This document shows positions 1 through 64,000 of a DNA stretch of 64,000 bases, piece after piece. The position numbers were made by a program, and so were the translations under genes. Below the pieces are notes generated by a model, which saw only the letters and a program-made list of their open reading frames with translations, did no database searches and was not told where the DNA came from. Every line of letters starts with the position of its first letter. Positions within the stretch are counted from its first letter, which is position 1. The DNA lies in assembly GCA_049322615.1 (NCBI GenBank), contig JBMORX010000002.1, positions 11,171 to 75,170 on the forward strand, written 5' to 3'. The stretch is from Patescibacteria group bacterium. Its GTDB lineage: Bacteria > Patescibacteriota > Microgenomatia > CAYGWK01.

Positions 1-2030
1 AGACCTACCAGTTCTTCTTCTTTATAAACTCCGCCAAATTCTCTCGATAAAACCTGGCTATCTTGCGCCCCAACCAAAAAGGAAATTAAAGTGCCAGTGT
101 TGCCAAAAATTGCCTTTTGAACCTCCTCGGGCACTTGGGCAATATATTGATTTGCCAAAGCCAAATTCAGGCGATATTTTCGCGCTTCGGATAAAATTTT
201 AATAAAAGAAGAAGTGGCAAAGTTTTGAAACTCATCAACATAAAGATAAAAATCTCGTCTTTCGCTTTCGGGAATCTTAACCCGACCCATAGAAGCCAAC
301 TGCATCTTAGTAATAAACATTGCTCCTAGTAAAGCAGCATTATCCTCCCCTAGTTTTCCTTGAGACAAATTAAGAATTAAAATTTTCCCCTGGTTCATAA
401 TTTCCTCTAAATCAACAGTTGACCGAGGATGACCGATAATTCCCCGAATCATCGGTGAGGAAACAAATTGACCAACTTTATTTAAAATTGGGGAAATGGC
501 TTCAGCCATCAGTCTTTCTGACATTTGTTCAAATTCTTGAGTCCAGAAATTTTGCAAAACCCGGTCGGGAATTTTTTCAACCACTCTCTGACGAAAATTT
601 CGATTGGTTAAAAGTTCGGGAACTTCAACTAAGGTTGAGTCGGGTTTGGAAACTAAAGTCATAATGGCATTTCGTAAAATATACTCAAGACGGGGACCCC
701 AGGAATAAGAATAAAGTTTATAGAAAATAGCGACAATTCCCGAAGCGACCAGTTCCCGATGCTCTGGGTCTTTGACTTCTAGGGGATTTAAATAAAATGG
801 GTGGGCTCGGTCAGAAGGGTCTAAATAGCAAACATCATTTAAACGAAAAGAGGGAATAAAATCCAATAAAATTTCCGATAAATCTCCATGAGGGTCAACC
901 ACGGCCAGACCTTCCCGATTGCGCATATCATTTATGGCCATATTGGCAATTAAGGTTGTTTTTCCCGTGCCAGTTTTGCCAATAATATAAATATGGCGCC
1001 TCCGGTCTTCTTTTTTAATCCCAAAAGTCACCAGTTTATTTTTATGCTCTGTTCTGGCAAAAAAATTAATTTTTTGCTTTTCTTCCTCGGTGGCGCCTAT
1101 CGCAATCGGTAAATTGTCCGGCGGCTCGCCTGTTAATTTTGTCCCCCAGGCAATATTTTTAATCCCCGAAAGTGAAAGTCCAGGTAAATGATAAATGGTC
1201 GCTAACTCTTGAGTATTTAAAATCTGATTTCTTGGCAAAAAATAGGGTTTGCGCTGAAAAATTGCCTTTATAAATTTTTTCTCCTGCCAAAAAGAAGGCT
1301 TTGCTAAAGAAAAGGCATTTCCCTCACCCAAGCTCATGCCGCCAAAAGAACCAGCCAGGTGGTGCAAAAGTGACTGACTTGAAGATTTGCTTTCCGAAAC
1401 CACCAAAAGCCGAATGGCGCTTCTGAATCCTGGCTGGGAAATTTTTTGTTCAATTAATTTTTCTTGGGGATGGGAGGAAACCCGACCATCTGGAAGGGCC
1501 ACCCCTTTGCGCAAAACCGAAGAACCCATCCTTTGCCAACCCTTGCCTGCGGGTAGTAAAACAATTTGCACTAGGGCTTTCTCCTCTTTCTCTGCCCGAG
1601 CTAAAGTTCCCAAAATTGAGGATAAGGGGTCAGTTTCCTTAAAATCCAAATAAGTTTTTAGGGGAAAATAAAATGGCGAGGCAAGTTTGAGTTGGCCAAA
1701 AGCAGGGGTAAGATTATCAGTTAACCAGGAAGTAAGGTAATCAGGCGAAGCCAAAATGGTTGCTTTAGGATATTGGGCCGAGAGTTGGCTTTCAAAATAA
1801 GTTTGAAATTCTTGCGGCAAAACGGCATAAAAATGAATTATTTGATTATAAGTGGCAATTTCAAAGACCAAAGGTTTTTCCCGCGCCAAAAGTCGGTCTA
1901 AAAATGAAGATTTTATGTTTGCTAAAGCAGAAAAACAGGCCGCCATTGCCTCCGGCGTTTCCTCCGATTCTCGCGGCAGTCTCAATTCCAAAATTACCTT
2001 TTCTGGCGGAGTCGTAATTTCTTGAGGCAT
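1..2030 (-). CDS. Type IV secretion coupling protein, VirD4/TraD/TrwB-like ATPase (partial; C-terminus runs off the left edge of the window)
   Basis: Manual reverse-strand translation gives a continuous ORF from the ATG at 2028-2030 (complement) down to position 1. It carries Walker A 'YIIGKTGTGKTT' and Walker B 'YLYVDEFQNF', as in TraD/VirD4 coupling ATPases. The six-frame track omits it because there is no stop codon inside the window. Confidence 0.6.
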   Translation of the reverse strand, partial: MPQEITTPPEKVILELRLPRESEETPEAMAACFSALANIKSSFLDRLLAREKPLVFEIATYNQIIHFYAVLPQEFQTYFESQLSAQYPKATILASPDYLTSWLTDNLTPAFGQLKLASPFYFPLKTYLDFKETDPLSSILGTLARAEKEEKALVQIVLLPAGKGWQRMGSSVLRKGVALPDGRVSSHPQEKLIEQKISQPGFRSAIRLLVVSESKSSSQSLLHHLAGSFGGMSLGEGNAFSLAKPSFWQEKKFIKAIFQRKPYFLPRNQILNTQELATIYHLPGLSLSGIKNIAWGTKLTGEPPDNLPIAIGATEEEKQKINFFARTEHKNKLVTFGIKKEDRRRHIYIIGKTGTGKTTLIANMAINDMRNREGLAVVDPHGDLSEILLDFIPSFRLNDVCYLDPSDRAHPFYLNPLEVKDPEHRELVASGIVAIFYKLYSYSWGPRLEYILRNAIMTLVSKPDSTLVEVPELLTNRNFRQRVVEKIPDRVLQNFWTQEFEQMSERLMAEAISPILNKVGQFVSSPMIRGIIGHPRSTVDLEEIMNQGKILILNLSQGKLGEDNAALLGAMFITKMQLASMGRVKIPESERRDFYLYVDEFQNFATSSFIKILSEARKYRLNLALANQYIAQVPEEVQKAIFGNTGTLISFLVGAQDSQVLSREFGGVYKEEELVG

Positions 2031-2448
2031 AACTGGCTCTAATTTTACCAGATTGGCAGTTTGAAGAAAAGATATGGACGGGGAACACTTGTCATTGCTG
2101 GGGAGTGGAGAAAACCCCAAAACAGTAAAAACAAGCGTCCCCGCCCGGTCCGCGACCAACTCAGCGTCTCTCTGGATGCCGATGCTGCGGTGGTCCAGTC
2201 TGGGTTACCATCTCAAACCTCCAAAAAAAGCTACCCAGACGAAACGACTGGTTAAGCCAGTGTGATCGACCTCCGCTTTTGGCGGACACACCGAACTTAA
2301 CCAGTAAACTAAAAGAAGGAGGTAAGCATGAGAGCTATGCCCTATCTAATGAGGCTTAACCTCCTGGAAAAACTAAGGTGCAAAAAGAAAGTTTCAGTCG
2401 CTTTTGACCGAACTTCTTTTTTGATTAACTTAAATGTATCACACTCTG

Positions 2449-3360
2449 TCAAGTCTGGCAAATTTTTTTCAGTCTTTTTCGGTATTCTTTCAAAACCCAA
2501 ATCCTGGCATCTTGGGGATGAAAACGGATAATCCCATCGGATATTTTTTCTGTTGTCCGACGGTCCCTCATGTACCATAGCTGAAACTTTTTAGAAAGCC
2601 TTTCAAAAAATGTAAAATTACAAAGAAAAATTAAAAAAGAAAATAATTTTGATATTCGATATATATTTTTGATATTTAATTTTTGATTTTTGATATCTAT
2701 TCCATTTGGCAAATATTTTTCAACCCACGCATTTTCTCTCAAAAACCTTTCGTAGAGATTATCCCGACTCCAGATTGGTTTGAGTTGTAAAACTTCATGA
2801 GCGGAAAATAAATCTCTTTCTTTTTCTGGTACGGCTAAATGGTCTTCATCTAAAAACATATTTAAACAAATTTTATCTTTAACTTCTAAGTCTTGCGGAT
2901 GACGACGTTTTGAGAAAAGTTCAACCAGAAAAACTGTTAAAAACCGAGTAAGCCAAAGCCTGTTTCTTGAAGTTATAATTAACAAATCAATATCATCATT
3001 TTCCTGCGAATTTTTCATTGCCAAGGCACCAGTTATTCCAGTCATCTTAATCCAGGGAATTTCCCGCAAAATTCCCGCAACTTTTTCCGCAAGTTTTAAT
3101 TTTTGTTGAGACCAGGCTTCTCTCTTCTTCCGTAGTTTAACTATATTTTCTCTGTCTGGAAGGTGATAAAAACCTTGGGTTACACGAATTTGACACGAAT
3201 TTAAAACAAATTCAAACCAATGATTAAATTCTCTCTCTCTTCGCCCTTCTCTCTTCGCCCTTCTCTCTTCCCATATCAACCACTTCCAAATCTCTTCTTT
3301 TGTTAACGGGTAGTTAAAGATGTCTCCGTAGGCCAAGGTAGAAAGTATCGCTTTTTTCAT
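2449..3360 (-). CDS. Hypothetical protein, possibly a pol-beta-superfamily nucleotidyltransferase; the C-terminal ~80 aa are low-complexity read-through
   Basis: 303-aa ORF. 'GITGALAMKNSQENDDIDLLII' resembles the G[ST]x9-13Dh[DE]h nucleotidyltransferase signature. The C-terminal portion is encoded by the AT-rich tandem repeat at 2641-2700, and the tandem 'tcgcccttctctc' repeat at 3235-3270 encodes 'REGRRERE'. Confidence 0.35.
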   Translation of the reverse strand: MKKAILSTLAYGDIFNYPLTKEEIWKWLIWEERRAKREGRREREFNHWFEFVLNSCQIRVTQGFYHLPDRENIVKLRKKREAWSQQKLKLAEKVAGILREIPWIKMTGITGALAMKNSQENDDIDLLIITSRNRLWLTRFLTVFLVELFSKRRHPQDLEVKDKICLNMFLDEDHLAVPEKERDLFSAHEVLQLKPIWSRDNLYERFLRENAWVEKYLPNGIDIKNQKLNIKNIYRISKLFSFLIFLCNFTFFERLSKKFQLWYMRDRRTTEKISDGIIRFHPQDARIWVLKEYRKRLKKICQT

Positions 3361-4820
3361 CTAACCACAGAGGCAGAAATTCCGTATTGGGAAAGAATTT
3401 GCGCTACTCCCGAAGCAGTTGTTTCCAAAGCCTCTTTAGCAGTTTTACCAAAATTGACGCTATTGACCGCATCTTCAAAATATTTAATCATTTTGTCATT
3501 TATGCCATTGTCAAAAGTTCGCGAGCAAAGATACCAAGATCGAGCCGCCAGTGCTTGTTTAACAAAAGCTCCAGCATAAGTATCGCCCTTGATGAGATCT
3601 GCCATATCCATCCTTGAATAAGGCTCGCCAAAGAGCCTAATTTGGCTCTCTGCCTGATATAACTTTTGCATAGTTTCTTTCTGGGAAAGATATTTCAAAA
3701 ACTCAAAAGATTCTTCTTGATATTGAGATTTTTTGGAGACTCCCTCGACCCAATATGTTGCCCAAGTAATATTTGTCCCTTCAAGTTGGGGAACAGGCAA
3801 AACAGAAAATTTAAGATTAGGATTGGCTTTTTTAATTTCAAAAACTTCCCAAGAAGGACCAAAATACATTGCCAGCTTTCCCCCAGCAAAAGCCTGGGTT
3901 GAATTTGGTAGACTCTCATCCCAAACCCGGTCAACCTTGGAAAAAAGAGTAAAATAAGTCAAGGCGTCTTCGGCCAAGGACCCTTGGGGCTTTGAGGGAT
4001 CAGCTCCATTTTGAAGCATCATCAACCCAAGAATATCTGACCAGTGGTCAACATTTTCTGTTCTCCCCAAAGCCACCCCAGAAATTTGAATTTTACCATT
4101 TGCGTCTTTTGTTGTTAGTTCAGTTGCGGTTTTCCGAAGCTCATCCCAGGTTGAAGGATAGTTTTTGCCAGCAGTTTTAAAAATTTCCTCGTTTACAAAA
4201 AGTCCAAGTCCATCAATCTCCAAAGGAATGCCAATATAGGAAGTTCCCATTCTTAAATCTTGTCTGGCTACTGGATAATAATTTGCCTCAAAGGCAGCTG
4301 CGTCCATAATTTTGGCAGGGATTGGGGCTAAATCATTTTTAAGCATTGGCACCCAGGTATTATGGAAGCGAAAAATGTCTGGTCCTTTACCGGAAGCCAA
4401 AGCCGAAGCCAACCTCTCCCGATAATCCCTTGGTGATTGAAAAACATAATTTATTTTTATATTTGGGTGAGCCTTTTGATAGTCAGAAATAAGTCTGAAC
4501 ATGGCGTTTTCCGGCTCCCAAAGCCCCCAATAGGTTAAGGTAATCTCCTGGGGTTTCGTCACTTTTGGCAGGAAAAACTTAAAAATCCCAAATGCCCCAA
4601 TTAGTAAGACTAAAAGGACAAAAATTACGGGTAGGAATTTTTTAATTTTAGAAAATCCTTTTTCCTCCTCTCCCATAATAAATGCTTTAGCCTGAACAGC
4701 AGTTGCCGCCGCCGCTTGTTCCGCCGAAGCTCCTGGCGTCTCGGGAGTGAAGGTCGACTCAGGAGGGACAGTTTCAGGTGACTGGGGTGCTTCTGGTGGG
4801 ACATTTTCTTCTTCGTTCAT
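3357..4820 (-). CDS. ABC transporter substrate-binding protein (family 1 extracellular solute-binding, sugar type) with an N-terminal membrane anchor
   Basis: The 500-aa ORF shows the typical SBP_bac_1 layout: a Pro/Ala-rich low-complexity N-terminus, a TM helix, then 'YWGLWEPE...GPDIFRFHNTWVPML'. The start is probably the internal ATG at 4818-4820 (complement) rather than the TTG at 4859. Confidence 0.65.
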   Translation of the reverse strand: MNEEENVPPEAPQSPETVPPESTFTPETPGASAEQAAAATAVQAKAFIMGEEEKGFSKIKKFLPVIFVLLVLLIGAFGIFKFFLPKVTKPQEITLTYWGLWEPENAMFRLISDYQKAHPNIKINYVFQSPRDYRERLASALASGKGPDIFRFHNTWVPMLKNDLAPIPAKIMDAAAFEANYYPVARQDLRMGTSYIGIPLEIDGLGLFVNEEIFKTAGKNYPSTWDELRKTATELTTKDANGKIQISGVALGRTENVDHWSDILGLMMLQNGADPSKPQGSLAEDALTYFTLFSKVDRVWDESLPNSTQAFAGGKLAMYFGPSWEVFEIKKANPNLKFSVLPVPQLEGTNITWATYWVEGVSKKSQYQEESFEFLKYLSQKETMQKLYQAESQIRLFGEPYSRMDMADLIKGDTYAGAFVKQALAARSWYLCSRTFDNGINDKMIKYFEDAVNSVNFGKTAKEALETTASGVAQILSQYGISASVVR

Positions 4821-4842
4821 TCTTATGCTATCATACAGGAAA

Positions 4843-6600
4843 ATGTTACCAAAAATCAAAAATTTAAGATTAATATCGGTTTCTCTTGCAGGGCTGATTT
4901 TTGTGGTTGTTCTTTCCTATCATCTTGCCTATTTAAATCGAATCTACCCAGGCATCAAAATCGCTGGAATAGACATAGGCAACAAGACCAAAGATGAGGC
5001 TTTCGGAATCCTCTCTTGGGAAGTTCGCCAAAGGCAGGTCAAAGAAATAGTCATAAGTGGTCCAAGCAAAACTTGGAATATTTCTCCTGAAAGCTTGGAA
5101 TTATCTTATGATGTTGAAAAAAGTGTCACTTTAGCCTATCAAATTGGGAGGAACAAAAATCCCCTGAAAGCATCTGGAGAAAAATGGCAGGCTTGGACAA
5201 GGGGAATGAATCTTCCTTTGGAGCTTGGGTATAATCAGTCTCTTTTAGGGGCGAAACTAGAGGAAATTTCTTCTTCAATTTTTATCCCGGCAATTAATCC
5301 TCAAATTAAAATTTTTGAAAAAAGGCTTGGGGGTAAAGGGACGAGAATTGTCATCGACCCTGGAAGAAACGGTCAAGAAGTAGATAAGCGCTTGCTTTCA
5401 GAAAGTCTAATCAGAAATCTTTCTTACCTTTTACCCCAACCAATTACTTTACCCATAATTTATACTCAACCCGCCCTTTCTCTTGAAGAACTTGGAAAAA
5501 GCAAAATCCGGGCAGAAAAATTTCTGGATAAAAGCATTAAACTCACCCTTGAGGATAGATCTTTAACCCTAGACGAAAAAGAGCTAATTGAACTTGTCTC
5601 GCCGCTTAATGGATTCAACCAGGAAAAAATTGCCTCTCTGGCGGCTTCTCTTTCTTTAAGTTTTAATCGCCCGCCCCAAAATGCTTCTTTTCGATTTTCT
5701 GAAGGAAAAGTGACTGTCTTTAAGCCAGCCAGGGACGGAATCAAGGTTTTGGAGGAAAGGTTTAAAACCGAATTAAATCTCCTCCTTGGGAAAATTGAAA
5801 AGGAGGAAGCAAAAGAACAAACATTAGCCGTCTCCTTTGAAAGAATTCCCAGCCAAGTAAAGACCGAGGATATCAACAATCTTGGCATTTCCAAACTTTT
5901 GGGTGAAGGAAAATCTTTTTTTCGGGGTTCTGCCGCCTCTCGGGTTCATAATATTATCCTGGCTTCCTCAAAATTAAATGGTCTCCTAATTGCTCCGGGC
6001 GAAAGCTTTTCTTTCAATCTTGCCCTGGGAGAAGTCTCTCAGACTACAGGATATAAAGAAGCTTACATCATTAAGGAAGGAAGAACGATTCTCGGTGACG
6101 GTGGCGGAGTTTGTCAGGTTTCCACTACTTTATTTAGAGCAGCCCTAGCTGCGGGACTCCCAATTGAGGAGCGTCATCCCCATGCCTATAGGGTATCTTA
6201 TTATGAGCAAAACTCTCCGGTTGGGATGGATGCGACTGTTTTTGCTCCAAGTGTTGATCTAAAATTTAAAAATGACACCCCAGCCTACATCCTTATTCAG
6301 TCTTCTTTAGATAGGCAAACGGGAACTTTGGTTTTTGACCTTTATGGCGCCTCCGACGGAAGAGTGACCACCATTTCCCAATCCCGCATTTGGGATCAGA
6401 CTCCTCCTCCCCCAGCCCTATACCAAGATGACCCTACCTTACCGTTGGGGACAGAAAAACAAGTTGAAAAAGCAATTTGGGGAGCCAAAGTAGCTTTTGA
6501 CTGGAAGGTCGAAAGAGGTGGCGAGGTTTTACAGGAACAAACCTTTTATTCAAACTATCAACCCTGGCAAGCAGTTTATTTACGAGGAATCAAACAATAA
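4843..6600 (+). CDS. VanW-domain protein (membrane-anchored)
   Basis: 'GGGVCQVSTTLFRAALAAGLPIEERHPHAYRVSYY' is the VanW-like core, preceded by an N-terminal signal-anchor 'LISVSLAGLIFVVVLSY'. The start at 4843 (MLPKIKN) is preferred over the track start at 4747, which would overlap the divergent SBP gene by more than 100 nt. Confidence 0.65.
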   Translation: MLPKIKNLRLISVSLAGLIFVVVLSYHLAYLNRIYPGIKIAGIDIGNKTKDEAFGILSWEVRQRQVKEIVISGPSKTWNISPESLELSYDVEKSVTLAYQIGRNKNPLKASGEKWQAWTRGMNLPLELGYNQSLLGAKLEEISSSIFIPAINPQIKIFEKRLGGKGTRIVIDPGRNGQEVDKRLLSESLIRNLSYLLPQPITLPIIYTQPALSLEELGKSKIRAEKFLDKSIKLTLEDRSLTLDEKELIELVSPLNGFNQEKIASLAASLSLSFNRPPQNASFRFSEGKVTVFKPARDGIKVLEERFKTELNLLLGKIEKEEAKEQTLAVSFERIPSQVKTEDINNLGISKLLGEGKSFFRGSAASRVHNIILASSKLNGLLIAPGESFSFNLALGEVSQTTGYKEAYIIKEGRTILGDGGGVCQVSTTLFRAALAAGLPIEERHPHAYRVSYYEQNSPVGMDATVFAPSVDLKFKNDTPAYILIQSSLDRQTGTLVFDLYGASDGRVTTISQSRIWDQTPPPPALYQDDPTLPLGTEKQVEKAIWGAKVAFDWKVERGGEVLQEQTFYSNYQPWQAVYLRGIKQ

Positions 6601-6726
6601 AATTAACCTAATTTCTAATTGATCTAATTAACCTAAAATTTAAAAATTGGTCATTGGGGTTTGGTTAGAAATAAGCAGAGCTTGTTGCTTCGCAATTAGA
6701 TATTAGAAATTAGAAATTTTCAAATC

Positions 6727-8247
6727 ATGGAGGGAAAAATTTCTTTAATAATTAATAGCTTTTTCTTTCTCGCCTTATTTTTGGCTTTTCTTCTTCCGCC
6801 AACTGATCCTGATTTAGGCTGGCATTTACGTTGCGGTCAAGAGTTCTGGCAAAACCACACTTTTTGCAGTCAAAATCAATTTACCGTCCTTTTGGAGAAC
6901 TATTATTGGCCCAATCATCACTGGCTTTATCAGGTAATTTTATTTCCCATTTATAATTTCCTCGGGCTTTGGGGATTAACAATCTTAAATAGTCTTTTTC
7001 TGGCAAGCGCCTTTTTCTTGTTTTTTAAATCATTACCCAAAGACCTAAGAGAAGAAAAAACCTTTCTTCCAATTTTGGCTATCGGCTTAACCATCTTTCT
7101 CGCTTGGGGTGTTTTTTCTTTTGGTATCCGCAGCCAACTTTTGGGCTTTTTCTTTTTTAATTTAATTCTCTTTCTTTGGAGCAAGTCTAGACAAAATTTG
7201 GCACGTGCGGTAATTTGTCCGCTAACTTTCTTGCTTTGGGCTAATATCCATGGTGGTTCTGTCATTCTCGGTCTTGTTCTCTTATTATTCATTTTGATTA
7301 AAGAGTCTTTCTTCGCCCCTAAAAAATTACTTTTCTTTGTTTTTATTTTTCTTCTTTCTGTTTCAGCCACCCTCCTTAACCCCTTTGGCGTTGCCATCTA
7401 CCGAGAAGCCTGGCGCCATTTTGCCGGAGTCAACTTAAGTAAATTAATCGCCGAGTGGGTCCCGCCAACTCCATTTTTCTGGTGGCTAATTTTATTAAGC
7501 GCGATTAGCCTTTTCTTTTTAATTCTGCTTTCTGGGGGAGTAAGAGATTTTATCTTCGCTTTCGCAATTTTTCCCTTTGCTTTTTTGGCTCTTACGGCCC
7601 GACGCCATCTGCCTTTTTATTTTTTGCTTTGGTTTTATCTTTTCTTCACTACTCCAATCTCCAAAAACCTCCTGGTATCTTGGCTAAAAAGAGACTCAAT
7701 CAAAAATGATTTAACTTTTTTAACGGTTGTCCTGTTTTTGGCTCTAGGTTTTTTCTTTCGTTTGCCATTGACAATTCACACCAATCTCTCTTGGCAAAAT
7801 TACTGTCAGGATTCTTCCCTAACTTATCCCTGCAAAGCGGTGGAGTTTCTAAAGACTCAAGGAGAAAAAGGCAACCTTTTTAACCGCTACGAATGGGGAG
7901 GATTTTTAATCTGGCAATTGCCTCAATTTAAGATTTTTGTTGATGGTCGGATGCCGGCTTGGAAAACACCCTCGGGTAAAAGCCCTTACACTATTTACTT
8001 AGAAACATTACAAACTCAACCTGGCTGGGGCGTAAAGTCCGCTAATCAGCCGACCACGCCCCTACCCCGTGAGTCGCCAGAGGCGACTTTTACGGGGTGG
8101 CAGGAAACCTTAAAAGACTATAATATAAAGTGGATTTTGATTAGTCCGGGGACCTTTATGGACCTGCTTTTGCGACCTGAGCCGGGAAAATTCGGTTGGC
8201 AGGAAATCTATCGTGATAAAATTTCGGTAATTTACAAAAAGATATGA
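6727..8247 (+). CDS. Polytopic integral membrane protein, glycosyltransferase-like (ArnT/PMT/O-antigen-polymerase-like fold suspected)
   Basis: 506 aa with more than 10 predicted TM helices and an early 'DPDLGWHLRCGQ' motif. There is no soluble catalytic domain. The family assignment is tentative. Confidence 0.4.
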   Translation: MEGKISLIINSFFFLALFLAFLLPPTDPDLGWHLRCGQEFWQNHTFCSQNQFTVLLENYYWPNHHWLYQVILFPIYNFLGLWGLTILNSLFLASAFFLFFKSLPKDLREEKTFLPILAIGLTIFLAWGVFSFGIRSQLLGFFFFNLILFLWSKSRQNLARAVICPLTFLLWANIHGGSVILGLVLLLFILIKESFFAPKKLLFFVFIFLLSVSATLLNPFGVAIYREAWRHFAGVNLSKLIAEWVPPTPFFWWLILLSAISLFFLILLSGGVRDFIFAFAIFPFAFLALTARRHLPFYFLLWFYLFFTTPISKNLLVSWLKRDSIKNDLTFLTVVLFLALGFFFRLPLTIHTNLSWQNYCQDSSLTYPCKAVEFLKTQGEKGNLFNRYEWGGFLIWQLPQFKIFVDGRMPAWKTPSGKSPYTIYLETLQTQPGWGVKSANQPTTPLPRESPEATFTGWQETLKDYNIKWILISPGTFMDLLLRPEPGKFGWQEIYRDKISVIYKKI

Positions 8248-8249
8248 CC

Positions 8250-8318
8250 CCACATAACGCTTACTTCGCCTCGTGGTCTACGTCCACGCAGTCGAAGGGC
8301 GCGTATGCGGGGCAAGCT
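8250..8318. terminator. Long imperfect GC-rich hairpin in the intergenic region after the membrane-protein gene; possible terminator or small structured element
   Basis: 'ccccacataacgc...gcgtatgcgggg' outer arms and 'cttcgcctcgtgg...ccacgcagtcgaagg' inner arms form a ~65-nt imperfect palindrome. It is GC-rich in an otherwise AT-rich genome. Confidence 0.3.
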
Positions 8319-8323
8319 AGTTT

Positions 8324-9433
8324 ATGGTAATACTAGGAATTGAAACTTCCTGTGACGAGACGGCAGCCGCCGTGGTGGAAGACGGGACAAAAATTTTGGC
8401 AAACGTCGTTGCCTCCTCGGTTGAGCTGCACAAAAAAACCGGGGGAATTATTCCCGAAGTCGCCGCTCGGGAGCAGATAAGATGCATTATTCCGGTAATT
8501 GAAAACGCCTTAAAAGATACTAAGATACTAGGATACTACGATACTAGGCGATTAAAAAAAGAAAAATCACTTAATATCTTAGTCTCTCGGTATCCTAATA
8601 TCATCGATGCCATCGCCGTCACCGTTGGTCCTGGCTTAATCGGCTCGCTTTTAGTTGGCGTCGAGACGGCCAAAACCCTCGCCTGGATTTGGAATAAACC
8701 AATTATTCCTGTAAATCACCTAATCGCCCATATTTATGCCAACTGGCTTTCCTCACCCGCACAACTCACCCCTGACTCACCACCCACTTCTCACCCTCAT
8801 CCTCAATTCCCTCTTATAGCTCTAGTTGTTTCCGGCGGACACACAGATTTGGTTTTGATGAAAAATCATGGAAAAATAAAATGGCTCGGGGGGACCAGGG
8901 ATGATGCCGCCGGTGAATGCTTTGATAAGTGTGCTCGAGTTTTAGGATTAGGATACCCTGGCGGACCAGCCATCGCCGCCACGGCGGCCAAATTACAAAT
9001 TACAAATTACAAATTACAAATTAAATTACCTCGTCCCATGATTGAAGAGAAAAATTTTGATTTTAGTTTTTCAGGACTTAAGACCGCAGTTATTCGGGAA
9101 GTATCACGAGTATCAAAAGTATCACAAGTATCAAAGGAATTGTCTTTTGAAATTCAAGAAGCAATCACCGATGTTTTAGTGGAAAAAACCATTCGGGCAG
9201 CAGGAAAATTTAAAGTCAAATCTATTCTTCTTGCCGGCGGGGTTGCCGCCAATTCCCGCTTGCGAGAGAAATTTCAATCCCATCCCCTAATTACTAATTA
9301 CCAATTACTAATTCCACAACCGCAGTTGTGTACCGACAACGCCGCCTACGTTTCCTCTTTTGCTCATTTCAACTTCAAACCAATTCCTTGGAGACGAGTA
9401 ACGGTCAAACCCGGACTAGAAATCACCCAATGA
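8324..9433 (+). CDS. tsaD: tRNA N6-adenosine threonylcarbamoyltransferase TsaD (Kae1/Gcp family)
   Basis: The N-terminus 'ILGIETSCDETAAAVV' is present, and the conserved 'VSGGHTDL' and 'FSFSGLKTAV' motifs follow. It contains three in-frame short-tandem-repeat segments at 8519-8550, 8993-9027 and 9107-9142. Confidence 0.85.
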   Translation: MVILGIETSCDETAAAVVEDGTKILANVVASSVELHKKTGGIIPEVAAREQIRCIIPVIENALKDTKILGYYDTRRLKKEKSLNILVSRYPNIIDAIAVTVGPGLIGSLLVGVETAKTLAWIWNKPIIPVNHLIAHIYANWLSSPAQLTPDSPPTSHPHPQFPLIALVVSGGHTDLVLMKNHGKIKWLGGTRDDAAGECFDKCARVLGLGYPGGPAIAATAAKLQITNYKLQIKLPRPMIEEKNFDFSFSGLKTAVIREVSRVSKVSQVSKELSFEIQEAITDVLVEKTIRAAGKFKVKSILLAGGVAANSRLREKFQSHPLITNYQLLIPQPQLCTDNAAYVSSFAHFNFKPIPWRRVTVKPGLEITQ

Positions 9434-9436
9434 ACC

Positions 9437-10009
9437 TTATGGTTTTTTAAGAAAGAGAAATAGGCCAAGTCTCGGAAAAGAAAATCTGGTTTTAATCTTC
9501 ATCTTTTGGAATTTCTTTAACCACCAAGATGAATCTTCAACGTTAACGTGGGTCGGATCTAAGAGAAAGTGTTTACCCTCAAAAGGATTGTCCCTCACAC
9601 AAATCTGCAAAAACACATATTTTTGGCAGACTCGCAAAAGTTCACTTAAGGCTCTTTCTGTATCTTCTTTTCTTATATGCTCCATTACCGCCAGCGAGGA
9701 AACAACTTCAAACGCCTCATCTTTATAGGGTAAGTCTAAAACGTTCCCGATCTGACAACGACGTCGAACAAAGTTTTTGGCTTTGGAAAAACCCGCAAAA
9801 GTGATATCGATTCCCCAAGCATCTATCCTCCACCTGGTTGCCCATTTCACCAGTGTGCCTTCACCACAACCCACGTCAAGCAAGGTTTTGGGCATTAAAA
9901 AAAGTTTAACGAATAAGGCAAAAACAAAACCTTTGATTTCTGGGAAAAGAAATCCTCTTTTTTGAAAATATTTCTTATCATAAAAATTTCTCGATTTTAA
10001 AGATTCCAT
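9437..10009 (-). CDS. Class I SAM-dependent methyltransferase
   Basis: 'LLDVGCGEGTL' is methyltransferase motif I and 'VVSSLAVMEH' is motif II. The start is taken as the internal Met (MESLKSRNF) so the gene does not overlap valS. Confidence 0.6.
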   Translation of the reverse strand: MESLKSRNFYDKKYFQKRGFLFPEIKGFVFALFVKLFLMPKTLLDVGCGEGTLVKWATRWRIDAWGIDITFAGFSKAKNFVRRRCQIGNVLDLPYKDEAFEVVSSLAVMEHIRKEDTERALSELLRVCQKYVFLQICVRDNPFEGKHFLLDPTHVNVEDSSWWLKKFQKMKIKTRFSFPRLGLFLFLKKP

Positions 10010-10065
10010 AGGAAATAGTTTATCAGGCTTGAGAAAGAAAGCCAAGTTGAGATATAATCGGCTAG

Positions 10066-12306
10066 ATGGACAAAGTATATAATCCCAAAACTGTCGAAAA
10101 ACGCATCTATCAGATGTGGGAAAAGTCTGGGGCTTTCTCCCCAAAGATTAAAAAGGGCAAAAAACCATTTTCTATCATCATGCCTCCACCAAATGCCAAT
10201 GCTCCCCTTCATATTGGTCATGCCAGATTTGTCGCCATTCAAGACCTTTTAATCCGTTTCCACCGCATGCTAGGCGAGCCTTCTTTGTGGCTTCCCGGAG
10301 CAGACCATGCGGGAATTTTAACCCAGGTTGTTTTTGAAAAAAAACTAAGCCTCGAGGGCAAAACCCGCTTTGATTTAGGCAGAGAAAAATTTTATCAAGA
10401 GATTTTCAAGTTTTCCCAAGAAAACAAACAGACAATGTATAGCCAAATGCGCGCCCTGGGTGCTTCCTGTGACTGGAAAAGAGAAAAATTCACCTTAGAC
10501 CCTGAAATTTCCAAAATTGTTCTTGAGACTTTTATCAAAATGTTTAACAGAGGCTTAATTTCCCGAAGTGAACGAATTGTCAATTTTTGCCCTCGTTGCC
10601 AAACTGCCCTATCGGATTTAGAGATTGAACACAAGGAAGAAAAAACAAAACTTTGGTTTATCCGCTATGTTTTTAAAAACGAGGACAAATTTCTGACAGT
10701 CGCCACCACCAGACCAGAGACTATGCTTGGAGACACGGCCGTAGCCGTTAACCCAAGGGACAAAAGATATAAAGAGGTAGTGGGCAAAACTGTGGTCTTA
10801 CCCTTGATGCTTCGGGAGATCCCCATCGTTGCCGATGAAGCCGTTGACCCCGAATTTGGGACCGGAGCGGTCAAGGTTACCCCAGCCCATGACCCGATAG
10901 ATTTTGAAATTGGCCAAAAACACAATCTTGCCTCAATCCAAGTTATTGGCTTTGATAATAAAATGACCAAAAGGGGAGGTAAATATGCAGGACTGCCCAT
11001 CTTGGAAGCCAGGAAAAAAATAATTCAGGATTTGGAGGTTAAAGGGCAACTTGAGAAAGTTGAAGATTATATTCATTCAGTTGGTCATTGCGAACGCTGC
11101 AAAACCATTATTGAACCGCAAGTTTCTTTACAGTGGTTTGTCAAAACTAAACCATTGGCAAAGGAGGCGCTTTCGGTCGTTAAAAGCAAAAAAATCAAAA
11201 TCATCCCTCAAAGATTTGAAAAAATTTATCTTTTGTGGATGAAAGACATTCGCGACTGGTGCATTTCCCGCCAACTTTGGTGGGGACATCAAATCCCAAT
11301 TTGGTACTGCGGGGGAGAAAACTTATCCCCTCTTCAAAAATTAATGAACCCAGAATTGGCGAAACCCCACGACTTAGGCTGTGGAGAGATTATTGCTTCG
11401 GTTGAAAAACCAAAGACTTGTCCAAAATGCAAAAACAAAAATTTAATCCAGGATCCAGATACCTTAGATGCCTGGTTCTCCTCAGGTCAGTGGCCCTTCA
11501 CTACCTTAGGCTTCCCAGATTCACCTGACTATAAATATTTCTATCCCACCACTGTCATGGAAACAGGTTATGAGATTTTGTTTTTCTGGGTCGCTCGAAT
11601 GATTATGCTTGGTATTTTTCGAACAAAAAAAGTTCCTTTTGAAACCGTTTTTCTCCATGGGTTAGTCAGAGACGCTTTCGGTCAAAAAATGTCAAAAAGT
11701 AAAGGCAATGTCATTGACCCCTTAGATGTAATTAAGCTCTACGGCACTGATGCTTTGCGAATGGCTTTGCTTTATGGCTCAACTCCAGGCAAAGACCTGG
11801 CTTTATCTGAAGAAAAAATAGAAAGCATGAGAAATTTTGCTAATAAAATCTGGAACGCCAGCCGATTTGTAATCGGCTATACGAATGTATCCCAATTAAA
11901 AATAATCCAAATGAATAATCCGAATAATATTCGGATTAAAAATTCGGACAATTTACATTCGGATAAATTCGTATCCGATGATAAATGGATTCTTGAGGAA
12001 CTAAGTAAAACCACCAAGTCTATCACTGAAGATATTGAAAAATTCAGGCTTGGTCAGGCTGCCGAAGAATTATATGAATTTTTCTGGCACAAATTTTGTG
12101 ATAGATATATTGAATCTACCAAAGCACGCCGAGACGAAGCTCAACCAACCCTGCTTCAGGTCTTGGAAACCAGCCTCAAACTCCTCCACCCTTTTATGCC
12201 TTTTATCACTGAAGAAGTCTGGCAGACTGCCAGAGCAAAGAAAGAAATAAAGAAAGCGAAGTTTTTTAAAGAGAAATTATTAATCACTGCCAAATGGCCA
12301 AAATAA
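10066..12306 (+). CDS. valS: Valyl-tRNA synthetase (short form lacking the C-terminal coiled coil)
   Basis: 'PPPNANAPLHIGHA' is the HIGH region and 'KMSKSKGNVIDP' is the KMSKS motif. There is an in-frame palindromic 'attcgga' repeat insert at 11885-11990. Confidence 0.75.
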   Translation: MDKVYNPKTVEKRIYQMWEKSGAFSPKIKKGKKPFSIIMPPPNANAPLHIGHARFVAIQDLLIRFHRMLGEPSLWLPGADHAGILTQVVFEKKLSLEGKTRFDLGREKFYQEIFKFSQENKQTMYSQMRALGASCDWKREKFTLDPEISKIVLETFIKMFNRGLISRSERIVNFCPRCQTALSDLEIEHKEEKTKLWFIRYVFKNEDKFLTVATTRPETMLGDTAVAVNPRDKRYKEVVGKTVVLPLMLREIPIVADEAVDPEFGTGAVKVTPAHDPIDFEIGQKHNLASIQVIGFDNKMTKRGGKYAGLPILEARKKIIQDLEVKGQLEKVEDYIHSVGHCERCKTIIEPQVSLQWFVKTKPLAKEALSVVKSKKIKIIPQRFEKIYLLWMKDIRDWCISRQLWWGHQIPIWYCGGENLSPLQKLMNPELAKPHDLGCGEIIASVEKPKTCPKCKNKNLIQDPDTLDAWFSSGQWPFTTLGFPDSPDYKYFYPTTVMETGYEILFFWVARMIMLGIFRTKKVPFETVFLHGLVRDAFGQKMSKSKGNVIDPLDVIKLYGTDALRMALLYGSTPGKDLALSEEKIESMRNFANKIWNASRFVIGYTNVSQLKIIQMNNPNNIRIKNSDNLHSDKFVSDDKWILEELSKTTKSITEDIEKFRLGQAAEELYEFFWHKFCDRYIESTKARRDEAQPTLLQVLETSLKLLHPFMPFITEEVWQTARAKKEIKKAKFFKEKLLITAKWPK

Positions 12307-12926
12307 GAAAAGATATTAAGATACTAAGATATTTAGAAATTAAGAGTAAAATTAACCCGTGGTTGGAGAACAAAATCCAGAGGATAAGAAGCCTTAGGGA
12401 GCGCCAGGCTTACCGGTCAGCCAAAAGATGGGGGGCGCCGGCGGGAGTGGCTTTGATTTTATTTCTCATCCTTTATTCTTTTTTTCTTCCCAAAGATAAA
12501 TTTCAACTGGCTCGGGAACGGGTTTTGAAGAATCCAAATGATTTAGAGGCTCATTTAATTTTGGCTGAAGAATTTTTGAAAAATAATGAACTGGATAAAG
12601 CCGAAAAAGAACTGCTCGCCGCCCAGCAAATTCAGCAATCTAGCAATCTAACAATTGAACAATCAAGAGTTTTAGGTTTAAGTTCAAGGCTTGAAGAATT
12701 ATATTTAAAATATCAAGAGGAAAATCCTCAAGAACTCAAGAAATTAATTGAAAAATGGGAAAAAATTGTTTCCGAAACTCCTTCCTTTCGCGACGGCTAT
12801 CTCAAACTTTCTCTTTACTATTTCAAGCTCGGTCAAACCGAAAAAGCCCAAGAAAATCTCCAAAAAGCCCTGGAACTTGATCCAAATTATGAGGAGACGA
12901 GAAAACTCGAAAATCTCATAAAGTAA
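12294..12926 (+). CDS. TPR-repeat protein with one TM helix
   Basis: A TM segment 'GVALILFLILYSFFL' is followed by TPR-like repeats ('LAEEFLKNNELDKAEKEL', 'YYFKLGQTEKAQENLQKALELDPNY'). Confidence 0.5.
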   Translation: MAKIRKDIKILRYLEIKSKINPWLENKIQRIRSLRERQAYRSAKRWGAPAGVALILFLILYSFFLPKDKFQLARERVLKNPNDLEAHLILAEEFLKNNELDKAEKELLAAQQIQQSSNLTIEQSRVLGLSSRLEELYLKYQEENPQELKKLIEKWEKIVSETPSFRDGYLKLSLYYFKLGQTEKAQENLQKALELDPNYEETRKLENLIK

Positions 12927-12968
12927 AATCTATAATCTAAAATCTAAAATCTTTAGATTTTACTTTCT
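12927..12968. terminator. AT-rich hairpin serving as a bidirectional rho-independent terminator between convergent genes
   Basis: 'gtaaaatct...agattttac' is a 9-bp inverted repeat with a T-run, lying between the stop at 12926 (+) and the stop at 12997 (-). Confidence 0.4.
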
Positions 12969-12996
12969 ACTTAATCAAGAAACCTAATAATTAATT

Positions 12997-13668
12997 TTAC
13001 TCTACAAAAATTTCTCCTTCGAGGCTTTTGGCAAGGCCAAGAAAAAAATCTTCCATTTCTTTTCTCTTAAATGGTTTAAGCATCTTAGGAAAATCTTGAT
13101 TTTTGAAGTCTCTCACTCGAAGAAATTGACTAATTAGAGAACCCGGATCATAAGATAAATCAAACTTATTTCTAATATCCTTAAGGATTTTCTCTAATTT
13201 ATAACCTTTTTCCTTAAAAATAAAATAGAGATCAATATAATCACGTGGTCGAGATTTTCCAAAGATACTTTGGAGTTTATCTACGGCAATATCATAAATG
13301 CTGGCAACCCGTAATTTTCCAAAAAAAGTCCATCTTTCAAACGGAGGAAACGGATAATAAGAAAAGTCCACTTTTAATGTTTCTTTTTTGTCAAATCGTA
13401 AAAGATACATCTCTAAACCCCAGAATTCCGTACGCTGAAAATCTTCAAATCCCAACTTGGGAGCAATCTTTCGTAAAAAAGCCCGAATGCTTCTTTCCCC
13501 TATTTCTTTTTCACTAAAAAAATCAAGATCCTCAGATTGACGGTGTCTAAGATAAAACTCAGAGAGGGCAGTTCCCCCACCCAAGAAGAAATTTTTGGTT
13601 AACCACGGTTCTTTTTGGACCAATTCCAAAAAGTCAGATTGTCTGGCAGAGAGTATAGTTTTCCCCAT
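12997..13668 (-). CDS. Nucleotidyltransferase AbiEii/AbiGii-family toxin (DUF1814-like)
   Basis: 'FFLGGGTALSEFYLRHRQSEDLDFF' matches the AbiEii GGTAL...S-DLDF signature. Confidence 0.55.
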   Translation of the reverse strand: MGKTILSARQSDFLELVQKEPWLTKNFFLGGGTALSEFYLRHRQSEDLDFFSEKEIGERSIRAFLRKIAPKLGFEDFQRTEFWGLEMYLLRFDKKETLKVDFSYYPFPPFERWTFFGKLRVASIYDIAVDKLQSIFGKSRPRDYIDLYFIFKEKGYKLEKILKDIRNKFDLSYDPGSLISQFLRVRDFKNQDFPKMLKPFKRKEMEDFFLGLAKSLEGEIFVE

Positions 13669-13868
13669 AATAGATACTCCAGAGCGCGTTTTTTATAGGG
13701 ATCCAGCCTGTCTTTTATTTTGGACCAATATTTTTTAGCTTCTTTTTTGGATATTTTTTCACCCTTTTGGACACCATAATTAATTAAATACTCCAGCCGC
13801 CAAAGCCGAAATTCTTTGGGATTTTCTTTTTGGAATTTTTTAACATCAGTGCTCCAGTGCCAAAGCAT
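13599..13868 (-). CDS. Small hypothetical protein upstream of the AbiEii gene; possible cognate partner
   Basis: An 89-aa ORF overlaps the AbiEii start by ~70 nt. No recognisable domain. Confidence 0.3.
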   Translation of the reverse strand: MLWHWSTDVKKFQKENPKEFRLWRLEYLINYGVQKGEKISKKEAKKYWSKIKDRLDPYKKRALEYLLWGKLYSLPDNLTFWNWSKKNRG

Positions 13869-13915
13869 ACTTTCTATATTTTACTAAAATGGGAATGAGA
13901 AGTAAATTGCTCCAA

Positions 13916-14671
13916 TTATTCCAAAAACTTAAAAGTCGAGAGGATGAGGTCAAAAATCGATAGATCCTCTAATGGAATTGGTTTTAAAATAAAATTCTCA
14001 TCTTTATTGTAAAGATAGAGACTAATCCAACCGCTTTCTCTTATTGGCATAACAATACCAACCATGGGTCCATTTCCTTTGGCAGAAGTCTCGAAAGGAA
14101 AAAATTCATAATCATTAGTATTGATATAATAAGCTGGTTTTGTAGAAACTGTTTTTAACTGATAGGAAATATTTTTCTTCTTCATGACTGAAAGTACTTC
14201 TTCCCACGAAGTGCCCATAACTGTATCGGGGCCTCCTCCAGAAACACTTAGTGTTGCTCCAGAAGAAAGTATCGTACTTGATGTAAGACAAGAAGACTGG
14301 TCACACCGGAAATTACTTACGCCCGGTGGTAGTCTGATGGACCAAAAAGAAAAGGTATAAGTTTTCCAGTTTACGGTGGGGTCGCCCTCCTTCGCTGGAG
14401 CTTCGGAGGGTAAAGGAGTTGGGGTGGCTTCAACGATTGGTGTTGGGGTCGGTCCTTCGACAGGTTCAGGATAAATTGATCTTTGTCCGAGTTTATAAGC
14501 CCCAAAAACTATGCTTACAAGAACCAAAACTCCCAAAACTCCACCTAAAATTTTGAATTTGTGAATTTTGAGTTTTTCCCAAAAACTTGCTGGTTGGATT
14601 TGGGTTTCTTGCTCGCTGACTGGCCCGTCTTGACTCGGTGAGGCAGGTAATTCGGCAGGTTTTTCTTCCAT
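13916..14671 (-). CDS. Membrane-anchored secreted protein, paralog A of 15448..16152
   Basis: N-terminus 'MEEKPAELP', a TM helix 'ILGGVLGVLVLVSIVFGAY', a 'PTPTPIVEATPTP' linker, and a C-terminus ending '...LSTFKFLE'. Paralog B shares all four elements. Confidence 0.5.
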   Translation of the reverse strand: MEEKPAELPASPSQDGPVSEQETQIQPASFWEKLKIHKFKILGGVLGVLVLVSIVFGAYKLGQRSIYPEPVEGPTPTPIVEATPTPLPSEAPAKEGDPTVNWKTYTFSFWSIRLPPGVSNFRCDQSSCLTSSTILSSGATLSVSGGGPDTVMGTSWEEVLSVMKKKNISYQLKTVSTKPAYYINTNDYEFFPFETSAKGNGPMVGIVMPIRESGWISLYLYNKDENFILKPIPLEDLSIFDLILSTFKFLE

Positions 14672-14672
14672 T

Positions 14673-15083
14673 TTATTTTATGCCTAGTTTTTCCTTAACA
14701 AAAGCGCCAATTCTTTGAGTAGCTTCTTTGGCTTTTTCTGCCATTTCTCTAGTAATATTTGAAGGGGGTAAATCAGCAGGATAACGGCTCTCAAAGTAAA
14801 ATTCGGTTAGAAAGTCACACTCTTCCTTAAGTTGACCAAAATCAGGATTATCTCGCTGACAAATTTGCAATAAGGTCGGCAATTCATGAATTTTTTTAAA
14901 TTCAAGTTTGCGGGCGACAATGTAAGCTTTTAAGTATTTTTCTGCCGCTTGTTGAAAATGAAAGCAAATTTGAGGAAAAAAATGAGTTTCTGGGTCACTT
15001 AGCCCGGAAACTGCAAAACCAAAATCTTCATCAGCAAACTCTAGCCACGCTTGAGAGTTGGGTGAATCAGGGATATCAACCAT
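14673..15083 (-). CDS. HEPN-domain protein (toxin partner of MNT)
   Basis: 'QQAAEKYLKAYIV' is HEPN helix-1 consensus and 'FESRYPAD' is the C-terminal motif. It overlaps the upstream MNT gene by 8 nt. Confidence 0.6.
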   Translation of the reverse strand: MVDIPDSPNSQAWLEFADEDFGFAVSGLSDPETHFFPQICFHFQQAAEKYLKAYIVARKLEFKKIHELPTLLQICQRDNPDFGQLKEECDFLTEFYFESRYPADLPPSNITREMAEKAKEATQRIGAFVKEKLGIK

Positions 15084-15396
15084 ATAAAATTCTCCCTTCC
15101 TTTTGGATTGTTTTTACAAAGGGATCACCCATTTTAAGACAAGTTTCAAATTCTTCTGGGCGGTAAACAAGGAAATCCGCAGGTAAACTCTTTCTAATCA
15201 ATCGTCTTACTTGCCAACGCCGTTCAATATTATTTAGAGGAACGTCTCCTTTAATAATGGCAAAATCTAAATCAGAATCCGGACCGAATTTTCCTTGAGC
15301 AGCCGAGCCAAAAAGAATAATCTTTTCCGGTTTGTATTTTTTAATAAGTTGTTGGGTGATGTTTTGAATTTCTTTCTCTATTAGTTTCTTGCTCAT
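15076..15396 (-). CDS. Minimal nucleotidyltransferase (MNT antitoxin, pol-beta superfamily)
   Basis: 'IILFGSAAQGKFGPDSDLDFAII' is the canonical hG[GS]...DhD motif. Confidence 0.75.
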   Translation of the reverse strand: MSKKLIEKEIQNITQQLIKKYKPEKIILFGSAAQGKFGPDSDLDFAIIKGDVPLNNIERRWQVRRLIRKSLPADFLVYRPEEFETCLKMGDPFVKTIQKEGRILYG

Positions 15397-15447
15397 ATTG
15401 AAGTTATTTTAACACAGGAAGTAGAAGATTATCAATTTTGAAAAAAA

Positions 15448-16152
15448 TTATTCCAAAAACTTAAAAGTCGAGAGCATGAGGTTGAAGGTATCCTTGTGGA
15501 CCCCCAATGATGCGCCCCAGGCGTTAAGAATAATGACATTTTTGTCCTTCTCTAATAAAACGTGTTGATCCATTAAGCCCCAGGGGTCTTTTGAAATTAT
15601 TCTTACAGCTTGATTACCTGAAACGTCGATTTTGTCGGTAGAAACAATATTTTCTTTGGAAATAGAGAATTTATCTACCCAAAATTCAACTATGGAAAGT
15701 TTCTCTGGGTTCGTCTCTGGAATAATCTCAATCTTCAGATTCCCACCAGATACAGGCAATCCCGGGTTTATGACTTTCTCTGAATCATAACTGGTTATTA
15801 TAATCTCGGGTCCAGATTTATTAATAAACCAACCGCTGGGAAGTTCTAGGGAATAGTTATAAGACTGATTAACCAGTTTCTTCCATCCCTCACGCGCCGC
15901 TTCCATAATGTAATATTCCCGCTGCGGGGTTGGGGTAGCTTCAACCATCGGTGTTGGAGTTGGCTGGGAACCGGGCTGAACCTGTCTTTGACTAAATTTA
16001 TAGGCTCCAAAAACTGCTCCTGCGAGCACCAAAACCCCTAAAATTCCGGCCAAAATTTTGAATTTGTGGATTTTTAGTTTATCCAAAAGGGGTGGAGCCT
16101 GGACCTGAATTTCTTGAGGGCTAACCGGTAATTGAGCAGGTTTTTCTTCCAT
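15448..16152 (-). CDS. Membrane-anchored secreted protein, paralog B of 13916..14671
   Basis: It has the same architecture and termini as paralog A ('MEEKPAQLP...LSTFKFLE'). Confidence 0.5.
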   Translation of the reverse strand: MEEKPAQLPVSPQEIQVQAPPLLDKLKIHKFKILAGILGVLVLAGAVFGAYKFSQRQVQPGSQPTPTPMVEATPTPQREYYIMEAAREGWKKLVNQSYNYSLELPSGWFINKSGPEIIITSYDSEKVINPGLPVSGGNLKIEIIPETNPEKLSIVEFWVDKFSISKENIVSTDKIDVSGNQAVRIISKDPWGLMDQHVLLEKDKNVIILNAWGASLGVHKDTFNLMLSTFKFLE

Positions 16153-16158
16153 GAGCGA

Positions 16159-16839
16159 TTAAGTATTAAAAATATCTTGCGTGGCGGGATGACGGATGTA
16201 AAAATCCCTAAGTTCTCTAAGGGCAGTTATCATCTTCTCTCCAATAACTTTACCTCTTTCTGTATTAACCCCCATGGTTCGGGCTTTTCTTTCCAGGGTG
16301 CCGCCTATGAGTTGTTGTCCAATTCTAGCAATCTGTAATTCAACGTTTCTTTCAAGATCTTTTTTACTCTGGGGTAGGGTAAACTCCCCCTTCATAATCT
16401 CCATCACTCTCTCTTCCAACAAAATAGACTCTGGGTCATAAACTTCTGAGAGGTGCATTATGTCAAATGATTTTATGTCGCGCCATTTAACAGGCCCCCC
16501 ATAACGAATCATCCCTTCTATATTTGCATCGGTGATAATGTTCCCAAAGAAAAGCGCCGATGCGGCAGCAACAAGATACTCTCCCCATTCTTCGCTTAGC
16601 CTTGTCTCTTTTATCTTTTCGACTAGTTTTTGGTAAAGAACAACGTTAGGGCCCTCTTCAACTGCTTTCATAACTTCGGTTGTTTCTGGGTTTTCTCTTA
16701 ATCGTTGACGAATAGTATTTACCTCTTCTCCTGTACTAATTGGAATCCCGCCTTTGGGGCGGAGAAAAACTAGCGGTTCAAGTTTTTGAGGCGGAGGAAT
16801 ATTCTTAGGTCTTAACCAACCCTCTATAGAGGGTAACAT
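16159..16839 (-). CDS. Conserved hypothetical protein next to rplY
   Basis: A 226-aa ORF with no recognisable motif. It is not Pth. Confidence 0.35.
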   Translation of the reverse strand: MLPSIEGWLRPKNIPPPQKLEPLVFLRPKGGIPISTGEEVNTIRQRLRENPETTEVMKAVEEGPNVVLYQKLVEKIKETRLSEEWGEYLVAAASALFFGNIITDANIEGMIRYGGPVKWRDIKSFDIMHLSEVYDPESILLEERVMEIMKGEFTLPQSKKDLERNVELQIARIGQQLIGGTLERKARTMGVNTERGKVIGEKMITALRELRDFYIRHPATQDIFNT

Positions 16840-16890
16840 ACGCGCTTATTTTGTCAAAAACACTCTTAATTGTCAACAACTACAGAATTT

Positions 16891-17622
16891 TTACTTTTTC
16901 TCTTCTTTTGGCTTGCCCGCCATAGCTTCAGCGGAGGCGGGTTTCTCTTCTGGCTTGGCTTCTTCAGCTGGGGCGCCTTCAGGCGGAGCCGCTCCCTCGG
17001 CGGGAACTTCGCCTTCGACAGGAACTGCCTCTTCGGCCGGCGGTGGTGGAGGAACGACTTCTTCTTTCTCCAAAGGTCCAATTTTGGCAACAATTGCCCC
17101 AAGGTCGGCTTTTATCTCAACCTTTTTTCTATCCACCGAAAGATCGGCAACTGTTATCGCCTCGTCAACTTGGGCAAGTTTTGAGATATCAACGACCAAA
17201 TGCTCGGGTAAATCCTGGGGCAAAGCCTCAACCTCAACTTCAGAAATTGGCTGAATCAAAATCCCAATGCCCTGTTCAATTGCCGGTGACTCACCAATTA
17301 TTTCAACAGGAACAGTTGCCTTAGTTTTCTCAGTCAAAGAAACCTGGTGAAAATCAACATGAAGAGGCTCGCCTGTTACTGGATGAAGTTGAACATTATG
17401 AATCAAAACTGGTTTTGTTTCACTGTCGATTTTTAAATCAACCAATCCTGTTTCTCCTACTTCTTTGTAAACTTTTTGAAAATCGTTTAAGGGAACTTGG
17501 AGGCTTAAAGATTTTATCTTTTTCCCATACAAATTTGCTGGCAAAATTCCTTCTCGGCGAAGTTTTTTTACCTTTCGACCTTCTATTTTTCTTTTTTCGA
17601 CTTGAAGTTTTGGCTTTTCCAT
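16891..17622 (-). CDS. rplY: 50S ribosomal protein L25 / general stress protein Ctc, with an acidic Pro/Ala/Glu-rich C-terminal tail
   Basis: 'EGRKVKKLRREGILPANLYGK' is the L25 N-terminus, and the two-domain Ctc form is present. Confidence 0.8.
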   Translation of the reverse strand: MEKPKLQVEKRKIEGRKVKKLRREGILPANLYGKKIKSLSLQVPLNDFQKVYKEVGETGLVDLKIDSETKPVLIHNVQLHPVTGEPLHVDFHQVSLTEKTKATVPVEIIGESPAIEQGIGILIQPISEVEVEALPQDLPEHLVVDISKLAQVDEAITVADLSVDRKKVEIKADLGAIVAKIGPLEKEEVVPPPPPAEEAVPVEGEVPAEGAAPPEGAPAEEAKPEEKPASAEAMAGKPKEEKK

Positions 17623-19553
17623 TATTTTTTGATGAAATCTGCTCTGACTATCAGATCAGACGACAAGGTTGTATTATAAATGATTAGCCCTTCTCCCGTC
17701 AAGGCAGGAGGTTGAATTTCTCTCAAGATCCATCCTTGAGGATAAGTAATTGATAAGGCAAAATTGTCTTTTTGGCTTCCTGATTGTTTTTGAACAAAAA
17801 GAATGTATTCTTCCCAGCTTTCAGTTTCTGGAAGAGTGTAGGAAATTTCAACCTTTCGCCTCTCCCCAACCGGAACCTCAACCAAAAATCCAAAAACAGT
17901 TCTTTGGTGCTCTTCTTCCACTTCCCACTTCCCACTTCCCACTTCCTCATTGGTAAAAAGATTTTTTATCGACAAGCTATCAACAAGACTGTCCTCGGGA
18001 ACATAGATTCGGAGATAGGTCTTATATCTTCCCGCCGGAAAAATTTCCGAGGGACTTTGGTTTTCATAATTTATTACTAATCGCTCGCTAATTTTTCCCT
18101 CCTCGCCAATTTTAATACTTTGCTCAAGACTTCTTTTTAAGAAATAGTTGCTTTTATTCACTCCGACATTTGCCTCAACAACCATTAGATAATCCTCCAA
18201 GCACTTCGCCCTTTCCGCTTCGCACTTCGCCCTTTTTATCCCGCCGTCCCAGTTAAATTTTGCCAAAAGAAGGGCTACCTGCGGCTCATCCAAAAAAACC
18301 ATCATATCTTTTTCCTCAAGAGATGTAAAAAAAGCCTGGGTAACTTTAAATAAGGTTTTCTCATCAGCAGTCTTGATTTTCTCAAAAAGGACTCTTCCCA
18401 CCTGACCTAAGAAATCTTGTTTACCGGTTGAGCCCGGAAAGAATCCTGCTTCGGAGTAGTATTCTGCTCTCTCAAAAAAATTTTTTGAATTGATTTTTTC
18501 CTGATAATCTGGTAACTCTATCTCGCCAATACTCTCTAAGATTCTTTGAGCCACGGTTAAATTAATGCCTACAACTCCGTCAACTGTTCTTCCAATCTCT
18601 TTATCAAGAAACCATTTCGCTCTTTGGGCAGAGGTGGGAAAATCTGGATCCCAATTTGAATCCCTCAAATACCAACCGGCAGTCCCTAAGAATTCCTTAA
18701 GCTTTGGGGGGGGCTCAACATGACCTTTGAGTTGTCCGTCAGCAAAATAAACATCCTGAATTTCAAAATCCAAAAGCCGACCCCTTTCCAGGGTCAAAAG
18801 ACCAAAAGAGCCAATAAATCCTCCAGAGGGTCTTATCTCCATATTATTTTGAAAAAGTACAAGATAGGTTTTGCGTTCCTTTATTCCTAAAATTTCCGGA
18901 ATAATTTCAATCACTTCTTTAGCAATAATTAAGGTTCTTCGCATTTGGGGCAAGGCAGTCTTTGCTTTTAGAATATAAGGACCAACCAAAAATTCTTTAC
19001 CAGAAAATTCATTTAGAAGTCCCTGACTAAGTGAGGTTTTTTGATAAGCCTCCTCAAGGGAAAATTTAATGTTAAGCAAACTTTCTTCAAGGGAAAAATC
19101 TTCTCCAGATAAGACTTTTTTGAAAACCTTCTCTCCCTCTTGGGCGATATTGGCTATCTGATAAAGGCTTTCAGCAAAGCTCTTGCCAAAAAGAAAAAAA
19201 TTTTGGGATTTCGAAACTTTTTCTTCAAGACCAAAAAGACTAAACGCAGGATTTGAAACCTCTAAGAATTTCAGGGTTCGACCAAGACTACCCTGAAGAC
19301 TTTTCGAGTGTGTTTTTAGCTTAGTTAGATCTTGGGTTTGAATTGCTTTTTGAATTTCCCCAAATCCCAAAAATGAACTAAAAAGATTAAAGCCCAAAAA
19401 AATTAAAGGTGAAGAAATTATCAATAAGAGTAAAATGGCAAAGAAAAATGTGATTTTTTTCTTTTTTTGCTCGGGAGGTTTCTCCTCCTTGAGGAATTCT
19501 TCTGCCCTGTGAAAAATATCTTCAGGTTCTTGAAAATTTTCTGTTTTAAACAT
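17622..19553 (-). CDS. DUF4012-like membrane-anchored extracytoplasmic protein
   Basis: An N-terminal TM helix is followed by the 'GGFIGSFGLLTLERG' motif. It carries in-frame repeat inserts at 17919-17947 (cacttcc x4) and 18201-18235 (gcacttcgcccttt x2). Confidence 0.45.
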   Translation of the reverse strand: MFKTENFQEPEDIFHRAEEFLKEEKPPEQKKKKITFFFAILLLLIISSPLIFLGFNLFSSFLGFGEIQKAIQTQDLTKLKTHSKSLQGSLGRTLKFLEVSNPAFSLFGLEEKVSKSQNFFLFGKSFAESLYQIANIAQEGEKVFKKVLSGEDFSLEESLLNIKFSLEEAYQKTSLSQGLLNEFSGKEFLVGPYILKAKTALPQMRRTLIIAKEVIEIIPEILGIKERKTYLVLFQNNMEIRPSGGFIGSFGLLTLERGRLLDFEIQDVYFADGQLKGHVEPPPKLKEFLGTAGWYLRDSNWDPDFPTSAQRAKWFLDKEIGRTVDGVVGINLTVAQRILESIGEIELPDYQEKINSKNFFERAEYYSEAGFFPGSTGKQDFLGQVGRVLFEKIKTADEKTLFKVTQAFFTSLEEKDMMVFLDEPQVALLLAKFNWDGGIKRAKCEAERAKCLEDYLMVVEANVGVNKSNYFLKRSLEQSIKIGEEGKISERLVINYENQSPSEIFPAGRYKTYLRIYVPEDSLVDSLSIKNLFTNEEVGSGKWEVEEEHQRTVFGFLVEVPVGERRKVEISYTLPETESWEEYILFVQKQSGSQKDNFALSITYPQGWILREIQPPALTGEGLIIYNTTLSSDLIVRADFIKK

Positions 19554-19563
19554 TTTGTTTCGA

Positions 19564-20058
19564 CTAACGTGAAACTGCGTTAAGACTTTGATTAATTAAA
19601 GTGTCGGCAATTTTGTTTTGTCGCCGAGAAATTAAATGGTAAAAAATTTTTCTGTCAACTTTTTGTTCGAGAGCTCTTGTTTGAATAATTAAACTGCGCA
19701 GTTTTGCGTCTTTAATTTTAAAGCGACCGTTAAGTTGATTAACCACTAGTTGAGAATCTAAAAAGAAGTGGATTTGGGGTGAGGATGAGAGGTGTGAAGT
19801 GGGTTCTTTTTTCTCACTTCGCACTTCCTGACTCACTTCCCATTTCTCACCCCCACCCTTATAACCCGACCTACTGCTTACAACCCATCCCAATGCCTCA
19901 ATCACTGCCTGATATTCGGCGACGTTATTAGTCGTCTTACCAATCCTCTTTGAAAACTTATAAATAATCTTTCCATTTTCTAAAACCACAAAAGCAACAG
20001 CCCCAGGCCCTGGATTTCCCCGTGAACCTCCATCGCAATAAATTGAGATTTTTTTCAT
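19564..20058 (-). CDS. rnhA: Ribonuclease HI
   Basis: 'CDGGSRGNPGPGA', 'NNVAEYQAVIEAL' and 'DSQLVVNQLNG' are present. An in-frame insert of ~30 aa is encoded by a palindromic GGTGAG/CACTTC element at 19768-19860. Confidence 0.8.
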   Translation of the reverse strand: MKKISIYCDGGSRGNPGPGAVAFVVLENGKIIYKFSKRIGKTTNNVAEYQAVIEALGWVVSSRSGYKGGGEKWEVSQEVRSEKKEPTSHLSSSPQIHFFLDSQLVVNQLNGRFKIKDAKLRSLIIQTRALEQKVDRKIFYHLISRRQNKIADTLINQSLNAVSR

Positions 20059-20463
20059 TTAAAGTTCAGTAGAGAATTTTTCTAAACCCTTTTCAAACTC
20101 GACGTCCTTTTTGGAGATTTCTTTAATTGTTTTATCGTTAATTATTTTGAAATATCTGATTGGTTTGCCCCATCTTTTTACCAATTCAATTTCAGCCAGC
20201 ACGCCATCACTAATGGGACCAAAAATCCATAATTCATCAGAAATTCTAATTAAGTTATTGTTCGCTTTTCTCACTAAATCTCTATCAACTGTATCTGTAA
20301 TAAAATAATCAAAAATTCCAAACTGAGAAATTGGAGTGTATCCCTGCTCCAAAACAAATTTAACCGCATGTCTACTAAAATAAAACAAGTGCTTAGACAT
20401 GGCGATAAAAATAATCCTAGTTTTTCTAGTAAGATTTAGAGCTCTATGTTTAAATTTGCTCAT
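20059..20463 (-). CDS. Hypothetical protein
   Basis: 134-aa ORF adjacent to rnhA with no confident family. Confidence 0.35.
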   Translation of the reverse strand: MSKFKHRALNLTRKTRIIFIAMSKHLFYFSRHAVKFVLEQGYTPISQFGIFDYFITDTVDRDLVRKANNNLIRISDELWIFGPISDGVLAEIELVKRWGKPIRYFKIINDKTIKEISKKDVEFEKGLEKFSTEL

Positions 20464-20475
20464 AAGATTTGTTTT

Positions 20476-21774
20476 CTAAAAGATTTTACCACGAGTTTTA
20501 ATGATTTCAACCAGGGTTTTGGGGAAAGTAAAAGATGGTTTAAGGCTAAATTTCCGGGCTAAATAAGCACTGGTTAAAATTAAAACCAAACCTTCGGTGG
20601 CGATGGTAACGACAGCGGCAGCAATATACGAATAACGGGGAATAAAAACTAAATTAAGAACAACGTTCCAAACCAAAGCGATGATGGCAACTGCTAAAGA
20701 AACTTTTTGTTTTCCTAAAGCAATTAAAGAATAACCAGTCAAATGATTAAAATAGGCAAGAAAGGTGGCAAAAACCAAAATTCGCAAGGCGGTGATACTT
20801 TGGGAAAACTGGGGACCGCCAATAATGGCAATCACCAGTGGGGCAAAAATAAAAACTAAAAAAACCAGGATGGTTCCAGCCAGGAATAAGACATCAAATG
20901 ATTTTTTATAAATCAGTGTTAATCTGTCGCTTAATCCGCGCTCATCAGCATACTTAGAAATTATGGGAAAGAGAGCATTCATTAAATAAGCCGCTCCTAA
21001 TATCAAATTCTCATGAACCTTATAAGCCAAACCATAAATCCCCACTGGGGTTGAGCCCTTAAATCCTTGAAGAATGATGATATCAATTCGGTTGTAAATT
21101 GTAAAAAGCATAAGCAGGGCACCAGTTGGTAAAGATTCCCAAAAAATTTTTTTGATAAGTTTACTCTCAATTTTAAAATTAAAACTGGTCACTCTCCGGG
21201 CAAGAATTAACCCAAGGATAGCCGCTATTGTCGAAGAGAGAGTTAAACCAAAAAATATTATTTTTAAACTTAAAGAAAATTTTAAAATTAAAAGTAAAAA
21301 CAGTAAAAAAAGTCCGCTTGAAACAAGTTCTATCATGGCGATATTTTCAAAATGAAGTTTTGTTTGAAAAATAATGTTGCAAGAAGTTCGAATTGATAAA
21401 AAGAAAATCAAGGCTGAGGCTATTGTTGTCGGTAAAACCAGGGTTTCAAATTTGGGAACAAGACGAATTAGAAAATTAATAATTAAAAAAGAGACAGTCG
21501 CTAAAAACAAACGAAAAAGCAGGGCATTACCAAAAATTTTTTCTTCTTCGGTTTTACCTTTGGCTGCTTCTCTGACAGAAATCATCCCTGATCCCCAATC
21601 AGAGATCGAAACAAAAAGCATCACCAAGGCAAGAATAAAAACATAATTTCCGAAGCCTTCGGTTCCCAGGCTTCTAGTTAAAATGGCGGTGATTAGAATG
21701 GTAATAAAAACCACTCCAGCTCGACCCAAAATCTGGACGATGGTATTTAAGGCGACTCTTTGGAAGAGGTTCAT
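20476..21774 (-). CDS. Polysaccharide biosynthesis flippase (MOP/Wzx family)
   Basis: 432 aa with ~12 TM helices and the Polysacc_synt N-terminus 'LFQRVALNTIVQILGRAGVVFITILI'. Confidence 0.6.
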   Translation of the reverse strand: MNLFQRVALNTIVQILGRAGVVFITILITAILTRSLGTEGFGNYVFILALVMLFVSISDWGSGMISVREAAKGKTEEEKIFGNALLFRLFLATVSFLIINFLIRLVPKFETLVLPTTIASALIFFLSIRTSCNIIFQTKLHFENIAMIELVSSGLFLLFLLLILKFSLSLKIIFFGLTLSSTIAAILGLILARRVTSFNFKIESKLIKKIFWESLPTGALLMLFTIYNRIDIIILQGFKGSTPVGIYGLAYKVHENLILGAAYLMNALFPIISKYADERGLSDRLTLIYKKSFDVLFLAGTILVFLVFIFAPLVIAIIGGPQFSQSITALRILVFATFLAYFNHLTGYSLIALGKQKVSLAVAIIALVWNVVLNLVFIPRYSYIAAAVVTIATEGLVLILTSAYLARKFSLKPSFTFPKTLVEIIKTRGKIF

Positions 21775-23093
21775 GATTTTATTTTACCCCAGGCTAGACC
21801 AAAAACAATTGTTGCCAAAAGTTGGTTTTGCTGGAGAGTAAGCCAATAATGATCAACCACTCCTGTCAATAAAATCGCCAGGAGTGGAATTACCAATTTC
21901 AAATTTCCAATTTCCAATAATTTTCTAAAAGTTAAAACCAAAAACCAGAGAAAAATTAAAAATCCTGCCATGCCAGTCTCAGCCAAAATTAAAAGATAGA
22001 TATTGTGAACTGGCTGAAGAAAGCGAATAGAGCCAGTTTGCCAATACTCTGGCAGGCGAACAACAAAATTATTCAAACCCACACCAGATAAAAGATTCTC
22101 TTTGATCATTAAAATAGCCACTTTAATTAATTGAAGTCGCAGGATTACTGGTTCGTCAGCGAGGAAACCAGGATTGAAAAACAAAACTAACCCAGTTAGC
22201 AAAAGCAAGACGGAAAAAGTAATTAGTAAATAGTAATTAGTAATTTGGGGGCTAATCTTCCGCTTCCTCCATATTCCATACGCCGTAAACCATAGGCCAG
22301 CCAGCAAACCCACTAGCCAGACAGAGTGCGAGAAAGAAAGGACTAGGGCTGAAAATCCTAGAATAAATACCAATGACCAATAGCTCTTAATTATCCAATC
22401 ATTTAATTGTCCAATTTCAAATTTCAAATTTGTTAATTTGTTGATTAGTTGATTAGTTGATTTGGAATTCCCGAGGAGCAAAATTAAAGCAACGAGGATA
22501 AATCCCGCTAGGGAATTCGGGTGAGAAAAAGTTCCGTATGGTCGCAAAAAGAGTCTTCCACCCAAATCGGCTAAAGCAATTCCTGGGGTCTGAACATTAA
22601 AACTTCGCTCGCCTAACCAGTAAAATATTCCCCCCAAAGAGGCTTGTTTAAAAAACTGGGCAAGAGCAATTAAAGAAGAGTAAATAATGGCTAAAGTAAT
22701 TGGTAATTTGTAATTAGTAATTAGGAGGTTGTTTTTGGCAACATATAATCCCAATAAACTAAATTCAGTAATTTTGACAAGTTTATAAAAAGCAGCACCT
22801 TGATTTTGAGCAAGAAGGGCATTAAACAGTAGAAAACAGAAAACAGAAAACAGAAAAATCAGGCTTTTTGAATTTTGCTTTGTAATTTTGATTTTTGATA
22901 TTTGATATTTGATTTTCTCTGCTATCCAAAACCCCAAAGTCAGAATCACTAAAATATCTGTCAAATAAATTGTCGGGCTCAAATAATCTACCCTTATCCC
23001 AAAAACCAAAGAAAAATCTGGCCAAAAATGTTTACCCAACTGGGTGGGTAAAAGAAGAATTAAAAACCAAAACAAAATTTCATGGAGTTTCAC
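21771..23093 (-). CDS. O-antigen ligase / Wzy-like polytopic membrane protein
   Basis: 440 aa, multi-TM. Several in-frame AT-rich tandem repeats lie at 22190-22250, 22380-22470, 22690-22730 and 22835-22925. Confidence 0.45.
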   Translation of the reverse strand: MKLHEILFWFLILLLPTQLGKHFWPDFSLVFGIRVDYLSPTIYLTDILVILTLGFWIAEKIKYQISKIKITKQNSKSLIFLFSVFCFLLFNALLAQNQGAAFYKLVKITEFSLLGLYVAKNNLLITNYKLPITLAIIYSSLIALAQFFKQASLGGIFYWLGERSFNVQTPGIALADLGGRLFLRPYGTFSHPNSLAGFILVALILLLGNSKSTNQLINKLTNLKFEIGQLNDWIIKSYWSLVFILGFSALVLSFSHSVWLVGLLAGLWFTAYGIWRKRKISPQITNYYLLITFSVLLLLTGLVLFFNPGFLADEPVILRLQLIKVAILMIKENLLSGVGLNNFVVRLPEYWQTGSIRFLQPVHNIYLLILAETGMAGFLIFLWFLVLTFRKLLEIGNLKLVIPLLAILLTGVVDHYWLTLQQNQLLATIVFGLAWGKIKS

Positions 23094-23124
23094 GCTGAAA
23101 GCACCCTTTCAGGGCTTTTTAGGT

Positions 23125-23616
23125 TTACCCCGTCTTACGGGGTTTAACCACCAGCCGTCGATCTTTGCCTTCGCCTTCAGACTCGGAAATTACATCCGGA
23201 TGACCAGCTAAAACCAGATGGATTATTCTTCTTTCTCCACTTGAAAGTGGCGGTAAAACAACTGGTTCGCTTGAGAACTTTGCCCGCTGAGCCGCAGTTA
23301 AAGCCATTCGGCGCAAAGTTTCTTCTCGCCTCTCCCAATAATCTCCAATATTAACTATAACCCTTACCCATTCGCCAATTTTTTTGCTCACCATTATTCC
23401 TAAAATCAACTGGAGAGAAGAGATAGTTTCTCCGTGATAACCAATTAAAATTCCTGAGTCTTTGGTTTCAACCTGAACTTTAATTGCCTCGTTTTCTTTG
23501 TCTTCCTCAACCTCAATCTTAGCCTCTATTCCAAGTAATTTAATCAGTTTTTCTGTTAAATCTTTGGTTATTTTTAATGCGTTAGCATCAAGCTTGCTTA
23601 TTTTTTCATTTTTCAT
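23125..23616 (-). CDS. jag: Jag/KhpB (R3H-domain RNA-binding protein, SpoIIIJ-associated)
   Basis: 'GYHGETISSLQ' in a KH-like region and 'RRIIHLVLAGHPDV' in the R3H region. It lies downstream of yidC. Confidence 0.7.
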   Translation of the reverse strand: MKNEKISKLDANALKITKDLTEKLIKLLGIEAKIEVEEDKENEAIKVQVETKDSGILIGYHGETISSLQLILGIMVSKKIGEWVRVIVNIGDYWERREETLRRMALTAAQRAKFSSEPVVLPPLSSGERRIIHLVLAGHPDVISESEGEGKDRRLVVKPRKTG

Positions 23617-24469
23617 TTTTAACTTTTAATTTCGCCACCCAAGGCGACAGTCCTCCCCAACCGCTGGTGAAATACTGCTGAACAAGTTGAAAGGCGGAAA
23701 AAATAAACCAGTAAAGAATAAGCCCGGAAGGGAAAGTAAAACCAATCAGAATTGTCATCAAGGGAAAAAGGTAAAGCATCTGTGACTGCATCGCCGTGGC
23801 TACATCATCAGTTTTTTCTGGGGTTTTTTGCGCCTCTTTTTCTTCTTTTCGGAGAGCAGGTTGCATCATTTTTGAAGACAAAAATTGGGTTAGGGCGGCG
23901 AAAATTAAAAATATTCCAGGCAAAGGCAGCCCTTGGAAATGAAAAACATCAGGTTTTGAAAGGTCTAAATATAAAAAAGAAAGATTAATTTTTGTTTCCA
24001 GGGGTAAGCGTAGGGCTGGATACAAAATTTCATTAAGGCGAGAGATTATCTCAACCCCATTGGCGCGTAAAACTTGGGCAAAAGCCTGATATAAAGCAAT
24101 TAAAATTAAAAGTTGAATTATTTGGGGAAGACAGCCGGCGGCTGGATTTACCCCTTTTTGCCGGTATAGCTCCATCTGGGCTTGGGCAAATTTTTGTTTA
24201 TCTCCACCATGTCTCTTTTTAAGTTTCTCAATTTCCGGAGCTAGTTCTGCCATTTTTTTTGCCGCCTTAAGCGAGGGAGCCGTTAGGGGAATCAAAACTG
24301 CCCTAATTGCCAAGGTTAAAATTATTATCGCCACCCCCAAGTTTCCAAAGAATTTATAAAGGAGAATAAGCCCATTAACTAGGGGGTGGAATAAAAATAA
24401 ATTCCAAATTTCTGCCATAAAAATTTTAAATAGTAAATTGAAAATAGTAAATATACATAGCAAATTCAA
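23606..24469 (-). CDS. yidC: Membrane protein insertase YidC (short form)
   Basis: 'NPAAGCLPQIIQLLILIALYQ' is the conserved YidC TM2-3 region. It sits in the rnpA-yidD-yidC operon. Confidence 0.8.
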   Translation of the reverse strand: MNLLCIFTIFNLLFKIFMAEIWNLFLFHPLVNGLILLYKFFGNLGVAIIILTLAIRAVLIPLTAPSLKAAKKMAELAPEIEKLKKRHGGDKQKFAQAQMELYRQKGVNPAAGCLPQIIQLLILIALYQAFAQVLRANGVEIISRLNEILYPALRLPLETKINLSFLYLDLSKPDVFHFQGLPLPGIFLIFAALTQFLSSKMMQPALRKEEKEAQKTPEKTDDVATAMQSQMLYLFPLMTILIGFTFPSGLILYWFIFSAFQLVQQYFTSGWGGLSPWVAKLKVKNEK

Positions 24470-24529
24470 AATCTTTTTCTTTTTGAATTTTTAAATGCAT
24501 TTTTGATATTTAATTTTTGCTATTTACTA

Positions 24530-24766
24530 TTAATCAACCGGATCATATCCGCCCTTATTCCAGGGATGACATCTTAAGATTCTTTTTAACCCTAACCAAC
24601 TTCCCAAAAGTATACCATATTTTTCAATTGCCTGATAGCAATATTCAGAACATGAGGGCTGAAATCGACAAACCTTGTCAGTTAAAAAAAGAGCCTTGGC
24701 CAGACCGCAGTTGAAAGAAAGATATTTTTGATAAAAGCGAATTAAAGAAAGGAAAATCTTTTTCAT
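24530..24766 (-). CDS. yidD: Membrane protein insertion efficiency factor YidD
   Basis: '[18 protein letters not shown]' and '[13 protein letters not shown]' are present. Confidence 0.8.
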
Positions 24767-25104
24767 TTAAACAAACCAGCTTTTTTAAAAATTTTCTCCA
24801 CCTCGCCAGAAATCTCCAAAAATGATTTGTCTAAGATTTCTCTTTTCCCTAAAATAATTATGTCGAATCCAGGTTTTGTGCGGAAGAGAATTTTTCTAAC
24901 TGCTTCCCGTAAAATTCGTTTAGTCCTATTTCTTAAAATTGCTTTTTTAGAAATTTTAGTTGAGATAATAAAGCCAAGTCTGGAAAAATTATTCCCGGTT
25001 TCTAAGACTAATGTTCCAAACCACTTCCCCTGAAATCTTTTACCTTTTTCTTTGACCAAATCAAAATCTTCTTTTTTGATTAAGCGGTTTATCTTAGGAA
25101 GCAT
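24763..25104 (-). CDS. rnpA: Ribonuclease P protein component
   Basis: 113 aa, basic. '[13 protein letters not shown]' is the RnpA N-terminus. It sits between rpmH and yidD. Confidence 0.75.
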
Positions 25105-25204
25105 AAATAAAACAAAATCCTAATATCTAAATCCTAAACAGTTTTGGAAAATTTGAATTTAGAATTTAAAATTTGTTTGGGATTTCGGATTTCGTGCTTA
25201 GAAT

Positions 25205-25342
25205 TTATAATGAAATTCTTTTTCTCTTCTTCAATTTTCTTCTCTTCAAAACTTTTTTTCCACCACGCACTTTCATTCTCGCCCGAAATCCGTGCTTTCT
25301 TTTTCTTTTTAATTTTTTTGGCTGATAAGTTCTTTTCGGCAT
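25205..25342 (-). CDS. rpmH: 50S ribosomal protein L34
   Basis: Manual translation of the minus strand gives '[45 protein letters not shown]'. It is absent from the ORF track because it is shorter than 60 aa. Confidence 0.8.
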
Positions 25343-25394
25343 ATGATTATAAAAATTATAACAATTATAAACATTATAACGCAAACTTTCCCTA

Positions 25395-25424
25395 TTGACA
25401 ATTGTGGATAATCTCGGTTATTAT
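25395..25424 (+). promoter_or_regulatory. dnaA promoter with an overlapping consensus DnaA box
   Basis: TTGACA at 25395-25400 and TATTAT at 25419-25424. A perfect DnaA box (TTATCCACA on the minus strand) lies at 25403-25411 in the spacer, consistent with autoregulation. Confidence 0.5.
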
Positions 25425-25470
25425 CATTTCAGGTTTTTTTCTCCTGCCCATCTCTGCACCATCCACTGTT

Positions 25471-26808
25471 ATGGATACTAAAAATCTTTGGCAGCAAGTC
25501 CAAGAAGAATTAAAAATTTCCGTCTCTAAGGCAATTTTTCAAACCCTCTTTCAAGGAACCTCTTTGGTCTCTTTAAAAAATAACGTCGCTACTATTGGTT
25601 GCCCCAGTTCTTATATCCAGGGGTTAATTGAGACAAGGTATTACAGCCTAATTAAAGATATTCTTGATAGAAAAACAAATAAAGACAACAGTTTAGTTTT
25701 TGTGGTTCGCTTGCTTTCAACTAATGAGAAAAAAAGCTTGGGTCCTCTTTTTGAAAAAGAAAAAGAGTTTGTTTCCTCTGTTTCAACCTGTGGTCTGCGA
25801 CCTGATTTTACTTTTGAAAATTTTTGTGTTTCTTCAGTTAACCAACTTCCCTATGCGGCGGCGACAGCGGTTGCCCGAAACCCTGGAGACGCTTATAACC
25901 CTCTGTTTCTCTGGGGAGGGGTTGGGGTTGGTAAAACTCATTTAATGCAAGCCATCGGGCACGAGATTTTAAAAAATCATCCTCAAACAAAAGTAATCTA
26001 TTGTATGGGAGAAGAATTTACCAACGAAATAATTCAGGCTATCCGCTTAAAAACGACTGATGTTTTTAAGAAAAAATATCGCTCAGCCCAAGTGTTGCTT
26101 TTGGACGATGTTCAGTTTATTGCTGGTAAAACCACGGTTCAAGAAGAGTTTTTCCACACCTTCAACGCAATTCAAAGAGAGGGCGGGCAAATTGTTTTAG
26201 TCTCAGACCGACCGCCAGAGGAAATCTCAAAACTTGAGGAAAGACTAAGATCAAGATTTGAAGGAGGACTAATTATTGACATTCCCGTTCCGGACTTTGA
26301 ACTAAGATCAGCCATTCTTTTGACTAAGGCAAAACAAAGAGGAATAAATTTACCAATGGATGTAGCCCAGATTGTTGCTTCAAACATTGACTCAACCAGA
26401 AAGTTGGAGGGGTTTTTGATTAGACTTCAAAACGAATCAGAAACTAAAAAAATCCCTATTTCTCCAGAACTTGTTCAATCTCTTTTGGGAAAGGCAATTG
26501 AAACCCAAGAATTAAAGAAAATTTTAAAACCAAAAGAAATAATTGAAATTGTCGCTAGCCATTTTAATCTCAAAATTGGTGACCTTAAAGGTCAAAAAAG
26601 AATAAAAAAATTTGTCTTCCCAAGACAAATTTCAATGTACATTCTCCGAACCGAGGCAAACCTACCCTTGATGACAATTGCCGAACTTTTGGGAGGAAGA
26701 GACCATACCACCATTATGCACGGTGTGGAAAAAATTACCAAACTACTTTCAGAGAATGAGGATTTGAGAGTGGATATTTCGGGGATTAAACAAAAATTAT
26801 ATTCTTAA
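25471..26808 (+). CDS. dnaA: Chromosomal replication initiator DnaA
   Basis: 'GGVGVGKTHL' (Walker A), 'LLLDDVQF' (Walker B) and the C-terminal HTH 'ISMYILRTEANLPLMTIAELLGGRDHTTIMH' are present. The start is set at MDTKNLWQQ (25471), not the track start at 25402. Confidence 0.9.
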   Translation: MDTKNLWQQVQEELKISVSKAIFQTLFQGTSLVSLKNNVATIGCPSSYIQGLIETRYYSLIKDILDRKTNKDNSLVFVVRLLSTNEKKSLGPLFEKEKEFVSSVSTCGLRPDFTFENFCVSSVNQLPYAAATAVARNPGDAYNPLFLWGGVGVGKTHLMQAIGHEILKNHPQTKVIYCMGEEFTNEIIQAIRLKTTDVFKKKYRSAQVLLLDDVQFIAGKTTVQEEFFHTFNAIQREGGQIVLVSDRPPEEISKLEERLRSRFEGGLIIDIPVPDFELRSAILLTKAKQRGINLPMDVAQIVASNIDSTRKLEGFLIRLQNESETKKIPISPELVQSLLGKAIETQELKKILKPKEIIEIVASHFNLKIGDLKGQKRIKKFVFPRQISMYILRTEANLPLMTIAELLGGRDHTTIMHGVEKITKLLSENEDLRVDISGIKQKLYS

Positions 26809-26992
26809 TTTTATGAAACTTTACACTTTTCCACAATTTACTTGCTTTTTTCAACAAATTTGTCCACACTTCGGCAAGCTCAGTGTAAACACAAAAATAA
26901 CCCAAAGACTATGAAGAAATCGCTTAATTTTTACACTTTTCAACAATTTCTACTACTATTGCTACTAATTAAAATATGGTAAAATTTAAGCA
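26809..26992. promoter_or_regulatory. Putative oriC: DnaA-box cluster with an AT-rich unwinding region in the dnaA-dnaN spacer
   Basis: TTTTCCACA at 26827-26835 and TTGTCCACA at 26859-26867. A ~24-nt direct repeat 'tttacacttttc[c/a]acaattt' occurs at 26819-26843 and 26929-26953, and an AT-rich tract at 26950-26990. Confidence 0.5.
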
Positions 26993-28108
26993 ATGAAAAT
27001 TTCGGTCTTGCAGGAAAATTTAAGTAAAGGGCTTTCAATTGTTTCAAGATCAGTCGCCTCAAAAGCAACTCTCCCAGTTTTGGGAAATATTTTACTCTCA
27101 ACAGACAAGGGAAGGCTAAAACTGCAAGGAACAAATTTAGAAACCGGAATTTCCCTTTTATGTGGAGCCAAAATTGAAGAAGAAGGAGAAATTACAATCC
27201 CTGCTCGGATTCTTGTAGAATTTGTTTCTTCTTTACCACCAGAGAAAATTGATCTTGAGACCTCTAAGACCACTCTTCGTATTTCCTCTGGTTTTTTTAA
27301 GGCAGAAATAAATGGAATTGCCTCAAGTGAATTTCCTAAAATTCCTTCTTTTCCAGATAAACCTGATTTAACTTTTGAGAAAGAAGAACTCATTAGGGCT
27401 TTATCTCAAGTTGACTTTGCCGCTGCTTCTGACGAGAGTCGGCCGGTCTTAACCGGTGTCTTGCTAAAAATTGAAAAAGAAAAAGTTTCCCTGGTGGCAA
27501 CAGACGGCTATCGTCTTTCCATAAAAAATCTGAAAGTAAAAGAACAGAAATTAGAAGGAAACCTTCTTGTTCCGGCGAAAACCCTGCTTGAAATCTGCCG
27601 AATTGCTCAAGAAGTTTCGGATGAGGAAAAAGAAATCAAGATGGCCCAAAATCCTGAAAAAAGCCAAGTGGTTTTTGACCTTGCCGATATTGAACTTTCT
27701 TCAAGACTCCTTGAAGGAGAATTTCCAGAGTTTGAGAAAATAATTCCTAGTACTTCTTCTACTAAGGCAGAGTTTGCTAAAGAAGAATTTTTGCGAGCAA
27801 TAAAAATTGCCTCAATCTTTGCCAGAGAGCAGGCAAACATTGTTAAGTTGAAAATTGGGGAAGGGAAAATGATTATTTCCGCCGAAAGCCCTCAAGTTGG
27901 TTCAAACCTTGGAGAAATTGAGGCTAAAACCGAAGGCGAAGAGCTTGAAATCGCCTTCAATTTTCGCTTTTTGCTTGACTTTTTAAATTCACCAATTGGC
28001 GAAGAAATTATTTTTGAAGCCTCAAGCCCTCTTTCCCCCGGAGTTTTTAAAATAAAAGGTGACGATTCTTTTCTTCACCTCATCATGCCGGTTCGGATTC
28101 AGGCTTAA
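26993..28108 (+). CDS. dnaN: DNA polymerase III beta subunit (sliding clamp)
   Basis: 371 aa. 'MKISVLQENLSKGLSIVSR' is typical of DnaN and there are three clamp domains. Confidence 0.85.
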   Translation: MKISVLQENLSKGLSIVSRSVASKATLPVLGNILLSTDKGRLKLQGTNLETGISLLCGAKIEEEGEITIPARILVEFVSSLPPEKIDLETSKTTLRISSGFFKAEINGIASSEFPKIPSFPDKPDLTFEKEELIRALSQVDFAAASDESRPVLTGVLLKIEKEKVSLVATDGYRLSIKNLKVKEQKLEGNLLVPAKTLLEICRIAQEVSDEEKEIKMAQNPEKSQVVFDLADIELSSRLLEGEFPEFEKIIPSTSSTKAEFAKEEFLRAIKIASIFAREQANIVKLKIGEGKMIISAESPQVGSNLGEIEAKTEGEELEIAFNFRFLLDFLNSPIGEEIIFEASSPLSPGVFKIKGDDSFLHLIMPVRIQA

Positions 28109-28488
28109 GGAGTTTTTGGGGCGACTCCTTTAGCCGACCCCCAAGAAATACTTGGATCTTTTGGGTCCATTCCCTGCAAGCGAAACCATTCTTCGACTTC
28201 AAGCTTATATTTTTCGAATGGGTTTTTAAGGATTAAGACTAAAAATTTTTGGGGGCGGGGCAAGTATTGAATGGTGTAGTTTTCGGTGATAATTGGCAAA
28301 AGGTTAATCACACCTTCTTTAGAGATTGTCGGGGTTATGACAGGGATAATAGTTGGCGTTGGAGTAGGTGTTGGCAAGACTTCGGGTGTTTCTTTTGGCT
28401 TTCCAATGAAAAATTTCCAAAAGACCAAAACCCCAACTAAAAAGGCGAGAAAGGCAATTAAAACTAATGTTTGGCGCTTATTGACTGG
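28105..28488 (-). CDS. Small membrane-anchored protein with a PTPTPT linker, translationally coupled to the upstream hydrolase gene
   Basis: The internal start MPVNKRQ at 28488 abuts the stop of the 28478..30706 gene. It has a TM helix 'LVLIAFLAFLVGVLVF'. The track start at 28653 would overlap by 176 nt. Confidence 0.4.
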   Translation of the reverse strand, partial: PVNKRQTLVLIAFLAFLVGVLVFWKFFIGKPKETPEVLPTPTPTPTIIPVITPTISKEGVINLLPIITENYTIQYLPRPQKFLVLILKNPFEKYKLEVEEWFRLQGMDPKDPSISWGSAKGVAPKTP

Positions 28489-30706
28489 CATATTGTTGAT
28501 AAAGAATCCAAACACTCCCGCAATAATCATAACCACAGGCAGGACTGCAGGAATCAGACTGATCAGGGTTTGCCTTACACCCTTCAGTTCCGCAAGAGCC
28601 ACAATAGTGATAAGCAGCTTTCCAACGAACAATATCCTCGCTCCAACCCTCACATTCTCCCGTTTCCGTTCCGCTATTTTTCTTAATTTTTTTGGCTGCC
28701 GCCTGCAAGGAAAGATCTAGCCGACAGCGATCCATTAAACTGTATCCGGACATTATCCCTTGCCAGGTTTTCTCTTCAAATTGCATTGGTCCCATAACTG
28801 TTGTTCCCAAGCAAAGACCGGTGGCGGCGCAGGTATCATAACAATAACCGCGCTGAAGTTCTTGGGTACTTGCGCCGATCCACCAATTAGGAGTAGTAAA
28901 CTTTTGGATTTCCTCCTCGGTATAAGACCAGGTTCCACCTGCTTCAACCTGGGAAATAGCCATCAAAAGACCCACAGGCACACACTCCTCGGCGGAGATT
29001 TTGGCAAAAAGATCTTTTAACCCTTGAGATTTAACAGAAATGGCACTTGGAGGAAAGGCTCTCCAGCGAAGGGGATTTACCGGCAAGACAAATGCCCCGG
29101 CGGTGGTCATGACGATAAAGAAAGTTAGAGCAGATATTCCTCCAAAGATAGCCAGGACCAAAGCTGTCACTGGCGCGGTTGAGGCAGGAAGAGTAAAAAG
29201 AGTAGTAAAAAAAGAAACTGTTCCAGAAGCAAAACTAACCAGAGCACCACTTACTGCTGAGATAATTCCTGGAAATGTCATTGCTGCTAGAGAACCAAGA
29301 CCTATGGTTAAAAGCCCGAGACCCAAGGAAATACCACCAATTGAGATAATAAATGCCCCGGCGGCAGCCAAAGCCGCAGCAATCGCCATGGCAATATTCT
29401 TTTTTTGCTCTTTTAATTTATTCCAGATAAATTTAGCCGCATCCAAAACTAAAGAGGCAACTGCCAAAACCTTGCTAACTACTGGTTCAGGTAAGGCGGC
29501 TAACCCCAGTTTTGTTAAAATCCAAGACGCGGCTTTTTTGATTGCCAGAGCCCCAAGTTTGGTAAGAATTGGCTTGACTGCCTTTTGATAAACAGCGCTT
29601 TTAACTCCTTCCAAACTTTTTGCTTTACCAAAAGACAAGATTCTGGTAAAAGTATCAGGAAGACTAAAATGAACGACGGTTTTTTCTGGGGCAATTTGTA
29701 TTTTTTGATAAAACCGAAGGTTAGTTCCAAAACTGTTTAGAGTTTGCCTTAAAGTCCAAGAATAGCCTGTTTTTTTTGCCCAGACAGGAAGTTGGGAAAG
29801 TCTGGGAAGGTAAATGTTTATTTCCGGTAAAAAAATTTGCCTCCGACCAGTAATTTTTGAGAACTCATGGTAATTTTTAAGAATTCCCGCAAAAATTCGG
29901 TGAGTATTTTCAAAGGTTTCAAAATCTTTTCTTTTTTTCGTAAGTTTTAAGAGTTTTGGATGGTCAAGAGGAAGTCCAGCTTCCTGGAGGGCGGTGAGAC
30001 TTGCTTCGATGTCTTTGGCAGTTAGACCTTGATGAAGCATTTCTCTAAAAATGGAAACCGCCTGTCTTTCTGGAGGAACTTTTTTGGCGGTTTCGATTAA
30101 GAGTTGGTCGCCAGCAATTTTGTCGAAAACCTGAATAGTTTTAACGATTGGCGAAAGGGCAACCTTTTTGGTAAAAGAAAAAGCGGCCCGAGGCTCAAAG
30201 ATAGTAAAAACAGGGATAAAGGCAACCCTTTCTTCTTCGCTTGCCAGTTTTTCGGCAGCTTCAGAAGGTAAAGTTTCGATTGGTGGCGGAACGGCTTTTT
30301 TAATTGGCTTTGGAGCAGGACCAGCCAGGGGAACAACAATTTTTCTTTTAGCCAGTCTTTCTTGTTCTTTTCTAAATCTTATGACATCTTGTTTTGCCTT
30401 TTGGAGAATTCTTTCTTCTTGCTCTTTACCTATTTTTAATTGTTCAACTAGGATATCTAAATTTTGAGGAATATTTGGAGCTGGCTGTTCTGGGGGTTGG
30501 AACAAAATCTCCTCAAGTTTTGATTGAACAGCAGATAAAAATTCTGGATCATCAGGTTTAAGACTAATTCCTAATTCTTGGGCAAATCTGACAACCTCCG
30601 CAAAGGCAGTTTTTCTGTCGATTTCTTTAATTGTCCAGGTTTTCTGCTGAAGAGCGTAGACTAAAATTTGGAGCTTTTGATATCTCTGGCGAAGTTCTTC
30701 GTTCAT
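28478..30706 (-). CDS. T4SS-associated membrane-anchored peptidoglycan hydrolase (PrgK/TcpG/VirB1-like): coiled-coil N-domain, multi-TM segment, Cys-rich SLT/lysozyme-like C-domain
   Basis: The C-terminus 'MAISQVEAGGTW...GPMQFEEKTW' resembles a lytic transglycosylase (E..GLMQ). A central hydrophobic block spans several helices and there are many Cys residues in the C-terminal domain. Confidence 0.4.
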   Translation of the reverse strand: MNEELRQRYQKLQILVYALQQKTWTIKEIDRKTAFAEVVRFAQELGISLKPDDPEFLSAVQSKLEEILFQPPEQPAPNIPQNLDILVEQLKIGKEQEERILQKAKQDVIRFRKEQERLAKRKIVVPLAGPAPKPIKKAVPPPIETLPSEAAEKLASEEERVAFIPVFTIFEPRAAFSFTKKVALSPIVKTIQVFDKIAGDQLLIETAKKVPPERQAVSIFREMLHQGLTAKDIEASLTALQEAGLPLDHPKLLKLTKKRKDFETFENTHRIFAGILKNYHEFSKITGRRQIFLPEINIYLPRLSQLPVWAKKTGYSWTLRQTLNSFGTNLRFYQKIQIAPEKTVVHFSLPDTFTRILSFGKAKSLEGVKSAVYQKAVKPILTKLGALAIKKAASWILTKLGLAALPEPVVSKVLAVASLVLDAAKFIWNKLKEQKKNIAMAIAAALAAAGAFIISIGGISLGLGLLTIGLGSLAAMTFPGIISAVSGALVSFASGTVSFFTTLFTLPASTAPVTALVLAIFGGISALTFFIVMTTAGAFVLPVNPLRWRAFPPSAISVKSQGLKDLFAKISAEECVPVGLLMAISQVEAGGTWSYTEEEIQKFTTPNWWIGASTQELQRGYCYDTCAATGLCLGTTVMGPMQFEEKTWQGIMSGYSLMDRCRLDLSLQAAAKKIKKNSGTETGECEGWSEDIVRWKAAYHYCGSCGTEGCKANPDQSDSCSPACGYDYCGSVWILYQQYASQ

Positions 30707-30708
30707 TT

Positions 30709-32568
30709 TTAGGTTAATTGTGGTTCTACAGGTTTAGTTTGTGAAATCGGTTCCTGAACTTGTTCTTGTTGCATTCTTAATAATTCTTCTGGTTTTGAAG
30801 TAATCAGCCTATGTTCATCAGGTGAGGCAATAACTTGAATGGCGACGTGATTGGCGCCGGCAAAAAATAACCCTTCGCCAACATTGGCCGCCAAAAGTAA
30901 ATGTTTTTCGCCCTCGGAAAGATAAAAAACCTGAGCCACCTTATCAATGGCGGCCGGTGACTGTTTCATTAAAACCTGAATTGAAGAGTTGGTGACAATT
31001 GCCTTACCGTAATCAGAGCCCAAAAAATCCTCAACATCCTGGGTAGTCGTCGTTAGTCCCAGGAAGTATTTTCTTGCTCTTTTGGCAATTGAATATAAAA
31101 AGGTGGCCGAGTCCGGATATCTCATTAAATACCAAGCCTCATCAACAATAAGAATTCTTTTTTTCATTTCCTTTCTTATTTTTGTCCAGATAAAGTCAAG
31201 GATTATAAACATGGCAATTGGACGGAGAGCCTCCTCCAGGTTTTTTAGAGAAAAAACCGTAAAAGTATTTTTGATGTCAATATTTGACCTTTGGTCAAAA
31301 ATACCCACAAATGAGCCTTTGACAAATTTTTCAATTCTATCCGCCAAACCCTTGGCTTCCGGCTCTTCCATGCCAATTAAAGCTTTGTATAAATCCTCCA
31401 TCAAGGGCGGTTCATTTTTTTGGGTCGCCGGTTCAGGAGTGATTCCCTTCATTTTGTAGGTTAAAACCAGGGCGCGATCTAAGGTTGCTTCTTCAGAGGC
31501 AGAGAGTTGTCCCATAATGACTTTAAAAAGTGAATGAAGAGATAAAATTTTCAAGCCCAGTTCGTTTTCGCCTTCCTCATAAACGGTTGATAAATCAAAG
31601 GGATTAATTTTAGCCGGTTCATTAAAGCCAAATTGAATGTATTCGCCGCCAATCGCCTGGCAAAGAGTTTTGTATTCAGCCTCTGGATCAATTATTAGAA
31701 TTTCCGTGCCAAACATCAAGGAGCGCAGAGCCTCAAGTTTGACCAGGTACGATTTACCGGATCCGCTTTTGCCAAAAATCACCGAGTTGGCATTCTCTAA
31801 AGTAAACCTGTCAAAAATAATTAAACTTCCGTTGTGCTCGTTTAAGCCATACATTATTCCCTCATTAGCCGTTAGTTCCGAGGAAGTAAAAGGAAAGGTT
31901 GAAGCCAAGGAGGTGGTGTCCATATTGCGGGTAATTATTAGTTTGTCAACGCATAAAGGCAGAGTGGTCTTAAAGCCATCCTCCATCTGGAGGGTTGCGT
32001 GTTTTGAGATAATTAAAAGGGCCCCTAAGGCGGACTCAACTTGTTTTGAAAGATGATTTAACTCCTCCAGGGAGTCAGCCGGAATAGTGATATAAAGACC
32101 AAACTGGAAAAAGCGTTCGATTCCCTTAACCAGCTGTTCTTGTAAAGCCCGGGCATCCTCAAGTTTGGCTTGAGTTTGAGGGTCAATAATTTTCCCCTGT
32201 TGAATATCGGTTGAGATTTCCGCCTCCATTTCCGTAATTTTTCGGCGCAAATCGTCAAGGACCGTCTTTCCCTCAACCGGATAGACAAACATCGAGATAT
32301 CAAGCGAATGGTCAAAGGTGATTAGGGGCGAGAGCCAATTGGCAGAGACAAATCTTGGATAGCCGGCGACAAAAAGAGTCCGAAAATAGGTATTGTTGAT
32401 TTTTATATAGTCAAAATCAACCTCAATTGCCGAAGGAGCAATAACATCTTGGACGGAGACCATTCCTTGACCAAGCCTAAGACCGCTATCGGAAATTGGG
32501 ATTTTTACTTGATTTTCTCCTTGACCGTTTGTCCGCTGATTGGCGGATTTAAAAAATGGTAAGTTCAT
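30709..32568 (-). CDS. Type IV secretion ATPase VirB4/TraC/PrgJ-like (C-terminal ATPase part)
   Basis: 'IFGKSGSGKSYLVK' is the Walker A and 'RILIVDEAWYLM' the Walker B motif. Confidence 0.7.
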   Translation of the reverse strand: MNLPFFKSANQRTNGQGENQVKIPISDSGLRLGQGMVSVQDVIAPSAIEVDFDYIKINNTYFRTLFVAGYPRFVSANWLSPLITFDHSLDISMFVYPVEGKTVLDDLRRKITEMEAEISTDIQQGKIIDPQTQAKLEDARALQEQLVKGIERFFQFGLYITIPADSLEELNHLSKQVESALGALLIISKHATLQMEDGFKTTLPLCVDKLIITRNMDTTSLASTFPFTSSELTANEGIMYGLNEHNGSLIIFDRFTLENANSVIFGKSGSGKSYLVKLEALRSLMFGTEILIIDPEAEYKTLCQAIGGEYIQFGFNEPAKINPFDLSTVYEEGENELGLKILSLHSLFKVIMGQLSASEEATLDRALVLTYKMKGITPEPATQKNEPPLMEDLYKALIGMEEPEAKGLADRIEKFVKGSFVGIFDQRSNIDIKNTFTVFSLKNLEEALRPIAMFIILDFIWTKIRKEMKKRILIVDEAWYLMRYPDSATFLYSIAKRARKYFLGLTTTTQDVEDFLGSDYGKAIVTNSSIQVLMKQSPAAIDKVAQVFYLSEGEKHLLLAANVGEGLFFAGANHVAIQVIASPDEHRLITSKPEELLRMQQEQVQEPISQTKPVEPQLT

Positions 32569-33290
32569 GGTATTTTTTTCTCCATTGCCGGTTGGACAAA
32601 AGGGGTAGTATATTCCTGACCGGCGGCTAGTTTTTGAAATCCCAAAGAGGGGTTGTAGATATCATAAAAAAGCTGGATTGCCTCCTGGGTTGAAACCTCT
32701 CTGGTTTTTAAGCCTAAACGGTTAAACTGTCTTGAGAGATGATCGCGTTTTGGATAAAGATTCATTTTTGCCCGTTCTAGAATATAATCTTTGGGATATG
32801 GAAGACCCTTTTTTCTTTGCAAAACCTGTCCCAGCGCTTGGGTGGCGCCAAGCTCCAAAGTCGAAAAGGGGATAACCACATAAAAACTTTTATCCAAAAC
32901 ATTATTTTTTTTAACCGTGTCTTCAACAAATTTTTGGTATTTTTTCATTTGTTCTGCCAAAAGTTTATTTACCTGTTTTGAGATTTCTCCTTCTAAAAGT
33001 TTTAAATAAGAGGTAACGTCCTTTCTTTTTGAACGGATAACAATTTCAATTGGAAAAGTTAAGGAATTCAAAAGGGCAGCATAGGCGAAGATTAAGGCAT
33101 CTTGCTCTTTTTCGGACAGAAGACCAAAGTTAATCGCCGTCGTCGCCAAAATTAGACAGCATGAGCCGTCTTTTAAAATAACAATATTATCTTTAATATC
33201 CTCAATTTCCAAGTGTTCTTGGGTTGAGGCGCGGATGGGAATTTTTAAGGGATCAGGCATAGTTAAATAAGCAAATAAGCAAATAAGCAA
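32565..33290 (-). CDS. VirB4 N-terminal-domain-like protein (split VirB4)
   Basis: 'VILKDGSCCLILATTAINFGLLSEKEQDALIFAYAALLNSL' resembles the CagE/TrbE/VirB4 N-domain. It overlaps the ATPase ORF by 4 nt. Confidence 0.4.
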   Translation of the reverse strand: MLICLFAYLTMPDPLKIPIRASTQEHLEIEDIKDNIVILKDGSCCLILATTAINFGLLSEKEQDALIFAYAALLNSLTFPIEIVIRSKRKDVTSYLKLLEGEISKQVNKLLAEQMKKYQKFVEDTVKKNNVLDKSFYVVIPFSTLELGATQALGQVLQRKKGLPYPKDYILERAKMNLYPKRDHLSRQFNRLGLKTREVSTQEAIQLFYDIYNPSLGFQKLAAGQEYTTPFVQPAMEKKIP

Positions 33291-33368
33291 ATGACAAATG
33301 ATGAATTTGATACTTGAAATTTGTAATATTTGGAATTGATTTGTTTATTTGTCATTTGTAATATTTGT

Positions 33369-34406
33369 TTATTTGGCCTTAATTTCAATAGGTTGAATGA
33401 TCTCGCCCCTAAGAGTGATTTTAACGATATCAAAGTCCAAACCTTCCTTTTCCGTTTCAATATCATAAGTGCCGGAAGGTAAAGGGGTGGCAATCCTGAA
33501 TTGACCAAGTTTATTGGTCCTCAAAGCCCTAACTGGATTTCCTTGTTCATCCCGAATTTCCATAATTGCTCCTTCAACAATTTTTTCCTCCCTATCTTTG
33601 ACAATGCCAACCAAAATATTGGGAATTGAGGGAACTGAAGGAAAGAGAGATTCAGGAGCAAGTTCGGCGGGTTTGGCTTGCCCGCCATAGCCCGGAGGGC
33701 GAAGGCGGGTTGGCTTTAGGAATGGTTTTTGAGGAGTATATCCTGGTATGGGAACAACCTGCCGTGCGTCACCAAAGGTTATGCCGGCGGCGCGGGGTTG
33801 AACTTCCTCAACTGGCGCAAGGCGCGGAGGTTCTTCTTTTTCAACAAAAGGCACACCAAGCCGACGAATCCTTATTCCTGCCGGTTCTTCAGCCTCCTCA
33901 AGAGGCTTTGCCTCAACCTGGATCCCTTGGGGAAGAGAAGTTAGTGAAAAAAGGTTAGTTACTTGCTTTAGGAATCCTTCTTCTTTTTGGTCAAGAAGGC
34001 TTTTTTGAACTGGTAAGGTTTGGAGATATTCAACAAGTTTTCCTCGATCTTGAGTAACGGGAACAGTTACCAGTTTTGACGGTCGAGCAGGTCTTGGTTC
34101 TAAGAATTCTGGTTTTTTTGGTTTTTTTTGCCAAAGAAACTGGGTCGGAGAGTAAACCGCTTTAAAAAAGGCAATTATCCAGGTTTGCAGAGGTCTTTCC
34201 TCAAAAGGTAAAAACGCCATTGCCGCTCCCAAACAACCGAAGAATATGATCAGAGGCCATTTGAAATAAGAAGGCAGACCGGAAGCATAAATAATAAGGG
34301 CAATTACCACCCCTCCGGCAAGTTGGAAAAATTGCTTTAAGGTCATATCGCCAACTAGGCGGAATTCGTAAGATGATATTTGTTGTGGGACAGGATGTTG
34401 TTCCAT
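33369..34406 (-). CDS. PrgI/VirB3-like two-TM protein with a Pro-rich linker and a C-terminal carboxypeptidase-regulatory-like beta-sandwich
   Basis: Two N-terminal TM helices ('GGVVIALIIYASGL', 'LIIFFGCLGAAMAF') and its position upstream of VirB4 match Gram-positive T4SS layout. The C-terminus 'VGIVKDREEKIVEGAIMEIRDEQGNPV...GQFRIATPLPSGTYDIE' is CarboxypepD_reg-like. Confidence 0.4.
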   Translation of the reverse strand: MEQHPVPQQISSYEFRLVGDMTLKQFFQLAGGVVIALIIYASGLPSYFKWPLIIFFGCLGAAMAFLPFEERPLQTWIIAFFKAVYSPTQFLWQKKPKKPEFLEPRPARPSKLVTVPVTQDRGKLVEYLQTLPVQKSLLDQKEEGFLKQVTNLFSLTSLPQGIQVEAKPLEEAEEPAGIRIRRLGVPFVEKEEPPRLAPVEEVQPRAAGITFGDARQVVPIPGYTPQKPFLKPTRLRPPGYGGQAKPAELAPESLFPSVPSIPNILVGIVKDREEKIVEGAIMEIRDEQGNPVRALRTNKLGQFRIATPLPSGTYDIETEKEGLDFDIVKITLRGEIIQPIEIKAK

Positions 34407-34630
34407 GGCACGTAAAAGTTTGCTTAACGTGCCTACCGCGTTTTAATCTAAAGGATTTATTACGCGGTGGGCAGTAATTACCTTTTTATACTAATCTATT
34501 CTAAATTCACTTCAAAGCCAATTCAAGTAGTTCAAAACAGGTCAAACTACAAACAAAATATGGCATGTTAGAAATTAGAAGATTAATTTAGCGAAGTGAC
34601 TAGTGTAAAATTTCAAAAATTAACTAATCC

Positions 34631-34660
34631 TTTACCCTTCTCGTTCCGATATGCTATAAT
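34631..34660 (+). promoter_or_regulatory. Cassette promoter module (TTTACCCT upstream element plus ATATGCTATAATTT -10)
   Basis: tttaccct at 34631-34638 and tataat at 34655-34660. The same module recurs at 36032-36061 and 36797-36841, and a TTACCCT copy at 35344-35350 pairs with 'tgataatat' at 35421-35429. Confidence 0.4.
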
Positions 34661-34673
34661 TTGAATGTGACAA

Positions 34674-35045
34674 ATGATTTACAACAAGAATATTAAAAAA
34701 ATCTTAACCAGTCTCTTAGCTTATAAGCCAGAAAAAGTGATTCTTTTTGGTTCGGCCGCCTGGGGGAAGTGGAAACCGGGAAGTGATCTTGATTTTTTTA
34801 TTATTAAACGAACAAATAAACCGCATACCGCAAGAGTCTGGGAGGTTGAAGAGATTTTATTTGATAAAATGGATGTTCCTGTAGATGTGGTTATTTATAC
34901 GCCTGAAGAAGTAAAATATGCCCAGAGAATAAGAAGTATGTTTATCGAGGAGATTTTAAAGAAAGGGAAGGTACTTTATTTTGAACCGCCAAAAGGCGGA
35001 GAAAAACAAGGTTCTCCGACGAAAGTCGGAGGTTCTTATGGCTAG
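34674..35045 (+). CDS. Minimal nucleotidyltransferase (MNT antitoxin)
   Basis: 'VILFGSAAWGKWKPGSDLDFFII' is present. Confidence 0.75.
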   Translation: MIYNKNIKKILTSLLAYKPEKVILFGSAAWGKWKPGSDLDFFIIKRTNKPHTARVWEVEEILFDKMDVPVDVVIYTPEEVKYAQRIRSMFIEEILKKGKVLYFEPPKGGEKQGSPTKVGGSYG

Positions 35046-35300
35046 CCTTAAGAATGACCTGCGACCAGAAGCGGCGGCTCGCTGGCTTATCTTTTGACTC
35101 TCTGTGCTAAAATCGATAAAGAATTTTTAAAGCTAAAAGAAAACTGTAAAATTTTAGACCCCTATTATATTGAGACAAGATATCCTCTTGATATTCCAAT
35201 TACTTATTCCAAGGAGCAGGTAAAGCAAGCGGTTGATTTGGCGGGAGAGATTGTTGAGTTTGTGGGAAAAAGGATTGGAAAGACTAAGAGAGAAAAATAG
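35039..35300 (+). pseudogene. Degraded HEPN toxin gene (internal deletion or frameshift)
   Basis: A 19-codon ORF 'MASLKNDLRPEAAARWLIF*' overlaps the MNT stop. A separate 68-aa ORF (35094-35300) then carries only the HEPN C-terminal half ('YYIETRYPLD'). The middle helix with the QQAAEK-type motif is missing. Confidence 0.45.
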
Positions 35301-35438
35301 ACCTTAAAATTACTCCAAATCCGCCAAAATATAGCAATTTTCTTACCCTTCTTGCCCTTTGTCCCCCTGGCTTTAATTGGGCTATATTTTGAAGAGAATA
35401 TTTAAATTTTCAGATATTTGTGATAATATTAAAACAGA

Positions 35439-35627
35439 ATGGGAGATGGACTTTTAATCAAAACAACTCGGGATTTTATCGTTGTTAAAATTCCCCGCAA
35501 ATTAATCTACGCAAGGAAAAAGATATCTTTAACCGTGGCAAAGGCTTTGGCTATTTTTAAGAAAGGCAAAGAAGAATACCGCCGTGGGAAACTTACCCCC
35601 GTTTCTTCCCTGAAAGAGATTTCTTAA
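35439..35627 (+). CDS. Putative antitoxin of the RelE/ParE-like pair
   Basis: 62 aa, 7 nt upstream of the RelE-like gene, preceded by 'tgataatat'. No confident family. Confidence 0.35.
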   Translation: MGDGLLIKTTRDFIVVKIPRKLIYARKKISLTVAKALAIFKKGKEEYRRGKLTPVSSLKEIS

Positions 35628-35633
35628 GAGAAA

Positions 35634-35909
35634 ATGAAAATCTGCCCAATCCGCCTGATTTATCCTACCTCAAGATTTAAACAATCGTTTAAGAAATTAA
35701 CTCCGAAAATTCAGAAATTGGCCACTGAAAAAGATGAAATTTTTCGGAAAAATGCCTTTGATCCAAGACTGCGCACCCACAAACTTAAAGGAAGACTTAA
35801 AAATTACTGGTCTTATTGGATAAACGAAGAATACCGAATAGTTTTTGAGTTTGTCGGAAAAGATATTGTTCTTTACCAGGATATTGGTACTCATGAAATC
35901 TACCAGTAG
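35634..35909 (+). CDS. RelE/ParE-family toxin
   Basis: 'LKGRLKNYWSYWINEEYRIVFEFVGKDIVLYQDIGTHEIY' matches the RelE/StbE C-terminal consensus. Confidence 0.6.
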   Translation: MKICPIRLIYPTSRFKQSFKKLTPKIQKLATEKDEIFRKNAFDPRLRTHKLKGRLKNYWSYWINEEYRIVFEFVGKDIVLYQDIGTHEIYQ

Positions 35910-36079
35910 TTTTTAAAAATATTTCCCCTTTACTCTTCCCTCTTTTACTTACTCTATTTCTCTATTGCTTGGTAGCTCGGTCGCCCTGTTGCTCTGTGGT
36001 TTTATTGCTCAGCCGCTTGATTGCTATCTTCTTTACCCTTTTCGCCTTAATATGCTATAATTTACCCAGGAGAAAAAAT

Positions 36080-36643
36080 ATGCCCGACGAGATAGGAAAG
36101 GAAAATATGCTAACTCCAGAACAACAGCCAAAACAAGAAAAAGCCGCACGACTTGAAAGGGAGGAAAAATTAAGAATCGCCAAAGAGAAAATTCCACTGC
36201 TTTTAGGGGTCCTCGAGAAGTTTCGATGTCGAGAATTACTTACCCAAATTAGAGATGAGATTTGGAGATTAGGCGAAGTTTCTATTGCTCCGGAATTGAA
36301 TAAAATTGATCATGATACAGCACTCAAAGCAGAGGTAATTTTAAAAATACAATGGCCGGTTTTCATAGAAAAAGGAAGGAGCTATAATTCTGCGTCAGAG
36401 AGCTTTGATGAATGGGGTGATCATTTAAGCGTACATGAGGAACTTTTAGTGATTAGAGCCGTATATGGAGAGAAAGAGCAAATTTTTATAAAAATTGCGG
36501 ATGATTACTGGGGTCACGAGAAAGGATCTATAATGTCTGCTGATCCAGAAGCGCCCAGAAAACTTGAAGAGCTTTTAATAGAAGACTACCTAAGGCGGTG
36601 GGATGACTTATACAGCAGGAAGAGTCAGCCCCCATACGATTAG
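36080..36643 (+). CDS. Hypothetical protein (197 aa), no recognisable domain
   Basis: The start is set at ATG 36080 behind AGGAG (36068-36072) and the conserved module 'tttaccct ... tataat' (36032-36061). The track N-terminal extension from 35969 is rejected. Confidence 0.45.
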   Translation: MPDEIGKENMLTPEQQPKQEKAARLEREEKLRIAKEKIPLLLGVLEKFRCRELLTQIRDEIWRLGEVSIAPELNKIDHDTALKAEVILKIQWPVFIEKGRSYNSASESFDEWGDHLSVHEELLVIRAVYGEKEQIFIKIADDYWGHEKGSIMSADPEAPRKLEELLIEDYLRRWDDLYSRKSQPPYD

Positions 36644-36894
36644 AGAAAGGCAGAAGATGAAGCTATTATTATTGAGGCCATAATTAATAGAGGCTTCAAG
36701 CCGCCAGAAGGATTTGAATACTTTTTGGATCTTGCAGAAAAAAGAAAAAGATCAATCAAGGGCTAAACGAAAACAATAATTTTTAATTCTTCTATTTTTA
36801 CCCTCCCGCTCTTTTGTCCTTTTACTCTAATATGATATAATTTGAGTGTAGCGAAAATTTCAAACTTTGCTTATAATTAGAGTAGGAGATTCTT

Positions 36895-38658
36895 ATGGCT
36901 GAAATTAGTCCAGAAGCAAGGATGGTGACCCTTCCAGACTACATTGGGGCAGTATTCGAAACGGGAAGGCTCAAGTCTTATGCATACGACTGGACTGAAA
37001 AAAAACACGTGGTTCCCCTTGTAGACGTTTCGAAGGAAGAAGATAGAAACGTTTGGATGTTGGAAAATATGAGGGTTTTTGCCGATGGGACTGTAGCCAA
37101 TCCATGTCTTGGATGGAAAGGGATTATTGATACTTGGTTAACCGACCTGAGAATAGCAGCGACAAGGTCTTCTTCTCCCATAGAAAGGGAAAAACTTAGA
37201 AAAACGGAGATGGATATCAAAGCCATGATGGCTATTTCCGCTTCTGCAAGAGCGATGGAAATGTCAGGGGGGTCAGCGGCACAATATGCAAGCTTTATAG
37301 CCCCAGGGAGGGAGGGTCCAGATTTAGACAAACAAGACTCCTGGAAGGAATTTTTACTTCATAAGGACCCGGAAAAACTTAATCGTGTATTAGAAAATTC
37401 TTTGGTGCAGCACTACCATGAAAGATTAATTGAAGATGCAGGTATTGCTGGTTTGACAGAATGGCACAAGGTAGATTCTGAATGGTATTCCTCAAGTTGG
37501 GTAGTCGATAAAGAAAGGGCTTTTGCTGGCCAATTGATAGAATATTTGAAGTCGGAAAATAGCCTAGACGAATATATTGATAGATTCTTACTAGCAAAAA
37601 AAGATGAAGATGGATTTAAGAGAGATTGTCAGGCAAAATACGGAAAGAAGGATAAGTGTGGAAAAGAACTTAGAGAGGGAATTGGAGATAGGGCAAGATG
37701 GGCGGCAGCCAAACTGGCTTGTGATGCTTTTTTGGTGGACAAATATACTCGGTGGCAATTTCAGCTAGAAAACATGATAGAAAATGAACAAAAAGAAGTG
37801 GAGAAGATGTCAGATAAAACGCAAAAAGAAGATAAATTAAAGGCGTTAGAAGAGCAAAGGAAGGCATTAAAAGATATGAAACCATTTCCGGGATGGGGTG
37901 GAGATCCGTTGCGGGCTGTTCTAGAACCATCCTTTTTGCCTAGGCGGATTAAAAAGGTGTATCGAGAAGAAGATAAGGCAATCTTAGATATGACAGATCT
38001 CGCCTTTCGGCCCGATGATATTTTTAATAAGGAGGAAAAGCTTAAAGGAAAATTGCTGCCAGCATCCATGATTGTTCATCTGAAGGATTATGCTCGTTAC
38101 AGCGACGCCTTGTGGACATTTCTGGGCAATTCTAGGGGAATAGCGATCCCACAATGGACTAAAGATGTAATGGGGAAAGATTTACCGACGATTGCCGAAT
38201 TGCTCGATCAAGTATATGGAGGAATGGATAAACCGAAATCAAAGACAGGCAAACACCCCATTGGCAAACACATTGTTGGGGCAATGATGGCAAGGATACT
38301 CCACTGTAAAGCCCTGGCGATAGCCATCGAGTCTGCTCGTCCAGGTTTTAAAGAAGACCTGACAATACTTTTTGGCGAAACAAAAACAGCTAGACCATTT
38401 TTGGAAATCGAGCAATTCCTTTGGGGCCCCAATCTTGATGCCAAAATGGGGTTTTTGGTTTCGTTGGCAGCCGGAAGAACGAGGTTTGTCTTTAAAGACA
38501 ATGATTTTGAAGCAGAAAAAACATTAAAAGATACGGCAGAGATTTTATTAACCAATGACCAGGATCCTAAAGGAAGGGGGAGAGCAAAAACCTTAAATCA
38601 AATCGGTTTTGTTTTAGATGTTATACAAGCCATAGCTGCCGAGGGAAAACGAAAGTAA
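36895..38658 (+). CDS. Hypothetical soluble protein (587 aa), no recognisable domain; higher GC than its surroundings
   Basis: A long ORF with AGGAG at 36884-36888 and two -10-like boxes (36836-36841, 36872-36877). Its codon composition is visibly less AT-rich than neighbouring genes. Confidence 0.5.
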   Translation: MAEISPEARMVTLPDYIGAVFETGRLKSYAYDWTEKKHVVPLVDVSKEEDRNVWMLENMRVFADGTVANPCLGWKGIIDTWLTDLRIAATRSSSPIEREKLRKTEMDIKAMMAISASARAMEMSGGSAAQYASFIAPGREGPDLDKQDSWKEFLLHKDPEKLNRVLENSLVQHYHERLIEDAGIAGLTEWHKVDSEWYSSSWVVDKERAFAGQLIEYLKSENSLDEYIDRFLLAKKDEDGFKRDCQAKYGKKDKCGKELREGIGDRARWAAAKLACDAFLVDKYTRWQFQLENMIENEQKEVEKMSDKTQKEDKLKALEEQRKALKDMKPFPGWGGDPLRAVLEPSFLPRRIKKVYREEDKAILDMTDLAFRPDDIFNKEEKLKGKLLPASMIVHLKDYARYSDALWTFLGNSRGIAIPQWTKDVMGKDLPTIAELLDQVYGGMDKPKSKTGKHPIGKHIVGAMMARILHCKALAIAIESARPGFKEDLTILFGETKTARPFLEIEQFLWGPNLDAKMGFLVSLAAGRTRFVFKDNDFEAEKTLKDTAEILLTNDQDPKGRGRAKTLNQIGFVLDVIQAIAAEGKRK

Positions 38659-38668
38659 AATTTAGCGA

Positions 38669-40213
38669 CTATTTTTGTGTAGCTGTCTCGGGAATAGGAA
38701 GCTCTCCTGTAGGTGGTCCCGCTACAGCACCGGTGCGCGTGCCGAATCTGGTTGTCCAGGCTTTTCCAATTTCTGTAGCGATTGAAATTCCACGCAATGC
38801 GTATTTTGGGGGTTCTCCCAAGGTTTCTCCAATCGCTGTTCCGTAGGCAAACGGTTTGCCGGCTAAAAATGCCTGAATCATATCAGAAACTTTAGGGGCC
38901 ATTAAGAGAATTACCATACCCATTAGTGGTAAAAGCATTATGCTAAAAAATTGCCAAAAAGAAGGGATGGGTCTGAATGCCTGAATCATTCCTACAAAAG
39001 AAACAATGGTGAAACCAAGCGAGGCCAGAAGAGGCCCTACACCTGGGATAAAGTTAAAGAGAAATATCATCAGCGTGAGAGGATTTGTAAAAAGCCCCAC
39101 AATTCCCACAAAAATAAGATAAGAAGAAAGGAAAAACATGACAGTCATGGTTGGTAGAACGGCTATGTTAGCCAGGGTATTTCTAAACCAATTTCCGGTC
39201 GCGTTACTCCCAGGCAAGACCCCCATCAAAATCAAAAACGGAGCAAAAATTAAGTTTACAATAATCATCGCATAAGCTTTAAGTAAAGTCCAGAGACAAC
39301 GAAGTAAGGCGATGAAAATAAGGATTACCACAATGATTCCAAATAGCCAGCCAACTGGTCCCATCAAAGAAACGGTAATAAGGGCCAAAGCGGGTATAAG
39401 ACTAAAGAAGACGAAATTTGTGTAGACGGTCTTAATCAATAACGGAGCGGAAACCCCAAATACAACGATATTTAGTTTATCTAGAGACTCAAATAACTTT
39501 CTAAATAAATCTCCTAAAGAGCCAAAATGGTTGATGTAAATATCCCTAAAGACTCCATTGATAAGATAAATTACCACATACATTAAATCAATCATAAAGC
39601 CCACAATAGCATAGGAGAAGGTGACGAGAATTAAGCCAATAACAATTCGGGGAAGAGCGGATTGGATAGTGATGACTGCTTGGGGGGAAATTTTTACCCT
39701 AAACATAATGGCGAAACCCATAAAGACAAAAATTAGGACGAACAAAACATAAGCGAGGTTGCGGAAGGCGGTCCAAACTGGAAGGATTTTTTCCATCGTC
39801 TGAAACCCGGCAGTTTGCCCTTGGGCGTAAGCAGGCTGGACAATTCCAAGCCGATTGCCTAAATAAGCCAAATATTGAACTCCTGAAGCAGGGGGAGAGG
39901 CGTAAATACCGGCAATAACCCCCCCCATCGATAGGATAAATCCAGGATTTTTTTGTCTTTCTTCGGCGGTACAACTAAAGCAACCAACAATAGAAGTGGC
40001 AATTGAGAAAGGTACTGCTTTTAGGGTTTCATTAACAAAACTTTGAAGATTCATTTCTGGGCTGGTGATTGCTTGTTCAAACTGGAATTGATAACTGGTA
40101 CCAGGAGTGGAGAAGGCGAGGGCGGATTTGGGCAATATCGCAATATAGCAATAGAGCAATATCGCAAAGAGAAAAGCAAGGCCGGCTTTACTTAAAAATT
40201 TAGGCAGGAACAT
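38669..40213 (-). CDS. Polytopic membrane protein, VirB6/TrbL-like candidate of the T4SS locus
   Basis: 514 aa with about 12 TM helices and a Gly/Ala-rich C-terminal tail. It lies adjacent to the pilin array. The assignment rests on context and architecture only. Confidence 0.35.
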   Translation of the reverse strand: MFLPKFLSKAGLAFLFAILLYCYIAILPKSALAFSTPGTSYQFQFEQAITSPEMNLQSFVNETLKAVPFSIATSIVGCFSCTAEERQKNPGFILSMGGVIAGIYASPPASGVQYLAYLGNRLGIVQPAYAQGQTAGFQTMEKILPVWTAFRNLAYVLFVLIFVFMGFAIMFRVKISPQAVITIQSALPRIVIGLILVTFSYAIVGFMIDLMYVVIYLINGVFRDIYINHFGSLGDLFRKLFESLDKLNIVVFGVSAPLLIKTVYTNFVFFSLIPALALITVSLMGPVGWLFGIIVVILIFIALLRCLWTLLKAYAMIIVNLIFAPFLILMGVLPGSNATGNWFRNTLANIAVLPTMTVMFFLSSYLIFVGIVGLFTNPLTLMIFLFNFIPGVGPLLASLGFTIVSFVGMIQAFRPIPSFWQFFSIMLLPLMGMVILLMAPKVSDMIQAFLAGKPFAYGTAIGETLGEPPKYALRGISIATEIGKAWTTRFGTRTGAVAGPPTGELPIPETATQK

Positions 40214-40287
40214 AATGAAAATTTCTAATTTCTAATTGACCTAATTTTATTTAATTAAACTCTAGCAAAAAGAAAAAGCCCTGTCAA

Positions 40288-42990
40288 TTATTTTTGGTAA
40301 GGCGTTAAAGTTCGAATCAGCCATTGTTTAGCAAGTTGTATCCCCCCAAGATAAGGGAAATAAAATTTTCCAACACCTGGAGTAACGCTTCCTCCAATTG
40401 GAGGGCTGGTATCCTTGTAAGAATAACTTACTTGACTGGCAGCATCGATATCGACAAATTTTGGCACACCATAAGGTCGAAAAATATTAAAAACTCCACT
40501 TAGGGGATTGCCGGTTTGATTCCAAATTGTTCCAAGATAGGGATGGGAAAGGGCAACCCCAATTTGGCGGTTAACGCCTTTTTCCTTTTCCTCATCGCAC
40601 TTATCATGACAAATATATCCTGTTGGGTCGCATTCAATTTCTTTTCCGCAAGGAAGATAGTCTTCGTTGATAAATTGATCAGTGGCTGAAAGAGAAATTT
40701 TGATTGGAGACTGGCAACAAAGATCATCCGCAGGATTGGAATCGGTGATTGCCGTCTTTTGACAGAGGTTAACCGGTCGAGGTTCGGGCAAACCGCAGGT
40801 TGGACCAGGAGGTTTAGGTGGTCCGCCAACAAATTCGCAGCCATCGGCAGTGAGCCTGATAGAATAGGTGGCGGAAAACCGAAAATTTGGGACAACCACA
40901 TCAGAGCGAAAATTAAATGAAGGACCGGAAAGGATATCGCCAGGCTTACCGGCAACGCTCCAAGAAGGAGCAACAAGATTGGTGCAGGCATCTGAATTCG
41001 GGCAAGTATGCCAATATTCTGAACCAATGTGAATGGAAATATCGGATAATCCTGGAGCATTTGTCAGACTGACAATGGCGTTTACGGTATAGGTATTTCC
41101 GCTTTTTGAGCATGAGCCACTGGCTTCAAAGCCTGGATTTGGAGGAGGAAGGTTGGCTTCGGCTAAAGAGGTTTTTTCTCCCAAAACTTGCTTGGATTTT
41201 GCCGGGAAAAGGGTTTTTTGAATGGTGCCCCCGGTTTCATAAAGCCTAGCCACATGGGGAACTTTTTCGATTTGAGCTTTAGGATTTAAGATTTTAAACT
41301 CATCATCGCGTTTTCTGCCGAGATAAGGATTTATATTTCCTGGGGTATCTTCTCGAGAAGCCATTGACATAACCTGCCAGAGATTAAACCATTTGCCACC
41401 ATCGGATTTTTTCCAAGCATCCCATTTTTGAGCATAATCTTTATCGCTTGGGTCAGGAGGAAAATGGCTTATGAGCAGAGAAAGTGTTGCTTCAGCGTCT
41501 CCGGTTGCCCAGGTGCTGACTTTAATCGGCGAAGCGAGATTAAAAAGACTAAAGGCAGTTTTTGCGGCCCAGAATTTTGTGGTATCATTGGTGAAAACGC
41601 AAAAATGGGTGAATTTTGCGGCGCCCTCAACAACCGGCAGACCAATTTTAGTTAAGACAGCCAGAAAGGCGTCGGTTATAAATGGAAAATCCCAGCACAG
41701 TCTTCCTTGGTAATTTAGTTTATAATCATGAATTCCTCCCTCGCCGATTTTGCCTTTGGTGGTGGCGACGGCGCGGTTTACCAGCTGTTTTTTGAGTTGA
41801 TTTTGGTACTCCATTGGCGAAAGTTTCCGCCAGACTCCGGCATGATTAACCCAATCTAGCCAGTATTTTTCGTAATTCTTGTAATATTCATTTGTCCCCT
41901 CAAAATAATCAGCTAGATATTTTTGTTCGTCCTCTTGTTGTTTCTTGCCAACAAAGGGAATTTTTACTTCCGAAGGGTCAATCGTAATCTCTCCTCCCCA
42001 AGTTCTTTCAAGCCAAGGATTGCCCTCGCAGGAAGTGCCAGCCTCTGAACGGCGATATTTTACCGAGTCGGAAACAGTAAAACCTTCGGCACAGGCAGGA
42101 GTCATTTTATTTGTTTGGTTACAGGCATCGCAGCGAACTGGTCTGGAGGTGCGATCGCCAGAATTTGAATAGTCACAAGTTTGTGGCGGTGAAACTGTTG
42201 GTTTTTGAATACTCATTGCTTTAAGAAGAAGTTCACGGGTTTCGGCTGGGAGATCTTTCCACCAGTCATTGAGCCAGCGTGGATCCAAAAAGGTGCCAGT
42301 ATCCCGGATAGCCACTAGGATTTCATTCCCAATTGCTTCACCAATTTTCATTCCCGCCATAAGCGCTGGTAACTCATCTCTACCTGCTTGATTCAACTGG
42401 TTGTAGTAAGCAACAAGAGCAGGATCAACCCGAATATTTTCAAGATAAAGAGTATAGCCAGCAACAGCAATATTGTCGTCAGGAGTGTATTTTAAAGTAA
42501 TGCTATTTTGGTCGGCGTAGATGACGAGAACTTCGTATCCACCGCCAATGTCGTAACCTGAATTCGGCACCAAAATTGCCTGATTAGCGTTAGTGGAAAA
42601 ACCAACTAAAGTGGCAAAATCAGCAGGAGCATCGTCAGGTTTTTTAATACCACCGATTTGATAAAGGCTCGTGACAGAAGGAGCAAGATTCCCCTCAATA
42701 AGAGTATTAAATTGAGGTGCCCTCGGATCAGTTTCATGTTGGAAGTTAATGAAATTCAAATTTCCAGAAATTGACTTATAACCAAGGATATCCAAATTCC
42801 AGTCGGGATTGAGTTCAGAACAACTACTATAATCTGATGAGGGGGTACAGGCAGCGTAGGCGGGGAAAGTAAAAAGTAAAAAGTAAAAAGTAAAAAGTAA
42901 AATTGAAATTACTATATTCGGATTAATTCGGATTATTTTCATTCGGACAGATTCGGATTCAGGGACCAATTTTAAATTGGGTAACGTCAA
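40288..42990 (-). CDS. Large Cys-rich secreted/surface protein (900 aa) with a repeat-encoded signal peptide
   Basis: It has an N-terminal hydrophobic 'ILLFTFYFLLFTFPAYA' and many Cys pairs (CDAC, C..C). It sits between the VirB6-like gene and the pilins. No known domain. Confidence 0.45.
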   Translation of the reverse strand: MTLPNLKLVPESESVRMKIIRINPNIVISILLFTFYFLLFTFPAYAACTPSSDYSSCSELNPDWNLDILGYKSISGNLNFINFQHETDPRAPQFNTLIEGNLAPSVTSLYQIGGIKKPDDAPADFATLVGFSTNANQAILVPNSGYDIGGGYEVLVIYADQNSITLKYTPDDNIAVAGYTLYLENIRVDPALVAYYNQLNQAGRDELPALMAGMKIGEAIGNEILVAIRDTGTFLDPRWLNDWWKDLPAETRELLLKAMSIQKPTVSPPQTCDYSNSGDRTSRPVRCDACNQTNKMTPACAEGFTVSDSVKYRRSEAGTSCEGNPWLERTWGGEITIDPSEVKIPFVGKKQQEDEQKYLADYFEGTNEYYKNYEKYWLDWVNHAGVWRKLSPMEYQNQLKKQLVNRAVATTKGKIGEGGIHDYKLNYQGRLCWDFPFITDAFLAVLTKIGLPVVEGAAKFTHFCVFTNDTTKFWAAKTAFSLFNLASPIKVSTWATGDAEATLSLLISHFPPDPSDKDYAQKWDAWKKSDGGKWFNLWQVMSMASREDTPGNINPYLGRKRDDEFKILNPKAQIEKVPHVARLYETGGTIQKTLFPAKSKQVLGEKTSLAEANLPPPNPGFEASGSCSKSGNTYTVNAIVSLTNAPGLSDISIHIGSEYWHTCPNSDACTNLVAPSWSVAGKPGDILSGPSFNFRSDVVVPNFRFSATYSIRLTADGCEFVGGPPKPPGPTCGLPEPRPVNLCQKTAITDSNPADDLCCQSPIKISLSATDQFINEDYLPCGKEIECDPTGYICHDKCDEEKEKGVNRQIGVALSHPYLGTIWNQTGNPLSGVFNIFRPYGVPKFVDIDAASQVSYSYKDTSPPIGGSVTPGVGKFYFPYLGGIQLAKQWLIRTLTPYQK

Positions 42991-43258
42991 CGCCGGTAAA
43001 AACTTTGATAAATTTTAAGATTAGCCAGATTCCAATTAAGAAAACTAAGCCTAAAATGGCGTAAGTAATAGTTTTTTGGGCAGATTCAGTTGCTTTTGGG
43101 TCTCCGCCTGAAGTTAAATATTTAAACCCGCCTAAAACAAGCATAATAAAGACGGCTAAAACAGCAAAATAGGTAACGATATTTAAAATCCGAGTAAAGA
43201 TCCACTCAAGATCTTTGAGTTGGGCAGGTTGCTTGCCAGTTGGATCAATCCAAGCCAT
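42959..43258 (-). CDS. T4SS pilin-like protein (TrbC/VirB2-like, CPR T4SS_pilin family)
   Basis: TM1, then 'LGGFKYLTSGGDPKATESAQKTITYAILGL', then TM2. This conserved L.GG..Y.TSGGD..K ... A.hGL core recurs in seven paralogs. Confidence 0.55.
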   Translation of the reverse strand: MAWIDPTGKQPAQLKDLEWIFTRILNIVTYFAVLAVFIMLVLGGFKYLTSGGDPKATESAQKTITYAILGLVFLIGIWLILKFIKVFTGVDVTQFKIGP

Positions 43259-43311
43259 TACGAACTTAGTCTACTATGGGAAGAAGCGGGAAGTCAAGCC
43301 CAATTTATCCC

Positions 43312-43328
43312 GAGCAAAGCCACGTCTG
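43312..43328. promoter_or_regulatory. Perfect 17-bp palindrome GCCACGTC-T-GACGTGGC upstream of a pilin gene; candidate operator
   Basis: Seen directly in the sequence. It is GC-rich and dyad-symmetric, with a 1-nt centre typical of dimeric regulator sites. Confidence 0.35.
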
Positions 43329-43336
43329 ACGTGGCA

Positions 43337-43398
43337 AAGCGAGGGACACAAAAAGCACTCCGGTTTACACCCAAGCCTTGCGAGGTGCCTCCGGCGTG
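43337..43398. terminator. Rho-independent terminator downstream of the pilin gene 43403..43783 (bidirectional)
   Basis: 'AAAAAGCACTCCGG...CCGGCGTGCTTTTT' is a ~14-bp stem with one mismatch, flanked by A and T runs on either side. Confidence 0.4.
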
Positions 43399-43402
43399 CT
43401 TT

Positions 43403-43783
43403 TTAAATTGACGGAATCGTCAATTGAAGAATATCAACTCCAAAAAGAGTTTTAATTAACAAAATAATTGCCCAAGCGACAAAGATGATTACTAATCCCA
43501 CTAAGGCGGCGGTAATCTGATTGCGAGCAGCCTCCGTTCCAGCTTTATCGCCACCAGAAACAATCCAACGAATCCCACCGATGACGAGCATAAAGAAGAA
43601 TGCCAAGGCGGCGATAACTAAGATGAACCTGATAGCGGCGGCGACGACTCTTTCAACCGTGATTCCACAGAGAGGTTTCCATTTCTCTTCCTTCGGACAA
43701 AGTTCAATTTGGGCAAAGACCGGAGTGGCGGAAATAGCCATTCCTATGGTGGTTAACCAAAGCGAATTTAATATCTTTTTCAT
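43403..43783 (-). CDS. T4SS pilin-like protein with a cleavable signal peptide and a Cys pair
   Basis: 'MKKILNSLWLTTIGMAISATPVFA' is a signal peptide, followed by 'CPKEEKWKPLC' and 'VIGGIRWIVSGGDKAGTEAARNQITAALVGL'. Confidence 0.55.
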   Translation of the reverse strand: MKKILNSLWLTTIGMAISATPVFAQIELCPKEEKWKPLCGITVERVVAAAIRFILVIAALAFFFMLVIGGIRWIVSGGDKAGTEAARNQITAALVGLVIIFVAWAIILLIKTLFGVDILQLTIPSI

Positions 43784-43843
43784 TCTTTCACCCCCTTTCT
43801 TTACCCGCCGCTCAAGCGCTCTTTAAAGTAAGCTTAGGCGGGC

Positions 43844-44197
43844 TTATTTTAAGATTAACGGTTCTAAATTAATTTGTAAAAGATTTATGCCAAAAAAATC
43901 ACCCAATACTTTCATTATAGCAAAAAGAGTAAAAACAAGCACTAGTCCAATGGCGGCGGTCGTCAGCTGACCTCTTACTTGCTCCATTTGCGCCTTGTCT
44001 CCACCTGAAGTAATATAGCGGATTCCGCCAATGACCAAGTAGAAAAAGGCAGCCAAAGAAGTGATAATTAAAAGAAGGGTAACAATATTGGGTAATATCT
44101 TTCCCAGGAATTCAATTCCAGTCCAGCCCCTAATTTTTTCCGAAAGGGCAGGATTGTAGATTGGGGTTGGCTCTGCGTTTGTCATTTTGTTTGCCAA
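43844..44197 (-). CDS. T4SS pilin-like protein
   Basis: 'LVIGGIRYITSGGDKAQMEQVRGQLTTAAIGL'. Confidence 0.55.
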   Translation of the reverse strand: MANKMTNAEPTPIYNPALSEKIRGWTGIEFLGKILPNIVTLLLIITSLAAFFYLVIGGIRYITSGGDKAQMEQVRGQLTTAAIGLVLVFTLFAIMKVLGDFFGINLLQINLEPLILK

Positions 44198-44568
44198 ATA
44201 TTAAGAATAAAAGTACCAGGCTGAAGGATTTTCAAACCCATAAGGGTGCCGAGAAGGTCTATCAAAAAGATGGCGGCAACGACAATTGCTAATCCAATGA
44301 TAGCGTTCATGATTCTTTTTTGGGCGTTTTCCACGGCGGCTTTATCTGCTCCAGCCGTTAGCCAACCAAAAGCCCCAATAATAAATTGAAAAATAAACCA
44401 AAGTCCGGCGGCAACAGTCAGGACGCCGACAATATTGGAGATGACTTTATTGAAAAGGTCGGCTGCTTTGTCAACGAATTGAGTAGCAAATTCGGCTGTC
44501 TTTCCGAGGGGACCAAGACCCTCCAGGGTTCCCAATTCTTCTCCTTTTTGAGCAAGTAAAGTAAACAT
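44182..44568 (-). CDS. T4SS pilin-like protein (divergent paralog)
   Basis: 'IIGAFGWLTAGADKAAVENAQKRIMNAIIGL'. Confidence 0.5.
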   Translation of the reverse strand: MFTLLAQKGEELGTLEGLGPLGKTAEFATQFVDKAADLFNKVISNIVGVLTVAAGLWFIFQFIIGAFGWLTAGADKAAVENAQKRIMNAIIGLAIVVAAIFLIDLLGTLMGLKILQPGTFILNIWQTK

Positions 44569-44573
44569 TTATT

Positions 44574-44960
44574 TTAGAGTGGGCCCGGTGGACGCTTCCA
44601 GGGCTCTTCTAATCCCGGACCCCAAATCTTCGGTTTAAGAATTGCGGTGGCGTCTCCAAATAAAAGCCAGCCAAAAATTGCCGCCAAGACAAATGAGCCG
44701 GCGATAATTAAAAGCCCAACTAAAGATTGCCAAATTTTTGCCCAGGCTTTTTCCACTGATTTTGGCTCACCCCCGGCGGACATAAATTGATAACCAGCTA
44801 AAATTAAATTTAAAAACGCGTAAAGTCCAGCCCCAACGATTAAAAGTTTGATAATGGCATTCAAGAAAGGAATTAAGCCAGGAACGCCTTGTCCACCCAT
44901 TCCAATCCATTTTGAAATCCCAGGCGGTGGCTTGACTGGTCCGATGATATCGTCAGGCAT
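44574..44960 (-). CDS. T4SS pilin-like protein (divergent paralog)
   Basis: 'ILAGYQFMSAGGEPKSVEKAWAKIWQSLVGL'. Confidence 0.5.
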   Translation of the reverse strand: MPDDIIGPVKPPPGISKWIGMGGQGVPGLIPFLNAIIKLLIVGAGLYAFLNLILAGYQFMSAGGEPKSVEKAWAKIWQSLVGLLIIAGSFVLAAIFGWLLFGDATAILKPKIWGPGLEEPWKRPPGPL

Positions 44961-44962
44961 AT

Positions 44963-45274
44963 TTAAAGAGTTGATTTTAAAATATCAAGTCCGGTGACCA
45001 CCTCAATTAGTCGAATTAGCAAATATGATAAAAATATTAGTAAAAATCCAATTACGGCTGCGGTCACCGCTTGTTTTCCTTGTTCGGTTTTTTTCGGATC
45101 ATCTCCTCCTGCACCCATAATAATGCCAAATCCCCCAAATATCAAGAGCGCAAAAAGCAAAAGACCAGCCAGAATATAGACATTGGGAAGAAGAGTAGAG
45201 ATTAATTTTCCCAGATTGGGAAAAGTCTTCGCAGGAGCAAATTCCGTTCCGATATCAACCGCAAACGCTTTCAT
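44963..45274 (-). CDS. T4SS pilin-like protein
   Basis: 'LIFGGFGIIMGAGGDDPKKTEQGKQAVTAAVIGF'. Confidence 0.5.
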   Translation of the reverse strand: MKAFAVDIGTEFAPAKTFPNLGKLISTLLPNVYILAGLLLFALLIFGGFGIIMGAGGDDPKKTEQGKQAVTAAVIGFLLIFLSYLLIRLIEVVTGLDILKSTL

Positions 45275-45324
45275 ATTTCCAGTCTAACAATTTTTGGCTT
45301 CCAGTGTCAAATTTTGCCTTTAAG

Positions 45325-45336
45325 TGATATAATATC
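45325..45336 (+). promoter_or_regulatory. Extended -10 promoter (TGaTATAAT) for the isoprenoid gene block
   Basis: 'agtgatataatat' lies ~15 nt upstream of the 45349 start. Confidence 0.35.
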
Positions 45337-45348
45337 CCCTAGCCGTAG

Positions 45349-46446
45349 ATGAACTATAAGCAGAGCTTGAAATCTTGCCCACTCGATTATAAGGAATATT
45401 TTCTTCCATACGCCCCAGAAGTAGACTCTTTTCTTGGTAATTTTTTTCAAAAAAAAATTAAAGAGGGAAACAAAATTGAGCCGATTGCTGGTGATGTCTG
45501 GCGCAAGCTTCAAGGATTTATCAAGGGTGGGAAAAGGATTCGGGGAGGATTAGTAAGACTTGGATATGAATGTTTTGGTGGCAAAAAAGAAAGGGCAATT
45601 TTACCAGTTTCTGCCGCAATCGAAATTACCCATGGAGCTATTTTAGTTCACGATGATATTATTGACCAAAGCATTTTGCGTCATGGTCAGCCGACGGTTC
45701 ACAGACGATATCAGCGCTATCACCAAAAGCACTATCAAAAAGGAGACCCTCGTCATTATGGAGAAAGTATGGGGATCTGTGTTGGGATTGCTGGTTATTA
45801 CGGAGCAATTTCTCTTCTTGCTCAAGCAAAATTTCCTGAAGACTTAAAAATAAGAGCCACCCAAGAGTTGGCTCGGTTTATGATGGAAACAGGTTATGGA
45901 GAGACACTTGATATCGATTTTGCCTGTCGAGTAGAAATCTCCGAAAAGGAGATCTTAACCATTCACACCCTAAAATCTGCTCACTATACCATTGTCGGTC
46001 CTCTAAAAATTGGGGGTATTCTGGCAGGAGCAAGAGAAAAACAGCTTAAGAAATTTGAGGATTATGGAATTCCTGTCGGTATCGCCTTTCAGCTTCAAGA
46101 CGATATTTTGGGAATTTATGGCAGCGAAGAAGAACTGGGAAAGCCAATTGGTGATGATATTAAAGAAAGGAAAAATACTCTTTTATACACCCAGGCGTTA
46201 AAAAAGGGAAACCAAAAACAGCGGAAAAGACTTGCGAGTTTGTGGGGCAAAAAAGATATTACCCCAAAAGAAGTTGAAGAAGCAAGAAAAATCATTAAAC
46301 AGACTGGTTCACTTGAATATTCGCAAAAATTAGCCAAAAGATTGGTGGAAAAAGGAAAAAAAGCCGTACCAAAAATTACCAAAAACAAAAATCTTCAAGA
46401 AGTTTTCCTAAGTTTAGCTGATTTCATAATTGAGCGAGAGAAATAG
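45349..46446 (+). CDS. Polyprenyl diphosphate synthase (trans-isoprenyl diphosphate synthase, GGPPS/FPPS-like)
   Basis: 'LVHDDIIDQSILRHG' is the first DDxxD motif and 'FQLQDDILGIYG' the second. Confidence 0.8.
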   Translation: MNYKQSLKSCPLDYKEYFLPYAPEVDSFLGNFFQKKIKEGNKIEPIAGDVWRKLQGFIKGGKRIRGGLVRLGYECFGGKKERAILPVSAAIEITHGAILVHDDIIDQSILRHGQPTVHRRYQRYHQKHYQKGDPRHYGESMGICVGIAGYYGAISLLAQAKFPEDLKIRATQELARFMMETGYGETLDIDFACRVEISEKEILTIHTLKSAHYTIVGPLKIGGILAGAREKQLKKFEDYGIPVGIAFQLQDDILGIYGSEEELGKPIGDDIKERKNTLLYTQALKKGNQKQRKRLASLWGKKDITPKEVEEARKIIKQTGSLEYSQKLAKRLVEKGKKAVPKITKNKNLQEVFLSLADFIIEREK

Positions 46447-46872
46447 ATGAAAATTGGTCATTTTGATAATTTTATTATCTTAGTAACGGGAATCTTGCGC
46501 GATAAAAAGGGAGAGATTCTTTTAATCAAACGAAGTAATAAAAATAAAACCTTTAAGGGGTTTTGGCAGCTGCCTGAAGGAAAAATTGAGTTTGGCGAAC
46601 AACCAGAGAAGACATTGGCTCGAGAGTTGAAGGAGGAGCTTGGTTATCGATTGATTAGTGCTCGGTCAGTAACCGCAAATTCAGCGGTGGTAGTTTTTCA
46701 GGGGGTCTCTTACCATGTTTTGAGAGTTGTTTTGGAAGCAAAATGGAAAGGAAAAATTACCCTAAGTGATGAACATCAAACTTATCGATGGGTAAGTATT
46801 AATAAAGCCCTTAAAATGCCTAACCTAGTTGATGGAACGAAGGAGATCTTATCAACCCTGAAACCTGTCTAG
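46447..46872 (+). CDS. NUDIX hydrolase
   Basis: Nudix box 'GKIEFGEQPEKTLARELKEELG'. Confidence 0.7.
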   Translation: MKIGHFDNFIILVTGILRDKKGEILLIKRSNKNKTFKGFWQLPEGKIEFGEQPEKTLARELKEELGYRLISARSVTANSAVVVFQGVSYHVLRVVLEAKWKGKITLSDEHQTYRWVSINKALKMPNLVDGTKEILSTLKPV

Positions 46873-46882
46873 AGAGGAGTAA

Positions 46883-47728
46883 ATGGAAATTGTTGTTGGG
46901 AAATATGCGGGTTTTTGTCCGGGAGTTAAAAGAGCCTGGGGTTTAGTGGCAAAAACAGTTCAGGATTCTCCTTCCCCCATTTTTATTTTAGGAGAATTAA
47001 TTCATAACAAACAGGCAATTTGGGAATTAGAAAGTTGGGGAGTCAAAGTGGTGGAGAATTCAGATGAAGTCAAAGATAAAACTGGAATCTTGGTGATCCG
47101 CGCTCATGGCGAGCCACCCCAAACTTATCAAAAACTTGCCAAAATAAAAAAGATTAAAGTGGTCAATGCGACTTGTCCAAATGTTACCCGGGTGCAAAAA
47201 CTAGCTTCTCAACTGGAAAATGAAGGTTTTAAGGTTTTTGTTTGTGGCGAGAAAGACCACCCCGAGGCTCAAGCAACCGTTGGTTATACTAAAAAGGGAG
47301 AGATTATCGCCTCATTGGAGGAAGCTAAAAAAGTTGCCTCTACAGAAAAAATTGGCGTTTTAGCCCAGACTACTTTTTCTCCTTTGGTTTTTAAAAAAAT
47401 TTGTCAAATTCTCAAGAAAAAATGCCAACAATTTAAATCTTTAGGGACAATTTGTAATTTTACCCAGCTGGCGCAAAAGGAAGCCAGAGAGATTGCCAAG
47501 AAAGTAGATTTAGTTATTGTCGTTGGCGGAAGACAAAGTTCAAATACAAAAAGACTGGCAGAAGTGGCTGGAGAAATTGTTACGACTTACCACATCGAAA
47601 CTGCTGCCGAGATTAAAAAAGGGTGGCTAGCTGGAGTAAAAAGGGTCGGCCTTTTGGCTGGCGCCTCGACTCCTGATTGGATTATCAAGGAGGTGAAAGA
47701 AAAACTATCGCTTGGGGTTGCAGTTTAA
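46883..47728 (+). CDS. ispH: 4-hydroxy-3-methylbut-2-enyl diphosphate reductase
   Basis: 'GFCPGVKRAW', 'VIRAHGEPP' and 'ATCPNVTRVQ' are the conserved Cys-containing motifs. Confidence 0.85.
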   Translation: MEIVVGKYAGFCPGVKRAWGLVAKTVQDSPSPIFILGELIHNKQAIWELESWGVKVVENSDEVKDKTGILVIRAHGEPPQTYQKLAKIKKIKVVNATCPNVTRVQKLASQLENEGFKVFVCGEKDHPEAQATVGYTKKGEIIASLEEAKKVASTEKIGVLAQTTFSPLVFKKICQILKKKCQQFKSLGTICNFTQLAQKEAREIAKKVDLVIVVGGRQSSNTKRLAEVAGEIVTTYHIETAAEIKKGWLAGVKRVGLLAGASTPDWIIKEVKEKLSLGVAV

Positions 47729-47753
47729 TTAATTAAAGTGGTAAAATTAGAGA

Positions 47754-48470
47754 TTGAGGATGGTAAAAACAAAACTTGACCAAAACCATATTCCCAAACA
47801 CATTGGGATTATTATGGATGGAAACCGGAGGTGGGCTGCCAAAAAGGGATTAACAATAAACCAGGGGCATGAGGCAGGAGTTAAAGCCTTGGTAAAAATT
47901 GTTGAGCACTGTTTGGATTTAGAGGTTAAGACCCTGACGGTTTATACCCTATCCACGGAAAACTGGCGAAAAAGAGCCAAAGAAGAGGTCAAAGGTATCT
48001 TTGATTTGTTGATAAGAGGAGTTGAAGAGAAAAAAGAGGAGTATAAGAAAAAAGGGGTTAAGGTGGCGATTTTGGGCGATTTTCAGGCATTTCCTCGAAA
48101 AGTTGTTCGGGCAATTGAAGAAATTTTAAAGATTGTTAAAGAACATGAGAGACTTAAGGTAAACTTGGCTCTAAATTATGGCGGTCGGGATGAGATTTTG
48201 CAGGCAGTTAAAAAAATTATTGGTGAGGGAATCCCCCCAGAGAAAATTAATGAAGAGACATTCGGTAAATTTCTTTACACTAATGGTGAACCAGATCCAG
48301 ATTTAATTATCCGCACCGGCGGAGAAATAAGACTTTCAAATTTTTTGCTTTGGCAGATGTCTTATTCTGAACTTTATTTTACCGATACCCTCTGGCCTGA
48401 TTTTAGCCCGAGAGAACTGGATAAGGCAATTGCCGAATATCAGAAAAGAGAGAGAAGATTTGGGAAATAG
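47754..48470 (+). CDS. uppS: Undecaprenyl diphosphate synthase
   Basis: 'HIGIIMDGNRRWA', 'NYGGRDEI' and 'IRTGGEIRLSNFLLWQMSYSELYF'. Confidence 0.85.
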   Translation: MRMVKTKLDQNHIPKHIGIIMDGNRRWAAKKGLTINQGHEAGVKALVKIVEHCLDLEVKTLTVYTLSTENWRKRAKEEVKGIFDLLIRGVEEKKEEYKKKGVKVAILGDFQAFPRKVVRAIEEILKIVKEHERLKVNLALNYGGRDEILQAVKKIIGEGIPPEKINEETFGKFLYTNGEPDPDLIIRTGGEIRLSNFLLWQMSYSELYFTDTLWPDFSPRELDKAIAEYQKRERRFGK

Positions 48471-49007
48471 AGTGGGGATGAGGGTGAGAAGTGGGAAGTG
48501 AGTCGGGAGGTGAGAAGTGAGGGTGAGTTATTTCTTGAAATTAGTCCAGCTTTCTCCGAGTCGATAAAGCTGTTTTCCAGAAATATCATACATTTCGATT
48601 AAATAATCACAGAGTTTTGGATCAACCAAATGAGAGTAGAGATCTTTGATTAAAGATAGATGGGTAATCATTTCATTGCGTTCACCTAGAGCATCTTCTA
48701 AATATTTTTTCCAGGCTCTTTTCTGATGCTTCTTTGCGTATCCTTCGGCAATAATCGCCAGTGGTGCCATACAAGCCCGTCGCCCCTGCTCTTTTAAATT
48801 GTATTTTTCTTCTTCTGGAAGTTTAGGGAGAATTTCTTTAAGAAAAATAATGGCAGCCTTATAGAGAGTTTTGTAAACATCCAAATCTTTGAAGCTTCTA
48901 ATAGGATTTGTGCTCATTTTTATTTATATCTTACTTCTCACATCTCACTTCTTAACCCACTTCTCACATCTCACCCTCACCCTCACCCTCATCCTCATCC
49001 CCCCACT
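48471..49007 (-). mobile_element. Intervening-sequence-like cassette: four-helix-bundle protein gene (48528..48917) bracketed by ~57/77-nt GGTGAG/CACTTC-rich imperfect inverted repeats
   Basis: IR-L at 48471-48527 begins 'agtggggatgagggtgagaagtgggaagtgag...'. The reverse complement of IR-R at 48931-49007 begins 'agagtggggggatgaggatgagggtgagggtgag...'. The two repeats abut the stop codons of the flanking convergent genes exactly (uppS at 48470, pilin at 49008). Confidence 0.5.
48528..48917 (-). CDS. Four-helix-bundle protein (TIGR02436; formerly '23S rRNA intervening sequence protein')
   Basis: 'FKDLDVYKTLYKAAIIFLKEILPKLPEEEKYNLKEQGRRACMAPLAIIAEGYAKK' fits the family consensus (F.DL.VW..A..L...IY..T..FPK.E.Y.L..Q.RRAA.SI..NIAEG). 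Confidence 0.65.
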   Translation of the reverse strand: MSTNPIRSFKDLDVYKTLYKAAIIFLKEILPKLPEEEKYNLKEQGRRACMAPLAIIAEGYAKKHQKRAWKKYLEDALGERNEMITHLSLIKDLYSHLVDPKLCDYLIEMYDISGKQLYRLGESWTNFKK

Positions 49008-49331
49008 CTAAAAGATTTTAGGTAGTCCGAAAACCACCTGTAAAACCTGCACCAGCAGAAAGGAGGTAAAAATTATCAAAAAGCCAATCACCGCTCCGGT
49101 TATTTTGCCTTTGGCTGACTCTACTGCCTTTGGGTCACCCCTTGAAGTCATTAGTTGAAATCCACCCAGGATTAGATAGGCTAGAAGTCCCAGTCCGGCA
49201 AGAACAAGAATGTAGGGAAGAAGAGCGGAGACGATATCACCAATCTTAAGATCGCCCTTTGCTGGTAGCGATCCTGAAGGAAAGGCTTGTCGAAGTTCGT
49301 CAAAATTAATTGCTTGAGCCAAAAGTTCCAT
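49008..49331 (-). CDS. T4SS pilin-like protein
   Basis: 'LILGGFQLMTSRGDPKAVESAKGKITGAVIGF'. Confidence 0.5.
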   Translation of the reverse strand: MELLAQAINFDELRQAFPSGSLPAKGDLKIGDIVSALLPYILVLAGLGLLAYLILGGFQLMTSRGDPKAVESAKGKITGAVIGFLIIFTSFLLVQVLQVVFGLPKIF

Positions 49332-49335
49332 TTCA

Positions 49336-49797
49336 AGTTAAAAATTAAAAGTCAAAAGTCCAAAGTTTCAATTTAGAGTCTAAAATATTATTTACCCTTT
49401 AATGTTTTTACGCTAGAACCAATAATATTTGAAATCTCCATTAGTTCACCTAACAGCGAATTAATTTTCTCTTTATCTCCTTTGCCCGTGTCTCTTAAAA
49501 GAGCCAGCCAAAATTTTGACTCGTTCGCTGATTTTAAAACATGGGTTAAGAAGTTAGTAAAATCTCTTTTTGAGCTACCAGCAATTGCCTCTACATAATT
49601 GGCGCCAATGCTTGTTCCGCTTCTTAGTAGCTGGTCTATGGCAATTCTGCAGAGAGGGTCATTTTTAGGAAGAGTTTCTGTAAACTTGATAAGCTCGATT
49701 ATAAATCTGTATATCCGCCTTTTGAGTGCTTCGCTGAAAGCTTTGTTATCTTTTCTCATATTTTAATTTTTAATTTTTGACTTTAGACTTTTAACTA
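49336..49797 (-). mobile_element. Second intervening-sequence-like cassette: four-helix-bundle gene (49388..49759) bracketed by AT-rich imperfect inverted repeats
   Basis: The left arm 'agttaaaaattaaaagtcaaaagtccaaagt...agagtctaaaat' (49336-49386) matches the reverse complement of the right arm 'agttaaaagtctaaagtcaaaaattaaaaattaaaa' (49761-49797). Both share the words agttaaaa, agtcaaaa, agtctaaa and attaaaa. Confidence 0.45.
49388..49759 (-). CDS. Four-helix-bundle protein (TIGR02436)
   Basis: 'DQLLRSGTSIGANYVEAIAGSSKRDFTNFLTHVLKSANESKFWLALL' is the canonical central motif of the family. Confidence 0.65.
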   Translation of the reverse strand: MRKDNKAFSEALKRRIYRFIIELIKFTETLPKNDPLCRIAIDQLLRSGTSIGANYVEAIAGSSKRDFTNFLTHVLKSANESKFWLALLRDTGKGDKEKINSLLGELMEISNIIGSSVKTLKGK

Positions 49798-49798
49798 T

Positions 49799-50311
49799 TT
49801 AAAATCCTGGAATCTCTAAAATTTTCACTCCTATTAATTGTAGCAGAAAAACGGAAAAAATAATCATCAAAAGCCCCATTAGGGCAGAGGTAATTAGTTC
49901 TTTTCCGGCTTTAAGTCTATCCGGGTCTCCGCTTGATGTCATAATCTGAAAAGCGCCTAAAAGCATTAAAAGAAAAGCAATTCCGCCGCCAATGCCAATG
50001 GCTAATTTTAAAAACCAAGTCACAAAAGCCGTTGGATTACTAACATCAACACAGCCGACGGCGGTTTCAATTCCACCAGGGCAAGCGCTGCTCGGTGGGG
50101 GAGGTGGAGGTTGTGGAGTAGGGGCCGAGCTGCACTCTGATTGGGTGTCGCAGCAATAATGACTAGGGGGAAGCACTAATTGGCAATCAACAGGTCTATA
50201 GCACATTCCTCCTGCAGGGTCTCTGGTCTCATCACAGGTAGCCTGGGCGATTTGGGAGAACAAGAGTCCGATGACAAAAAGAAAGAGACTTGCAACAAGA
50301 ACTTTTTTCAT
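49799..50311 (-). CDS. T4SS pilin-like protein with a signal peptide and a Cys/Pro-rich N-terminal module
   Basis: The internal start MKKVLVASLFLFVIGLLFS is preferred. 'CDETRDPAGGMCYRPVDCQ...PTPQPPPPPPSSAC' is followed by 'LLGAFQIMTSSGDPDRLKAGKELITSALMGL'. Confidence 0.5.
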   Translation of the reverse strand: MKKVLVASLFLFVIGLLFSQIAQATCDETRDPAGGMCYRPVDCQLVLPPSHYCCDTQSECSSAPTPQPPPPPPSSACPGGIETAVGCVDVSNPTAFVTWFLKLAIGIGGGIAFLLMLLGAFQIMTSSGDPDRLKAGKELITSALMGLLMIIFSVFLLQLIGVKILEIPGF

Positions 50312-50406
50312 TATTTTCAGTCTAGCACACATCAAGGGCGAAGTGCAAAGGGCGAAGTGAAAAGGGCGAAGTGGGAAGTAGTATTCATGATATAATTTTA
50401 AGTAAG

Positions 50407-52116
50407 ATGAGAGCAAAAACCTGGGCTATTCTTTTTCTTCTTTCTTCTTTCTTCTTTCTTTTCACTCCTGTCTTCGCCGAGTGTCCTCCAACTGACTATG
50501 ATTGTCAAATTGCCCAGCTTCAAAAAGAATACGATGCCAGACGAGAGGCTCATGAGAAAAATAAGATTTCCCTTTCCGAATATGAAAAAGAGCTAACTAA
50601 TATCAATAAAAAACTAGCCTCAATTGAGATAAAACTTAAAAATTTAGAATTAGAGATTAAAGAAAGGGAAGTAGATTTGGCTTTTCAAGGAGAACTTTTG
50701 GCCGTTCGGGTGAGAAGTTTTTATATTAAAAGTCGCCAGTTTTCCCCAATTTTAGTTTTGCTTTCTTCTCGTTCAGCCCAAGAGTTGAGGCGAGAATTAG
50801 CGTTTCGTCAGCAAGCAGTTAACTTCGACCGGAAAGTCATTACTCAAGTTTCTTTGGATTTGGCGTCTTTAAATCAGGACAAAAAAACTTTGATGAAATC
50901 AAAATCTTCACTTTCTTCCTTAAAGAAACAGGTTGATGAGCAAGTTAAATTTTATCGAGGTGAGGTTGAGAAAACTGAAGCCTTTTTTGCCCAGATTTTA
51001 GCTAAACAACAAGAACTTCAGGCTCTAAAAGCCGGTGGTTTTGCTACTTCGGTTGGAGAAGTTCCGCCGGCTGACGATCCTGCTTCCCGACCAGACTTCA
51101 ATCCTGGTTTTTCGCCGGCTTTTGCTGCTTTTTCTTTTGGCGCTCCCCATCGAAAAGGAATGAGTCAATATGGGGCTTTCGGTCGGGCAAAAGCCGGACA
51201 AAACGCAGAAGAAATTCTTCGGGCTTATTACGGTGATGTTCGGATTGAAACCCGAGAGTCTCCATCAACCATTTCAACCGCTGTTGGGACTTTACCTTTT
51301 GAGGATAATTATATGAAGGGGATTGCCGAGATGCCTTCTTCTTGGGCAGATGAAGGAGGTTACGAGGCTTTGAAAGCCCAGGCAATTGCCGCCCGAACTT
51401 ATGCTTTAACCGCCGGAAAACCAATTTGCATAACCGAAGCTTGTCAAGTTTATTCTTCAACAAAAGTGGTTAATCCGGCCGCTTCCCGTTGGCATCAGGC
51501 AGTTTCCGAGACCAGAAATAAAGTTATTGTTTCAAACTCAACCGGAAATCTGATCTCTTCTTGGTATGCCTCAACTTCCGGAGGCTATATTTTTTCTTAT
51601 TCTTCCCTCGGTCATTCAACTCCCGGGTTTTGGGATACCTCCCGGGGTCGGGATGGCTGGACCGATGAGAGTTGGGAGAAAAAAGCCGGCTCTCCTTGGT
51701 TTTACAAAGCCTGGTATCGGAAACGTTCGGGTGATGCCTGCGGAAGGTCTCACCCCTGGCTGACTCAAGAAGAATTTGCTGATATTTTAAACAGCCTTTT
51801 GATTTACAAAGGCAATCCCGGTGATGTTTCTCATCTTTCTTCACTTGATGCCAAGTCTTGCTTTGGTAAAGAAATTTCCGAGACCTGGGATATGGGAAAA
51901 GTTCGGGAAGAAGCAGGAAAATACGGCGGTTCAATTTCAAGAATTGATTCAGTTTCCGTTGTCTATTCAAATGATGGCTATACCCAAACTGTTTCTTTTG
52001 GAACCAATATCGGAACAAAAAGTTTTTCTGGGGAGGATTTTAAGTATATCTTTAACTTAAGAGTTCCGGCAGCCATTGGTTTAAAGTCCAGTCTTTTTAA
52101 CCTAATGAAAAAATGA
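50407..52116 (+). CDS. SpoIID/LytB-domain protein (cell-wall amidase enhancer-like) with a signal peptide and an N-terminal coiled coil
   Basis: The start is at MRAKTWAILFLL. 'GYEALKAQAIAARTYALT' is the SpoIID core and an N-terminal heptad-rich region precedes it. Confidence 0.55.
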   Translation: MRAKTWAILFLLSSFFFLFTPVFAECPPTDYDCQIAQLQKEYDARREAHEKNKISLSEYEKELTNINKKLASIEIKLKNLELEIKEREVDLAFQGELLAVRVRSFYIKSRQFSPILVLLSSRSAQELRRELAFRQQAVNFDRKVITQVSLDLASLNQDKKTLMKSKSSLSSLKKQVDEQVKFYRGEVEKTEAFFAQILAKQQELQALKAGGFATSVGEVPPADDPASRPDFNPGFSPAFAAFSFGAPHRKGMSQYGAFGRAKAGQNAEEILRAYYGDVRIETRESPSTISTAVGTLPFEDNYMKGIAEMPSSWADEGGYEALKAQAIAARTYALTAGKPICITEACQVYSSTKVVNPAASRWHQAVSETRNKVIVSNSTGNLISSWYASTSGGYIFSYSSLGHSTPGFWDTSRGRDGWTDESWEKKAGSPWFYKAWYRKRSGDACGRSHPWLTQEEFADILNSLLIYKGNPGDVSHLSSLDAKSCFGKEISETWDMGKVREEAGKYGGSISRIDSVSVVYSNDGYTQTVSFGTNIGTKSFSGEDFKYIFNLRVPAAIGLKSSLFNLMKK

Positions 52117-52267
52117 TAAAATAAATTTGTTGCTGCGCAATAAAATAATAAAAATAGTAGATTGAAAATAGTAAATAGTAAAAAGACATTTTAAATTTAA
52201 AATTTTCAATGTAAATTTGCAATTTACTATTTAATTTTTACTATTGAGCGACTGAAAGGAGCGATTC

Positions 52268-52897
52268 ATGCCAGATATCTACGTCGCCAAAAAAGAGCAG
52301 GAGAGTGAAAGAGTAAAAGAGCAAGAGGAAAAACAGATAACAAATCCCCTTTCTGCCTTTGTTCAAAACCCGGTGGGAGTCCGTTTTGAAACCCAGGAAG
52401 AAGAGGAAAAAATCATTCTTTTGCTCCGCAAGCACTGGATAACCAATGTTCCTTGGATAATCTTGGCAATTATTTTGCTTGCGGCTCCTTTAGTTCTTCC
52501 TTATTTTCCCCTGCTTACTTTTCTGCCTGTTCGTTATCAGCTCATGGCAGTTATTTTGTGGTATCTTTTGGTGACCGCTTTTGTCTTTGAGCAATTTTTA
52601 ACCTGGTTTTTTAATGTTTATATTGTGACCGATGAGAGGGTTGTTGACGTTGATTTCTATAATTTGGTTTATAAACAGATAACCGAGGCGAAAATCGACA
52701 GAATTCAGGATATAACCTTGCGTTTAGGGGGAGTGGTGAGAGCTCTTTTTAACTTTGGTGATGTTTTAATTCAGACTGCCGGGGCTGAGCCAAATCTTGA
52801 GTTTGAGGCAGTGCCCAACCCCGATCAGGTGGTGAAAATCCTCCAGGGATTAAGAACAGAGGAGGAAGTCGAAGCTCTGGAAGGAAGGGTGAGATAA
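52268..52897 (+). CDS. Bacterial PH-domain (bPH_2, YdbS/YdbT-like) membrane protein
   Basis: Two TM helices are followed by a 'VYIVTDERVVDVDFYNL...ITEAKIDRIQDI' PH-like fold. Confidence 0.5.
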   Translation: MPDIYVAKKEQESERVKEQEEKQITNPLSAFVQNPVGVRFETQEEEEKIILLLRKHWITNVPWIILAIILLAAPLVLPYFPLLTFLPVRYQLMAVILWYLLVTAFVFEQFLTWFFNVYIVTDERVVDVDFYNLVYKQITEAKIDRIQDITLRLGGVVRALFNFGDVLIQTAGAEPNLEFEAVPNPDQVVKILQGLRTEEEVEALEGRVR

Positions 52898-52903
52898 ATA
52901 AAA

Positions 52904-53143
52904 ATGCCACCAATCGATAATTTAATTAGCTTTATCCTTTCGGTTTCTATTTGGTCAGTGGCGAAAATTTTAGTTTGTTTTGCCATCCTTATATATGTTG
53001 TTTTTGCCATCGTTGTTGTTCGTCAGGTTTCCCTCATGACCGAAACCCTAAATGGTCAGCTCGAATTGCCTTTAAAGGTAATATCGACGATTCATTTGCT
53101 TGGGGCGATTCTTGTTTTTCTTCTGGCTTTAATTATTCTTTAA
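52904..53143 (+). CDS. Small two-TM membrane protein
   Basis: 79 aa, two hydrophobic helices. It sits 7 nt after the bPH gene and 2 nt before the next gene, so it is an operon member. Confidence 0.35.
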   Translation: MPPIDNLISFILSVSIWSVAKILVCFAILIYVVFAIVVVRQVSLMTETLNGQLELPLKVISTIHLLGAILVFLLALIIL

Positions 53144-53144
53144 A

Positions 53145-54992
53145 ATGAAAGACTACATTGTCCGGGTTGCCAAGATTGTTGGTAGCCCAGCGCCAAATTT
53201 TTGGTCTCAAGTTCATACTTTCTTTCCCGAAGATCAAAAAAAGAGAAACTTAAGAGGAATTTTTCTTGGGGTTTTGTCTTTTTCCGGGAAAGGCGAGGGG
53301 GTTGAAGCAGTAAGCGTCGGCAGGGAAATTTTATCCCGACTTCACGAAGAGTACTATGGAGAACTGGAAACTCCGGCAATGGAAAAACTCAAGCAGGCAG
53401 TTTCAAAAGTTGTCAGTGAATTCTCCAGGCCCGGGGAAGGACAAAGTCTTAAGGTGGTCGCCGGGGTGGTCTTGGGAGATGTTTTATATCTTACTTCTTC
53501 TGGTTTGGGTCAGGCTTGGATTAAAAGAGGAGGTTTAATGCAAATGGTTTTGGAGAGTTCAGAAAGTGAGGTAGAGACTGCCAGCGGTTTTTTGGAAGAA
53601 GGTGATTTTATCGTTTTGGGAACAAATTCTTTTTTTGACCTTCTTCCCCAAGGAGTTCTTCGAGCAGCCCTGGAAAATGAGACCCCCCAAGAGGCGGTCG
53701 AGGCTTTGGTTCCCGTTATCCATGGAAAAGAAGAGGCATCTTCGGCTTGTGCTCTTGTCGGTAAGATAGAGGCAAGCCTTGAATTTGCGGCGGTGGAGCC
53801 TGAAAAACACCTAAATTCTTTGTTAGTTTTCCTCAAATCTAAGTTGCCCACTTTCCGTTTAGAAGAAATTCATATTAGAGACAAAAGTCAAGAAATAAAA
53901 AGAAAAAAAGTTATTTTTAGCGTTGCCCTAATTTTAATCTTTCTTTTAGGAATAAGTATCATTTTTGGGGTAGGCAGAAGAGGATCTCGGGAGCGAGAAA
54001 ATCGATTTAACCTTCTTTATTCTGAAGCAAGAAAGGAACTTGAGGAAGGAAAAGCCTTAGTTACCCTTAATCCAACCCAGGCTCGCCAGCTTATTCTTAG
54101 GGCAAAAGAAAAACTTTCCGAAGCAGAAAATTTAAAAATCCAAAGCATAAAAACCCAAGAATTAAAACAAGAAATTGAAAATGCCCTAGGGGCAGTTGTT
54201 AAAGAACATAAGTTTTCCGAATTACCAACTTTTCTTGACCTGGCTCTTTTTAAAGAAGGAGGAAGAGGAGAAAACTTATCTCTTTCTGGAAATTTCTTGT
54301 CTGTTTTGGATCCAAGAGAAAACCGCCTCTTTGGCATAGATATTTCCCGCAAATCAGGAGAGATTTTAGCCGGAGGAGAAGATCTTGCTGGATCAAAACT
54401 TATTACTAGCTATGGAGATTACATTTTTGTCCTAGGCGAGAAGGGCGTCGTTAGGGTGGGAGCAAAAAGCAAAAAGTCTGAAATTGTGGTTAAACCAGAA
54501 GAAAACTTGAGGAATATAAAATCAATGGAGGCTTTTGCTGGGAATTTATACTTGCTTGATCAAGCGGAAATTTGGCGTTATCAGGCTACAGAGGAAGGTT
54601 TTGGTTTGCGGCAGAAATGGTTTGGCGGAAACATCAAACCTGATTTATCTCAAGCAGTTTCTATGGCAATTGATGGTTCGATTTGGCTTTTGCGCCAAGA
54701 TGGAAAAATTCTAAAATTTTCCCAAGGAGCCCCTTCGACTTTTGGCATTGCTGGACTTGATAAACCATTTTCCGAAGCCAGGGTGATTTACACCGACTCT
54801 GAAGCAGAAAATCTTTATATTTTAGATAAGGGAGAAAGTCGGGTGGTGGTTTTAACCAAGGGGGGCGAATACCAAGCCCAATATATCTGGGAAGGAATAA
54901 AAAAAGTGAGCGATATGGTAGTTTCGGAGAGCGAGGGGAGGATATTTCTTCTGGCTGATAATAAACTGTATGCCATTGAAATTAAAAAATAA
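53145..54992 (+). CDS. Membrane-anchored protein with an N-terminal cytoplasmic domain and a C-terminal beta-propeller-like repeat domain
   Basis: A central TM helix 'VIFSVALILIFLLGISIIFGV' is followed by repeated 'hhhLD..g.I' blades (YIFVLGEKGVV, LYLLDQAEIW, IWLLRQDGKI, LYILDKGESR, IFLLADNKLY). Confidence 0.45.
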   Translation: MKDYIVRVAKIVGSPAPNFWSQVHTFFPEDQKKRNLRGIFLGVLSFSGKGEGVEAVSVGREILSRLHEEYYGELETPAMEKLKQAVSKVVSEFSRPGEGQSLKVVAGVVLGDVLYLTSSGLGQAWIKRGGLMQMVLESSESEVETASGFLEEGDFIVLGTNSFFDLLPQGVLRAALENETPQEAVEALVPVIHGKEEASSACALVGKIEASLEFAAVEPEKHLNSLLVFLKSKLPTFRLEEIHIRDKSQEIKRKKVIFSVALILIFLLGISIIFGVGRRGSRERENRFNLLYSEARKELEEGKALVTLNPTQARQLILRAKEKLSEAENLKIQSIKTQELKQEIENALGAVVKEHKFSELPTFLDLALFKEGGRGENLSLSGNFLSVLDPRENRLFGIDISRKSGEILAGGEDLAGSKLITSYGDYIFVLGEKGVVRVGAKSKKSEIVVKPEENLRNIKSMEAFAGNLYLLDQAEIWRYQATEEGFGLRQKWFGGNIKPDLSQAVSMAIDGSIWLLRQDGKILKFSQGAPSTFGIAGLDKPFSEARVIYTDSEAENLYILDKGESRVVVLTKGGEYQAQYIWEGIKKVSDMVVSESEGRIFLLADNKLYAIEIKK

Positions 54993-55087
54993 AAACGAAA
55001 AGAGAAAAATGACAATTAAAAATCCCAAAATTTTTTAATTTTACATTGTAATTTTTAATTTTTATATTTTAATTTTTCATTTTCTTT

Positions 55088-55528
55088 ATGCGTGTTACCA
55101 ATCGTCGGGCTTCTCATGATTACCAACTATTTGAAAAATTTGAGGCCGGAATTGCCCTTTCTGGTCCAGAGGTCAAATCAGTTAGGGAAGGAAAAATTTC
55201 TTTAGAGGGCTCATTTGCCAGAATTGCCGGGGGCGAGGCTTGGCTTTTTAATTGTCATATTCATCCTTATCGCTTTGCTGATACTCGAGATTTGGATCCC
55301 TCAAGACCAAGAAAAATTTTGCTTCATAAAAAGGAAATAATTTCTTTAGAGTCAAAAATGAAGCAAAAAAGATTGACCTTAGTGCCTCTGGCGTGCTATA
55401 CTAAAGGACGGTTGATTAAGATAGAGCTGGCTTTAGGAAAAGGGAAGAAAGAGTTTGAGAAACGGAAAGCAATTAAGGAACGAGATAGACAGAGAGAGCA
55501 AGAGCAAGAGTTAGCTGGTTCCGAATAA
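55088..55528 (+). CDS. smpB: SsrA-binding protein
   Basis: 'NRRASHDYQLFEKFEAGIALSGPEVKS' and 'LLHKKEI' are present, with a basic C-terminal tail. Confidence 0.85.
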   Translation: MRVTNRRASHDYQLFEKFEAGIALSGPEVKSVREGKISLEGSFARIAGGEAWLFNCHIHPYRFADTRDLDPSRPRKILLHKKEIISLESKMKQKRLTLVPLACYTKGRLIKIELALGKGKKEFEKRKAIKERDRQREQEQELAGSE

Positions 55529-55598
55529 GAGAATGCAACCGCAGATGACACAGATTAATTAAGGATTACACGGATTATCTGTGTAATCTGTGGTTCTG

Positions 55599-55954
55599 GG
55601 GGACGCAATAGGTTTCGACGGGAAATTGTTCTTTAAAACAGCAGGTGTCCGTTGATCCCTGAGGACTAAAACAGGGTCAAAAAATAAATGTTAGCAACAG
55701 TAATGTTGCTCCAGTTTATGCTTTAGCATAAACTTGCGTCTGGAAAGTTTTTCTCGACGAAGCTTCCAGGTGTGAACAAAGTCGAGGCGCAACAAATTGG
55801 GTTTGGTTTACCTGATTTGCCAAGCTTAACAAACCTTTGCCTTTGGTTTCCTGTTAGCCGGAAAAGCTAAGGGCGAGATTAAAAGACTAACTAAATCTGT
55901 AGAAGTTTTAAAGGATATTTTTCGGAAGAGGGATCATTCCCCTCCGTCTCCACC
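55599..55954 (+). ncRNA. ssrA: tmRNA (ssrA)
   Basis: The 5' end 'GGGGACGCAATAGGTTTCGACGGG' matches the tmRNA consensus GGGG...GGATTCGACGGG. The 3' end is tRNA-like with a T-arm 'GGGATCATTCCCCTCC' and an acceptor CGTCTCC-ACC pairing the 5' GGGGACG. A candidate tag ORF '...NVAPVYALA*' ends at TAA near 55700. It sits immediately downstream of smpB. Confidence 0.7.
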
Positions 55955-56064
55955 GCGTAAAATTCCTCAAGTCGCAAGGCGACTTTCGGAATCACGCGGT
56001 AAACCATTCTAATAATATAAAGATTAGGCGAATTTTACGCCACCGTAAATGATATAATAACCGC

Positions 56065-56319
56065 GTGTATTATGTTTATATTCTTCAAAGCCTCAAAGAT
56101 GGAAGTCTCTATTTTGGCTACACTCCAGACTTAAAAAATCGTTTAATAAAACACAACTCTGACCAAGTTTTCTCAACCAAAGGCAAAACTCCATTTAGGC
56201 TAATTTATTATGAGGCATATTTTAATAGAAAGGACGCTACTGGCAGAGAGAAATTCTTAAAAAGTGGAGCAGGCTGGCGGTTCATCAAAAAACAACTATT
56301 TCATTATTTCAATGGGTAG
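56065..56319 (+). CDS. GIY-YIG nuclease-domain protein (YhbQ/UPF0213-like)
   Basis: 'YYVYILQSLKDGSLYFGYTPDLKNRLIKHN' is the GIY-YIG core. Confidence 0.7.
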   Translation: MYYVYILQSLKDGSLYFGYTPDLKNRLIKHNSDQVFSTKGKTPFRLIYYEAYFNRKDATGREKFLKSGAGWRFIKKQLFHYFNG

Positions 56320-57052
56320 TGTTTCGAAATTTCCTTGGCACGTGGTCCGCGAAAGCGGACTTTACGTGCTAGATTTTTTCTTCCCCAAAAAATGTCTTGG
56401 TTGCGGAAAAACTGGCGGATATTTTTGTCCGGAATGTCTAAATTTTGTTTCTTTGGATCCTCAAAGAATTTGTCCGGTTTGTGAAAGACTCTCAATTGGT
56501 GGTCGAACTCATCCTGGTTGTCAAACCCAAACTACTCTTGATGGTTTAACCTCAATTTTTAGTTATAAAGGCATAATTAAAAAAGGGATTAGTAAACTGA
56601 AATATCATTTTGTTTCTGATTTAGCCTCGGATTTGGTCGAAATCTTTTTGGGCCTTTGCGGTGAAGATAAAACTTTTAGCGATTTTTGTTTGGAGAAACA
56701 TCCTTGTTTAGTCCCCATTCCTCTTCATCCAAGAAGAGAAAAATGGCGCGGGTTTAATCAATCAGCCCTTTTAGGAAAAATGATTGCCAAAAATCTTAAT
56801 TTGGATTTTGCTCCAGATTTGATAAAGCGAATTAAAAACACCAAACCCCAAATAAAACTTAAAGAAAAAGAAAGAAAAGAAAACATCAAAGGTGCCTTCA
56901 GAGTTTCTCCCACTTCACACTTCGCTCTTCTCACTTCGCCCTTGATCCTTTTTGACGACGTCTGGACGAGTGGGGCAACCTTAAAAGAAGCGGGAGAAGT
57001 ACTAAAACGCGCAGGAGCCAAAAAGGTTTGGGGATTAACTTTGGCGAGGTAG
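56313..57052 (+). CDS. comF: ComF-family protein (double zinc ribbon plus phosphoribosyltransferase domain)
   Basis: 'CLGCGK...CPECL' and 'CPVCER...HPGC' are the zinc ribbons. The C-terminal PRTase 'LFDDVWTSGATLKEA' is present. There is an in-frame repeat insert 'SPTSHFALLTSPLI' at 56907-56947. Confidence 0.65.
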
Positions 57053-57139
57053 CGGTGGGAGAGGGATTCGAACCCCCGTGTCCCTTGCGAGACGCATGGT
57101 TTTCAAGACCAGCCTGTTAAACCGCTCCAGCATCCCACC
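57053..57139 (-). tRNA. tRNA-Ser (anticodon TGA)
   Basis: The reverse complement folds with acceptor GGTGGGA/TCCCACC, anticodon loop CTTGAAA, a long variable arm and a T-loop TTCGAAT. Confidence 0.65.
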
Positions 57140-57146
57140 AAAAGAG

Positions 57147-57235
57147 CGGAGGGTGTGGGATTCGAACCCACGGACGGTTTGTTGAAACCGTCACGGTTTA
57201 GCAAACCGTTCCTTTAACCACTCAGGCAACCCTCC
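57147..57235 (-). tRNA. tRNA-Ser (anticodon GCT)
   Basis: The reverse complement folds with acceptor GGAGGGT/ACCCTCC, anticodon loop TTGCTAA and a long variable arm. Confidence 0.65.
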
Positions 57236-57305
57236 TGATATCAGCGATTAAAAGTATAACAAATATTGATTTTGAATTCAATGAAAATGTGGTAAAATAT
57301 AGACA

Positions 57306-57884
57306 ATGCCTACCCAAGACAAAGAAGATAAAGAAAGCACCTTGAAAACCGAATCCTTCGGCTCGGCTCAGGACAAGCCAATTGAGGTTTTGCCGGTAAG
57401 GGAGGTTAAGACTTTACTTTCCTGGAAGGCGCCAATAAGACCTTTTAAGACCAGAAATCGGGAATTTTGGACAACGGTTGGTTCAATTGCCTTCCTTTTG
57501 GCGGTTATTCTTCTTTTTATTAAAGAGTGGCTTTTGATTGTCGTTATTGCCGCCCTTATTTTTGTTTATTATGTCTTATCTTCAGTTCCCCCAGAGGAGA
57601 TTGAACACCAAATTACCAACCGAGGAGTCCGTTTTGCTAGCAAAGAATATCTTTGGGAAGAAATTTCCCAATATTGGATTTCCGAAAAGTGGGGACAGAA
57701 GATTTTAAATCTTGAAACCAAATTTAGGTTTCCGGGAAGACTTGAACTTTTATTTAAGGTTGGAGATGAAGGAAAAATTCGCGAGATTTTGAAAAAATAT
57801 CTTCCCGAGGAAACACCCCCTCCTTCTTTTTTGGACCGAGCCTCAAGTTGGCTTGCAAAAAAAGTTCCACTTGAAATATCGTAA
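57306..57884 (+). CDS. Hypothetical two-TM membrane protein
   Basis: 192 aa with TM helices 'VGSIAFLLAVILLFI' and 'LIVVIAALIFVYYVL'. Confidence 0.4.
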   Translation: MPTQDKEDKESTLKTESFGSAQDKPIEVLPVREVKTLLSWKAPIRPFKTRNREFWTTVGSIAFLLAVILLFIKEWLLIVVIAALIFVYYVLSSVPPEEIEHQITNRGVRFASKEYLWEEISQYWISEKWGQKILNLETKFRFPGRLELLFKVGDEGKIREILKKYLPEETPPPSFLDRASSWLAKKVPLEIS

Positions 57885-57906
57885 AGACTGATGAGCACAG
57901 ATTTGG

Positions 57907-57980
57907 GCGCCCATAGCTTAACTGGATAGAGCAGTTGCTTGCGGAGCAACAGGTTGCCTGTTCAAATCAGGCTGGGCGCA
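57907..57980 (+). tRNA. tRNA-Arg (anticodon reads GCG; ACG would be the usual bacterial form)
   Basis: Acceptor GCGCCCA/TGGGCGC, D-arm TAGCTTAACTGGATAGAGC, anticodon stem GTTGC/GCAAC with loop TTGCGGA, and T-arm GCCTG-TTCAAAT-CAGGC. Confidence 0.55.
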
Positions 57981-58006
57981 CACTTCGCTTTGCTCAGTGC
58001 AAGCCA

Positions 58007-58088
58007 GGAGGGTGGGCAGGACGGTAATGCGCCCGCCTCGAAAGCGGGTGTCCGCAAGGGCTAACAGGTTCGACTCCTGTACCCTCCG
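58007..58088 (+). tRNA. tRNA-Ser (anticodon CGA)
   Basis: Acceptor GGAGGGT/ACCCTCC, a 3-bp D-stem typical of Ser, anticodon stem CCCGC/GCGGG with loop CTCGAAA, and a long variable arm. Confidence 0.55.
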
Positions 58089-58192
58089 CACCTCGCTTCG
58101 CTCGGTGTAAACTAGCTTGCCCTGAGGAGCGAAGCGACGAAGGGTCCCTGTAGCTTAACGGATTAGAGCAGCCCGCCAAAAATTTGCGGTTT

Positions 58193-58265
58193 GCCCTCGT
58201 AGCTTAATGGATAAAGCGGTGGCTTCCGGAGCCAAAGATTGGGGGTTCGACTCCCTTCGAGGGCA
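58193..58265 (+). tRNA. tRNA-Arg (anticodon CCG)
   Basis: Acceptor GCCCTCG/CGAGGGC (7/7), D-arm GCTT-AATGGATA-AAGC, anticodon loop TTCCGGA on a 4-bp stem, and T-loop TTCGACT. Confidence 0.55.
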
Positions 58266-58381
58266 CCCCGTCGAACGTGGCTGTCGCGTTTGACGCGACG
58301 CAAATTTAGGCGGGATATGCGAGTTCAATTCTCGCCAGGGGCACATAACAATAGCAAATAGTAAATTGCAAATAGCAAATA

Positions 58382-58825
58382 GTGAAAAAGCAAAAAGTTA
58401 AAAGAGAATTCTCGGCTGGCGGAGTAGTTTTTCGCCGAGAACCAGAAGGAATTCTTTGGCTGGTGATAAAGCCAGCAGGAAGTGAGAAATGGCGCTTACC
58501 TAAGGGTTGGATTGGGAAAAATGAGAGTTCCCTTGAGGCAGCCAAAAGAGAAGTAGCCGAAGAAGCAGGAGTTAAGGCTGAAGTTTTGGGTAAAGTGGGT
58601 AGCGAAAAATATTTTTTTGTTCAAGGTAAAGAGAAAATCTTAAAAAACGTGGTTTTTTATTTAATGGAGTATCTTCAGGAAGCAGAAACAGGTTTTTCTT
58701 GGGAAACGGAGAAAATTGATTGGTTACCATTTAAAGAAGCCAAAGAGCGACTGGCTTTTGCCAAAGAAAAGGAAATTTTAGAAAAAGCAGCACTGAAAGT
58801 TTGCGAAGCGCAAACCACGTGCTAG
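58382..58825 (+). CDS. NUDIX hydrolase
   Basis: Nudix box 'GWIGKNESSLEAAKREVAEEAGV'. Confidence 0.65.
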   Translation: MKKQKVKREFSAGGVVFRREPEGILWLVIKPAGSEKWRLPKGWIGKNESSLEAAKREVAEEAGVKAEVLGKVGSEKYFFVQGKEKILKNVVFYLMEYLQEAETGFSWETEKIDWLPFKEAKERLAFAKEKEILEKAALKVCEAQTTC

Positions 58826-58910
58826 TCGCGTTAATTTCCGAAGAAATTTTACGCGACAAAAGAAATACTGGAGAAAGGTTTGTAACCAACGCTAGTTTAA
58901 TTAATTAAAC

Positions 58911-58939
58911 TTGACAAAATATTCATCAATTTGTATAAT
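58911..58939 (+). promoter_or_regulatory. Consensus sigma-70 promoter for the Phd-VapC operon
   Basis: TTGACA at 58911-58916 and TATAAT at 58934-58939 with a 17-nt spacer. Confidence 0.5.
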
Positions 58940-58951
58940 TATAATAATTAT

Positions 58952-59221
58952 ATGAAAACCGTCTCGGCTTATAAAGCCAGAACCAACTTTGGCGAACTTC
59001 TTAATGAGGTTTATTATCGTGGAGAGGAGATAACCGTGGAAAAAATGGGCAAACCGGTAGTAAAAATCATTCCCCTGAAAAAAGAAGAAAGGGTGAGTAA
59101 AAATCCCTTTCTCGCCGCTGCCGGTTCCTGGAAAGAGGTGAAAGCAGAAAAACTGATCAAAGAAATTTATCGGCGGCGCAAGGATGATAGTAGGAAGAGA
59201 AAATTCTTGGTGATTTCATGA
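58952..59221 (+). CDS. Phd/YefM-family antitoxin
   Basis: 'MKTVSAYKARTNFGELLNEV...EEITVEKMGKPVVKIIP' is the Phd/YefM N-terminal fold. It overlaps the PIN gene by 4 nt. Confidence 0.55.
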   Translation: MKTVSAYKARTNFGELLNEVYYRGEEITVEKMGKPVVKIIPLKKEERVSKNPFLAAAGSWKEVKAEKLIKEIYRRRKDDSRKRKFLVIS

Positions 59222-59601
59222 AGTATCTTGTCGATTCAGACCAAATTATTTGGTATTTGAAAGGCAAGCCGGCGGTGGTTAGAAAACTCCAAACTCTTCA
59301 GAGAGAATTGGCGGTGAGTGTTATTTCCGTTGGCGAGGTGGCCGAGGGAATCGTGGGCGAGAAAGATGAGGAGAAAAAATTAGGAGGGCTAAAGAATTTT
59401 TTAGAGGGAATTGAAGTTTTGGAGATTAACCAGGAAATTGCCTTTCAATTTGCCAAAGTACGGGCAAGTCTTAGGAAAAAGGGTAGGTTGATTGATAACT
59501 TTGATCTTCTAATCGCTGCCACTTGTCTTACGCATAACTTGATTTTAATCACAGAAAATAAAAAAGATTTTGCCAGGATTGGGGGCTTAAGAATAGAGTG
59601 A
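59218..59601 (+). CDS. vapC: PIN-domain toxin VapC
   Basis: 'YLVDSDQIIWYL' and 'DLLIAATCLTHNLILITEN' carry the acidic PIN residues. Confidence 0.65.
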   Translation: MKYLVDSDQIIWYLKGKPAVVRKLQTLQRELAVSVISVGEVAEGIVGEKDEEKKLGGLKNFLEGIEVLEINQEIAFQFAKVRASLRKKGRLIDNFDLLIAATCLTHNLILITENKKDFARIGGLRIE

Positions 59602-59606
59602 TTTTG

Positions 59607-59693
59607 GGAGGCGTGCCAGAGTGGTCGATTGGGCAGCACTGGAAATGCTGTATATCCGTAAGGGTATCAGAGGTTCGAATCCTCTCGCCTCCG
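59607..59693 (+). tRNA. tRNA-Ser (anticodon GGA)
   Basis: Acceptor GGAGGCG/CGCCTCC, anticodon stem CAGCA/TGCTG with loop CTGGAAA, a long variable arm and T-arm AGAGG-TTCGAAT-CCTCT. Confidence 0.6.
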
Positions 59694-59937
59694 CAGCGTA
59701 AGAGCGTTTTCGCCAAAAGCGAATTACGCTCAATGTTGCTGGAACGTTGAACGAATAATACCACAAGTTAAATTAACGTTACAGAAAATAAAAAATAATA
59801 CGAAATATTCCATACCCTTTAAAGACAATATTATTAGAGTCCAAGCACCTGCTCACAAGGCAGAACGAAGTTTAAAATTTTGTATAGATTTTCTTTTACC
59901 TAAAGGAACACCGATAGTCGCTGCTCGTTCAGGGACA

Positions 59938-60276
59938 GTGACTGCTTGCCAAGATAGATATAAGCGATCGTACAAATCCCCTAAATTTGCCGGAAGAAGG
60001 AATTTTATAGTTATCCGCCACACCAATGGAGAAAGTAGTGTCTATGTGCATCTTAAACACCGTTCAATTAAGGTGAAAAAGGGTCAAAAAGTAAGACGGG
60101 GACAAGTCATAGCCTTAAGTGGCCAGGTTGGCTTTGCTACCTATCCCCACTTGCACTTTGGCGTATATCGAGGCACATATTTAAAAGGAGGAGTTAGTGT
60201 CAAAGTCACCTTTGACAAGAAGCTTGGTCCCGAAATACCTTTATACCTTGCAGAAGCCCTAGGTAAATATCTATAG
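59938..60276 (+). CDS. Peptidase M23 (LytM-like) C-terminal region; the catalytic core lies upstream of the only canonical start
   Basis: 'HLHFGV' is the HxH motif. The same frame stays open upstream to ~59700 and encodes 'IDFLLPKGTPIVAARSGTV' (the M23 G.D...GTPV.A...G.V core) with no ATG, GTG or TTG in frame. Confidence 0.4.
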   Translation: MTACQDRYKRSYKSPKFAGRRNFIVIRHTNGESSVYVHLKHRSIKVKKGQKVRRGQVIALSGQVGFATYPHLHFGVYRGTYLKGGVSVKVTFDKKLGPEIPLYLAEALGKYL

Positions 60277-60313
60277 GAGAATTGGAATTTTAACAGAATT
60301 TATAAGTGAATTA

Positions 60314-61306
60314 ATGAGAAAAATTTTAATTATCTTAGGGATTTTGGTTTTGGGAGGAGTGGTTTTTTATTTTTTCCGACCGAAAACTACCAGTTATTCT
60401 CCTACTCCACTGCCCAAAATTGAGTTATCTTTTGTCAAAGGAATGTATTTGCCTTCGGCTCTTGCCCCTGCCCGCCAACCAATGGCTGAGCCGGCTCGAT
60501 TAAAAGAATTAGGCGTAAATTTAGTTGCCTTTACGGTTGAATATAAAGTCAATGAAAAGGGAGAGCAGCAAAGAGACCCTTGGGGAATAGTCGCCAGTAA
60601 AGGTCAGAACCTGGATGAGCGCGTGATTTCAACAATCAGAAAATACAAAGAGGCAGGTTTTGCTGTATTGGTTGTACCTCGAATTCGCTATCTGCCAAAA
60701 GGGAGGGGCGAGCCCTTGGGTATCCCGGAAAATCTGCAAAATGATCCTAAGTTTTTTGAAGGTTTTAATAAATTTGTCTTACATTTGGCAGAGATTGCCC
60801 AAAAAGAAAATGTCGAATTTTTTACGCCGGCTGATGAGCCAGATTATACCATGGGACCATTTCGAGCAGCTACCTGGATGCAAGAGATTTTACCCCAAGT
60901 TCGGGCTCGTTTTAAAGGTAAACTGGTCTATAAGGGTGGTTTTTCTCCGCCAGGGGAAATTTCTTGGTTTAATTTTGCTGGTTATGATATTGCGGGAACG
61001 ACCATCGTCGTTTTGGATTATTATAATGAGGAGCAATACCGAAAGATGGCAAAAAAGCAGATTGCTGACCTGGCAGAAGTGGCTCAAAAACGGGATAAAG
61101 TCCCGGAAATCTGGGTCAGTGGTTTTGGGGTGGTGGAGATGACAAGAAATCCCCTTAACGAGAATCAAAAAGCTGATATCTACAGGATTGTTTTTGAAGA
61201 AGCGGTCGGAAAAACCACTGGTCTTATACCTTGGGAGAACCCGCCTAACCCTCTGAAAGATACCTTAATGGAAAAAGTGATTAGGGAATGGTTTACCAAG
61301 ATATAA
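60314..61306 (+). CDS. Membrane-anchored TIM-barrel glycoside-hydrolase-like protein
   Basis: An N-terminal TM helix is present. 'FFTPADEPDY' resembles the GH5/GH26 catalytic NEP-type motif. The assignment is tentative. Confidence 0.35.
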   Translation: MRKILIILGILVLGGVVFYFFRPKTTSYSPTPLPKIELSFVKGMYLPSALAPARQPMAEPARLKELGVNLVAFTVEYKVNEKGEQQRDPWGIVASKGQNLDERVISTIRKYKEAGFAVLVVPRIRYLPKGRGEPLGIPENLQNDPKFFEGFNKFVLHLAEIAQKENVEFFTPADEPDYTMGPFRAATWMQEILPQVRARFKGKLVYKGGFSPPGEISWFNFAGYDIAGTTIVVLDYYNEEQYRKMAKKQIADLAEVAQKRDKVPEIWVSGFGVVEMTRNPLNENQKADIYRIVFEEAVGKTTGLIPWENPPNPLKDTLMEKVIREWFTKI

Positions 61307-61355
61307 AAGCCTTCCCCGAATTGAAATCTGCTTCAATTTAGGCTAAAATTCAACT

Positions 61356-63152
61356 GTGGATCAGTTAGAAGAGATTCGCTCCAAAATTGATATTGTTCAG
61401 TTAATCTCCGAGTATTTGCCCTTGAAAAAATCCGGGCGGAATTTTAAGGTTTTATGTCCTTTTCATTCGGAAAAAACCCCCTCTTTTATGGTTTCTCCAG
61501 AAAGGCAAATCTGGCACTGTTTTGGCGCCTGCAACGACGGTGGAGATATCTTTAAGTTTTTAATGAGAATGGAGGGGATGGAATTTGGCGAGGCTCTGCG
61601 GACTTTGGCAAAAAGAGCCGGAGTTAAACTTGCCCCTTATCGACCTGGTCCTGGCGAAGAAGAAAAAGAAAAACTCTATCAAATAAATCATTTGGCAAGC
61701 GAGTTTTATCATTATCTTTTACTTCACCATCCAATTGGCAAGAGGGCTTTAGATTATATTTTAGGTCGGGGAATTAGAAGAGAATCAGTTCAATTATTTA
61801 AACTAGGTTATGCCCCTCCTCTTTTTTGGGGACTTCAGAAATTTTTAGTCGGTAAAAAATCTTTTAAGCCAGAAGAATTACTGAAAGCAGGTTTGGTAGT
61901 TAAACAAAACGGTCAATATCGGGATTTCTTCCGGGAAAGAATCATCTTTCCCCTCAAAGATCATCGGGGGAATATCGTTGGTTTTTCAGGCAGGGTGATT
62001 GGGCAGTGGCGTGAAGAAGAGGCAGAAAAGACTGGGCCAAAGTATATAAACATCCCCGAAACCCTGGTCTATAAAAAAGGAAATCTTCTTTATGGATTAG
62101 AAATAGCCAAAAATGCGATTAAAAAGAAGAATCAGGCAATCGTGGTTGAAGGTGAACTTGACTTAATCTCTTGTTATCAGGCTGAAGTTGAGAATGTGGT
62201 GGCAATCAAAGGGAGTGCCTTAACCGAGGACCAAGTCAAACTTCTTAAGAGGTTTTGTGAGAATCTTGCCCTGGCAATGGATCAGGATATTGCCGGAGAT
62301 CAAGCCGCAAGAGGGGGAATTGAGATTGCTGACTTTTATGGTCTTTCAATTCGGGTAGTTAAAATTCCTCAAGGTAAAGATCCAGATGAACTGGCCCAAA
62401 AGAACCCCGAACTCTTAAAAAAGGTTGTTGAAGAGGCGATTCCGATTTATGATTTTTATCTTGACTCCACCTTTTCTCGCTTCGACAGCAAGACTTCTGA
62501 AGGAAAGAAAAAAATAGGCGAGGAACTTTTGCCAATTTTCTCCAAGATTTCTGATGAGATTGTTAAGGGCCATTATCTCAGGATTCTGGCAGACAAACTT
62601 GGAGTTTCTGAAGAGGCAATTTTGGCGCAAATGGCAAAAATTAAAGAGAAACCAGAGTTTGCCCCCAGAAAAGAAGAGATTAAGAAAATCGAGACCAAAA
62701 CAAGAAGAGAGGTTTTGGAAGAATATCTTTTTGCTTTGGTTTTTCAAGGCGACAGGCAAAATATTTTGCTTAAACCCCAAATTAGAAAACTTGTAAAAAC
62801 TCCCTTTTTTGTCCGAATTTTAGAATTTTTAAGTACAGTCTTGAAAAAGAAAAAGGCTCGTTTCAAAAGCGAAGAATTTGCGGAAAAGTTGCCTTCCGAA
62901 CTTTTGGAGATATTCAATGGATTTTATCTTAAAGACTTGGGAGAGAAGGTGATGGAAGAAAGTTGGACTAAGAAAGAACTTGAAAAGGCAGTTTTTGAAC
63001 TTGAGAAACTTGAGGCAAAAGAAAAACTTAAAATGCTTTCTTACGAAATGGCAGTTTGTGAGAAGAAAAATGATTTAAAGAAACTCCAGAAACTAAAGGA
63101 AGAATTTAAGAAAATTTCCCAAAAAATATCTGAATTAGGTTCAAGATTGTGA
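61356..63152 (+). CDS. dnaG: DNA primase (GTG start)
   Basis: '[25 protein letters not shown]' is the CHC2 zinc finger and '[15 protein letters not shown]' the TOPRIM motif. Confidence 0.85.
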   Translation: [598 protein letters not shown]

Positions 63153-63164
63153 TATAATTTAAAT

Positions 63165-64000
63165 ATGAAACTTCGACCCGAAGTTAAAAAATTAATTGAA
63201 AAAGGAAAAAAACAAGGTTTTATTACCCAGGAGGAGATTCTTGGGATTTTTCCCGACGCGGAAAATCGTTTAGAGGAACTTGATGATTTGTATGCCCGTC
63301 TTTTAGCCTCAGGAGTTGATGTCTTTGAATCAGTTACCGAAGAGGAAATGAAAGAAGATGAAAAAGTCGCTTCAGAGCTGGCTCGCGAACTTGAAGTTCT
63401 CTCGACTCTTCAGGACAAAACTATCAGCGATCCAGTTCGGATGTATTTAAAAGAAATTGGGAGAATTCCTTTACTGGTTGCCAAAGAAGAGGTTGATCTT
63501 GCCCAAAGAATTGAGAAAGGCTCAAGGGCAGCTAAGAAAAAGCTGATTGAATCAAATCTTCGCCTAGTCGTCTCCATTGCCAAAAAATATGTTGGTCGGG
63601 GACTTTCGCTCTTGGATTTAATCCAGGAGGGAAATCAAGGGTTAATCAGGGCAGTTGAGAAATACGATTGGAGACGCGGTTATAAATTCTCCACCTATGC
63701 CACTTGGTGGATTAGACAGGCAATCACCCGGGCAATTGCTGACCAGGCGCGAACAATCCGGATTCCCGTTCATATGGTTGAGACAATTAATAAGTTGATT
63801 CGGACCAGCCGGAGGTTGATGCAAGATTTGGGACGGGAACCAACCCCAGAAGAAATTGGTAGAGAAATGGATTTACCTTCTACCCGGGTGAGGGAGATCT
63901 TTAAAATTGCCCAAGATACCACTTCTTTGGCGACTCCGATTGGGGATGATGAAGATTCGCTTTTAGGAGATTTTATCGAGGATACTTCCCAACCCCAACC
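63165..64000 (+). CDS. rpoD: RNA polymerase sigma-70 factor RpoD (partial; continues past the right edge)
   Basis: Manual translation from ATG 63165 gives '[16 protein letters not shown]', '[16 protein letters not shown]' and '[38 protein letters not shown]', which are regions 1.2 and 2. The gene order is dnaG-rpoD. Confidence 0.85.

Follow-up and report, generated by a model that had tools for sequence, protein, structure and literature searches.

We consider it likely that the extra segment in rnhA derives from a hairpin cassette that encodes a four-helix-bundle (4HB) protein and resembles ribosomal intervening sequences (IVS), as a copy without the ORF and with an internal deletion, and that it arrived by DNA copying rather than by classical transposition, the mechanism being conjectural. 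In its full form, such a cassette comprises two inverted arms of about 50 nt, whose GGTGAG/GAAGTGG heptamer-like units surround a GAGTCGGG core, and between the arms a PF05635 four-helix-bundle gene preceded by an A-rich leader.

The hairpin element and its host gene

The gene rnhA, at 19564..20058 on the minus strand of the window (the whole 64-kb stretch of DNA analysed, part of the metagenome-assembled genome of an uncultured member of the Patescibacteria, to which all coordinates refer), is an open ORF of 164 aa and hosts the hairpin element. Its product is a type-1 RNase H, with the fold and the four catalytic carboxylates (D, E, D and D) found through Pfam, PDB homologs, alignment and a confident model. 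The Pfam RNase_H/RVT_3 match is split in two (residues 1–57 and 95–156), and D9, E48, D101 and D152 are invariant in an alignment of 18 sequences (RnhA and 17 homologs); the preliminary description of this DNA, which held that the ORF stays open and keeps its catalytic motifs, was right on both points. Two solved RNase H1 structures (PDB entries 3u3g and 3hst) have 13 residues at the place where RnhA has 38, and the nine closest homologs (P0002–P0010; 62–77% identical) are 135–141 aa long and lack the extra segment. At 68–77% identity, the closest orthologs have a loop of about 12 aa where RnhA has 36 residues. Protein and DNA alignments, together with pLDDT values, delimit this region as residues 59–94 (VSSRSGYKGGGEKWEVSQEVRSEKKEPTSHLSSSPQ, with the peptide stretch GGGEKWEVSQEVR), whose codons lie at 19777..19884 on the minus strand and replace the ortholog loop, for a net gain of 24 aa. 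Alignment with the orthologs confirms the indel, and close orthologs do not carry the segment; the insert first reported is thus real but smaller than the 30 or so residues attributed to it, and the site, described as normally contiguous in RNase HI, holds a variable loop of 12–15 aa in all homologs.

In the AlphaFold2 model of RnhA, the core has a pLDDT above 90, and residues 65–91, placed between a helix (44–62) and a strand (95–100), score under 50 and show no secondary structure. Only one of the three sense frames of the element is open, as is one of the three antisense frames, and the open sense frame is the register of rnhA. The insert is probably translated as a loop of about 30 residues, rich in G/E/K/W and then in P/S/T/H, and the model suggests that it is probably a disordered loop on the surface of the RNase H. 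The catalytic core is probably left intact and the enzyme functional.

At the DNA level, the hairpin spans 19772–19864 (roughly 95 bases, in frame within rnhA), close to the 19768–19860 originally proposed, and its 28-nt arms are 79% complementary, in line with the earlier reading of the inserted DNA as a hairpin. The minimum free energy of the RNA is −35.6 kcal/mol for the sense strand (z −2.6) and −42.2 kcal/mol for the plus strand (z −4.9), compared with a folding z of +1.0 for the corresponding rnhA region of the nearest ortholog (L002), which has no hairpin. All three parts are read from the minus strand: a G-rich arm A (19815..19864), which is 5′ in the mRNA sense and of full length, with a GAGTCAGG core and inner units; an A-rich spacer (19806..19814; sense AGAAAAAAG), which forms the hairpin loop; and a C-rich arm B (19772..19805), which is 3′ in the mRNA sense and truncated to what lies outside the GGGTC core. 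A repeat search with seed 8 did not detect the hairpin, and a consensus scan found no terminator-like site at it. The Rfam scan at gathering thresholds gave only a tmRNA and six tRNAs in the window and no match at the element, and a reading of the insert as an intron, which we considered, is unsupported.

Relationship to the four-helix-bundle cassettes

A full cassette resides elsewhere in the window, at 48462–49003. It is made up of a left inverted repeat, IR-L, with a type A arm (48462..48527, plus strand; arm-profile match at 48471–48524), a 4HB gene in the cassette loop (48528..48917, minus strand; PF05635, 23S_rRNA_IVP/S23p family, Pfam E-value 2.4e-13) and a right inverted repeat, IR-R, with a type B arm that is C-rich on the plus strand (48921..49003, plus strand). 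The arms of IR-L and IR-R are 53 nt long and 79% complementary. In local alignments, IR-L shares 40 of 46 positions with the G-rich rnhA arm (score 62; shuffles have a mean of 19.4, a standard deviation of 3.7 and a maximum of 38), and the reverse complement of IR-R shares 26 of 29 with the other rnhA arm (score 43; shuffles 16.3, 3.2 and 33, respectively). A 20-mer of the rnhA arm occurs with at most three mismatches at five places in the 64-kb window, against 0.03 expected. The similarity to IR-L reported in the preliminary description thus survives a proper local alignment and reflects homology, although at about 87% identity ‘near-identical’ was too strong a term. At 42/45 for L008 and 45/50 for L016, the upstream arms of cassettes that are orthologous to the resident one and lie in other genomes match rnhA arm A as closely as the resident arm does, so these comparisons do not identify the resident cassette as the donor. 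What stands of the proposal of a gene-less derivative is therefore homology to both repeats of the cassette, in the right order, and not descent from this particular copy.

The arms were further compared by means of a profile built from 13 arms. Its top match is rnhA arm A, at 41.7 bits, a score to be read with this arm being itself one of the 13 profile sequences, and it also matches rnhA arm B at 19771–19805. The alignment of the 13 arms shows a common outer boundary (TTTTA/TTATAAGGGTG...), a common non-periodic GAGTC(G/A)GG core and two distinct arm types, A (GAGAAATGGGAAGTGAGTCG) and B (GAGATGTGAGAAGTGGGTCG), which follow each other in the right order in the rnhA hairpin; the consensus of the cassette flanks across genomes is TTTTAGGGTGAGGGTGAGAAATGGGAAGTGAGTCGGGAAGTGAGAAGTGAGG. 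The A-rich spacer of the hairpin matches the A-rich leader that separates arm A from the 4HB start codon in a full cassette, with which it is colinear once the ORF is removed in silico, and the hairpin as a whole aligns over the resulting junction of arm A, leader and arm B. A-rich loops are also found in the rnhA hairpins of L004, L005 and L006 and in tsaD. One local alignment presented the hairpin as a cassette minus exactly its ORF; we rejected this version because the 3′ arm fits the outer half of arm B better, which places the end of the deletion inside arm B. Relative to a full cassette, the rnhA hairpin thus keeps a complete arm A, the leader and, of arm B, the outer half; the gene and the rest of arm B are gone.

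Could the hairpin have arisen on the spot instead, by slippage or expansion of heptamers in the rnhA loop, its likeness to the cassette arms merely reflecting the heptamer preference of the genome? Period-7 arrays do abound in the window (12, compared with 0–3 for each other period from 4 to 15 and practically none in shuffles), and with looser settings about half of them (12 of 23) lie wholly inside ORFs. The DUF4012 gene adjoining rnhA contains a perfect in-frame (GAAGTGG)x4 array (17915..17948, minus strand; 4.1 copies with 100% matches in Tandem Repeats Finder), whose unit is shared with the rnhA and cassette arms and which goes with seven extra residues relative to the L002 ortholog; moreover, the loops of RnhA orthologs are heptamer-encoded. 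Yet slippage yields direct repeats, not a two-arm palindrome, and the similarity between the arms is colinear over 46–55 nt and extends to non-periodic features, namely the GAGTC(A/G)GG core, the order of GTGGG versus GTGAG, the outer boundary, the distinction between A and B arms and the A-rich leader. We therefore regard a local origin as very unlikely and favour derivation from a cassette.

The closest relatives of the 4HB protein (P0122, P0126 and P0132; 64–74% identical) come from other metagenomes and are encoded in the same slot, between a T4SS-pilin-like gene and uppS. Judged from this gene order, the full cassette is an old, syntenically fixed resident, an aspect that the preliminary description had missed, as it had the recurrent heptamer-encoded target loop discussed below. 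A stem of terminal inverted repeats enclosing the PF05635 ORF is present in both the resident and the orthologous cassettes. Among five orthologous cassettes, the complementarity of the arms stays at 69–77% though their sequences diverge, and 13 of 47 variable columns show two or more types of Watson–Crick pair, which fits selection for pairing as well as arm-to-arm conversion. Compared with L008 and L016, the cassette of the window has its A and B arms swapped. With the arm profile, the loci of the closest cassette relatives revealed no copy of the arm family beyond the cassettes themselves, and a scan of GTDB representative genomes (a set that does not include the source genome) with GGTGAGAARTGGGNNGTGAGTC gave only a chance match, in a helix-turn-helix gene of Bacteroidales.

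A second place in the window bears on the loss of the gene. An ORF-less hairpin at 12918–12975 directly follows a TPR gene, and L094, which has the same gene order (tsaD, valS, TPR), carries a full 4HB cassette at its place; the upstream arm of the L094 cassette is the same TAAAATC/TATAATC array as that of the 12918–12975 hairpin. This pair provides an independent case in which cassette and gene-less hairpin interconvert.

Related inserts in the rnhA loop and elsewhere

The loop that receives the hairpin is itself unusual. In most RnhA orthologs of the clade it has a seven-residue periodicity (for example QSPITNYQSPIT, SSIQYSIFSIQ and KQQTTNNKQHTT) and is encoded by tandem heptamers, such as (ACAACAA)n in L002 and (CAATCAT)n in L092. 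Hairpins are found in this loop in four more distant orthologs as well (52–59% identical): P0011, P0019 (L004), P0025 (L005) and P0027 (L006). That of L005 is a member of the GGTGAG family but runs the other way round from that of the window (scores of 50 in the reversed and 30 in the same orientation), and 36 of 37 positions of one of its arms agree with the B arm of L016. Those of L004 and L006 are homologous to each other (score 120) but distant from the hairpin of the window (23–35). The arm in the window scores 62–63 against cassette arms compared with 24–31 against the L004 and L006 hairpins. In a neighbour-joining tree resting on only about 125 aligned residues, the hairpin-bearing orthologs are scattered. 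Smaller inserts occur too: P0028, P0037 and P0043 have an eight-residue peptide, KQSLLLRN, mid-way in the heptamer array of the loop, and the DNA read in L092 (P0043) and L093 (P0037) contains a 21-nt insert, AAGCA(A/G)AGCTTGTTGCTACGC, which is 20/21 identical between the two; these AAGCARAGCTTGTTGCTACGC inserts are nested in the heptamer arrays.

The hairpins at one and the same loop in P0011, P0019, P0025 and P0027, and the homology of two of them, are what would be expected if an ancestral hairpin loop had been inherited vertically in the RnhA of the clade and lost or decayed in most lineages. Such a history is at odds with the absence of a hairpin from the nearest relatives (68–77% identical), the carriers being at most 59% identical, with the opposite orientation of the L005 element, with the far better fit of the arms in the window to cassette arms than to other rnhA hairpins, and with the fact that most ortholog loops are direct repeats of seven amino acids and not decayed palindromes; we hold it to be highly improbable. 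The absence from the nearest relatives, the L005 inversion and the dissimilarity of the L004 and L006 hairpins argue rather for several independent acquisitions, and the loop is an insertion hotspot that has been colonized independently in related bacteria. The insertion in the window is the derived state, since the closest orthologs lack it and its arm is much nearer to cassette arms than to the L004 and L006 hairpins. No clean empty site was found among the rnhA orthologs, and in the nearest relative another heptamer array takes up the position, so that insertion is not separable from replacement. That every copy is in frame is in part an effect of ascertainment, ORF databases holding intact genes only.

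The arm family occupies three loci within the 64-kb window: rnhA, the 4HB cassette and tsaD. In tsaD, a solo GGTGAG-family arm (8756..8809, minus strand; 46/55 identical to IR-L, 27.6 bits with the arm profile) has the C-rich strand as its sense strand and encodes SSPAQLTPDSPPTSHPHP, with 14 extra residues relative to PDB entry 8iey; similar peptides are found at the same TsaD site in the orthologs P0242, P0243, P0256 and P0266. The same gene bears a GATACTA-type hairpin at 8516–8602 (z −4.8), which corresponds to 21 extra residues relative to 8iey, and valS contains a 120-nt hairpin at 11866–11985 (z −5.8), with about 19 extra residues compared with PDB entry 1gax. In a generic hairpin scan, 93 real matches against 18 in shuffles had a score of at least 40, and only hairpins scoring at least 42 are used, as examples. 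TsaD is between 334 and 420 aa long in the 120 close orthologs listed, and hairpin-type, heptamer-type and ‘PALPAGR’ inserts are seen at the same two sites; L094 carries both arms of a GGTGAG-family hairpin at site 1 of tsaD. Many length differences and ‘low-complexity’ loops in the housekeeping proteins of these bacteria are probably repeat-derived inserts of this sort, which can mislead alignments, phylogenies and annotation.

Route of arrival and comparison with known systems

The preliminary description had the element transposing into rnhA as a MITE-like derivative. Its terminal inverted repeats, arms A and B with their conserved outer boundary, do suit a non-autonomous transposon that an enzyme from beyond the window would mobilize in trans, perhaps with the help of the 4HB protein and with a preference for heptamer arrays. 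The presence of the family in different genes (rnhA and tsaD) and in both orientations goes in the same direction, and the 21-nt inserts, 20/21 identical in two lineages, indicate that some small elements target such arrays. However, we recognized no target-site duplication: no direct repeat was seen by eye at the boundaries of the rnhA, L005 and L094 copies, which can be placed only to within a few nucleotides. Pfam scans, which covered 64 of the 68 ORFs called in the window, detected neither a transposase nor a reverse transcriptase nor a RAYT; this result holds for these 64 kb, and an enzyme may lie elsewhere in the genome. The sole product of the parent cassette is a PF05635 four-helix-bundle protein and not a transposase, PF05635 proteins have no known catalytic activity (PMC4990558), the copy number is very low (three loci in the 64 kb) and the full cassette is syntenically fixed across genomes despite 4HB proteins that are only 64–74% identical. 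Of the MITE-like character, we thus retain the terminal inverted repeats, and transposition as such seems to us unlikely. The four-helix-bundle fold is also that of Avd, the accessory protein of diversity-generating retroelements; we dropped a link to these retroelements, there being no reverse transcriptase nearby in the window.

Taken together, the lack of a target-site duplication, of a mobilizing enzyme in the window and of further copies in the loci of the closest cassette relatives, and the fixed position of the cassette favour homology-assisted copying. The likeliest route would be gene conversion or template switching, with a cassette arm as one partner and, as the other, the heptamer repeats by which the loop was already encoded; the 4HB gene may have been lost or skipped across the base of the stem in the process. 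Only copies that preserved the frame in a permissive loop would have survived, and the insert would be a tolerated, essentially selfish or neutral passenger. More speculatively, the mRNA hairpin may lower the expression of rnhA through cleavage by RNase III or ribosome stalling.

It is conceivable, although we would not bet on it, that Patescibacteria harbour a kind of mobile DNA not described so far: hairpin cassettes made of heptamer units, with or without a 4HB (S23p) gene, that copy themselves without any transposase found to date, repeatedly and in either orientation, into the heptamer tracts that encode surface loops in essential proteins (RNase H, TsaD and ValRS), targeted by the 4HB protein or by the heptamer arrays, with the IVS of rRNA as one manifestation. 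If this is true, these cassettes would be a steady source of new disordered loops in genomes under strong reduction. The rnhA element itself points to heptamer-repeat tracts as landing pads and offers a system in which to study how hairpins spread without an evident transposase, and through it the enigmatic S23p four-helix-bundle intervening sequences gain a life outside rRNA. Its family combines a recognizable gene-bearing parent with the habit of striking the same enzyme loop independently in different lineages.

Protein-coding palindromes were first described as a peculiarity of Rickettsia, and the family described here, in Patescibacteria, appears to be unrelated. The Rickettsia palindromic elements (RPEs; Ogata et al., 2000, 2002) are present in many copies, 44 in R. 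conorii according to a later account (PMC10969869). RPEs and the rnhA element are alike in being palindromic DNA of about 100–150 bp, in frame in unrelated housekeeping genes, with an added peptide that is compatible with the fold of the host protein and no enzyme encoded (PMC10969869). The rnhA palindrome is indeed in frame and the fold is preserved (open frame, AlphaFold core pLDDT above 90, disordered insert). RPEs differ in belonging to another phylum, in their many copies (compared with three loci in 64 kb here) and in having no known gene-bearing parent, whereas the rnhA element has a full-length one with a PF05635 gene. The arms of the rnhA element are built of heptamer units, unlike those of RPEs. 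The GGTGAG-heptamer arm consensus is not known to resemble any RPE. RPEs, to which the element was initially likened, may therefore serve as an analogy and not as its family.

Other palindromes within coding sequences, namely the QMITEs of Coxiella (PMC5896051), those of Nematomorpha mitochondria (PMC6649704) and PARCELs (PMC2996958), are likewise in-frame inverted repeats with both arms translated; their sequences and hosts are unrelated to ours and none is known to derive from a 4HB cassette. A search of the literature on Patescibacteria and the Candidate Phyla Radiation found no report of protein-coding palindromes of such a kind. Cyanobacterial genomes with short tandemly repeated heptamers (STRR) are heptamer-rich, and small hairpin-like elements are nested in their arrays, sometimes within genes; Elhai and coworkers reportedly described these heptamer repeats and small dispersed repeats in 2008. 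The 21-nt inserts of L092 and L093 resemble these nested small repeats, although phylum and sequences differ, and we know of no described link between STRR and 4HB cassettes.

The 23S rRNA intervening sequences of Coxiella and Leptospira consist of an inverted-repeat stem with an S23p ORF in its loop and are excised by RNase III (PMC4990558). They lie in helices of 23S rRNA, whereas an Rfam scan found no rRNA gene in the window, where copies of the arm family sit between uppS and the pilin gene and inside the coding sequences of rnhA and tsaD; within a coding sequence, excision without ligation would destroy the message. Beyond this difference in location, the IVS and the 4HB cassette share terminal inverted repeats, a PF05635 ORF and heptameric repeats ahead of the start codon, and ORF-less versions occur in both (PMC4990558).

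Arms of the four-helix-bundle cassettes

A second four-helix-bundle (4HB; PF05635) gene is found on the reverse strand at 49388-49759, inside an inverted-repeat pair that brings the whole element to 49335-49799. Its arms consist of AAAAGTC/AAAAATT heptamers over 42 nt, are 74% complementary and differ from the pair that flanks the first cassette (48462-49003). Loci from other metagenomes show the same individuality: the 4HB genes of L006, L011 and L092 each have one heptamer arm family of their own, and in L092 the arm heptamer, AATCATC, is also the heptamer of the array in the adjoining rnhA loop. Relative to its orthologues in L008 and L016, the 48462-49003 cassette has its type A and type B arms swapped, yet the orientation of the 4HB gene relative to its neighbours is unchanged. 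This arm swap could have arisen by conversion between the arms.

Hairpins without any ORF also occur outside genes. One of them, built from TAAAATC/TATAATC units, immediately follows the TPR gene (12918-12975), and at the syntenic position of L094 (5580-6072) the same arm belongs to a complete 4HB cassette. Four large intergenic hairpins with A/T-rich heptamers and a gene-less loop (24422-24531, 33265-33384, 52153-52245 and 54979-55082) could represent additional cassettes that lack the ORF or could serve as terminators.

Small repeats within heptamer arrays

The rnhA orthologues of L092 (1155-1604) and L093 (56-502) carry a 21-nt insert, AAGCA(A/G)AGCTTGTTGCTACGC, which is identical at 20 of 21 positions across the two lineages; it sits in mid-array, encodes the peptide KQSLLLR and is surrounded by heptamer arrays that otherwise differ. 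Another peptide, PALPAGR, recurs in the same manner in RnhA (P0048) and in TsaD (P0283 and P0297), with the variants PALPRGE in RnhA P0078 and PALPAGK in TsaD P0293. Both inserts have the look of tiny mobile repeats, dispersed and targeting heptamer tracts. Within the window, a Wzy_C/O-antigen ligase-like ORF (21771-23093, reverse strand) contains six separate heptamer arrays, all in frame, whose peptides include QITNYYLLIT, LITNYKLPIT and KIKYQISKIKI, as well as a hairpin at 22388-22455.

Other genes of the window

The replication-origin neighbourhood spans 24530-28108, where rnpA, yidD and yidC occupy the reverse strand and the forward strand carries dnaA and dnaN; cumulative GC skew is lowest at about 24-28 kb. 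Coupling-protein-like ATPases of type IV secretion are encoded, with TrwB/TraD-type domains at 3-2159 and a TraG P-loop at 30709-32568, and T4SS_pilin paralogues are numerous. Several toxin-antitoxin or defence-like pairs are located at 13-15.4, 34.6-35.9 and 58.9-59.6 kb; they include AbiEii, HEPN with a nucleotidyltransferase, a YafQ/RelE-like toxin, and Phd/YefM with a PIN-domain protein.

In-frame hairpins in rnhA, tsaD and valS

On the rnhA sense strand, four G-runs of at least three residues (GGTCGGGTTATAAGGGTGGGGGTGAGAAATGGG) fall within the G-rich arm plus the sequence 5′ of it (19830-19880), a pattern that could allow the mRNA, or the non-template DNA strand, to fold into a G-quadruplex. 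The hairpin sites in rnhA (about 19885-19900) and in the tsaD of L094 (about 1895-1912) both directly follow a helix ending in E-A-L-K/G. Orthologue codons at this helix end (GAAGCCCTGAAGTGG) include GAAGTGG, the arm unit, which may reflect microhomology or coincidence.

The tsaD gene of the window (8324-9433, forward strand) has its own in-frame hairpin (8516-8602), whose arms are of the GATACTA type and whose loop is A-rich, a second such insert with no relation to the GGTGAG-arm one. It accounts for about 21 residues more than in PDB entry 8iey. Orthologues P0244, P0247 and P0253 have a resembling peptide at the same site; P0241, the closest TsaD orthologue, has no such peptide there. Finally, valS (10066-12306, forward strand) includes a near-perfect, in-frame palindrome of 120 nt (11866-11985; RNA fold z of -5.8), positioned between the catalytic domain of valyl-tRNA synthetase and its anticodon-binding domain and adding about 19 residues relative to Thermus thermophilus ValRS (PDB entry 1gax).

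Follow-up and report, generated by a model that had tools for sequence, protein, structure and literature searches.

What do two genes of a protein family known from intervening sequences (IVSs) of 23S rRNA do between protein genes? In the window—the whole stretch of 64,000 nucleotides of patescibacterial DNA that was analyzed here—two PF05635/TIGR02436 genes lie on the minus strand at 48528-48917 and 49388-49759, outside any rRNA. What the proteins of rRNA IVSs do and where these IVSs come from has been debated from the early 1990s onward; mobility of the IVSs was proposed at that time and never demonstrated. A description of such cassettes outside rRNA was not found in the searchable literature. 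We think it probable that both genes belong to IVS-type selfish cassettes that live outside rRNA and are transcribed by read-through, with their stems likely being cut by RNase III.

In a profile search with curated thresholds, the four-helix-bundle protein of cassette 1 (129 aa) scores 50.6 bits and that of cassette 2 (123 aa) scores 63.1 bits against PF05635 (cut-off 33.8); for TIGR02436, the scores are 48.5 and 81.5 bits, respectively (cut-off 24). An AF2 model, calculated for the cassette 1 protein only, displays four helices at a pLDDT of 92.5 and shares the four-helix-bundle fold of the family reference structures XCC0516 (2gsc) and BT_0352 (2rld). These two are its best fold matches in Foldseek (TM 0.76/0.88 for 2gsc and 0.69/0.77 for 2rld), and a profile search with the same protein returns them at 1e-8 and 4.5e-6. 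The conserved family motif RxxxSxxxNxxE (PMC3936711) can be read by eye in the cassette 2 protein as RSGTSIGANYVE; in the cassette-1 clade, the only invariant motif residues are R47 and E58, spaced as in RxxxSxxxNxxE.

The fold also brings another system into view. PF05635 is the commonest family beside the reverse transcriptases of diversity-generating retroelements and resembles Avd, a small basic four-helix-bundle protein that is treated as a PF05635 homologue (PMC10053308). Hereby, the two proteins would be Avd-type accessory factors of such a retroelement, and the repeats that flank their genes would be its template/target system. We regard this as highly improbable: the window ORFs scanned include no reverse transcriptase, the cassettes bear neither an adjacent reverse transcriptase nor template/variable repeats, and their neighbors are housekeeping genes in every context seen. 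A match to Avd was not found at the sequence level, where the profile search gives 2gsc and 2rld instead. Likewise, the scan of viral contigs returned no relatives, and PHROGs gave no match. A PADLOC search and a plasmid tblastn at 1e-8 were also negative.

Cassette 1 (48471-49007, minus strand) exactly fills the space from the stop codon of uppS (47754-48470) to the stop codon of a host T4SS-type pilin gene (49008-49331, minus strand, 107 aa, matching T4SS_pilin in the profile search). This gene lies between both cassettes and is part of the conserved synteny uppS/pilin/pilin/spoIID. Cassette 2 (49332-49798, minus strand) occupies the gap that separates it from the second pilin gene (49799-50305), whose T4SS_pilin match is slightly below the cut-off. 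The 5′ arm of cassette 1 (48930-49007, minus strand) is G-rich on the sense strand, carries GTGAG/GGTGAG heptamers and hexamers, and extends up to the base that directly precedes the pilin stop codon. An A-rich spacer (48918-48929, minus strand) lies between this arm and the start codon of the ORF, before which no Shine–Dalgarno sequence is visible. The 3′ arm (48471-48527, minus strand)—rich in C when read in sense (minus strand), of GTGAG type when read on the plus strand—begins directly past the uppS stop codon. For cassette 2, the 5′ arm (49760-49798, minus strand) consists of AGTTAAAAGTCTAAAGTCAAAA heptamers and begins 2 nt past the stop codon of the pilin gene that lies upstream; the AT-rich 3′ arm (49332-49387, minus strand) is GACTTTT-type in sense and ends 4 nt ahead of the pilin start codon.

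The arms of each cassette pair with each other. For cassette 1, the paired segments are 48469-48521 and 48937-48989 (53 nt, 79% complementary); for cassette 2, they are 49347-49388 and 49758-49799 (42 nt, 74% complementary). The complementarity scores of 31.5 and 23.0, respectively, compare with a 99th percentile of 14.5 in genomic controls, and each of these arms ranks its own partner first of 82, while the pairing score of cassette 1 arms with cassette 2 arms equals background. Together with the profile scores, this complementarity bears out the earlier note, which had read two four-helix-bundle cassettes with inverted repeats outside rRNA from the sequence alone. The note had also placed the repeats of cassette 1 against the stop codons of uppS and the pilin gene, and they in fact reach into both (TAGAGTGGGG / CCCCACTCTA). 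Its description of the cassette 2 arms as built from shared words needs correction: rather than merely shared words, the arms are degenerate 7-nt repeat arrays with a lag-7 autocorrelation of 0.49-0.78, and the 5′ arm of cassette 1 contains arrays of period 7/14/6 at 48928-48997.

Repeat units of the cassette-1 type also occur without any ORF. A hairpin of the GTGAG repeat family stands in-frame in rnhA (19775-19862, minus strand), which makes the protein 24 aa longer than its closest homologues; it folds with a dG of -39.6 (z -3.1), and between its G-rich arm and the cassette-1 arm identity reaches 87%. Similar inserts occupy the same rnhA loop in distant relatives. A single arm of this family stands in-frame in tsaD (8755-8815, plus strand), adding 14 aa; on the minus strand, it holds a 26-nt unit that spans 8771-8796. 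This unit is found three times in the window—in the 3′ arm of cassette 1 (48482-48507), in rnhA, and in tsaD. The proposal that the cassette-1 repeat was the source of the rnhA insert is only partly supported, namely for the repeat family and the shared unit and not for the direction of descent. ORF-less derivatives, predicted to fold as hairpins, exist, and some are in-frame within protein genes. The inserts in rnhA and tsaD show that repeats of this family also remodel essential proteins.

Complete cassettes of the second type recur in other surroundings. Arms and ORF of cassette 2 are found together among unrelated genes of other CPR lineages: in Portnoybacteria, gapA and rpiB are the neighbors, and in Chisholmbacteria, two large ORFs. 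The sequence of its 5′ arm recurs in the relatives L166, L152, and L158. As judged from these contexts, arms and ORF move together as one unit.

The junctions themselves can be compared between empty and filled states. In about 20 relatives, whose uppS genes are 72-88% identical, 0-11 bp separate the uppS stop codon from that of the pilin gene, or both genes overlap, and the pilin–pilin junction is likewise short in these relatives. The comparison identifies both cassettes as insertions, since relatives have essentially no sequence at these junctions. Each site is filled independently of the other: L145-147 carry only cassette 1, L166 carries only cassette 2, and L148 carries both. Across relatives, the uppS–pilin junction displays five or more types of arm, every one of them around a four-helix-bundle gene of its own, and some occupants have decayed—two four-helix-bundle genes bear premature stops and one copy is truncated at its 5′ end. 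An Rfam scan of the loci of 20 sampled relatives returned no rRNA and no other family. The closest relatives of cassette 1 (70-74% aa identity) all reside at this same uppS–pilin junction, and cassette 1 has accordingly been passed on vertically over a long time, rather than giving evidence of recent transposition. The earlier suggestion of a mobile element with a stem around the ORF is supported by the predicted stems, the empty sites, the varied occupants, and the unrelated contexts. Ordinary unique flanks in close relatives, which the note had named as refuting, were not what was seen: relatives of the gene keep the repeat flanks, and relatives of the locus lack the cassette as a whole.

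For the ORF of cassette 1, comparison with orthologues gives a pN of 0.16-0.19 at a pS of 0.78-0.85, which is saturated, and the orthologue pair L145-L148 has a dN/dS of 0.08. For the ORF of cassette 2, L166 holds an orthologue of 88% identity at the corresponding site (dN/dS 0.05). Overall, a dN/dS of 0.05-0.08 at a pS of 0.62-0.94 places the four-helix-bundle ORFs under strong purifying selection. Selection of this strength fits a host-beneficial gene, too. The arms remain 73-92% identical (z 2.3-12.6 versus shuffles) despite the saturated synonymous sites; by these alignments, they are both conserved and complementary within each cassette type.

Such conservation can be read in favor of the host. 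The stems might be domesticated operon punctuation that serves RNA processing, stability, or insulation between packed or convergent genes, the protein would be an RNA-binding factor of the host, and mobility would be historical only. The low dN/dS and the vertical persistence of cassette 1 at one junction agree with this; also, no spacer separates the convergent uppS and pilin genes, so that an insulating hairpin would have its place there, and ORF-less hairpins of 116 and 164 bp stand at this very junction in two relatives (L087 and L092). However, close relatives mostly lack an element at both junctions, the occupants of the junction vary in type and include pseudogenes, and the same cassette stands between unrelated genes elsewhere. 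Arm units are, moreover, also inserted within the coding sequences of rnhA and tsaD, where an insulator would be senseless. We hence consider punctuation of this kind unlikely.

How general the association of arms and gene is can be seen from a survey of 82 family genes from many phyla, in which the complementarity of the flanks was scored against genomic controls. Flank inverted repeats exceed the 99th percentile of the controls for 62% of these genes and the 95th percentile for 80%, and 21 of the 82 members rank their cognate arm first. The lag-7 periodicity of the arms is 0.36 versus 0.27 in controls. The arm lies at a median of 16 nt from the ATG, and the gaps to the neighboring genes have medians of 83 and 86 nt—about one arm length. 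In 70 of 76 cases, the neighbor upstream points in the direction of the family gene, more often than the baseline of 0.80 predicts (p = 0.003); the neighbor downstream does not depart from baseline. The gap lengths and the upstream orientation speak for transcription by read-through. A first control, the duplex energies of mismatched loci, came out strong because many loci share arm types, and was replaced by genomic and shuffle controls. In the GTGAG subfamily, arms taken from different cassettes pair no worse than cognate ones, and copy-specific compensatory change is, hence, without support there. An alignment of the arms anchored on a GTCGGGA/TCCCGAC core proved too noisy.

At the RNA level, a terminal stem of some 60 bp is predicted to close cassette 1; the z of the entire element is -3.5, and none of 100 shuffles folds equally well. 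For cassette 2, MFE and centroid structure agree on a predicted terminal stem that is AT-rich and about 22 bp long, with a whole-element z of only -1.2, which is not significant. Across the survey, pairing of the arms is more stable in sense than in antisense for 62 cassettes, against 19 with the opposite order (p = 1.3e-6). This bias lends indirect support to an RNA-level role of the arms. The mismatches within the stems comprise 117 G:T and 97 A:C, which does not settle the matter by itself. The sense/antisense asymmetry might partly reflect transcription-biased C-to-T mutation.

The arms might instead act as DNA. A cruciform or single-strand hairpin could be the substrate of a recombinase or transposase encoded elsewhere, so that the cassettes would be non-autonomous MITE-like or integron-like elements whose RNA pairing is incidental. 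In favor of this, the cassettes have inverted repeats at their ends, exist in ORF-less forms, and are polymorphic in their insertion; the 26-nt arm units are dispersed on both strands, and TA can be read on both sides of cassette 1. Around cassette 2 and the relatives examined, however, neither TA nor another target-site duplication is present, and no duplication or end motif is consistent across cassettes. A pure DNA palindrome would not be expected to favor pairing in sense over antisense. The cassettes themselves encode no transposase, integrase, or reverse transcriptase; none was seen among the window ORFs scanned, and no transposase or integrase was found beside the cassettes of relatives. 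Finally, the arms stand on both sides of the ORF, whereas an attC site is one-sided. Action at the DNA level hence appears decidedly unlikely to us.

For the IVS-type reading favored here, the following sequence of events is proposed. Each cassette would be a promoter-less four-helix-bundle gene inside imperfect inverted repeats of 40-80 nt made of degenerate heptamers. Transcription that starts ahead of the host gene upstream would read through into it, with pilB-4HB2-pilA-4HB1 forming one minus-strand transcript. The arms would pair in the sense RNA to a long double-stranded stem, and RNase III would probably cut this stem as it does in rRNA IVSs—releasing a small mRNA and separating the host cistrons. 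A role of the protein in serving the RNA of its own element or its propagation is most likely. A scan for promoters and terminators gave nothing above shuffle expectation, Rfam at gathering thresholds returned no family at either cassette and no rRNA gene in the window, and the subset of window ORFs that was scanned contains no visible gene for RNase III. The promoter/terminator scan also picked up one 10/12 match at 49044-49015, immediately upstream of cassette 1.

The closest known counterparts are the 23S rRNA IVSs of Leptospira, Coxiella, Xanthomonas, and Brucella, which carry the same protein family (S23p ORF) within a long terminal stem. In the Coxiella IVS, tandem heptamers (GACAGAT x3) lie upstream of the S23p ORF, and the IVS is excised by RNase III; like the cassettes, rRNA IVSs bear a weak or absent Shine–Dalgarno sequence, occur in ORF-bearing and ORF-less forms, and are in sense orientation in the host transcript (PMC4990558). 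rRNA insertions of CPR bacteria carry a four-helix-bundle ORF as well (PMC11270868). In contrast to all of these, the cassettes described here sit between protein genes—uppS and the pilin genes—and not in a 23S/16S helix, and their arm units also occur inside protein genes. The Coxiella ORF is decaying and apparently untranslated, whereas the cassette ORFs are under strong purifying selection; also, excision by RNase III is shown for rRNA IVSs and is extended to the cassettes by analogy.

Other small elements share some of these features. Integron cassettes likewise combine a promoter-less ORF with an imperfect inverted repeat and are co-oriented with the upstream transcription unit, but depend on an integrase and attI; the scanned ORFs include no integrase, and no attI platform is present. 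The Correia elements of Neisseria and the ERIC elements of enterobacteria are MITEs—small inverted-repeat elements in transcribed intergenic DNA near gene ends—that are polymorphic between relatives and fold in mRNA, the Correia fold being cut by RNase III. They have defined termini and a TA duplication, and bear neither an ORF nor heptamer arrays. The ORF-less hairpins in rnhA, L087, and L092 resemble these elements; full cassettes, on the contrary, carry a conserved protein gene that does not encode a transposase, and lack a consistent duplication.

Filled and empty sites, independent occupancy, rival types, and decayed or ORF-less copies make the hypothesis of IVS mobility testable outside rRNA. 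These observations suggest that many of the scattered genes annotated as four helix bundle protein are selfish insertions and do not act with the genes beside them; those reported in cas operons would be among them. A wider reading is conceivable, although we hold it to be doubtful: hairpin-bounded four-helix-bundle cassettes might be a widespread class of transposase-less mobile elements, of which the rRNA IVSs would be the special case noticed first. Such elements could settle in any transcribed DNA—in rRNA helices, at gene boundaries within operons, and, ORF-less, in-frame in protein genes. They might propagate by the excised hairpin RNA, with the Avd-like protein as cofactor of a ligase or reverse transcriptase that acts in trans, and leave heptamer arrays as their footprint. 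If this were true, the reported cas-operon associations of the family would be insertions rather than functional partnerships.

As to this footprint, the uppS loci of the relatives show no heptamer enrichment, and the genome-wide heptamer excess may therefore be organism-specific. Comparable arrays are known from the GGGAATC heptamer pairs of Xanthomonas and the cyanobacterial STRR, which are G-rich like the arms and often form convergent inverted pairs in intergenic DNA (PMC4692102). They are treated there as G-quadruplex formers and are not linked to four-helix-bundle genes; XCC0516, the family member of known structure, is likewise a Xanthomonas protein. X. campestris carries about 70 such heptamer pairs, and the length of the arrays varies between relatives (PMC4692102). 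In the cassettes, the lengths of the arms vary by repeat slippage.

The window is chromosomal DNA of an uncultured member of the Patescibacteria (CPR) with dnaA, dnaN, tmRNA and tRNA genes, and both cassette proteins have exact matches (100% identity) in NCBI, from a 'Patescibacteria group bacterium' MAG. On the minus strand, a pilin-like gene (49799–50305), the four-helix-bundle gene of cassette 2 (49388–49759), a T4SS-type pilin gene (49008–49331) and the four-helix-bundle gene of cassette 1 (48528–48917) form a head-to-tail run (48471–50305) convergent with uppS (47754–48470, plus strand). Both four-helix-bundle genes score above the curated PF05635 and TIGR02436 cut-offs. The structure predicted for the cassette-1 protein is a confident four-helix bundle (pLDDT 92.5), and its top structural matches are XCC0516 (2gsc) and BT_0352 (2rld), the two members of the 'S23 / IVS protein' family with solved structures. 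Both cassettes sit at the edge of a T4SS-like cluster (30709–34406 and 43403–45274) encoding a TraG/VirB4-type P-loop ATPase, a PrgI-like protein and a row of small pilin-like genes, a make-up typical for CPR genomes.

Each ORF is enclosed by the two arms of an inverted repeat. The arms of cassette 1 (~57 and ~78 nt) pair best over 53 ungapped nt with 79% complementarity, those of cassette 2 (~56 and ~39 nt) over a top stretch of 42 nt with 74%. The local complementarity scores of 31.5 and 23.0, respectively, compare with a 99th percentile of 14.5 for genomic segment pairs of equal spacing. In both cassettes, the 5' arm ranks its own 3' arm first among 82, and cross-pairing between the arms of cassettes 1 and 2 stays at background score. 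With the profile thresholds passed and with inverted repeats that are both genuine and specific, their complementarity lying above the 99th percentile, the description in the earlier note—IVS-like cassettes with four-helix-bundle genes inside inverted repeats—is confirmed. In the RNA fold, the ends of cassette 1 pair into a stem of ~60 bp (whole-element z = −3.5, equalled by 0 of 100 shuffles); cassette 2 has an AT-rich closing stem of ~22 bp in both MFE and centroid structures, with a whole-element z of only −1.2. The arms are degenerate heptamer arrays, with a lag-7 autocorrelation of 0.49–0.78 over the four arms and TRF arrays of period 7, 14 and 6 within them. Cassette 1 fills exactly the space from the uppS stop to the pilin stop, and its repeat extends into both stop codons (TAGAGTGGGG ... 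CCCCACTCTA).

A scan for close uppS relatives yielded 63 loci, among which the gene order uppS, pilin, pilin, spoIID is kept. In about 20 of these, the uppS and pilin stop codons lie 0–11 bp apart or the genes overlap (e.g., TAG|CTA or TAG|T|TTA). Because of this near-zero junction, the 537 bp of cassette 1 represent extra DNA. The pilin–pilin junction is also short in most relatives. Three loci (L145–L147) have a cassette-1 orthologue with nothing at the pilin–pilin junction, L166 carries a cassette-2 orthologue (88% amino acid identity) and an empty uppS–pilin junction, and in L148 both are occupied, the second by another family member; the two junctions are filled independently. These filled and empty junctions are direct comparative evidence for the cassettes being insertions. 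The nearest relatives of cassette 1 are all found at the uppS–pilin junction, which indicates long vertical inheritance of this cassette rather than recent movement.

Other relatives bear four-helix-bundle genes at the uppS–pilin junction with only 34–66% identity to those of the window, each with its own arm type (CGTTATC/CGAGATA, ACGTAAT, AATTTAA, TTATTCTAA/GGGATTT or GGATGAG/GGGTTGTGG). Two of these genes contain premature stops (L083 and L082), a cassette-2 gene copy in L086 is 5'-truncated with the same arms still around it, and in L087 and L092 this junction holds nothing but an ORF-less hairpin, of 116 and 164 bp, respectively (fold z = −2.9 and −2.4). Such invasion, decay and loss is the pattern that a selfish element makes.

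The arms also follow the gene to other places. In a Chisholmbacteria genome, the arm sequence of cassette 2 (AGTTAAAAGTCYAAAGTCAAAA with its complement) encloses the gene of an 82%-identical protein, flanked by two large unrelated ORFs; in Portnoybacteria, it encloses that of a 67%-identical protein, between gapA and rpiB. This is direct comparative evidence that arms and gene travel as a unit. Between cassette copies, synonymous sites are saturated (pS 0.62–0.94) and dN/dS is 0.05–0.08, and arm identity is 73–92% (z 2.3–12.6 above composition-matched shuffles); hence, protein and arms are both under constraint. The mobile-element reading of the earlier note is thus supported by empty sites in relatives and by arms and gene moving together. 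No transposase, integrase or reverse transcriptase was found among the window ORFs scanned or beside any relative, and no target-site duplication was consistent across cassettes.

The wider family was sampled at 80 loci of species-representative genomes with proteins 50–64% identical, whose hosts include Microgenomates, Saccharibacteria, Omnitrophota, Planctomycetota, Desulfobacterota, Gammaproteobacteria, Bacteroidales, Zixibacteria and one archaeal MAG. Nearly all loci show an upstream arm and its complement downstream, with an arm sequence that varies by group. Flank complementarity exceeds the 99th percentile of genomic controls in 62% and the 95th in 80%; the cognate arm ranks first in 21/82 and among the top three in 31/82. 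In the GTGAG subfamily—the repeat type of cassette 1—any arm pairs with any other, and cognate pairing has no advantage. Lag-7 periodicity is raised over 166 arms (0.359 vs 0.265). rRNA is absent from all 20 loci sampled; therefore, life outside rRNA is the norm in this clade. One subfamily (L012, L014, L016, L018, L021, L022, L027, L029, L030 and L035), from MAGs classified as Omnitrophota, Desulfobacterota and Planctomycetota, bears a near-identical complex arm, GGTAACGGTTAGGGTAACGAAGCCCGTATCGGTTAA..., pairing with ...CGATACGGGCATCGTAACC... around a conserved A:A mismatch, which points either to whole-cassette transfer across phyla or to strong constraint on a recognition site.

The gaps between four-helix-bundle genes and their neighbours (medians 83 and 86 nt) essentially equal the arms, leaving no room for a promoter, and a promoter scan of the window region found nothing above chance. 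Of 76 upstream genes, 70 share the strand of the four-helix-bundle gene, more than the co-orientation baseline of these loci (0.80; p = 0.003), and the downstream gene shows no excess over baseline, statistics that rest on crude ORF calls. With neither room nor signal for a promoter and with this upstream co-orientation, expression of the cassettes likely comes from read-through of host-gene transcription. In 62 cassettes the arms are computed to form the more stable duplex as sense RNA, in 19 as antisense RNA (means −45.5 and −39.8 kcal/mol; Wilcoxon p = 1.3e-6). For a perfect palindrome both energies are equal; the asymmetry therefore stems from mismatches that read as G-U in the sense transcript, and suggests that selection acts on the sense RNA, or at a minimum that sense-strand transcription biases mutation.

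Double-stranded stems of 22–60 bp are typical RNase III substrates. The Coxiella 23S IVS is excised by RNase III and resembles the cassettes in bearing tandem heptamers (GACAGAT x3) immediately upstream of its S23p ORF (PMC4990558), and an S23p-type ORF is also known in CPR rRNA insertions (PMC11270868). By analogy, we infer that the cassette stems would be cut by RNase III. Stem length and these two precedents lead us to read the cassettes as IVS-type hairpin elements that also live outside rRNA. Members of the four-helix-bundle family have been reported within cas operons, such as between Pleurocapsa cmr3 and cmr2 (PMC3936711), and these reports fit the insertion picture. No description of such cassettes outside rRNA was found in the searchable literature, itself incomplete.

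Related repeats also occur within coding sequence. The rnhA product (19564–20058, minus strand) is 24 residues longer than its closest homologues (135–141 aa), and the extra DNA forms a hairpin (dG −39.6, z −3.1) whose G-rich arm shares 87% identity with the plus strand of the cassette-1 left arm. A 26-nt unit, GGGTGAGAAGTGGGWRGTGAGTCRGG, has three copies in the window with 0–1 mismatch (chance expectation none), one each in cassette 1, rnhA and tsaD; in tsaD, a single arm adds 14 residues. Therefore, a repeat family is common to all three, and this part of the proposal that the cassette-1 repeat was the source of the rnhA insert stands. Cassette 1 itself is no more than a possible donor. Similar inserts, with a G-rich and then a C-rich arm in the coding DNA, occur at the same loop of distantly related RNase HI. 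Four homologues ~50–60% identical to the window protein (P0139, P0145, P0147 and P0131) carry inserts at this surface loop which read like a translated G-rich and then C-rich arm (e.g., ...GWGWVMG...EGE... then ...PTTHISTPP). The loop may therefore be a recurrent insertion hot spot or harbour an ancient polymorphism.

The tsaD gene (8324–9433, plus strand) also contains several other in-frame arrays, built of heptamers or related repeats of different sequence, at 8514–8605, 8989–9023, 9099–9135 and 9287–9313: a GATACTA-type hairpin adding ~21 aa, CAAATTA x5, AAGTATCAC x4 and CTAATTA x4. The last aligns with a solved TsaD at unchanged length, as though it had replaced native sequence. Of the window's 92 non-redundant TRF arrays, 36 have a period of 7, 14 or 21 (periods 8 and 9: 10 each), for example at 17918–17946, 21888–22913, 42866–42902, 55032–55083 and 58350–58394; many are in coding sequence, with at least seven in a Wzy_C-like gene (21771–23093) and CCACTTC x4 in a DUF4012 gene. 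The uppS loci of relatives show no such excess. A second G-rich family with a 14-nt period (core GGGCGAAG) occurs as AAGGGCGAAGTGNA x3 where the pilin operon and spoIID diverge (50334–50378), as TCTCTCTTCGCCCT x2.6 (3234–3270) within ORF 2449–3360 and as CTTCACACTTCGCC x2.2 (56913–56943) within gene 56264–57052; none of these three sites showed a partner arm or an ORF belonging to it. The window also encodes the toxin–antitoxin components AbiEii-type nucleotidyltransferase toxin (12997–13668, minus strand) and YafQ/RelE-type toxin (35634–35909, plus strand), the latter followed by a pyrimidine-rich intergenic tract (35917–35968). In the chromosomal origin region (25115–25380 and 25402–28108), several short tandem arrays of periods 7, 9, 15 and 18 precede dnaA/dnaN and may include DnaA-box clusters.
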